A stretch of DNA of 24,000 bases. It comes from Lancefieldella sp. Marseille-Q7238 (GTDB lineage: Bacteria > Actinomycetota > Coriobacteriia > Coriobacteriales > Atopobiaceae). Positions 1-24,000 of this stretch are shown here, piece after piece. The notes below the pieces were generated by a model. The model had not been told where the DNA came from, searched no databases, and saw only the letters and a list, made by a program, of their open reading frames with translations. The DNA lies in contig NZ_OX424407.1 in the NCBI RefSeq assembly GCF_949152215.1, forward strand, positions 414,530-438,529, in the 5' to 3' direction. The position numbers were made by a program, and so were the translations under genes. Every line of letters begins with the position of its first letter. Position 1 is the first letter of the stretch.

Positions 1-2254
1 CCAAAATATCATGCAGACGGGGATCGTAATCGACAGGCTCTTCTCGGCCGTTCATGCGGTTGATGTAGCTGGTAACCATGCCAGCACCAAGAGGTCCGGG
101 GCGATACAGCGCGATAAGAGCGACGACATGCTTGAACTCCGTAGGCCTCATGCCTTTGATGGTGGCTGTCATGCCGGCGGACTCAACCTGAAAGACGCCG
201 GCTGTGCGACCGTCCGACATGAGCTTGAATATCTCGGGATCGGTAAAGGGAATCTCATCAACGTTAATATCCACGCCAAAGTTCGCCTTGATGTTTTTGA
301 GCGCGCGGGAGATGACGGTCAAAGTGCGCAAGCCCAAAAAGTCCATCTTCAAAAGGCCCATATCGGCAACGGAATGGCCTTCGAACTGGGTGATTTCAAC
401 CTCGCCTTTGGTGTCCATCTTGGTGGGTACGTGATCGTTGACGGGCGTGGGCGCAATCAGAACAGCGCAGGCGTGAACTCCCTCACCACGATGCAGGCCT
501 TCGATGGCAAGGGCGGCATCGATAATTTCGCGGGAGACTTCCTCGGAGTTATACGCTTCTTCAAAATCGGGATTATAGAGGTCGTTCTTCTCGCCATCAC
601 CCTTGTGGAGCACGCTTGAAAGATGCGCTTTGGGGTCGTTGGAAATCATTTTAGACAGGCGCTGGCCCTGGTAGACGGGATAGTCAAGCACGCGACACGC
701 ATCGTTTATGGCTTGCTTCGCCTTAATGGTTGAGTAGGTGATAACGTGGCTGACACGCTCGGGGCCGTAAAGCTGACGGACGTGATCAATGACCTCAAGG
801 CGACGTTCATCGTCGAAATCCATATCGATATCGGGCATCTCGGAGCGTTGCGGCGAGAGGAACCTCTCAAACATGAGGCCGTTTTCAAGCGGATCAAAGG
901 TAGTGATATCCATCGCATAGGCAACGATGGCTCCCGCTGCAGATCCGCGGCCGGGGCCGACGCCAATACCGTTTTGTTTGGCCCAGCGCACATACTCTTG
1001 AACAATGAGGAAGTAATCTGCAAAGCCCTTCTTGCAGATAATGTCATATTCATACTCAAAACGCTCTTTGACGTTGATGCCGCTGATCTCTACCTCGCGC
1101 CAGTTCTGGCCATAGCGCCTGGCAAGACCTTCCTCGCACTCCTTGCGGAAGCGCTCCTCGGAAGTCTCCCCCTCCGCCAGGTCCGGGAACTTAGGCAGGT
1201 ACATATGGGTCCAGTCAAGCTCGTAGTTACACTTGGCGGCAACCTCAAGCGTGTTGTCGATGACCTCCGGAGCCCACGAGAAGATCTCCCGCATCTCTTC
1301 TTCCGTCTTGAAATAGAACTCCGTACCCGACATACGCTTTCTGTTGGCGTCGGCAAACTTTGAACCGGTGCCGATACAGCTTGCAATGTCTTGTACAGAG
1401 GCATCTTCACGCGTGAGGTAGTGATTATCGTTGGTAGCAACGACCTTGATGCCCAGTTTGTGGCCAAGGTTGAGGATATGCTCTGAAAGCGTGCGATCGT
1501 CAAAACCGTTCCAATTGGGATCGGACAGGCCGTGATCTTGCACCTCAAGATAGAAATCATCTCCGAAGATATCCTTGTAGATGAGCGCCCATCTCTCAGC
1601 TTCTTCGGGTTGCCCCGCAAAGAAACTCCTGGGAATGATGCCGGAAACACAGGCGGATGTGCAGATGATGCCCTCATGATAGCGGCGGAGCATATCAAGC
1701 GTAGTACGAGGCTTGAAGTAGAACATCTCCTTGCTGGCGGCCTCAGACATCATCTTCATGAGATTGACGTAGCCCGCCTCGTTTTTGGCGAGAAGGATCA
1801 GATGGTAGCGCGTCTGTTTGGTACCGCGCTCGATGCAGTCATTAGTAATGAAATAGGCCTCGCAGCCGAAAATAGGCTTGATGAGCGGATGCGGTTTATT
1901 TGCCTTTACCGCTCCTATATCATGCGTTTCATTCCAAATGGACACATCGCGCTCCCACTGGCGGTGCCTTTGATCATGCTCTCCTGCGTCAAGAGCATCC
2001 GCCGGCGGTTCCTCCAGGTCCCAGCCTTTTTGAAAGCACTCGACATCCGTGCGCCATTGCTGCATATCCTTTTGCGCGTCATTGTATTTGCGGCAGGCAA
2101 GATCAAAATCAGGGATACCAAACAAATAACCGTGATCCGTAAGGGCAAGCGCCGGCATCTTCAGATCAACCGCACGTTTGACCATATCGTTTACGCGTGT
2201 AGCGGCGTCCAGGATGGAAAAATCCGAGTGGTTATGGAGGTGTACGAAGGCCAT
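1..2254 (-). CDS. dnaE: DNA polymerase III alpha subunit (DnaE), N-terminal ~751 codons; the gene continues beyond the left edge
   Basis: Not in the ORF track because there is no in-window stop. Manual reverse translation from ATG 2254-2252 stays open to position 2. It reads MAFVHLHNHSDFSILDAATR (PHP domain), GVGPGRGSAAGAIVAYAMDIT, SEMPDIDMDFDDERR (catalytic Asp cluster), GVFQVESAGM and ALYRPGPLG. An in-frame TAG TAG about 100 nt upstream bounds the frame. The ATG gives the canonical M-x-FVHLH N-terminus. Plus-strand ORFs 11-619, 746-1363 and 1532-2380 are antisense shadows. Confidence 0.9.
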   Translation of the reverse strand, partial: MAFVHLHNHSDFSILDAATRVNDMVKRAVDLKMPALALTDHGYLFGIPDFDLACRKYNDAQKDMQQWRTDVECFQKGWDLEEPPADALDAGEHDQRHRQWERDVSIWNETHDIGAVKANKPHPLIKPIFGCEAYFITNDCIERGTKQTRYHLILLAKNEAGYVNLMKMMSEAASKEMFYFKPRTTLDMLRRYHEGIICTSACVSGIIPRSFFAGQPEEAERWALIYKDIFGDDFYLEVQDHGLSDPNWNGFDDRTLSEHILNLGHKLGIKVVATNDNHYLTREDASVQDIASCIGTGSKFADANRKRMSGTEFYFKTEEEMREIFSWAPEVIDNTLEVAAKCNYELDWTHMYLPKFPDLAEGETSEERFRKECEEGLARRYGQNWREVEISGINVKERFEYEYDIICKKGFADYFLIVQEYVRWAKQNGIGVGPGRGSAAGAIVAYAMDITTFDPLENGLMFERFLSPQRSEMPDIDMDFDDERRLEVIDHVRQLYGPERVSHVITYSTIKAKQAINDACRVLDYPVYQGQRLSKMISNDPKAHLSSVLHKGDGEKNDLYNPDFEEAYNSEEVSREIIDAALAIEGLHRGEGVHACAVLIAPTPVNDHVPTKMDTKGEVEITQFEGHSVADMGLLKMDFLGLRTLTVISRALKNIKANFGVDINVDEIPFTDPEIFKLMSDGRTAGVFQVESAGMTATIKGMRPTEFKHVVALIALYRPGPLGAGMVTSYINRMNGREEPVDYDPRLHDIL

Positions 2255-2550
2255 ATTCTCTCTCACATCTTCAGGTTGCACTTGTGTGCCGAGGCCGCCG
2301 CTCCCCCATACGAGAAGAGCTTTCCCGGCGCTGTTTTTCTCGCTTCTCTACTATACCTGAAAGCGCCGTTTTTTGCCTGAGATACAAACATATGTTCTAG
2401 CTGCCAAAAGCTAAAAAATCGCAGGTAAAATTCGTACAAGTAATTTATCGGCTGATAATAAAATTTGCACCTCACGGAAATGTAGTTATCCGTAGATATC
2501 GGCCAACTCTCTGCATGATCGAGAGGTGAATGGCATTCTGCCATCTGACC

Positions 2551-2592
2551 TGAAGAAGGAGCCGGCGCTCTGAAGAGCCGGCTCCTTCTTCA
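2551..2592 (-). terminator. Strong hairpin downstream of the bgl genes; terminator candidate without a U-tract
   Basis: Perfect 16-bp inverted repeat TGAAGAAGGAGCCGGC (2551-2566) / GCCGGCTCCTTCTTCA (2577-2592) with a 10-nt loop. It lies 34 nt past the stop of the GH1 gene (2626) and ahead of the AT-rich dnaE upstream region. Neither strand has a T-run after the stem. Confidence 0.5.
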
Positions 2593-2625
2593 TTCCATCG
2601 GTTCGGCAAAGCGTATGTCTCACTA

Positions 2626-5603
<2,978 letters not shown>

Positions 5604-5731
5604 GAGTTCCCCTTTCGATGTGGGACTGCCCTTCCTTGACTCAGAAGTGTACGGAGGCCCCTTCCGTGATACCATGGCGGAAGAAACTGTCTTGACTGAC
5701 CTAACTTACACTCTTGTTTATCTAAGTGATG

Positions 5732-5767
5732 ACATGCAGATTTCCGTCTTATATCGTCACATGCAGA
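5732..5767. promoter_or_regulatory. Direct repeat ACATGCAGA x2 in the divergent araC-like/bgl control region; candidate regulator binding sites
   Basis: ACATGCAGA occurs at 5732-5740 and again at 5759-5767, 27 bp start to start. Both copies lie in the 208-bp intergenic region between the EIIBC start (5603, minus) and the AraC-family start (5812, plus). A GCATGC palindrome follows at 5771-5776. Confidence 0.3.
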
Positions 5768-5811
5768 AGAGCATGCTGTCCTCATAAATCCCCCCCTCTT
5801 GGAAGGAGCAG

Positions 5812-6810
5812 ATGATGGAAGAGGCTGAGCTCGATCAAGCACTCCGGGAAACAACGCCGGCAGAACTCCGCCATCGTATGGAAGGTCCCGGCCAGCTTTC
5901 CGAGCGCTATCGCAAGATTGGTAAGGTCATGGTCGATGGACGCGAAGTCTATCTCTTCACCTTCAACACGCTGCTGAAGGAATCGAACTTCTGTATCCGC
6001 AAGGAGTCCCGCTATACCCATATCCCCGACCATATCCACAAAGCCTCCGAGCTCCTCTATGTCTATTCCGGCTCCTGCACGCAGATGGTCGACGGGACCG
6101 AAGTGCGCATGTCTCAAGGAGATCTCTGCATCCTCGACTCGGGGGTCGTGCACAGCATCGGATACCTCGGCGAAGACGATATAATCATCACCATCGTGAT
6201 GCGCAAGGAATACCTCAAGCACAAGCTCCTGGGACGTCTGGGAGAAGGCGGCATCATCAATGCCTTCATAGCCTCCGCCATCTCGGAGCGAGCAGAGCAT
6301 GACAGCTTCTATGTGCTCAGGAATATGAGTTCCGAAGCCCGCCATCATATCGTACAGATCCTGAGCGAGTACTTCAGCCACGATGTCTACAACGAAGAGA
6401 TCATTGCTGCCGAGATGGTGCTCCTGTTCTGCAGGCTGCTGCGGCAGTTCCGCGATACCGACCTCCAGAAGAAGTCCCAAAAGAGCTTCGATATCTTGCC
6501 GGTCCTGCGCTACATCGAAGAGAACTATGCCGACGTGACGCTTGCCAAGGCAGCTGCGCACTTCGGGTTCAGCCCCAACTATCTGAGCAAACGCATCAGC
6601 TCAGAGACCGGACACACCTTCAAGGAGCTTGTAATCCTCCAGCGAATGAGCACGGCCTACTTCCGCATACAGAACTCCCAGGATCCTATAGCCGAAATCG
6701 CCGAAGAGGTCGGCTACGAGAATCTGAGCTACTTCTACTGCAAGTTTCAGGAAATCTTTGGCGTGAAGCCTGGCGCACTCAGATCAGGGCTTGGAGCTTC
6801 TTCCCTCTGA
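5812..6810 (+). CDS. AraC-family transcriptional regulator (cupin-like sensor plus AraC double HTH), 332 aa
   Basis: The C-terminal region is AraC-type HTH: YIEENYADVTLAKAAAHFGFSPNYLSKRISSETGHTFKELV...IAEEVGYENLSYFYCKFQEIFGVKP. A GGAAGGAG SD lies just upstream of ATGATG, so the start is 5812 or 5815. The gene is divergent from the bgl genes. Confidence 0.88.
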   Translation: MMEEAELDQALRETTPAELRHRMEGPGQLSERYRKIGKVMVDGREVYLFTFNTLLKESNFCIRKESRYTHIPDHIHKASELLYVYSGSCTQMVDGTEVRMSQGDLCILDSGVVHSIGYLGEDDIIITIVMRKEYLKHKLLGRLGEGGIINAFIASAISERAEHDSFYVLRNMSSEARHHIVQILSEYFSHDVYNEEIIAAEMVLLFCRLLRQFRDTDLQKKSQKSFDILPVLRYIEENYADVTLAKAAAHFGFSPNYLSKRISSETGHTFKELVILQRMSTAYFRIQNSQDPIAEIAEEVGYENLSYFYCKFQEIFGVKPGALRSGLGASSL

Positions 6811-6841
6811 AGGCTTGACCAAGCCCCAGTGCCCAGACATC

Positions 6842-7054
6842 TCAGGGACAGCTTCCCGGAGCAAGAGACAGCACGAGCGACGAGGACCTCCCCCAAAGCG
6901 CCGTCGGCGATGCCTTGAGTCCCGCCTCCGCGATGACGGACCTCGTCTGCACGACCGCGATGGATGCGCAGATGTCGCCGAGGATCTTACTCCGCACGGC
7001 AAGCTCCGTCCACTTCGAAAGGGGCAGCAGGCCTGCATGGCCCTTCGCGGTCAA
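6842..7054 (-). CDS. Orphan 70-codon ORF with strong coding-type GC3 bias; hypothetical small protein or gene remnant
   Basis: TTG-initiated ORF (TAKGHAGLLPLSKWTELAVRSKILGDICASIAVVQTRSVIAEAGLKASPTALWG...). By manual count about 80% of third codon positions in this frame are G/C. The local region 6811-7060 is about 60% GC, above its flanks. No SD and no ATG are present, and I recognise no family. Confidence 0.25.
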   Translation of the reverse strand: MTAKGHAGLLPLSKWTELAVRSKILGDICASIAVVQTRSVIAEAGLKASPTALWGRSSSLVLSLAPGSCP

Positions 7055-7151
7055 ACGGACTAAGTTTCTATAAGGTAACTCTTTGAAATTGATCGCTGCC
7101 TCTGGGCATATACTTAAACGGTTCTGTCATTCAAGCCGTAAAGGAGTATCT

Positions 7152-8510
7152 ATGGACGAAATGAAAAGCATTACCTTCGATGACGTTTCTTCCGCGCAAG
7201 ACAACTTTGTCTCTGAGCGTGCGAACCTGGTTGCTAAAAACGCCGCCACTGCCGCCGGCGTACGCAAAGCAGCGCGCGTTCCCGAGGGTGTCGCGGAAAA
7301 TCCGCTGTCATTTGACATAGAGGTCAAGCAGGGTGAGCGTACCAATCAGAAGCACTCCGGCCGCTGCTGGATGTTCGCTTCTCTCAACACCTTCCGCTAC
7401 CGTATTATCAAAACATACAACCTTTCCACCTTTGAGCTTTCGCAAGCCTATCCCCTGTTCTGGGACAAGATGGAAAAATCTAACTGGTTCCTTGAGAATA
7501 TCCTCGATACCCTCAACGAACCGCTCAACGGTCGTCTTGTTTCGTTCCTGCTAACTGATCCCATCGGCGACGGTGGACAGTGGGATATGTTCAAGAGCCT
7601 CGTAAAGAAGTACGGCGTCGTACCCAAGGAAGCCATGCCTGAAACCGAGAACTCCAGCAATACGCATGACATGGACAAGTACTTGACTCGTTACCTGCGC
7701 GGAGCAGCTAAACGCCTGCGTGAGACACACGAAGCCGGAGAATCAGAGGAAACACTTCGAGAAATGAAGAAAGAAATGATGAGCGAGGTCTACGCCCTTC
7801 TCGTCACCTGCCTCGGAGAGCCTCCAGCGCGCTTTGAGGTACGCCTGCGCGACAAGGACGACAAACTCGTAGCTGCTGGCACCTACACTCCCCAACAGTT
7901 CTTTGACGAGTTTGTTGACATGAACCTTGACGATTACATCTCTCTCATCTCAGCTCCGACAGCCGACAAGCCTTTCAATCATACCTATACGGTCTCCCGT
8001 CTGGGCAATGTCATTGAAGACGGCGGCGTACGCTACATCAACCTTGAACCGAAAGAGCTCAAGCGCGTGGCCATCGCACAGCTTAAGGATAATCTGCCGG
8101 TGTGGTTTGGCTGCGATGTTGATCAGTCGTATCTCCGCGATGAAGGCATTATGGACACTCGTGCTTTGGATATCGACGCTCTTTTCGGCTTCCCGGTCGA
8201 AGGCGCGCTCAATAAGGCGGAGCGCCTTGACTATGGTGAGTCGCTCATGACGCACGCCATGGTACTTGAGGGTGTCAACCTTGATCAGAATGACAAACCG
8301 ACCCTTTGGAAGGTAGAGAACAGCTGGGGCAAGGATCACGGCCGCGACGGCTTCGATACTATTTCGGATTCCTGGTTTGATGAGTACGTCTACCAGGTCG
8401 TCGTTGACAAGAAGTATCTGACTGAAGAACAAAAGCACATCTTTGAGACTGAAACGCCAACGGTACTTGAACCCTGGGATCCCATGGGATCACTCGCCCG
8501 CTGCCGCTAA
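7152..8510 (+). CDS. pepC: Aminopeptidase C (peptidase C1-like, bleomycin-hydrolase family), paralog 1, 452 aa
   Basis: Track ORF starts at TTG 7083. I trimmed the start to ATG 7152, which is preceded by AAGGAG (7141-7146). The catalytic Cys is in NQKHSGRCWMFASLN, His in LMTHAMVLEG and Asn in VENSWGKDHG. The C-terminus reads EPWDPMGSLARCR. Confidence 0.92.
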   Translation: MDEMKSITFDDVSSAQDNFVSERANLVAKNAATAAGVRKAARVPEGVAENPLSFDIEVKQGERTNQKHSGRCWMFASLNTFRYRIIKTYNLSTFELSQAYPLFWDKMEKSNWFLENILDTLNEPLNGRLVSFLLTDPIGDGGQWDMFKSLVKKYGVVPKEAMPETENSSNTHDMDKYLTRYLRGAAKRLRETHEAGESEETLREMKKEMMSEVYALLVTCLGEPPARFEVRLRDKDDKLVAAGTYTPQQFFDEFVDMNLDDYISLISAPTADKPFNHTYTVSRLGNVIEDGGVRYINLEPKELKRVAIAQLKDNLPVWFGCDVDQSYLRDEGIMDTRALDIDALFGFPVEGALNKAERLDYGESLMTHAMVLEGVNLDQNDKPTLWKVENSWGKDHGRDGFDTISDSWFDEYVYQVVVDKKYLTEEQKHIFETETPTVLEPWDPMGSLARCR

Positions 8511-8560
8511 ACGCATATCGCAGCAACAGCGTTTTATGTAATTCACAGTAAGGAGACTGT

Positions 8561-10075
8561 ATGTCAGAAGCAACCATTGACCCCAAATGGGCCGCAAAAC
8601 AGCAAAAGGCATTTAGCAAAGATCGGGCTAATCGTATTGCACGTAACTCTGTCACGTCCATGGACGTTATGGCGGCGGCTCGTGACGTTACCGCCATGCG
8701 CAGCTACACCGATACGTACGGCATTTCCATTCCCAAGACCGGCGATATTACCAACCAGCGCCAAAGCGGCCGCTGCTGGATGTTTGCCGCCTTCAACGTC
8801 CTGCGTCAGGAAGCCATCAAATTTTTGGATGTGGATACGTTTGAGTTTTCGCAGGCATACGGTATGTTTTATGACAAGCTTGAAAAAGTCAATTCAACGC
8901 TTGAATACATCATCGAAACTACCAACAAACCTGCTGATGATCGCTTGGTGCAGACGCTTCTTACCGAGGGCATCGGAGACGGTGGCTATTATCCCTTTGC
9001 CATGAACTTAGTAAAGAAGTACGGCCTGGTTCCCAAGAGTGCCATGCCTGAGACTGCATGCTCTAAGAACTCAGACCAGATGGACGCACGCATCGACCGT
9101 CTTTTCCGCAAAGACGCCACACTGCTCCGCAAGGCCGCGGCCAACGGAGCAACCCTTGATGAGCTCCACGCAACCAAACAAAAAATGCTTGGCGATTTCT
9201 ACAAGATTCTTTCCGTCTGCCTTGGCGAACCGCCAATCAAGTTTGACTTTGAGCTCAAGGTTGGCAAGAATTGCAAGGCTGATGCCAAGAAGCTTTCCCC
9301 AATCGAGCCTTCCGAAAAAACAGACGATGCCGACTCCGCCAAAGAGAACCGCAAAAAGAATACTGCGAACAAAAAGGGCGAAACAGACGAGAAGGACGAG
9401 AAAGGCTCCCAGATTCTGCGCGACTTTGGTATTACGCCGCTCCAATTTGTCGAACGGTATTGCAACATCAACCCGGAGAACTTTGTTGCGTTGGTTTCCA
9501 TTCCCGGCACCCAGTTCCCCTACGGTAAGGTATATCGTGTCAAGCATGTTGATTCCGTTCTCGGTGGGCTGAAGACACGCTGCCTGAACGTTGAGCCTGA
9601 GGTTCTTGAGGCCGCAACCATTGCCTCTCTTAAAGCGGGACATCCGGTTGCCATGGCATGCGATGTCATGCAGGAATTCCCCCGTCGCATTCAGGATTTC
9701 AATTACGTCCTGTCTACCGATACCGTTGATTTCAACGGTCTTTTTGGCGTTGACTTTGACATGGATCGTACGTCCATGATTGACCACTATGAAACCTACC
9801 TCACGCACGCCATGACCTTCCAGGGCGTTGAGCTTGACAAAGACGGTAAGGCAAAGCAGTGGCGCATTGAGAACAGCTGGGGTAAGGATGCCGGTAAGGA
9901 TGGTTATCTCATCATGAGCGCCGATTGGTTCCGCCTCTACGGTGGAGAGTCCGACGTTCGCCGCGAGTACGTTTCCAAAGAGCTTCTTGAGCTTTGGGAC
10001 GACGAGTCAAAGGACGTTGAGGTGGAACTCTGGTCCGGTATGGGCCGCGCACTCGGCGGTCGCGGACGCAACTAG
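8561..10075 (+). CDS. pepC: Aminopeptidase C paralog 2 with a charged low-complexity insertion, 504 aa
   Basis: AAGGAG SD upstream of ATG 8561. The catalytic triad contexts NQRQSGRCWMFAAFN, YLTHAMTFQG and IENSWGKDAG are all present. A K/D/E-rich insertion of about 48 aa (CKADAKKLSPIEPSEKTDDADSAKENRKKNTANKKGETDEKDEKGS, nt ~9266-9409) is absent from paralog 1. The C-terminus reads ELWSGMGRALGGRGRN. Confidence 0.9.
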   Translation: MSEATIDPKWAAKQQKAFSKDRANRIARNSVTSMDVMAAARDVTAMRSYTDTYGISIPKTGDITNQRQSGRCWMFAAFNVLRQEAIKFLDVDTFEFSQAYGMFYDKLEKVNSTLEYIIETTNKPADDRLVQTLLTEGIGDGGYYPFAMNLVKKYGLVPKSAMPETACSKNSDQMDARIDRLFRKDATLLRKAAANGATLDELHATKQKMLGDFYKILSVCLGEPPIKFDFELKVGKNCKADAKKLSPIEPSEKTDDADSAKENRKKNTANKKGETDEKDEKGSQILRDFGITPLQFVERYCNINPENFVALVSIPGTQFPYGKVYRVKHVDSVLGGLKTRCLNVEPEVLEAATIASLKAGHPVAMACDVMQEFPRRIQDFNYVLSTDTVDFNGLFGVDFDMDRTSMIDHYETYLTHAMTFQGVELDKDGKAKQWRIENSWGKDAGKDGYLIMSADWFRLYGGESDVRREYVSKELLELWDDESKDVEVELWSGMGRALGGRGRN

Positions 10076-10100
10076 TACGCAGCCAAAGACGTACCCACAC

Positions 10101-10134
10101 AAGCGGACAGCTCACGGGGTTGTCCGCTTTTTGT
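10101..10134 (+). terminator. Intrinsic terminator after the pepC pair
   Basis: AAGCGGACA (10101-10109) / TGTCCGCTT (10121-10129) form the stem with an 11-nt loop, followed by TTTTTGT. The site is 26 nt after the pepC2 stop. It lies between convergent genes, so it may also serve the yigZ-like gene, although the minus strand has no T-run. Confidence 0.7.
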
Positions 10135-10144
10135 ACGCCTCGCC

Positions 10145-10786
10145 TTAGAACGTATCAAAGCGCGGTGCTTCCACCGTCGGCACAAGATCACCTGAGCCAA
10201 GTTCTCTCAGCGCATCCACAAACGCCGCCTCTTCTCCGCTTTTGAAATCCATTGCGAGAAGTACTTCCGCTCCAAAGTCGCTCCGTACTATCTTGCCCCC
10301 AGAATCAGAAACCATATGACATATCCGCTCGTAGCGCGTATACGGAACGCTCAGCACCACGCGGGTAACCAACCGCATTTCAACAAGTGAGTTGTTCTTC
10401 TCGGCATCCATAAGAGCAATCTGTGTCGCTGCGGTATATGCGCGGACCAAACCTCCCGGACCAAGCAACGTGCCGCCGAAGTAGCGCGTTACCACACAGC
10501 ATACGTCGGCAAGACCGGCGCCATGTAAAACCTCAAGGATTGGCATACCGGCGGTACGTGACGGTTCACCGTCGTCAGAGCAGCGCTCACGACCATCCGA
10601 AAGAACCCATGCCGGCACGTTATGGCGGGCGTCATGATAACGCGCGCGAACGCCGGCGATATAGTCGTTCGCCTCATCTTCGGACACAATATGAGTAAGT
10701 TGGGCAATAAAACGGCTCCGGCGATCCTCATAAATGCCGGTCGCTTCAAAGCCCGAAGCAAGCGTTTTGTATGACAAACGACTCAC
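10145..10786 (-). CDS. yigZ: YigZ / IMPACT-family (UPF0029) protein, about 213 aa
   Basis: Family motifs RRSRFIAQL, DDGEPSRTAGMPILEVL and VVTRYFGGTLLGPGGLVRAY are present. The track ORF begins at TTG 10816 and overlaps the upstream EIIA gene. I prefer GTG 10786 (MSRLSYKTL...), which matches the family N-terminal length. It sits 2 nt after the EIIA stop (TAA TA GTG), consistent with translational coupling. The start remains uncertain between 10816, 10786 and 10777. Confidence 0.8.
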   Translation of the reverse strand: MSRLSYKTLASGFEATGIYEDRRSRFIAQLTHIVSEDEANDYIAGVRARYHDARHNVPAWVLSDGRERCSDDGEPSRTAGMPILEVLHGAGLADVCCVVTRYFGGTLLGPGGLVRAYTAATQIALMDAEKNNSLVEMRLVTRVVLSVPYTRYERICHMVSDSGGKIVRSDFGAEVLLAMDFKSGEEAAFVDALRELGSGDLVPTVEAPRFDTF

Positions 10787-10788
10787 TA

Positions 10789-11337
10789 TTAGTTGGCAGC
10801 CTTCGCAGAGACGCAAAGGATGGGAGCGCCCGCTTCAATCTTTTCGGTCGGCTCTACGGGAGTAACGCCTGCAAGCTCAGAGGTATTGGTTATCGCAATG
10901 ATAATAACCTCAGGATGTTTCGCGGCGTGGATTTTTTTCAAATCAAAGCTCATGAGCGGTTGACCAGCCTTGACTTCCTCGTCCTGTTTGACAAAAGAGA
11001 TAAAGCCATCTCCGCGCATCTCAACAGTATCAACACCGACATGAATCAGAATCTCAAGGCCGTCTTTGGAGGTAAGGCCAAGCGCATGCATGGTTGGAGT
11101 GGTCGCACTGACAACGCCGCTTACTGGGGCGTAGATGACGCCTTCTTCGGGCCAGATACCATAACCCTCGCCCAAAACACCGCCGGAAAAAACAGGATCG
11201 GGAACATCGGCCAAGGCAACGCCACGACCCGTAGCAGGCGCGAAAACGGTCAGTTTTTTCTCATGTACGTGGATAGGCTCCGGCACGGCGTTCTTCTCGC
11301 CAGCAGACTGTTTCTTCAGAAAATCCAGTAGGCCCAT
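10789..11337 (-). CDS. crr: Stand-alone PTS EIIA, glucose family (Crr-like), 182 aa
   Basis: EIIA-Glc signature is present: TMHALGLTSKDGLEILIHVGVDTVEMRGDGF holds the two conserved His residues. I chose ATG 11337 as the start (MGLLDFLKK), preceded by GGGGGAG. An in-frame ATG at 11349 is an alternative. The track ORF extends to 11409. Confidence 0.88.
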   Translation of the reverse strand: MGLLDFLKKQSAGEKNAVPEPIHVHEKKLTVFAPATGRGVALADVPDPVFSGGVLGEGYGIWPEEGVIYAPVSGVVSATTPTMHALGLTSKDGLEILIHVGVDTVEMRGDGFISFVKQDEEVKAGQPLMSFDLKKIHAAKHPEVIIIAITNTSELAGVTPVEPTEKIEAGAPILCVSAKAAN

Positions 11338-11377
11338 AATCTCCCCCATATGGCTCGCTTGAATATCACTGCTTTTA

Positions 11378-11386
11378 ATAGTACCA
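11378..11386 (-). promoter_or_regulatory. Extended -10 element (TGGTACTAT) for the crr-yigZ operon
   Basis: The minus strand reads CACTGGTACTATTAAAAGC, which matches TGnTAnnnT. It lies about 40 nt upstream of the crr-like start. No convincing -35 is present. Confidence 0.35.
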
Positions 11387-11433
11387 GTGTCGAATGCGCC
11401 GCGTAGCAAACTTTTCTATTGGGCTCGATTTAG

Positions 11434-11442
11434 TGTTACAAT
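11434..11442 (+). promoter_or_regulatory. Extended -10 promoter (TGTTACAAT) of rnpB
   Basis: TGTTACAAT occupies 11434-11442. The predicted TSS 7-8 nt downstream coincides with the first base of the P1 helix of the RNase P RNA (~11451). Confidence 0.55.
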
Positions 11443-11450
11443 CGCCTCTG

Positions 11451-11815
11451 CAAAGCGGGCCAGACGACCGCGGGGCGACCATCCAGTCTTGGAGGGCTGC
11501 CATGAGGAAAGTCCGGGCTCCACGGGCAGGATGCTGGCTAACGGCCAGGCGGGGTGACCCGACGGAAAGTGCCGCAGAAAAGAAGACTCTCACCTGCGCG
11601 CAAGCGTAAAGAGAAAAGCTGAAACGGTAGTGTAAGAGACTACCAGCGCTCTGGCGACAGGGCGGCTTGGTAAACCCCCATCCGGAGCAAACGCAAATAG
11701 GAGCGCTATGGTGTAGCCCGCACTGCGCTCGGGTTGCGCGCTAGAGGATGTCGGCAACGGCATTCGTAGATAAATGGTCGTCCACGACAGAACCCGGCTT
11801 ACAGGCCCGCTTTGC
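11451..11815 (+). ncRNA. rnpB: RNase P RNA, bacterial type A
   Basis: The universally conserved GAGGAAAGTCCGGGCTCCA is at 11504-11522 and ACAGAACCCGGCTTA at 11787-11801 (the P4 strands). The terminal P1 helix pairs AAAGCGGGCC (11452-11461) with GGCCCGCTTT (11804-11813). Internal GGAAAGTGCCGCAGAAA and GGTAAACCCC motifs match E. coli-type (type A) architecture. Ends are accurate to about 5 nt. Confidence 0.93.
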
Positions 11816-11851
11816 TCTTTCCAAAAAATCGAGAAGATCCGTGGTTTTCGG

Positions 11852-11900
11852 CTATCTCCTATCCCTATCTCTTATCCCTTGTCCCCTATGCCTTGTCCAC
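11852..11900. repeat. Degenerate ~7-bp pyrimidine-rich tandem repeat (YTATCYC-like, about 7 units)
   Basis: The units are CTATCTC CTATCCC TATCTCT TATCCCT TGTCCCC TATGCCT TGTCCAC. TATC(T/C)C or TGTCC cores recur at 11853, 11860, 11866, 11873, 11880, 11887 and 11894. The tract spans the stop codon (11886-11888) of the minus-strand oxidoreductase gene and its 3' flank. Confidence 0.4.
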
Positions 11901-12866
11901 CGGAAAACACACACCCGTGTCATAGCGCGCGTCGGTGAGAACCTGAGACACCGCCAAGCTGATTTCAAGCTGACGAGCGCAATGTTTTCTGTTTCCGGTA
12001 TCAATAGCACGGGCAAAGGCTTCAAATTCCGCCTGATAATGATTCGCAGGATTGAGATCAATCTCTTCCTCTGCTTTCCCGCGCAGCAGAAGAGTCGCAC
12101 GGCCACACACTCCAGGCGCCGTATGCTGTACAAGATAGCCCTTCTCGCCCTCGATAACCGAGCGGTTTGGTCCATCGCAATCCTTTGCGTCCAGCGCCAC
12201 AGCCTGAAAATCACCGTAATCAAGCGTCGTAATACCGGAAGTATCAATGCCACGCTGGATAGTAGCGGCGCGTCGCACTCGCTGAGGCTTGCCAAAAAGA
12301 CCCACAATCCACGTCACAGCATATAGGCCGATATCCATCAAGGAGCCACCTGACGCCCCCAGGGTAAACGCGCGCGGATTCTGTCCTGCGCAAAAAGCGT
12401 CATAGCGGCTGGAATATTGACTGTACTCTGACGACACGAGCCGTATTGCGCCCAGTTGCGGCAGCGCTTCCCGGATAGCCTGATAGTTTGGTTGATAAAG
12501 CGTTGTAGTCGCCTCATACAGGAAGAGATTTTTCGCGCGAGCAAAATCTGCTAGCTTCTGAGCCTCAGCAAAATTCGATGTCATCGGCTTCTCAACAATG
12601 ACGTTCTTATCCGCCTCAAGCGCAGCTTGAGCAAGCGAGAAGTGCGTGTTGTTGGGGGTGGTAATGTAGACCGTATCAAACTCAGCGCCTGCCAGGGCGT
12701 CCTTGAAGGAGCTATAAGCGGCACTTCTCATCAGCTGCGCGAGCTCTTGAGCTGCGTCAAAGGAGCGCGGCGTGCTCACCACCGCGGCAAACTCATAGCC
12801 CCACGCCACAAGGTACGATACAACTTGATGCGCGATCTTTCCGGTGCCAATCACTGCGAGTTTCAT
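11886..12866 (-). CDS. Gfo/Idh/MocA-family NAD(P)-dependent oxidoreductase, 326 aa
   Basis: N-terminal Rossmann motif MKLAVIGTGKIAHQ and the family EKP motif (NVIVEKPMTSNFAEAQKL) are present. The start is ATG 12866, preceded by an AAGGGAAA SD. Confidence 0.85.
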   Translation of the reverse strand: MKLAVIGTGKIAHQVVSYLVAWGYEFAAVVSTPRSFDAAQELAQLMRSAAYSSFKDALAGAEFDTVYITTPNNTHFSLAQAALEADKNVIVEKPMTSNFAEAQKLADFARAKNLFLYEATTTLYQPNYQAIREALPQLGAIRLVSSEYSQYSSRYDAFCAGQNPRAFTLGASGGSLMDIGLYAVTWIVGLFGKPQRVRRAATIQRGIDTSGITTLDYGDFQAVALDAKDCDGPNRSVIEGEKGYLVQHTAPGVCGRATLLLRGKAEEEIDLNPANHYQAEFEAFARAIDTGNRKHCARQLEISLAVSQVLTDARYDTGVCFPVDKA

Positions 12867-13030
12867 GTCATTTCCCTTCTTGCGCTTCTGATGCTAAAAG
12901 TATACGTCGAGCTGCCACAGAGCCTTTCAAGAGCTGCAAAAAACGGCGAAACGCTCGAGCAATCTGGCACACGCCTGCCGGATATGTCTACAATGAAATA
13001 TCAAAAGCAAGGCAAGCAGATTGGAACTTC

Positions 13031-13852
13031 ATGCCCTCCTACAAGCTCATCGCAAGCGATCTTGATGAAACGTTGCTTGACTCGAATCATTGTCTTCCTG
13101 AAAACGCGCGCAAGGCCATCCTTGCCGCGAGAAACAAAGGGGTCAAGTTTGTTCCCGCGTCAGGCAGAAACTACCAGAGCATTCAGATTACCTTGAAAGA
13201 GCTTGGTCTTTATGATCAACCGAATGAATACACCATCTCGTTTAACAGCGGTGTTATCACCGAAAACAAAGGCAACCGCGTCATCAGCATGGAAGGTATA
13301 TCGCGCGCATTCGCGAATGAGGTGCTGCAAAGAGCGCTTGCCCTCGGCAATCTCTGCGTTCATGTGTATACGGCTCACAAGATCTGGGCGTGGAACGTTC
13401 CTGAAATTGAGCGCCGCTATACTTGCAAGCTGCAAAAGATGGATGAAACCGATGAGCCAAACCTCGACTTTCTCGCCGACGAGCAAATCATTAAATGCCT
13501 GGTCATGAATACGAACGTAGCGTATCTTCACCAGCTTGCGCAAGAATGGCAGGATATCACGGACGACATAGACGTCAGCTTTTCTGCCAATCGCTATCTT
13601 GAATTTAATAAAAAGGGCGTCAATAAGGGTACGGGCCTCCTGCGCCTGGGAGAAATTCTCGACATTCCCGCAGAAGAGATTATCGCTATCGGAGATAACT
13701 ACAACGACCTGCCCATGGTTAAAACCGCAGGCCTCGGAGTACTCATGGCAAACGCCCCCAAAGAACTTAAATGTCAAGCGGACTATGTGACTACCCTCGA
13801 CAACAACGCCGGCGGCGTCGCTGAGGTTATCGAGAAATTCGTTCTATCCTAG
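13031..13852 (+). CDS. Cof-type HAD-IIB family hydrolase (sugar-phosphate phosphatase-like), 273 aa
   Basis: HAD motif I is in LIASDLDETLLD, motif II in FVPASGRNY and motif IV in IAIGDNYNDLPMVKTAG. The cap region is of Cof-type length. A TACAAT hexamer at 12989-12994 is a possible -10. Confidence 0.88.
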   Translation: MPSYKLIASDLDETLLDSNHCLPENARKAILAARNKGVKFVPASGRNYQSIQITLKELGLYDQPNEYTISFNSGVITENKGNRVISMEGISRAFANEVLQRALALGNLCVHVYTAHKIWAWNVPEIERRYTCKLQKMDETDEPNLDFLADEQIIKCLVMNTNVAYLHQLAQEWQDITDDIDVSFSANRYLEFNKKGVNKGTGLLRLGEILDIPAEEIIAIGDNYNDLPMVKTAGLGVLMANAPKELKCQADYVTTLDNNAGGVAEVIEKFVLS

Positions 13853-13864
13853 CGTCAAAAAAGA

Positions 13865-14479
13865 CTATATGTTCTCACTAGGGATACGAACTACCTTAGT
13901 TCCTCCAATGAAATCGTGCAGCGCGCGATGGCCTTTGGTAAACCACAACATAGCCACACTTATCAAACTGATTGCAATGCCCACATACATCCCATACGCT
14001 ACATTGATTCCCAAGACGAGCTGCAATACATTGCGAAGGACCGTGCTTGCCGTCACGAGAGCGCCTTCCACAACAATAATGCCTATAACCTGCCTCAGCA
14101 AAAGCTGAGACACTGATGCCTTTGAGCCATCCGCCGAAACGATTTTTACATGCAAAAAGTGCTTTCCTAGGGTCTGACCCTGCCACACCAACGCGGGCAA
14201 CACTACAAAGTACAAAACCGCGCAAAGCAGCGAAAAAAATCCTGCAACAAGCCCATAGGGAGCTTCAAAAGAGAGGATGTTTTGCATAGTCACATCACCA
14301 TAAAGTTTTTGCGCGCAAATGGCCATCGGAAGCGCTGTCACTAAGGCACCAATATACCAATCGATTAGATAGGCGATAAAACGTACGCCAAGATGGGCGT
14401 CAGGCAAAAGATTCGTCTTGCCAGGCGCTACGCAGCGCTCTTGAATATCTACATTAGCATTTTTGATATCGGTATCCAC
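13865..14479 (-). CDS. RDD-family integral membrane protein, 204 aa
   Basis: The RDD domain pattern is present (GVRFIAYLIDWYIG ... TLGKHFLHVKIV ... ALHDFIGGTKVV) with about 3-4 TM segments. The start is GTG 14479 with a good SD (AAGAGGATAAA GTG), 24 nt after the cutC-like stop. Confidence 0.75.
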   Translation of the reverse strand: MDTDIKNANVDIQERCVAPGKTNLLPDAHLGVRFIAYLIDWYIGALVTALPMAICAQKLYGDVTMQNILSFEAPYGLVAGFFSLLCAVLYFVVLPALVWQGQTLGKHFLHVKIVSADGSKASVSQLLLRQVIGIIVVEGALVTASTVLRNVLQLVLGINVAYGMYVGIAISLISVAMLWFTKGHRALHDFIGGTKVVRIPSENI

Positions 14480-14503
14480 TTTATCCTCTTACATGTTCTG
14501 TCG

Positions 14504-15355
14504 CTAGGCTGGCAGTTCCGAGACGTTTTTGACAAGCTGACAAACGCGTTCGAATGTAACTTTTTCATACCCCACAGTGTCCGCGCCGTCAAGGTAGGCA
14601 AAGCTTACGAAAGGCGATTGGGTGGTGGGATCCTCTACCTTACTCTTGCACGAAGCGTGCACCTGGCCCACGTTAGTCTCCCGTATAAACCGACTCACAT
14701 TATCCGGCGTAATGCCCGAACCAGGAAGAATCTCAATCTCAGCACCATACTCTCTTTGAAGACGTGCAATCAAAGACACGCCGGCAAGCGCGGTCGGACG
14801 CTGTCCTGAAGTGAGGACTCTGTCGGCATGAACCAGTTCGATAAGAGCCTCAATGGCATCAAAAGGTTGAGGTGTCATATCAAAAGCACGATGAAAGACC
14901 GCAACAGCACCCGCCTCATGGACAATATCGGCCAATACGCGCGAGCGAGCTAGATCTACCGTGGAAACAGGCGTCAGTATGCCAAAGGCAATCCCATCCG
15001 CACCTGCTGCAAGGAGCGCTTTCGTTTCTGCTTTCATCTGCTCAAATTCAGCGTCTGAATAGGCAAAACCGGCGGCACGCGGACGAACCATGCATATCGT
15101 TTCAAGTGAGGTATGTGCTTTGACAAGCCGCAGACTTGCGGCGCTTGGCGTCAGACCTCCCAAAGGCAGGGCAGAATTGAGTTCCACCCTCCGTGCGCCA
15201 CCCTTTTCCGCAGTCAGAGCATCGGCAAATCCTCCGCAGCAAATCTCAACAATGCGACCATGCATACCTTGAGCCTTTTGCACGTATCCTGTCTCCGACG
15301 TATCTTCAATCTTCGAAATATGCCTGCCCTTAGACACGTATTCTGTCTTTCGCAT
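14504..15355 (-). CDS. cutC: CutC-family protein (TIM-barrel 'copper homeostasis' family), up to 283 aa
   Basis: The CutC N-terminal signature IVEICCGGFADALTAEKGGARRVELNSALPLGGLTPS is present. ATG 15355 has AAGGAG about 13 nt upstream. The conserved core begins right after an internal ATG at 15265 (MHGRIVEICC), so the 30-aa N-terminal extension is uncertain. Confidence 0.8.
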   Translation of the reverse strand: MRKTEYVSKGRHISKIEDTSETGYVQKAQGMHGRIVEICCGGFADALTAEKGGARRVELNSALPLGGLTPSAASLRLVKAHTSLETICMVRPRAAGFAYSDAEFEQMKAETKALLAAGADGIAFGILTPVSTVDLARSRVLADIVHEAGAVAVFHRAFDMTPQPFDAIEALIELVHADRVLTSGQRPTALAGVSLIARLQREYGAEIEILPGSGITPDNVSRFIRETNVGQVHASCKSKVEDPTTQSPFVSFAYLDGADTVGYEKVTFERVCQLVKNVSELPA

Positions 15356-15387
15356 AGTTGAGGCGACTCCTTTTCACAGACTTTGTC

Positions 15388-16512
15388 TTACCGGGAAAGC
15401 TCGTAAAGACTTAAGGCGTAAATCTTCGCGTTTTTGATGATATCGCTGATGGACATCCACTCGTCTGGCAGATGTCCTATACCCTTTTGTCCGGGAAACG
15501 AAGGTCCAAACGGCACAATATGAGGCATCAGTTTGGCATAGGTCCCGCCTGTAGTAGTTACCGGCGTACCATCAAGCCCCGTCACACGCTCATATGTTGA
15601 TTGCAGTGTTTTTACAAGATGAGAAGAGCGGTCAAACCGCACAGGATCCCAGTTTAGCACTGTTTCTACACGTATTTCCGGAAGAGCCGCTTGTATACGA
15701 CCTAGCAGTTCAGCTGCAGTAATACCTGCGGGATAACTTATGGCCATTTCAACATAGCGCATTTGAGAATCAATACGGTAGTTTTTTGTCTGGAGTTTTC
15801 CAAATTCCTTATGCGCATATGCAATCCCAAAAGTCTCCCCTGTATCGCGAGTATTCAAGACACATGAGTTTAGGAGACCTGCAACATCTTCAGGCTTGCC
15901 ACTTCGCGGGAAAAGACGGACTACAAGCCGACCACGCTCGGCATATACCACCGGATACTTGCAGTCAGGCGTAAAGCCCATAACGGGTGGCTTCTCATGT
16001 GCAAGGTAATACTCAAGATCTCCAAAGCCGGTTTCTTCATTGCAACCGAATATGATTCGGATCTGGGTTTCTGGCTCAAATCCTAATTTTTTGAGAGCGG
16101 CTAGCGCGTAGAGACACGCGTAGATAGGACCTTTGTTGTCAAGAACACCTCTGCCGTATATGATGCCCCCTGCTACTTCCGCGCCAAACGGCTCATGTGT
16201 CCATCCAAAACCAGCAGGTACTACATCCAGATGACCTACCGCACAGATATATTCTTCCGATGAGCCAAAGGATGCGTATCCCATATAATCATCAACGTTT
16301 TTTGTTGTGAATCCAAGCTCAGAAGCATCAAACAACGCCTGCTTAAGAGCGTACTTTACTCCTATTCCAAAAGGAGCCTCAGGAGTCGGTTCGCCTTGCA
16401 CGCTGTTAATGCGCGCGATGTTTTTGATGGCCTCAATCATATATGGCGCAAAAGCGTCAACAGCCTTGAAGATAACTTCATCAGAGAATGTGTTTTTCGC
16501 AGAAACAGCCAT
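15388..16512 (-). CDS. M20-family metallopeptidase (PepV/Sapep-like dipeptidase, short form), 374 aa
   Basis: Metal-ligand and catalytic motifs GHLDVVPAG, GRGVLDNKGP and GCNEETG are present. There is no signal peptide. ATG 16512 lies 2 nt after the upstream gene's TAA (TAA AA ATG), which suggests translational coupling. Confidence 0.82.
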   Translation of the reverse strand: MAVSAKNTFSDEVIFKAVDAFAPYMIEAIKNIARINSVQGEPTPEAPFGIGVKYALKQALFDASELGFTTKNVDDYMGYASFGSSEEYICAVGHLDVVPAGFGWTHEPFGAEVAGGIIYGRGVLDNKGPIYACLYALAALKKLGFEPETQIRIIFGCNEETGFGDLEYYLAHEKPPVMGFTPDCKYPVVYAERGRLVVRLFPRSGKPEDVAGLLNSCVLNTRDTGETFGIAYAHKEFGKLQTKNYRIDSQMRYVEMAISYPAGITAAELLGRIQAALPEIRVETVLNWDPVRFDRSSHLVKTLQSTYERVTGLDGTPVTTTGGTYAKLMPHIVPFGPSFPGQKGIGHLPDEWMSISDIIKNAKIYALSLYELSR

Positions 16513-16514
16513 TT

Positions 16515-17483
16515 TTATATCAGCTCCACCGGCGCAGTACGCGCTGTCATGTATTCATCAAGCCACGCTTTCGTGGCCGGTTGATAGACGGTATGGGAGC
16601 CTTGGCGCTCTGCAACGTACACGACAGGTGCAAGTTCTTCTGTAGCCACCACAAAGGAAAATCCGTCTATATTGGTAGCCGCACCCCATGCTCCCTGAGC
16701 ATTCATAGCAACGATTGAAAGGTCTCCTGCAGAGCCACGCACGCGCCTGAGCTTCTCATCAAGAGCGGCAACTGCTTGCTCGCATGCTTCCTGAGGTCTC
16801 AGACCCTCTCCCATAAGCCGTACCACCTCATATGAGATGCAGCCTCTCATGCAGTCCTCACCCAGACCTGTTACTGTGGCACCACCACGACAGCTATCGG
16901 CATAAAGTCCCGCTCCACATATGGGAGAATCACCAATGCGTCCAGGACGTTTCATAAACAGTCCACTGGTAGAAGTTGCCGAGGCAATCGTGCCCTTAGC
17001 ATCCAGACACACCATACCAACAGTATCGTGACCCGCATAGGGTTTCAGATCCGTATGAATAGCTGTGCCGCCATCAGTTTTGAGACGGTTCATATAGCGA
17101 ATTCTCGCTCGGTCAGTAAGCATTGTTTTGCGCTCAAACCCCTGACGTGCCGCATACTTCTCGGCACCTTCTCCCATCAGCACGCAATTGGCAGTAGTTT
17201 GGGAAAGAGCGCGGGCAATAGATACGGGATTTGCAAAATCCTTGAGAGCCCCAACGGAACCGAAAGCAAGTGTATCGCCGTCCATAAAGCCAGCATCAAG
17301 CTCTACGTCTCCTTCAGCATTGGGAAGACCACCAAAACCTACGGATTTGTAATACGGGAAATCCTCCACTTTACGGACGGCGGCTTCAACGGCATCACCT
17401 GCCGACTCACCTTCTGCAAGCATACACGCCGCTCCGGAGACGCCTTCCAACGCCATACGCCATGTAGCAATAATTCCCCACAT
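16515..17483 (-). CDS. Ntn-hydrolase of the asparaginase-2 (T2) family, glycosylasparaginase (aspartylglucosaminidase)-like, 322 aa
   Basis: The autoprocessing/nucleophile site GHDTVGMVCLD has the HDT(I/V)GMV form seen in glycosylasparaginases, rather than the G-TVGAVA form of IaaA. The substrate-binding segment is TSTSGLFMKRPGRIGDSPICGAGLYAD. No signal peptide is present (MWGIIATWRM...). A GGAGGACGG SD precedes the start. Confidence 0.75.
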   Translation of the reverse strand: MWGIIATWRMALEGVSGAACMLAEGESAGDAVEAAVRKVEDFPYYKSVGFGGLPNAEGDVELDAGFMDGDTLAFGSVGALKDFANPVSIARALSQTTANCVLMGEGAEKYAARQGFERKTMLTDRARIRYMNRLKTDGGTAIHTDLKPYAGHDTVGMVCLDAKGTIASATSTSGLFMKRPGRIGDSPICGAGLYADSCRGGATVTGLGEDCMRGCISYEVVRLMGEGLRPQEACEQAVAALDEKLRRVRGSAGDLSIVAMNAQGAWGAATNIDGFSFVVATEELAPVVYVAERQGSHTVYQPATKAWLDEYMTARTAPVELI

Positions 17484-17608
17484 ACTATCCGTCCTCCGTT
17501 CTTTTAAATCTCTCTTTAGCCCGAAGTCACTGCTTTATCGTTTGCCGCTGCTACACGTTCGATTATTTTGTGTACATCTCTTTTTTGTATACGCCTCTTT
17601 GCGGTACG

Positions 17609-18136
17609 TTAGAAGCAATATTCCTTTTGAAGTTCGCTGATACGGACACTGTCACCGGAATGCAACGCATCAGCCAGATCACAAATCGCGCGCAATGAAC
17701 GGTCAAGGCCAATCCCGCCCTTCTTGGGAGTTTTCACCAACGACACGCGGTCTTTGTAGACAGCAATAGTCTCTTCGTTTTCCTCGGAGAGTGCTGCAAA
17801 TGCCTGAGATGTACCCGTCTCCTGTACGGCAAGAGCAACTTCAGCAGCCATACGACCAAAACCGAGGTAATTGAAAGCGGGACCGCATATGACTACGTCA
17901 GGCTTTATCTTCTCGACCATAGCGCAATACTTGCGAAGGCATTCCTGTCTGTTTTGAGCATAGTAGCCGTCGCCACAGTACAAACACGCCAGAACATGAC
18001 CGTCAATTGCCTTCAAATATGGCTCCATCATGATTGCGGGTCCAACGGCACCCTTCATGATTCCCAAAGGAACCATATGATCATCTTTAATGCCGGCGCC
18101 CGCCTGGATCTGATCGAATACCATCACTATCTTCAT
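17609..18136 (-). CDS. Short GrdB/PrdB-family (selenoprotein B N-terminal region)-like protein, 175 aa, no Sec
   Basis: Track ORF is 17609-18484. I trimmed the start to ATG 18136 (MKIVMVFDQIQAGAGIKDDHMVPLGIMKGAVGP...LYCGDGYY...KPDVVICGPAFNYLGFGRMAAEVA). From memory, this follows the N-terminal pattern of glycine/sarcosine/betaine reductase component B (...INQFFAGIGGEE...ICGD.YF...AGPAFNAGRYG). The ORF ends at TAA 17609-17611 after only about 175 aa. The discarded 116 upstream codons are R/L/W-rich and overlap the EIIC 3' end. Confidence 0.55.
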   Translation of the reverse strand: MKIVMVFDQIQAGAGIKDDHMVPLGIMKGAVGPAIMMEPYLKAIDGHVLACLYCGDGYYAQNRQECLRKYCAMVEKIKPDVVICGPAFNYLGFGRMAAEVALAVQETGTSQAFAALSEENEETIAVYKDRVSLVKTPKKGGIGLDRSLRAICDLADALHSGDSVRISELQKEYCF

Positions 18137-18209
18137 ATGCAAATCCCGCCTTCCAAACGCGTCTAACCGCGCATACTTGCATTCAAAATCAAAACGAAAA
18201 TCGTACGCA

Positions 18210-19589
18210 TCACAGGTCATCAAAGGAAAGGTTATCAAGGTCGATATCGTCAGCCTCATCAGTCTTGGCCATCTTGGCAACGCTCTCCCGCTCTTCCTTA
18301 AGATATTCGTTATCCATAGCCTTAATAAACGGTATGTAGATAAAGACGCCCATAACAAGAAGGAGCGCTTGCAGGAGCGCACCGGCCCAGTTGGTAGCCA
18401 GGAAACCGGAAATAATAACCGGCATCGTCCAGGGAATATTGATACCTGAACATACCGGAACCAGTCCGAGCGACATACAAGCATAAGAAATTACGATATT
18501 GAGCGTCGGAACCAGCATAAAGGGAATTAACATCGCGGGGTTCAGCACAAGGGGAAGGCCGAAGACAATTGGTTCGTTGATGCCAAAAATACCGGGCACG
18601 AGAGCCAACTTTGAAAGTTTCTTTATGCGCTCAGACTTGCAAACCATAAACATGGCAATAACAAGAGAAAGCGTTGAGCCACAGCCGCCAAAAGTTGCAA
18701 AGAGATCTTGGAACTGTTGACAGATAATGTGAGGGGATCCAGCCCCAGTGGTAAAGAAAGCTACGTTTTCAGCTGAAAGCGTCTGAAGAATAGGATTGAA
18801 TACGGCGCCTACCACAGAACCGCCGTTGATGCCAAAGAACCAGAAAAGGTGCAGGAAGATATAGGCAACTACCATAGCCCCTAGCGTATCACCAAGATTG
18901 AGAAGCGGCGTCTGCAAAAACTTGTAAACGATGGTAAACGCATCGGTTTGCGCAAGACCGAGCACGAGGTTGATGCTAAAGAAAACAATCATAACAACGC
19001 AGGCAGGAATAAGTGCTGAGAAAGACTTGACGACAGTGGGAGGTACTCCGGGAGGCATCTTGATAGTCCAGCCCCTGTCTTCAACCCATTTATAAATGTG
19101 AACAGATACAAAAGCACAGATAATGCCGATAAAGATACCTTTAGCGCCGACCCATCCGGTAGAGATGCCTGGAATAGTCACAGCAGTCTTCTCGCCATTG
19201 ATAAGCGCAGATCCGTTCACCCAGTACGGCATAAGAAGGAACCAGGACATGACCGCAGTCGCCGCGGCAAAAATCTTATCCGTCTTCATCTCACGCGCAA
19301 ATGAATAAGCAATGCCGATCACAGCAAAGATTGCCATAATTGAAAAGGTTGCCGACGAGGGTTTAGACACAAAGGCTTCGAGCGTTTCACCAGTACTTTG
19401 ATTGATGACAACGGAGGAAAGCCACTCCGTCCAAGCCGGAATAGGAAAGTTGGCAATGAGTAGGAAAATCGAGCCAGCGATAAGCAAGGGCGTCAGAACA
19501 AGAAAGCCGTCGCGAAGCGCAACAAGATACTTGTTCTTACCAATAGCTTCCGCAAGCGGCAACAGCATTTTTTCAAGCCGTTCCATCAT
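18210..19589 (-). CDS. PTS EIIC, lactose/cellobiose (chitobiose) family, 459 aa
   Basis: The N-terminus MMERLEKMLLPLAEAIGKNKYLVALRDGF matches the CelB/ChbC-type motif. About 10 TM segments follow. An unusual ~35-aa acidic C-terminal tail is present (EERESVAKMAKTDEADDIDLDNLSFDDL). A GGAGAAAG SD lies upstream of ATG 19589. Confidence 0.9.
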   Translation of the reverse strand: MMERLEKMLLPLAEAIGKNKYLVALRDGFLVLTPLLIAGSIFLLIANFPIPAWTEWLSSVVINQSTGETLEAFVSKPSSATFSIMAIFAVIGIAYSFAREMKTDKIFAAATAVMSWFLLMPYWVNGSALINGEKTAVTIPGISTGWVGAKGIFIGIICAFVSVHIYKWVEDRGWTIKMPPGVPPTVVKSFSALIPACVVMIVFFSINLVLGLAQTDAFTIVYKFLQTPLLNLGDTLGAMVVAYIFLHLFWFFGINGGSVVGAVFNPILQTLSAENVAFFTTGAGSPHIICQQFQDLFATFGGCGSTLSLVIAMFMVCKSERIKKLSKLALVPGIFGINEPIVFGLPLVLNPAMLIPFMLVPTLNIVISYACMSLGLVPVCSGINIPWTMPVIISGFLATNWAGALLQALLLVMGVFIYIPFIKAMDNEYLKEERESVAKMAKTDEADDIDLDNLSFDDL

Positions 19590-19632
19590 GGTGCTTTCTC
19601 CAATCCACGCAAAGATCCGATACTGTTTTGTC

Positions 19633-19971
19633 TTACTGTGCTGATTTGGCCTGTTTGATAAGGAGAATGGCCTTTTTAAGGACCTTCTCTCCGTCCATCA
19701 AACCATATGATTCTTTATCAATAAGGCTGATGGGTATTCCCGTCGGGCCGAACCTTTTAACTGTTTCGCTATACATATGTGAGACTTGGGGGCCCAGAAG
19801 AATGCAGTCAGGACGTTCGGCCTCAATGATTTGCCCGATAGAGTCAACCGGCTTCGCCTCAACGGTAATCGGCAACTTATGATTATCAGCTACCTGCTGC
19901 ATTGCATATGCCAACATACTTGTAGACATTCCAGCACTGCAAAAAAGGAAAATCTTTTTTGTGTTTCCCAT
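19633..19971 (-). CDS. PTS EIIB, lactose/cellobiose family, 112 aa
   Basis: The active-site Cys is in KKIFLFCSAGMSTSML (ChbB/CelA-type). The track ORF starts at GTG 19980. I prefer ATG 19971 because AAAGGAGGTGA lies immediately upstream with proper spacing. Confidence 0.9.
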   Translation of the reverse strand: MGNTKKIFLFCSAGMSTSMLAYAMQQVADNHKLPITVEAKPVDSIGQIIEAERPDCILLGPQVSHMYSETVKRFGPTGIPISLIDKESYGLMDGEKVLKKAILLIKQAKSAQ

Positions 19972-19998
19972 ATTCCTCACCTCCTTTCACCACTATCC

Positions 19999-20027
19999 AT
20001 CATTCCTAGTTAGTTGCATTTTTTCAA
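19999..20027 (-). promoter_or_regulatory. Candidate sigma-70-type promoter of the PTS/glycosylasparaginase operon
   Basis: The minus strand reads TTGAAA (20027-20022), a 17-nt spacer, then AATGAT (20004-19999). The site is about 30 nt upstream of the EIIB start and downstream of the ahpC terminator. Confidence 0.3.
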
Positions 20028-20092
20028 GGTGGAACCTCCGTCAACGGTAGAAAAAATCCGTCCTTATGCAGAAGCCCACAAAATAGCCGGAC

Positions 20093-20130
20093 GATAAAGA
20101 AAACGACAGGTCCTTAAGGGGACCTGTCGT
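20093..20130 (-). terminator. Intrinsic terminator of ahpC
   Basis: The minus strand reads ACGACAGGTCC-ccttaa-GGACCTGTCGT followed by TTTTCTTTAT. The stems are at 20103-20113 and 20120-20130, 65 nt past the ahpC stop. Confidence 0.8.
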
Positions 20131-20195
20131 TCGCTGGGAGCGTGCACTGTATTTACTTCAGAGCGCCAGCATGCATTACATGCTTTCTTGTCTTC

Positions 20196-20759
20196 TTACA
20201 GCTGACCGACAAGGTCAAGACCCGGCTTCAAAGTTTCGGCGCCGGGGTGCCACTTGGCAGGACATACCTGATCGCCATATTGCGCGACAAATTGAGCAGC
20301 CTGAAGCAGGCGCAAAAGCTCATCGGCATTGCGACCGATGCCACCGGCGGTGACCATCTCAACTTGAATGACGCCTTCAGGATCAACGATAAATGCGCCA
20401 CGCTCAGCCTGACCGGCTTCCTCTATCAAAACGCCAAAGTTTCTTGCAAGCACCTGCGCGGGATCGGCGAGCATCGGATAGGTTACCTTAGAGATACGCT
20501 CGGACTCATCATGCCATGCCTTATGCACGAATTCAGTGTCGCAGGAAACGGAATAAATCTCCGCGTCGATTTCTTGGAATTTGCTGTAGTTTTCTGCAAG
20601 ATCCTCAAGCTCGGTCGGACAGACAAACGTAAAGTCAGCCGGATAGAAGAAGAAAAGGCTCCACTTCCCCAGCGTGTCTGCTTTTGAGACAGTCTTGATT
20701 TCATTGTTTTGGAAAGCCTGCACCGTAAAATCTTTGATTTCGTTGCCAATCTGGGACAT
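20196..20759 (-). CDS. ahpC: Alkyl hydroperoxide reductase subunit C (typical 2-Cys peroxiredoxin), 187 aa
   Basis: The peroxidatic Cys is in FFYPADFTFVCPTE and the resolving Cys in VCPAKW. A GAAGGAGGA SD lies upstream of ATG 20759. No ahpF follows, and the terminator comes directly downstream. Confidence 0.93.
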   Translation of the reverse strand: MSQIGNEIKDFTVQAFQNNEIKTVSKADTLGKWSLFFFYPADFTFVCPTELEDLAENYSKFQEIDAEIYSVSCDTEFVHKAWHDESERISKVTYPMLADPAQVLARNFGVLIEEAGQAERGAFIVDPEGVIQVEMVTAGGIGRNADELLRLLQAAQFVAQYGDQVCPAKWHPGAETLKPGLDLVGQL

Positions 20760-20922
20760 GTCGTCCTCCTTCAGTCGGGGTTATCAGACAACGTCAAGGT
20801 ATTGCTACCTTGCTAGTAGTAATACCCACAAGTTAGCTTATTCTAACTATCTTCTGACAACATTTTGAGACGAAAACTTCTGCTGTACAACAGTCACTGT
20901 CACAGGTAATCTTGCAGTCTTC

Positions 20923-20957
20923 GCGCTAGTACATAAATGCATAAAAAGTACTAGCGC
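20923..20957. other. 10-bp perfect palindromic hairpin overlapping the methyltransferase stop codon, in the ahpC upstream region
   Basis: GCGCTAGTAC (20923-20932) / GTACTAGCGC (20948-20957) flank a 15-nt AT-rich loop, ATAAATGCATAAAAA. The right arm contains the TAG stop (20951-20953) of the minus-strand methyltransferase gene. No T-run follows on the minus strand. Confidence 0.4.
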
Positions 20958-21751
20958 ACACGTTGGAACACAAGGTATCGGTTAAGATTTTCATCTTTCC
21001 CATCTGCGCTAAACTGCGCGCATATGCGCACGTGAGAGCCAAGCTGAGCAATAAGGTCATCAAGCTCGTCTTGTGTAAAGTGATGGCAGTATCGCCATGC
21101 ATGAGCTTCGTCCTGCCAGCCTAGCAGGTAGTCGTGTTCCTCTAAAACGTCTGCGTCCATCTGGAGCTGCTGCAAAGCCTGGGCTGTTGTTGTATTGGCT
21201 TTAGCGGCTAATTTGACACTGTTCATAAATTGCCAAAATGAGATACAGAGATATCCTCCCGGTTTGGTTTTGTCTAGCAGAGTACGCACAAGCTGCACCC
21301 GATTTTGAGCTCCCGGCACATGGTGCATAAAGCCAAAGGCAACTACTAAGTCAGAGGCCGGCATCTTCAGCTGAGACGCCAACGTATTGTCCAACAGGCT
21401 GTTCACTACATCCATTTTGACAAAGACAATCCGATCATCCGCCGCTCCGCAGTGAACCAGCGGCTCGCAATTATCTATCGCAACATACGCCGCGGGTTTG
21501 ACGCCCGATTTCATCACAAATCGAGCAAAGCGTAAGTTACCGCATCCCACATCAAGCACACGGGGCTTCTCGGCAGCCATAAAGCGAGGCATGGCATCCA
21601 AACACTGCTGCCAGCCTTGCCAAGGCGCCTGACGCGTGGCAGAGAAGCTCTGAGCCTGCTGCGCATAGAACTCAGAGGTAATGTGGCTGAGCAGACGCGC
21701 GGTCTGCTTGCTGTCAGATGAGGTACCGGCAATGTTCATATGAGTATTCAT
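20951..21751 (-). CDS. Class I SAM-dependent methyltransferase, Trm9/ALKBH8-MT-like, 266 aa
   Basis: SAM motif I is in PRVLDVGCGNLRF. The upstream segment EFYAQQAQSFSATRQAPWQGW resembles the Trm9-type '...FS.TR...W' lead-in. The later motifs VAFGFMHHVP, GGYLCISFW and WRYCHHFTQDELDDL resemble the Trm9 pattern (IHH..., ...W, RYYH.F..EL). The comparison to Trm9 is from memory and has not been searched. Confidence 0.6.
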   Translation of the reverse strand: MNTHMNIAGTSSDSKQTARLLSHITSEFYAQQAQSFSATRQAPWQGWQQCLDAMPRFMAAEKPRVLDVGCGNLRFARFVMKSGVKPAAYVAIDNCEPLVHCGAADDRIVFVKMDVVNSLLDNTLASQLKMPASDLVVAFGFMHHVPGAQNRVQLVRTLLDKTKPGGYLCISFWQFMNSVKLAAKANTTTAQALQQLQMDADVLEEHDYLLGWQDEAHAWRYCHHFTQDELDDLIAQLGSHVRICAQFSADGKDENLNRYLVFQRVR

Positions 21752-21757
21752 ACGTGG

Positions 21758-21814
21758 ATTTTATCTCACTATCGTTACCCCGACCGACGTGAAGTCAGGC
21801 TGACTGCGTATAAT
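21758..21814. promoter_or_regulatory. Back-to-back -10 boxes placed 6 nt from each divergent ATG; leaderless-mRNA architecture
   Basis: On the plus strand, TATAAT (21809-21814) is followed by 6 nt (GCGAGT) and then ATG 21821 of the Elp3-like gene. On the minus strand, TAAAAT (21763-21758) is followed by 6 nt (CCACGT) and then ATG 21751 of the methyltransferase gene. Neither ATG has an SD. Confidence 0.45.
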
Positions 21815-21820
21815 GCGAGT

Positions 21821-23671
21821 ATGAACGAACTCATATGGGACATACTAGAGAAACTTCGCGCGAGCTCTCAGAGCGCTCTTGACGCCCATCAGCTTGAGGT
21901 GTTGCTCCGCTCACACAGCGGTACTGTCAACAACATCAGCGGCATAGATAGCCCAAAACAGATTCCCAAACGTGCTGTCCTGCCCTATTTTTTACAGGTC
22001 AAGAACAAAAATGCTGAGCTGTGGCGCTCTTGGAACGTTACGCCCGAGCTGGAAGCGCGCTTTATACACTCGGTGCGCATGAAACCGCGGCGCACTGCCT
22101 CGGGTGTAGCCACCATTACGGTCATCACACGACCACATACCTGCTCAAGCAATTGCCTGTACTGTCCCTGTGATCTACGCATGCCCAAAAGCTATATTGC
22201 CAACGAGCCGGCCTGTCAGCGTGCGGAGCAAGCATTCTTTGACCCTTACGTACAAGTTGCCGCTCGTCTGCAAGCACTGCATCAGATGGGCCATTCCACA
22301 GACAAGATCGAGCTTATTGTACTGGGTGGCACCTGGAGTGATTATCCTGCGGACTATCAATACTGGTTCATAAGCGAGTTATTCCGCGCACTCAATGATT
22401 GGCCCCGTTCACCTCAGCAGATCGAGAAGCGCCTGCATTGGTATCGCTCTTTTGGATTGCAAAATACAGAAGAAGCGCTGTCTTCATTTGTTGCTCGTCA
22501 GCAAGCGGCCGTCAACGCGCATGCCGTAACGTATAATCAGGCCTTCCACAGGCTGTACGATACCAGCCAAGCACACCAAACTGCATGGTCTCATATGCGT
22601 GCTACTTTCGAAGATCTTCTTAAACAGCAACGTGCTAATGAGACTGCAGCCTGCCGCGTAGTGGGTCTGGTCATAGAAACGCGCCCTGATACGATCATAC
22701 CCGCAAACCTGCGCATGTTCAGACAGCTTGGCTGCACTAAAATCCAAATCGGCATCCAAAGTACCCGGCAGGAAATTCTTGATGCCAACTTACGCCAAAT
22801 GACTGTCGCGCAGATCAAACGCGCATTCTCACTTATTCGCCTCTATGGATTCAAGATCCACTCGCACCTTATGGTCAATCTGTTAGGTGCAACACCCGAG
22901 GCAGATAAGCAAGACTTTATCAATTTTGTAACTGACCCCGGCTATCTGCCCGATGAGATCAAACTCTATCCTTGCGCATTGGTAGACGGTACGCAACTGG
23001 TCAAGAAGTACCGGAAGGGACTCTGGCAGCCCTACTCCAAAAACGAGCTGGTAGATGTGCTGGTACACGACGTATTAGCGGCACCGACATACGTACGTAT
23101 TTCTCGTATGATCCGCGATATTAGTGCCACCGATATTTTGGTAGGCAACAAACACACAAACCTGCGCCAAATGGTCGAACAAGAGCTCAATGATGGGGAA
23201 AAGGCTTCCTGTGTACAAGAGATCCGCTTCAGGGAGATCAACCAGCAACAGGTAAGTGCAGCTGAGCTCAGCTTACAGGACTACACCTATACTACTGCCG
23301 TAAGTGATGAGCACTTTTTGCAGTGGGTAACGAGAGATAACAAAATCGCAGGTTTTTGTCGGCTCTCACTCCCACACTGGGATGAGCTGGCGGCAGGCAC
23401 ATGCGACGTACATGCCGATGAATTGATAGTCCAGCCGGATCAGGCGATGATCCGAGAACTGCATATTTATGGCCAGGCTTTGTCTCTGGGCTCAGAAGGC
23501 ATATCCGCGCAACATCAGGGTCTTGGCCAAAAGCTACTCGTACAGGCGGGTAAGATTGCTGCAGACGAAGGTTATACTGCCCTCAATGTGATCAGCTCCA
23601 TTGGCACACGCGCTTACTATCGTGCGCAGGGCTTTAAGGATGCCGACTTATATCAGCAAAAAGAGCTGTAA
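21821..23671 (+). CDS. elp3: Bacterial Elp3 homolog: radical SAM plus GNAT tRNA U34 (carboxymethyl) modification enzyme-like, 616 aa
   Basis: The radical SAM cluster motif is in RPHTCSSNCLYCPCD (CX3CX2C). It is followed by an Elp3-like block, SYIANEPACQRAEQAFFDPYVQVAARLQALHQMGHSTDKIELIVLGGTW. The C-terminal GNAT region reads IRELHIYGQALSLG...QHQGLGQKLLVQAGKIAADEGYTALNVISSIGTRAYYRAQGF. The track ORF starts at ATG 21740 and would overlap the divergent gene by 12 nt. I prefer ATG 21821 (MNELIWDILEKL) because of the TATAAT box 6 nt upstream. Confidence 0.85.
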   Translation: MNELIWDILEKLRASSQSALDAHQLEVLLRSHSGTVNNISGIDSPKQIPKRAVLPYFLQVKNKNAELWRSWNVTPELEARFIHSVRMKPRRTASGVATITVITRPHTCSSNCLYCPCDLRMPKSYIANEPACQRAEQAFFDPYVQVAARLQALHQMGHSTDKIELIVLGGTWSDYPADYQYWFISELFRALNDWPRSPQQIEKRLHWYRSFGLQNTEEALSSFVARQQAAVNAHAVTYNQAFHRLYDTSQAHQTAWSHMRATFEDLLKQQRANETAACRVVGLVIETRPDTIIPANLRMFRQLGCTKIQIGIQSTRQEILDANLRQMTVAQIKRAFSLIRLYGFKIHSHLMVNLLGATPEADKQDFINFVTDPGYLPDEIKLYPCALVDGTQLVKKYRKGLWQPYSKNELVDVLVHDVLAAPTYVRISRMIRDISATDILVGNKHTNLRQMVEQELNDGEKASCVQEIRFREINQQQVSAAELSLQDYTYTTAVSDEHFLQWVTRDNKIAGFCRLSLPHWDELAAGTCDVHADELIVQPDQAMIRELHIYGQALSLGSEGISAQHQGLGQKLLVQAGKIAADEGYTALNVISSIGTRAYYRAQGFKDADLYQQKEL

Positions 23672-24000
23672 AACTACATACATGCAATAAAGCCGGCATC
23701 AGATGACAGCTGCTCTATCTGATCAGACAAGAGGTGACAAAACCTTCTTAAAACCTGGCAAGAGATTGAAACGGCAAAATCAATAAGAAGCCTGCCACTT
23801 TTTTAAGCTGCCTAGCTGCCCCTTAAATCCCTACCTCAAAATTTCAGCATCAGATTGCTATTTAAAGGGCGCAGCCAATCGGCACACCTAGTGCTAAATT
23901 GAGCAACCTGAGAAATACAAGAGTTCATCGGCATTACAGCCGATTACTCAGCAGTAACCATCTGACCCGGATAACACTCTCAAAATCAGCGTAAAAGCAC

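Follow-up and report, generated by a model that had tools for sequence, protein, structure and literature searches.

The closest described counterpart of the locus analysed here is the ega (enterococcal glycosylasparaginase) locus of E. faecalis (Combret et al. 2023/2024, Res Microbiol 175:104169). In the accounts of it given in PMC11549559 and PMC11976118, it comprises the glycosylasparaginase EgaG, EIIB and EIIC of a Lac/Cel-family phosphotransferase system (PTS), a GrdB-related putative oxidoreductase and a dipeptidase; its substrate GlcNAc-Asn derives from glycoproteins, and uptake via the PTS needs the EIIA CelA1 in trans. An annotated ega-type locus of E. raffinosus has the order GntR-Sapep-AGA-EIIB-EIIC-EIIA. 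The alf-2 operon of L. casei/paracasei (Becerra et al. 2020, PMC6960285) also serves catabolism of N-glycan core glycoamino acids. Its self-processing AsnA2 is a cytoplasmic glycosylasparaginase that is genetically linked to PepV, accepts a 6-substituent on GlcNAc and hydrolyses GlcNAc-Asn at about 20 umol/min/mg, while PepV proved dispensable for 6'FN-Asn use in L. casei, a point against the reading preferred below. In the chb cluster of L. paracasei, which combines a cellobiose-type PTS for N,N'-diacetylchitobiose with a GH170 enzyme, the GH170 protein ChbE cleaves PTS-derived chitobiose-6-P (PMC12791066).

The window, a 24-kb stretch of DNA from an oral Lancefieldella sp. (Atopobiaceae), contains at 13865-19971 seven co-directional genes, all on the minus strand and each with a clear family match. 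This block is a real operon, with the following genes and flanking features.

20196-20759, ahpC ORF, upstream neighbour (TIGR03137, 285 bits)
20101..20132, minus strand, intrinsic terminator of ahpC at the upper operon boundary, a 13-bp stem rich in G+C, then a T-run
19999..20027, minus strand, promoter-like TTGAAA-17 nt-AATGAT 5' of EIIB, 9/12 consensus matches
19633..19971, minus strand, PTS EIIB, lactose/cellobiose family, 112 aa from ATG 19971 (PF02302, E 4.6e-14)
18210..19589, minus strand, PTS EIIC, lactose/cellobiose/chitobiose family, 459 aa (PF02378, E 1e-63)
17609..18136, minus strand, GrdB-related small protein without selenocysteine, 175 aa (NF041545 GrdB_like_no_Se, 224 bits, cut-off 175)
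16515..17483, minus strand, predicted cytoplasmic glycosylasparaginase, N4-(beta-N-acetylglucosaminyl)-L-asparaginase, 322 aa (PF01112, E 3.5e-65)
15388..16512, minus strand, M20 Sapep/PepV-like metallopeptidase with shortened lid, 374 aa (PF01546)
14504..15355, minus strand, CutC-family TIM-barrel protein, 283 aa, or 253 aa if the start is 15265 (PF03932, E 8e-47)
13865..14479, minus strand, RDD-family integral membrane protein, 204 aa, several hydrophobic segments (PF06271, E 3.5e-20)
13031-13852, plus strand, Cof-type HAD hydrolase, convergent at the far end

From 5' to 3' the genes encode EIIB, EIIC, the GrdB-like protein, the glycosylasparaginase, the M20 dipeptidase-like enzyme, CutC and the RDD membrane protein, the last left unnamed in the title of the initial annotation. 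The seven co-directional genes and gaps of 2-125 nt described there agree with the ORFs and the measured gaps (43, 73, 125, 2, 32 and 24 nt in order, or 122 for the M20-CutC gap with the CutC start at 15265), and the 2-nt stop-start junction is real, lying between the hydrolase and M20 genes. EIIB carries AGGAGG 7 nt 5' of its ATG at 19971. A mechanical ORF list runs the GrdB-like gene to 18484, into EIIC; since its homologues are ~173 aa long, we place the true start at ATG 18136. The convergent gene proposed to bound the far end was confirmed. At the upper boundary the ahpC terminator stands as a strong hairpin, but the promoter-like element is only plausible, as such sites are no commoner in the region than in shuffled sequence (5 observed, 8.6 expected; no enrichment). 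At a distance of 4-6 kb from the operon there are two genes for PepC-like aminopeptidases.

We estimate at roughly 75% the probability that this operon serves the use of a host N-glycoprotein core remnant, chiefly the glycoamino acid GlcNAc-beta-Asn. By homology with EgaBC and CelA1 of E. faecalis, EIIC and EIIB would take up GlcNAc-Asn with phosphorylation of its sugar at O6, and genes elsewhere would supply the EI, HPr and Lac/Cel-type EIIA that feed them. By general PTS chemistry the product would be 6-P-GlcNAc-Asn, and the abstract of the E. faecalis study by Combret et al. reportedly names the same compound. The short-lid M20 peptidase would strip the neighbouring residue off Asn(GlcNAc)-containing dipeptides; glycosylasparaginases act only on Asn whose alpha-amino and alpha-carboxyl groups are both free. 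The Ntn hydrolase, of this type by its sequence, would autoprocess at Thr154 and cut the beta-aspartyl-glucosylamine bond, presumably of the phosphorylated substrate, to yield L-aspartate and 1-amino-GlcNAc-6-P. The glycosylamine would then shed ammonia to give GlcNAc-6-P, which would pass through NagA/NagB to glycolysis, with CutC, the GrdB-like protein and the RDD protein as conserved accessory parts. There is no gene for EIIA, EI or HPr within the 24-kb window, so that transport competence depends on genes outside it, nor is there one for NagA or NagB; the Lancefieldella locus itself has no EIIA, regulator or 6-phospho-glycosidase. PTS-dependent catabolism of GlcNAc-Asn, as initially hypothesized, is well supported by the gene identities, the hydrolase type, the conserved gene order and the ega precedent.

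The hydrolase classifies by sequence comparison as glycosylasparaginase-type and not isoaspartyl-peptidase-type. Its best PDB match is the Elizabethkingia glycosylasparaginase 1p4k (E 1.6e-57, 198 bits; 40% identity), solved glycosylasparaginases scoring ~60 bits above isoaspartyl peptidases (135 bits). It is 53% identical to the E. raffinosus ega-type enzyme, and an identical (100%) protein carries the name N4-(beta-N-acetylglucosaminyl)-L-asparaginase in Lancefieldella sp. Marseille-Q7238. Residues 151-157 read GHDTVGM, bearing out the aspartylglucosaminidase nucleophile context (HDTVGM) noted earlier, and the nucleophile Thr154 has the same position in AsnA2. Conserved residues are W8, H152-D153-T154 (containing the nucleophile), R182, D185 and T205-G206. 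The Ntn-hydrolase fold, the HDT autoprocessing site and the Asp-binding Arg/Asp pair are shared with the Elizabethkingia enzyme and human AGA. Those enzymes are periplasmic or lysosomal, whereas the window enzyme is predicted to be cytoplasmic and has a conserved ~40-residue C-terminal extension. In the alignment its residue 4 falls opposite residue 7 of mature Elizabethkingia glycosylasparaginase; the ORF thus opens at the conserved core and leaves no room for a signal peptide, in agreement with the initial annotation. W8 corresponds to W11 of the Elizabethkingia enzyme, which we take to be the sugar-stacking Trp. The adjacent Arg9 recurs in 11/11 PTS-linked enzymes of the alignment, where the Elizabethkingia enzyme has Asn, and it may be an adaptation of the putative enzyme to the 6-phosphate.

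The M20 protein, correctly described as dipeptidase-like on the evidence of PF01546 and the Sapep subfamily model TIGR01887 (320 bits, cut-off 208), matches PepV (1lfw) at residues 34-193 and 382-465, with 90 aa in place of the 188 of PepV. A length of ~371 aa is kept in 76 loci. H94, D125, E159-E160, D183 and H347 are conserved and align with what are presumably the metal and catalytic positions of PepV.

Like the ega locus in the accounts cited above, the Lancefieldella operon places a cytoplasmic glycosylasparaginase beside Lac/Cel EIIB and EIIC, a GrdB-related gene and an M20 dipeptidase, and in both the EIIA would come from another locus; AGA, EIIC and EIIB are 46-56% identical to the E. 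raffinosus ega-type proteins. It differs from ega in its actinobacterial host (Coriobacteriia), in having neither the GntR repressor nor any other regulator, in forming a single block EIIB-EIIC-GrdBL-AGA-M20-CutC-RDD instead of two units (regulator-peptidase; AGA-EIIB-EIIC-...), in an M20 enzyme with half the lid domain (374 aa versus about 433 aa), and in the additional CutC and RDD genes. With alf-2 it shares the linkage of a glycosylasparaginase to a PepV-type dipeptidase. However, alf-2 has no CutC, GrdB-like or RDD genes, contains the fucosidase AlfC, the kinase SugK and the aspartate decarboxylase AsdA, and relies on the MFS permease AlfH for uptake and on phosphorylation of the sugar after cleavage, not during transport (PMC6960285).

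Conservation was assessed in the best 80 GrdB-like loci, which come from 80 species genomes. Glycosylasparaginase and EIIC are each present in 78 of these, M20 in 77, EIIB in 76 and CutC in 70, and the order EIIB-EIIC-GrdBL-AGA-M20-CutC hardly varies. The arrangement of the window is exactly that of L. rimae, and the gene order recurs in about 70 Firmicutes species, so that on the synteny check proposed across Actinobacteria and Firmicutes the linkage holds in related genomes and a fortuitous link to the PTS is rejected. In the Firmicutes cassettes there are further genes for a PRD-type activator, for EIIA and for the membrane protein YitT, and often one for a GH170/MupG-like 6-phospho-glycosidase (37/80). 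An RDD homologue occurs in 55/80 loci, in Firmicutes 5' of EIIA and not at the 3' end.

The PTS components are of the Lac/Cel family, as annotated. EIIB has its phospho-cysteine position within an N-terminal FLFCSAG motif and is 96% identical to that of L. rimae and 46% to the E. raffinosus protein. EIIC matches the lacE subfamily model TIGR00410 (417 bits, cut-off 236) and is 63-75% identical to those of the Firmicutes cassettes. With 417 bits it also comes near the cut-off (434) of the cellobiose model TIGR00359, which would suit a transporter mainly for N,N'-diacetylchitobiose or another beta-GlcNAc disaccharide, the asparaginase, M20 and CutC genes then being a separate, co-transcribed nitrogen or peptide module. 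Two Streptococcus loci (L057, L066) pair the same RDD/EIIA/EIIB/EIIC/GrdB-like core with only a MupG/GH170-like gene and no asparaginase, and the window EIIC is slightly closer to these transporters (64%) than to the ega-type EIIC (56%), so that it could also, or mainly, take chitobiose. The chb cluster has the same PTS family with small accessory proteins alongside EIIC, and its ChbE activity (PMC12791066) fits with the GH170-like genes of the cassettes and Streptococcus loci. However, the chb accessory proteins are DUF3284 where the window has GrdB-like and RDD proteins, and the window has the asparaginase/M20/CutC module and no GH170. Neither this operon nor that of L. rimae encodes a 6-phospho-glycosidase, leaving the locus without a means to split any chitobiose-6-P that was imported; the coupling of PTS to glycosylasparaginase is kept in fixed order in 78/80 loci, and the accounts of E. 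faecalis assign its EIIB and EIIC to a locus credited with GlcNAc-Asn use (PMC11549559, PMC11976118). Both uses are compatible in the Firmicutes cassettes, and we regard a mainly chitobiose-transporting role as unlikely.

The CutC and GrdB-like family assignments were upheld by PF03932 and NF041545. The GrdB-like protein aligns only with the first ~165 of the 347-435 positions in GrdB models, and its gene is always immediately 3' of EIIC in the loci compared. Its AlphaFold model (pLDDT 95.5) has a flavodoxin-like alpha/beta fold. The invariant cysteines Cys51/Cys54 (CxxC), Cys84, Cys152 and Cys174 could point to a larger or different glycoconjugate as the true substrate (chitobiosyl-Asn, for instance, or a short peptide with Asn(GlcNAc), or some other N-linked conjugate of an amino sugar), whose breakdown would call for redox or C-N chemistry by this protein and CutC, GlcNAc-Asn being only a side substrate. 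CutC and the short-lid M20 are indeed cassette-specific and absent from ega-type loci, and the Firmicutes cassettes bring the further GH170-like and YitT genes. Against this, neither a cofactor-binding nor a catalytic signature came to light, the model of the GrdB-like protein has no significant PDB neighbour, the protein also occurs in asparaginase-less loci, and the minimal GlcNAc-Asn chemistry requires none of these extras; we consider this explanation less likely still. The least probable alternative, salvage of beta-aspartyl/isoaspartyl peptides or asparagine by an EcAIII-type hydrolase and a general M20 dipeptidase, would accommodate PF01112 (which spans both activities), the beta-aspartyl-peptidase model that is the sole NCBIfam match of the hydrolase and the nearby PepC-like genes, but is very improbable given a score to that model of 139 bits (cut-off 567), the ~60-bit lead of glycosylasparaginases, the retained W8, and a PTS linkage that is not incidental, being kept across about 78 species.

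Under the preferred GlcNAc-Asn reading, the accessory genes fall into two sets. In the 80 loci the GrdB-like and RDD genes track the PTS rather than the asparaginase, which makes both proteins likely accessory factors of the transporter or the PTS. CutC is found in 70/78 asparaginase-carrying loci, and probably acts on a phosphorylated product of the asparaginase/M20 branch with which its gene travels. The best PDB match of CutC is human CUTC (3iwp, E 8e-39; TM about 0.9 for a model with pLDDT 94.6), and the model's nearest non-CutC neighbours are phosphate-binding barrels whose substrates are phosphorylated sugars and small metabolites of a related kind. The 'copper' phenotype ascribed to CutC in E. 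coli in fact stems from the MicL sRNA. In Olsenella-like genomes CutC is the last gene of a block that encodes an RpiR/MurR-like regulator, a PTS EIIBCA and a pair of esterases. CutC is not essential to the pathway, since the ega-type, L. curvatus and L. casei loci all lack it, as do a few complete cassettes.

Compared with the wider Firmicutes cassette, the Lancefieldella copy is reduced, lacking EIIA, PRD activator, YitT and GH170 genes of its own, and it was probably acquired by horizontal transfer. As the PTS pathway for GlcNAc-Asn is not new, having already been shown in E. faecalis, the novelty lies in the conserved extra genes encoding CutC, the GrdB-like protein and the RDD protein.

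The operon consists of seven consecutive minus-strand genes running from 19971 to 13865, as the initial annotation had placed it, and the ORF list together with Pfam and NCBIfam scans identified its members as follows.

Genes of the operon (positions in the window; profile matches in brackets)
19633-19971, minus strand: Lac/Cel-family EIIB (PF02302)
18210-19589, minus strand: EIIC (PF02378; lacE subfamily, 417 bits)
17609-18136, minus strand: GrdB-related protein, selenium-free (NF041545, 224 bits; cut-off 175)
16515-17483, minus strand: Ntn hydrolase (PF01112)
15388-16512, minus strand: Sapep/PepV-like M20 peptidase (TIGR01887, 320 bits; cut-off 208)
14504-15355, minus strand: CutC (PF03932)
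13865-14479, minus strand: RDD membrane protein (PF06271)

Successive genes are separated by gaps of 43, 73, 125, 2, 32 (or 122) and 24 nt. The start of CutC is ambiguous: the ATG at 15355 adds 30 N-terminal residues that lie outside the Pfam model and outside the Firmicutes homologues (median 249 aa), and public Lancefieldella gene calls adopt this long form (283 and 276 aa). Upstream of the operon, a strong hairpin at 20132-20101 terminates ahpC, and the EIIB ATG at 19971 has a good Shine-Dalgarno sequence in front of it. The promoter-like element that had been proposed to follow the terminator is present at 20027-19999 and modest, and as a promoter call it is weak because such sites are no commoner than in shuffled sequences. 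At its downstream end the operon faces a convergent Cof-type HAD gene. Rfam detected no regulatory RNA within the operon or ahead of it; the sole match in the window is a full-length bacterial class A RNase P RNA at 11452-11817 on the plus strand (RF00010, 281 bits). Megablast against plasmids found no relatives of the operon DNA, and the operon has a lower G+C content (0.49) than the left part of the window (0.54). A class I SAM methyltransferase gene (20951-21751, minus strand) overlaps by 12 nt the divergent gene for an ELP3-like radical-SAM/GNAT protein (21740-23671, plus strand); both are unrelated to the operon.

Among solved structures the hydrolase is closest to the Elizabethkingia glycosylasparaginase entries (E 1.6e-57, 198 bits); for isoaspartyl peptidases and plant-type asparaginases the score is about 135 bits. 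An isoaspartyl peptidase/L-asparaginase of the EcAIII type was rejected on this difference and on the curated beta-aspartyl-peptidase model NF007589, where the hydrolase reaches 139 bits and the cut-off is 567. Residues H152-D153-T154, R182, D185, T205-G206 and W8 of the window enzyme align with H150-D151-T152, R180, D183, T203-G204 and W11 of the Elizabethkingia enzyme. From that structure we take HDT to be the autoprocessing site with the Thr nucleophile, the Arg/Asp pair to bind the alpha-carboxylate and alpha-amino groups, Thr-Gly to form the oxyanion region and Trp to stack on GlcNAc. These are the residues expected of a glycosylasparaginase (EC 3.5.1.26). A 100% identical protein of Lancefieldella sp. 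Marseille-Q7238 carries the name N4-(beta-N-acetylglucosaminyl)-L-asparaginase. As shown by homology, the hydrolase is of the glycosylasparaginase type, and since it begins at the conserved core it is cytoplasmic. All 11 PTS-linked enzymes that we aligned share an Arg9 beside Trp8 and a C-terminal extension of ~40 residues (282-322), both of which the periplasmic Elizabethkingia enzyme lacks. Arg9 may hint at adaptation to, or recognition of, a 6-phosphorylated sugar.

The proposal of PTS-dependent GlcNAc-Asn catabolism made in the initial annotation is supported, and papers that cite the original study describe the same kind of system as already demonstrated in E. faecalis. According to these papers the ega locus encodes a GntR regulator and a dipeptidase, followed by the glycosylasparaginase EgaG, Lac/Cel EIIB and EIIC, and a putative oxidoreductase, the last of these a pseudogene in OG1RF (PMC11549559), and GlcNAc-Asn transport requires the EIIA CelA1 from another locus (PMC11976118). 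The title of Combret et al. 2023 links the pathway in E. faecalis to infection (PMID 37977353, DOI 10.1016/j.resmic.2023.104169). A different arrangement is known from L. casei, in which AsnA2, the second cytoplasmic glycosylasparaginase to have been characterised, is PepV-linked and fed by an MFS permease (PMC6960285). In the window, as in the ega locus, the gene for a cytoplasmic glycosylasparaginase adjoins those for Lac/Cel EIIB and EIIC and is accompanied by a GrdB-related protein (NF041545) and an M20 Sapep dipeptidase (TIGR01887). Sequence comparisons used the megaplasmid loci of E. raffinosus and L. curvatus in place of that of E. faecalis. The ega-type locus on the E. raffinosus megaplasmid is annotated as GntR-Sapep-AGA-EIIB-EIIC-EIIA, where AGA is the glycosylasparaginase, and its proteins share 53% (hydrolase), 46% (EIIB) and 56% (EIIC) identity with those of the window; the alignment of its dipeptidase is split in two by a segment of ~75 residues that is missing from the window M20. 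In L. curvatus the order is AGA-GntR-GrdB family-EIIC-Sapep. The window locus differs from the published kind in belonging to another phylum, in having no local regulator or EIIA, in its short-lid M20 and in the addition of CutC and RDD.

Homology shows the transporter to be a Lac/Cel PTS. Unlike the ega locus, the window holds no GntR-family repressor (EgaR, LSA1692 subfamily), no GntR domain being found among the window ORFs scanned with Pfam, and there is no regulator gene between ahpC and the HAD gene. Firmicutes loci carry a PRD/Mga-type activator in place of the GntR repressor, which is likewise absent from the window; searches of the window and of the L. rimae locus found no homologues of EIIA, the PRD regulator, YitT or GH170. 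A separate beta-glucoside-type block occupies 2626-6810 and comprises a GH1 6-phospho-beta-glucosidase (2626-4239, minus strand), a Glc-family PTS EIIBC (4185-5675, minus strand) and a divergent AraC/cupin regulator (5812-6810, plus strand). The block indicates that PTS systems besides that of the operon operate in the organism, whose EI and HPr should therefore be encoded elsewhere.

We also considered whether the operon is a chitobiose PTS operon with its own 6-phospho-beta-glycosidase of family GH170, GH4 or GH1. This was rejected, as the window contains no MupG/GH170-like match; the sole GH1 gene noted is the one in the Glc-family PTS block. The transporter module itself can serve either a chitobiose or a GlcNAc-Asn branch. 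In two Streptococcus loci (L057, Streptococcus sp. oral taxon 056, and L066, S. panodentis; about 5400-11800) the order is PRD activator-(RDD)-EIIA-EIIB-EIIC-GrdB-like-MupG/GH170-like, with the GH170-like gene directly after the GrdB-like gene and without the asparaginase, M20 or CutC. These are probably chitobiose loci with the same transporter module, and in L. paracasei the GH170 enzyme ChbE splits chitobiose-6-P delivered by a cellobiose-type PTS (PMC12791066).

A second alternative, raised in the initial annotation, was that the hydrolase is linked to the PTS only fortuitously. A pattern scan with the GrdB-like alignment, using one genome per species, gave 186 relatives, and the best 80 loci were fetched and analysed by tblastn with the window proteins and by clustering of all ORFs.

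Genes found among the best 80 of 186 loci (several absences are contig ends)
EIIC: 78/80
Glycosylasparaginase: 78/80
M20, short form: 77/80
EIIB: 76/80
EIIA: 72/80
CutC: 70/80
PRD/Mga/EIIA2-type activator: 64/80
YitT/DUF2179 membrane protein: 58/80
RDD: 55/80
MupG/GH170-like gene: 37/80

The order EIIB-EIIC-GrdB-like-AGA-M20-CutC is nearly invariant among these best 80 of 186 loci. Synteny therefore shows that the coupling of hydrolase and transporter is conserved, and a fortuitous link is rejected on the same loci. Carriers of the cassette are Lachnospiraceae, Clostridium, Butyricicoccus, Peptacetobacter, Erysipelotrichaceae (Catenibacterium, Faecalibacillus, Thomasclavelia), a Ligilactobacillus and Lancefieldella rimae, in which the arrangement and the flanks (ahpC ... 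HAD) are exactly those of the window. The Lancefieldella proteins are 45-75% identical to those of Firmicutes, and the cassette hits include no actinobacteria other than Lancefieldella. The Lancefieldella operon was likely acquired horizontally. When window 13865-20759 was compared with the L. rimae locus (L001), AhpC, EIIB and EIIC were 93-96% identical, the GrdB-like protein, hydrolase, M20, CutC and RDD 68-82%, and HAD 85%. Such a pattern points to recombination with a breakpoint close to the EIIC/GrdB-like junction, or to differing selective constraints.

The M20 peptidase keeps the residues that align with what we take to be the metal and catalytic sites of PepV, and its lid is about 98 residues shorter than in PepV (about 466 aa, two domains). 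It falls below the cut-offs of the PepV models (318 bits versus 435; 236 versus 632) and passes the broader Sapep subfamily model. The short form is also that of the cassettes, with a median of 371 aa among the best 80 of 186 loci. Two tandem PepC-like C1 peptidases (7083-8510 and 8561-10075, both plus strand; PF03051, E 3.5e-169 and 3e-121) are encoded 4-6 kb away from the operon, and the L. curvatus locus (L082) is likewise flanked by two C1-family peptidases. This pair may trim the N-termini of glycopeptides, or the pairing may be coincidental.

The GrdB-like protein was considered as selenoprotein B (GrdB, about 430 aa) and rejected: it has only 175 aa, covers positions 2-165 of the 347 of the GrdB model and scores 57 bits against a cut-off of 602. 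It corresponds to only the N-terminal ~165 residues of GrdB, and its gene shows no in-frame UGA read-through region. Because the half containing selenocysteine is absent, membership among the reductase subunits was rejected. The protein contains five invariant cysteines, including a CxxC, and its model (pLDDT 95.5) is a flavodoxin-like alpha/beta domain. Foldseek found no significant solved neighbour of this model, the best being generic CheY/B12-binding-like alpha/beta folds (E 7.7e-3), and a PDB sequence search gave no match. As Streptococcus loci hold the transporter with the GrdB-like gene (and RDD) in the absence of the asparaginase, both proteins belong to the transporter module. RDD lies at the 5' end before EIIA in Firmicutes and at the 3' end in Lancefieldella. 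We speculate that the two aid EIIC. Certain Lac/Cel EIICs are known to need small proteins of unknown function, such as the DUF3284 protein ChbD (PMC12791066) and, in E. faecalis, CelGHI.

CutC matches its family profile (PF03932, E 8e-47) and human CUTC (E 8e-39), and its model is a TIM barrel nearly identical to human CUTC (TM about 0.9 to 3iwp). The next neighbours of the model are the phosphate-binding barrels MJ1099, phosphoribosylanthranilate isomerase, KDPG aldolase and ribulose-phosphate epimerase, a result that fits with a phosphosugar substrate. CutC owes its name, which implies copper homeostasis, to an E. coli phenotype that in fact stems from MicL, an sRNA encoded within the cutC gene (PMC4102768). 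A literature search for links between CutC and asparaginase, PTS or dipeptidase genes gave no relevant result. Among the best 80 of 186 loci, CutC occurs only alongside the asparaginase/M20 pair (70 of the 78 loci with the pair, neither of the two without it). It is helpful and not essential, since the ega-type, L. curvatus and L. casei loci do without it. The closest CutC outside the cassette (57% identity) is found in Olsenella-like Atopobiaceae (L083, 8001-8756; L084, 8001-8783), where it closes a co-directional block of an RpiR/MurR-like regulator, a PTS EIIBCA and two esterases, which associates CutC with PTS sugar loci a second time and independently.

As judged from E. faecalis, the substrate of the window system would be GlcNAc-Asn, presumably phosphorylated at O6 during uptake. 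The M20 peptidase would trim Asn(GlcNAc) dipeptides to free the alpha groups, and the hydrolase would then yield Asp and 1-amino-GlcNAc-6-P, which would go on to GlcNAc-6-P and ammonia. We speculate that CutC acts on this phosphorylated glycosylamine or a related intermediate. A more far-reaching reading, and a long shot, is that CutC is a dedicated enzyme of the Asn branch. In its most attractive form CutC would accelerate, at the neutral pH of the cytoplasm, the breakdown of 1-amino-GlcNAc-6-phosphate from the hydrolase into GlcNAc-6-P and ammonia, although it might instead catalyze another phosphosugar step, with the GrdB-like and RDD proteins as obligatory accessory subunits of this EIIC subfamily. 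If true, this would be the first biochemical function for the CutC family, which is conserved from bacteria to humans. With a human homologue and no known activity, CutC is the lead of greatest value.

Use of GlcNAc-Asn through a PTS gives host-associated bacteria a route to the last remnant of N-glycoproteins. The pathway is extended here from Enterococcus to a widespread and tightly conserved cassette of gut Clostridia, Erysipelotrichia and some Lactobacillales, with a reduced copy in the oral actinobacterium Lancefieldella, which lives in glycoprotein-rich saliva. The main value of the operon is that it exposes this widely conserved cassette, from which CutC, the selenium-free GrdB-like protein and RDD gain a defined and testable biochemical context.

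Follow-up and report, generated by a model that had tools for sequence, protein, structure and literature searches.

A divergently transcribed gene pair in Lancefieldella sp. Marseille-Q7238 (family Atopobiaceae, class Coriobacteriia) probably constitutes, in a bacterium, a two-gene wobble-uridine modification module of the eukaryotic/archaeal type, in which an Elp3 homologue would produce cm5U34 and a neighbouring methyltransferase would convert it to mcm5U. The route from Elp3 to Trm9 and mcm5U is regarded as a trait of eukaryotes and archaea. According to the literature, bacterial Elp3 is confined to Dehalococcoides, whose difficult cultivation has stood in the way of direct evidence for bacterial xcm5U (PMC7663514), and no bacterial genes resemble those of Trm112-dependent methyltransferases (PMC5372719). 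What is new against this view is that both genes occur, as a conserved pair, in easily cultured gut and oral bacteria, including Lancefieldella, Collinsella, Adlercreutzia and Slackia. Here, we describe the two genes and their conservation, compare them with known systems and weigh the alternative explanations.

The locus

Within the window, that is, the whole stretch of 24,000 nucleotides that was analysed, the locus is made up as follows:

20951..21751, minus strand: class I SAM methyltransferase of 266 aa, Trm9-like, with a predicted role in turning cm5U34 into mcm5U34 (family profile, hhalign)
21752..21820, no strand: divergent intergenic region, 69 bp, presumed to contain both promoters (read from the sequence)
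21809..21814, plus strand: perfect TATAAT hexamer, 6 nt upstream of the Elp3 ATG (read from the sequence)
21821..23671, plus strand: Elp3 homologue, 616 aa, with radical SAM and GNAT/KAT domains, predicted to form cm5U at tRNA U34 (TIGR01211, Pfam and PDB profile matches)

Both reading frames and the short divergent gap, as described in an earlier note on this DNA, are confirmed from the sequence. A longer Elp3 reading frame of 643 aa opens at 21740; since the protein is 617 aa long in 119 of its 120 closest relatives, 21821 is the likely start, and the gap between the two genes is then exactly 69 bp. For the methyltransferase, Met5 at 21739 is a possible alternative start. A consensus promoter scan of the intergenic region gave nothing significant; the TATAAT hexamer, if used, would by its position make the Elp3 mRNA leaderless or nearly so.

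The Elp3 protein

By profile and alignment, the plus-strand gene encodes a true Elp3, for which cm5U34 formation is predicted, as the earlier note had proposed. It scores 402.5 bits against TIGR01211 (cut-off 350), a margin of about 50 bits, with residues 51-616 of 616 covered, and exceeds the Pfam cut-offs for Radical_SAM_C (PF16199, 65.2 bits versus 31.9) and Radical_SAM (PF04055, 38 bits versus 29.5), while the GNAT models remain just below theirs (Acetyltransf_1 at 20.0, slightly under 20.7). Its best solved relatives are DmcElp3 (5l7j, E 8e-79) and then an archaeal Elp3 (6iaz, E 3e-75). The following features are recognised:

21821..22081, plus strand: N-terminal extension of about 87 aa, absent from DmcElp3 (the 5l7j alignment begins at query residue 88)
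22142..22165, plus strand: radical SAM cysteine motif CSSNCLYC, aa 108-115, aligned to CPGKCIYC of DmcElp3
22397..22636, plus strand: lineage-specific inserted stretch of about 75-80 aa that separates ELFRALN from NETAACR, a gap against every solved Elp3
23213..23236, plus strand: VQEIRFRE, replacing the three-cysteine zinc motif CRCIRCRE of DmcElp3 and archaeal Elp3, with loss of the cysteines (alignments)
23450..23620, plus strand: GNAT/KAT core with RELHIYG, the acetyl-CoA motif QHQGLG (564-569) and GTRAYY (595-600) (alignment, sequence)

The cysteine motif, QHQGLG and GTRAYY had all been quoted in the earlier note and are present, the first of them being kept in all Coriobacteriia Elp3 proteins aligned. 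QHQGLG, TDKIELI, GFKIHSH, RELHIYG and GTRAYY all align to DmcElp3 counterparts, and the equivalents of K77, K193, E386 and Y441 of DmcElp3 (residue list from PMC6367351) are conserved in the alignment. The window protein thus has the domain order of DmcElp3, MinElp3 and eukaryotic Elp3 (5l7j, 6iaz, 8avg and 6qk7), namely radical SAM, Radical_SAM_C and GNAT, and keeps the Fe-S cysteines, the acetyl-CoA motif and the catalytic Lys, Glu and Tyr of the solved proteins. It was rightly called divergent, and the three differences from DmcElp3 are shared across Coriobacteriia. The N-terminal extension, inside which the TIGR01211 match begins, is conserved in the class; the insertion is found in all Coriobacteriia Elp3 proteins aligned and not in the Dehalococcoides type; and the zinc motif is missing from the window protein and from all Coriobacteriia Elp3 proteins aligned (VQEIRF versus CRCIRC). 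This motif has been described for DmcElp3 and archaeal Elp3, whereas eukaryotic Elp3 is without it (PMC6367351), so its loss, otherwise a eukaryotic feature, is no bar to membership of the Elp3 family.

The methyltransferase and its relation to Trm9

The product of the minus-strand gene is supported as a distant relative of Trm9 and is predicted, from its sequence family, to be a tRNA cm5U34 methyltransferase. Routine annotation reveals little of this: only the generic Pfam models Methyltransf_23, 12, 11 and 25 score above their cut-offs, no NCBIfam model does, and no source gives the name TRM9 to any of the 120 closest relatives. When the protein alone is the query, Trm9 is a weak match (E 0.21), in third place behind two unrelated methyltransferases. 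The family to which it belongs is large (796 clusters at the 50%-identity level, E<1e-30), and an alignment of 94 members has 20 invariant residues. When the family profile is compared with the whole PDB, Trm9 (5cm2_Z) ranks first at E 1.2e-8, with a lead of four orders of magnitude over every other methyltransferase (runner-up 1.7e-4); UbiG follows at 2.5e-3, CmoA at 1e-2, a UbiE/COQ5-family entry at 0.18 and the putative methyltransferase 2i6g, which we take to be TehB-like, at 0.86, and CmoM has no entry among the matches at E<=1. Direct comparison by hhalign relates the family to ScTrm9 with 98.0% probability (E 2e-13, 223 columns, residues 13-265 versus 6-279) and to YlTrm9 with 97.9% over the full length. 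The Trm9 likeness that the earlier note preferred to a UbiE-type assignment is borne out by this ranking, and the grouping with small-molecule or rRNA enzymes that it named as evidence against its reading is not seen. The AlphaFold2 model of the protein is of high confidence (pLDDT 95.3) and has Rossmann-like topology; a Foldseek search with it returns generic class I methyltransferases, headed by small-molecule O-, N- and C-methyltransferases, with Trm9 outside the top 50.

The motifs quoted in the earlier note, FSATRQAPW, VLDVGCG and RYCHHF..DEL, are all found in the protein, and alignment to Trm9 places the following segments at sites of known function:

21611..21670, minus strand: N-terminal Trm9-type motif FY..(x)..FSATRQAPWQGW; Tyr29 and Arg40 correspond to ScTrm9 Tyr18 and Arg29 (family and Trm9 alignments)
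21314..21337, minus strand: FGFMHHVP; His143 and His144 correspond to ScTrm9 His115 and His116 (alignments)
21077..21133, minus strand: DYLLGWQ....RYCHHF; Trp212 corresponds to ScTrm9 Trp168 and Arg220 to Arg241, with Cys222 at the Tyr243 site (alignments)
20966..20989, minus strand: NLNRYLVF; Asn257 corresponds to ScTrm9 Asn271 (alignments)

In yeast Trm9, alanine mutants of eight residues (R29, D72, H116, W145, W168, R241, Y243 and N271) abolish or cripple activity; Asn271 is proposed to recognise the uracil ring, a role is likewise assigned to R29, and Tyr243 contributes to catalysis (PMC4678810). Seven of the eight are invariant in the family (R40, D93, H144, W173, W212, R220 and N257), as are Tyr29 and the LDVGCGN SAM-binding motif, of which Asp93 is the accompanying acidic residue. 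At the eighth site, that of Y243, at least 90% of members have a cysteine (Cys222), and this nearly invariant change suggests that the substrate pocket may differ from that of Trm9. A joint alignment of the window family, the Dehalococcoidia family described below and two Trm9 sequences has invariant columns that include ScTrm9 R29, D72, H115, H116, W145, W168, R241 and N271, seven of which, all except H115, belong to the essential set. The model and the alignment further reveal two additions relative to Trm9: one more helix at the N terminus and, between the W173 and W212 equivalents, some 30 aa of inserted helical sequence.

Conservation of the gene pair

Pairing was examined at 80 species-level Coriobacteriia loci, 76 of them informative, and occurs far more often than chance would allow. 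At 70 of the 76 informative loci (70 of 80 in total) no more than 6 kb separates Elp3 from the methyltransferase, and at 61 the two are adjacent; the arrangement is divergent and adjacent at 56, co-directional and adjacent at five, and separated by 0.4-4.9 kb at nine, and six of the 76 loci have the methyltransferase without Elp3 inside 6 kb. The paired loci span three families of the class, so that the conservation in related genomes which the earlier note had suggested as a check is found, and in several gene arrangements. Between the window and Lancefieldella parvula the flanking genes differ and the pair is intact in both, and sequence identity across the syntenic set drops to 35-45%. A NifS/IscS-like cysteine desulfurase gene lies between the two in one subgroup of Coriobacteriia, as would fit a role in supplying Elp3 with Fe-S or in forming s2U34. 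Beside the pair, neither a Trm112 gene nor a conserved small ORF occurs in the window or at 64 related loci, and there is no room for one.

A related design is found in Dehalococcoidia (Chloroflexota), an independent bacterial lineage with Elp3 and a Trm9-like enzyme. A divergent methyltransferase of 215 aa is adjacent at 32 of 59 informative Dehalococcoides-type Elp3 loci; it matches Trm9 by hhalign with 99% probability (E 9e-18), many of its relatives carry the JGI label TRM9, and among its relatives is a 91% identical protein (P0400) of Dehalococcoides mccartyi. The window family aligns to this family with 97.5% probability (E 5e-12). Both enzymes are bacterial, Trm9-like and divergent from Elp3 across a short gap; unlike that of the window, the Dehalococcoidia enzyme (about 215 aa) lacks the insertion, keeps the Tyr243 equivalent and is closer to Trm9, and its partner Elp3 is of the short type with the zinc motif present. 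Of the three Trm9-like groups, the window family has diverged furthest (E 2e-13 versus 9e-18 to Trm9). The earlier note's description of bacterial Elp3 homologues as sporadic is therefore an understatement, the pair being class-wide in Coriobacteriia and present also in Dehalococcoidia.

Comparison with known systems

The known tRNA (cm5U34) carboxyl methyltransferases, Trm9 and the ALKBH8 methyltransferase domain in eukaryotes and HvoTrm9 in Haloferax volcanii, act with Trm112, which both Trm9 and archaeal Trm9 need (PMC4678810, PMC6144793). With Trm9 the window enzyme shares the class I SAM fold, the F-S-x-T-R-x-x-W lead-in, the HH motif, two conserved Trp residues, the R-Y-x-H motif and the C-terminal Asn; it differs in its low identity (about 24%), in Cys at the Tyr243 site, in the added N-terminal helix and helical insertion, in having no adjacent Trm112 and in its bacterial host. 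A genetic tie to Elp3 like that of the window pair is known from Sulfolobus, where the Trm9 and Elp3 genes cluster (PMC2584109).

Bacteria also possess established wobble-uridine pathways. CmoM (E. coli SmtA), which converts cmo5U34 to mcmo5U34, is the known bacterial methyl-esterification of a wobble-uridine side chain and has the same logic as predicted here, a SAM-dependent methyl ester on a U34 carboxyl side chain. Its class I fold resembles that of the window enzyme (Foldseek ranks 24, 4htf, and 36, 8joz), whereas a specific sequence relationship is undetectable and CmoM works downstream of CmoA/CmoB, not of Elp3. The usual bacterial xm5U34 route, MnmE/MnmG with MnmC, MnmL and MnmM, likewise acts on C5 of U34 and has the same function in decoding, but through enzymes unrelated to the Elp3 pair and with a cmnm5/mnm5 side chain.

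Proposed pathway and alternatives

In the proposed model, the [4Fe-4S]/SAM radical domain and the acetyl-CoA-binding GNAT domain of Elp3 would carboxymethylate U34 at C5 to give cm5U, as expected from the known chemistry of the family. The methyltransferase would then methyl-esterify the cm5U carboxyl in a SAM-dependent manner to give mcm5U, a step suggested by active-site conservation and gene linkage, and with additional 2-thiolation by a host enzyme mcm5s2U would result. We speculate that the methyltransferase is probably independent of Trm112, considering that no Trm112 gene accompanies the pair and that the family has its own extra helix and insertion. The two-step xm5U pathway read from this locus in the earlier note is thus supported by sequence and synteny.

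An unlikely variant is that the methyltransferase acts with Elp3 on tRNA U34 to yield a product other than mcm5U, a bacterial-specific xm5U derivative, either by accepting a thiolated or altered side chain or by methylating a different atom. The cysteine in place of the catalytic tyrosine, the insertion beside the substrate-binding C-terminal half, the divergence of the family from the other Trm9-like groups and the cysteine desulfurase linked to the pair in some genomes would all accord with it; against this, the residues proposed to hold the carboxylate and uracil (equivalents of R29, Y18, H116, R241 and N271) are all invariant, which makes the same chemistry as in Trm9 the simplest expectation.

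We consider it improbable that the gene encodes a generic methyltransferase for small molecules or proteins that shares no pathway with Elp3 and stands beside it through a gene order inherited by chance in one class. The generic Pfam and NCBIfam picture, the small-molecule enzymes at the top of the fold search and the six loci without a nearby Elp3 can be cited in its favour, as can the fact that all 80 syntenic loci come from one class, their number being inflated by shared ancestry. Gene order at 35-45% identity is usually lost unless the genes are functionally linked, and yet the pair is kept at this level; its adjacency outlasts rearrangement into three relative orientations and a change of both flanks, an independent phylum has the same pairing with a related enzyme, and the invariant Trm9-specific residues extend outside the SAM-binding core. 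Least probable is that the Elp3 homologue is a protein acetyltransferase or another radical SAM enzyme, with the pair acting on a non-tRNA substrate. The subfamily is atypical in its insertion, extension and lost zinc motif, its margin over the TIGR01211 cut-off is small and the in vitro activity of DmcElp3 is very weak (PMC7663514); the conserved cysteines, acetyl-CoA motif and catalytic residues nevertheless speak against it, as do the Trm9 residues for uracil and carboxylate recognition in the partner enzyme and the finding that Elp3 from bacteria, archaea and eukaryotes shows a specific response to tRNA but none to peptides (PMC6367351).

Implications for wobble-uridine modification in Actinobacteria

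MnmE and MnmG are reported to be absent from Actinobacteria, the one phylum to lose them (PMC6063277), which would leave a vacant niche for an xm5U pathway. A wider proposal, plausible but tentative, is that Coriobacteriia, a whole class of culturable, human-associated Actinomycetota, and Dehalococcoidia make mcm5(s2)U on wobble uridines by means of a mobile two-gene Elp3/Trm9-like cassette replacing the MnmE/MnmG lost in Actinobacteria, the Coriobacteriia enzyme being a self-sufficient, Trm112-independent Trm9 variant with an active-site cysteine. For the methyltransferase family of about 800 clusters at the 50%-identity level, now known just as 'class I SAM-dependent methyltransferase', the predicted function would amend the annotation. 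The pair makes it testable in culturable carriers, such as Lancefieldella parvula, L. rimae, Adlercreutzia equolifaciens and Slackia piriformis, whether (m)cm5U is made by bacteria, and bears on whether a Trm9-type enzyme can work without Trm112 and on how Actinobacteria decode split codon boxes without MnmEG.

The Elp3–methyltransferase gene pair

The two divergent open reading frames (ORFs) reported in the earlier note are present at exactly the positions it gave, and the motifs it quoted are all found in the two proteins.

Gene pair
20951-21751, minus strand: Trm9-like methyltransferase, 266 aa
21821-23671, plus strand: Elp3, 616 aa with the start at 21821

An alternative plus-strand start at 21740 would extend Elp3 to 643 aa and overlap the start of the neighbouring methyltransferase gene; a public gene call (P0271, 643 aa) uses this ATG and thus overlaps the methyltransferase start-codon region. 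We take 21821 as the start because 119 of the 120 closest Elp3 relatives are 617 aa long and because a perfect TATAAT lies 6 nt before this ATG (21809-21823), and the 69-bp spacer proposed earlier follows from this choice. The position of the TATAAT suggests a leaderless Elp3 transcript; leaderless transcripts are common in Actinomycetota. A promoter and terminator consensus scan of the window gave nothing exceeding the shuffled background, the 329 bp downstream of Elp3 (23672-24000) hold neither an ORF in any frame nor a terminator-like hairpin, and no tRNA genes were found in the window. The closest named genome is that of Lancefieldella rimae, with identities of 71% (methyltransferase) and 86% (Elp3), which places the window in Atopobiaceae (class Coriobacteriia, phylum Actinomycetota).

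The identification of the plus-strand product as Elp3 is borne out by its TIGR01211 score (402.5 bits, cut-off 350), its Radical_SAM and Radical_SAM_C domains (Pfam) and its best solved relatives, which are bacterial, archaeal and eukaryotic Elp3 structures (E 8e-79 to 5e-62). The Fe-S cysteines and the acetyl-CoA motif QHQGLG are kept, as are the equivalents of K77, K193, E386 and Y441 of Dehalococcoides mccartyi Elp3 (DmcElp3, 5l7j; residue list from PMC6367351). Judged by sequence, the protein belongs to a distinct subfamily, whose traits are common to all Coriobacteriia Elp3 proteins aligned. These have an N-terminal extension of ~87 aa, which Dehalococcoides Elp3 lacks, and, within the radical SAM domain, an insertion following ELFRALN that varies between 75 and 100 aa (window 22397-22636) and is longer in L052 and L058. 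The Coriobacteriia proteins (window 23213-23236; Elp3 genes of loci L004-L083) also lack the zinc motif of three cysteines, which is described as strictly conserved among prokaryotic Elp3 proteins (PMC6367351). The description 'divergent Elp3 homologue' is accurate.

Probable relationship of the methyltransferase to Trm9

Pfam and NCBIfam recognize only generic class I SAM methyltransferase domains in the minus-strand product, the best NCBIfam match being UbiG at 20.7 bits (cut-off 103). Yeast Trm9 itself has no NCBIfam match above cut-off, so this resource cannot name a Trm9. As a single sequence the window protein matches Trm9 weakly (E 0.21, third in the PDB). It is, however, a member of a large family with sharp boundaries: an exhaustive search gave 796 clusters (50% identity) at E<1e-30, and a 94-member alignment (A1) has 20 invariant residues. 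The earlier note had called for placing the methyltransferase relative to Trm9, UbiE, CmoA and TehB; profile ranking of the PDB, in effect standing in for that placement test, puts Trm9 first. Against every PDB sequence, the A1 profile matches Yarrowia Trm9 (crystal construct 5cm2_Z) best, at E 1.2e-8, the next match being at 1.7e-4, and other matches include UbiG (2.5e-3), CmoA (~1e-2), a UbiE/COQ5-family entry (0.18) and the putative methyltransferase 2i6g (0.86), which we take to be TehB-like; CmoM is not among the matches of this search.

The yeast Trm9 sequence used here was verified by its match to 5cm2_Z (E 4.5e-71) and by its numbering, which fits every residue given in PMC4678810. In a profile–profile comparison, A1 and yeast Trm9 align over the whole protein (223 columns, E 2e-13) with a probability of 98.0%, a level at which hhalign does not discriminate among class I methyltransferases; the C-terminal half was resolved by alignment to the Yarrowia construct. 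The proposed relationship to Trm9 is consequently argued from the PDB ranking, the alignment over the full length and the residues of the active site, and not from the hhalign probability. All structures retrieved by Foldseek with the AlphaFold2 model (pLDDT 95.3) were generic class I methyltransferases, and Trm9 was not in the top 50. We treat this model-based evidence as non-discriminating and not as negative, since the crystallized Trm9 is a truncated construct and proteins of the bacterial family carry an additional N-terminal helix as well as a ~30-aa helical insertion.

In yeast Trm9, alanine substitutions at R29, D72, H116, W145, W168, R241, Y243 and N271 confer zymocin resistance and abolish or strongly reduce activity, and in the model of Létoquart et al. 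R29, H116, R241 and Y18 position the cm5U carboxylate while N271 and H115 read the uracil (PMC4678810). We aligned eleven sequences jointly with MAFFT: the window protein with five diverse members of its family, three proteins from Dehalococcoidia, and two Trm9s, the yeast one stripped of its yeast-specific insertion. Twelve positions are invariant in all eleven (R40, G71, D93, D134, H143, H144, G166, W173, W212, R220, Y221 and N257 in window methyltransferase numbering), covering the equivalents of Trm9 R29, D72, H115, H116, W145, W168, R241 and N271; in addition, Trm9 Tyr18 aligns with Tyr29, which is invariant within the window family. The only essential Trm9 residue to differ is Tyr243, replaced by a nearly invariant cysteine (Cys222 in the window protein). 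Most of the conserved residues fall outside the SAM-binding core and so are not explained by a shared Rossmann fold.

Linkage in Coriobacteriia

Scanning one genome per GTDB species with A1 gave at least 574 relatives, of which the best 80 were analysed. These 80 are labelled Coriobacteriia (Atopobiaceae, Coriobacteriaceae and Eggerthellaceae) save for eight, of which two bear the generic label Actinomycetes bacterium and six come from bins with doubtful labels, and their methyltransferases are 35% to 71% identical to that of the window.

Arrangement of the two genes at the best 80 loci
Adjacent, divergent: 56 loci
Adjacent, co-directional: 5 loci (four Elp3 then methyltransferase, one methyltransferase then Elp3)
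Divergent, 0.4-4.9 kb apart: 9 loci
No Elp3 within 6 kb of the methyltransferase: 6 loci
Flank too short to tell: 4 loci

The six 'cleanbin' records (L024, L042, L049, L050, L066 and L082), labelled Oscillibacter, Butyrivibrio, Acutalibacteraceae, Methanomethylophilaceae, Bacteroidaceae and Prevotella, were rejected as evidence of spread. Their methyltransferase copies are Coriobacteriia-like, four of the six also have Elp3 in the fetched flank, and we distrust the labels because the gene content resembles that of Coriobacteriia loci (L082, for example, has the Senegalimassilia-type arrangement); they are probably binning or labelling errors. Two large protein searches with the window proteins returned close relatives only, a cluster look-up of 10 divergent methyltransferase family representatives gave one organism name, Eggerthellaceae, and among the 120 nearest relatives of the window methyltransferase none is named TRM9.

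Compared with L. parvula, the pair itself is intact but its flanks are not conserved: in the window AhpC is found on the opposite flank of the pair and is without its AhpF partner, and a ~9-kb block separates the pair from the EIIA-IMPACT-PepC block, unlike in L. parvula. This block encodes a GFO/IDH oxidoreductase, a HAD hydrolase, RDD, CutC, an M20 peptidase, an asparaginase and cellobiose-type PTS IIC and IIB.

Genes syntenic with L. parvula
7083-10075, plus strand; 10145-11337, minus strand; 20196-20759, minus strand: tandem aminopeptidase C paralogues, IMPACT/UPF0029 and PTS EIIA

Elsewhere in the window, an ORF at 17609-18484 (minus strand) covers just the N-terminal half (positions 2-165 of 347) of the PF07355 profile, which describes the glycine/sarcosine/betaine reductase selenoprotein B family, and, as listed, overlaps the PTS IIC ORF by 275 nt; as the Pfam match begins at residue 117, its true start is probably later.

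A search of the loci for a third conserved gene (Trm112 or thiolase) yielded antisense shadow ORFs only, apart from a cysteine desulfurase in one subgroup; beside the pair in related Coriobacteriia there is no small Trm112-like ORF and no consistently present third gene. In the Senegalimassilia-like subgroup, a NifS/IscS-type cysteine desulfurase gene separates the pair and is read in the same direction as the methyltransferase gene; its product may be a source of sulfur for s2U34 or of Fe-S clusters for Elp3. At L068 and L042, the desulfurase and the methyltransferase occur with no Elp3 within the fetched flank.

Cysteine desulfurase genes (all plus strand)
L025, 4758-5951
L027, 4662-5852
L034, 4846-5955
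L055, 4662-5852
L082, 4766-5950

A second bacterial pair in Dehalococcoidia

The DmcElp3 sequence, rebuilt from a PDB alignment, was used to scan metagenome contigs. Elp3 had 800 bp or more of upstream sequence at 59 informative loci. At 32 of these, a gene for a class I methyltransferase (~215 aa) adjoins it upstream in divergent orientation, and at about 12 more one lies within 3 kb; those with the methyltransferase include L084 and L085, whose Elp3 proteins are 98% and 91% identical to DmcElp3. The gap between the two genes is roughly 40-50 bp (L084; also L085-L163).

Pair at L084
5280-5960, minus strand: methyltransferase
from about 5995, plus strand: Elp3

The aligned Dehalococcoidia family (A2), with the motifs VPW, RYYxLF and SRNICL, matches yeast Trm9 (99.0% probability, E 8.8e-18) and the window family A1 (97.5%, E 5e-12), and in a PDB search with its profile Trm9 comes second and is covered over the greatest length. 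Its relatives in databases come from Dehalococcoides, Dehalogenimonas and other Chloroflexota, and many carry the JGI name 'tRNA (uracil-5-)-methyltransferase TRM9'. An independent bacterial lineage thus shows the same design of Elp3 plus Trm9-like methyltransferase. The top PDB match of the A2 profile is the uncharacterised archaeal methyltransferase PH0226 of Pyrococcus horikoshii (1ve3; E 1.4e-20, core only), which yeast Trm9 also matches (E 8.5e-5) and which may be an archaeal relative.

Proposed pathway, alternatives and significance

These comparisons establish the identities of the proteins, the conservation of catalytic residues and the linkage. On sequence grounds, the best-supported reading is a two-step pathway in which Elp3 would add cm5 to U34 in some of the tRNAs and the adjoining methyltransferase would methyl-esterify cm5U to mcm5U, the esterification carried out by Trm9-Trm112 in yeast and Haloferax (PMC4678810, PMC6144793). 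For the bacterial enzymes, we infer the substrates, the products and the independence from Trm112. Actinobacteria alone are reported to lack MnmE and MnmG (PMC6063277), which would be a plausible evolutionary rationale for the pair.

The main alternative is that the cysteine in place of Tyr243, together with the helical insertion, alters the substrate or product of the methyltransferase; all other essential Trm9 residues are retained. Coincidental adjacency is unlikely, since the pair persists where its flanks have changed and recurs in Dehalococcoidia, even though six Coriobacteriia loci carry the methyltransferase with no Elp3 nearby. A non-tRNA role for Elp3 is likewise unlikely, since the protein keeps the Fe-S, acetyl-CoA and DmcElp3-equivalent residues, even though it lacks the zinc motif and has its own extension and insertion.

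Parts of the two-step pathway have precedents, including Elp3-Trm9 clustering in Sulfolobus, noted in 2008 (PMC2584109), and mcm5U in Haloferax, demonstrated in 2018 (PMC6144793). Automated pipelines already name Coriobacteriia Elp3 as such and label many Dehalococcoidia partners TRM9, so the components are not wholly unseen. For bacteria, Elp3 is described as restricted to Dehalococcoides, with xcm5U lacking direct evidence (PMC7663514), genes like those of Trm112-dependent methyltransferases are described as absent (PMC5372719), and a 2026 Elp3 paper states merely that 'numerous bacteria' have Elp3 (PMC13315578). In the open-access literature we found no report of a conserved bacterial pair or of the relationship between the Coriobacteriia methyltransferase and Trm9, and no mention of the Dehalococcoides pairing. 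The pair in Coriobacteriia moves the question of bacterial xcm5U into culturable organisms.
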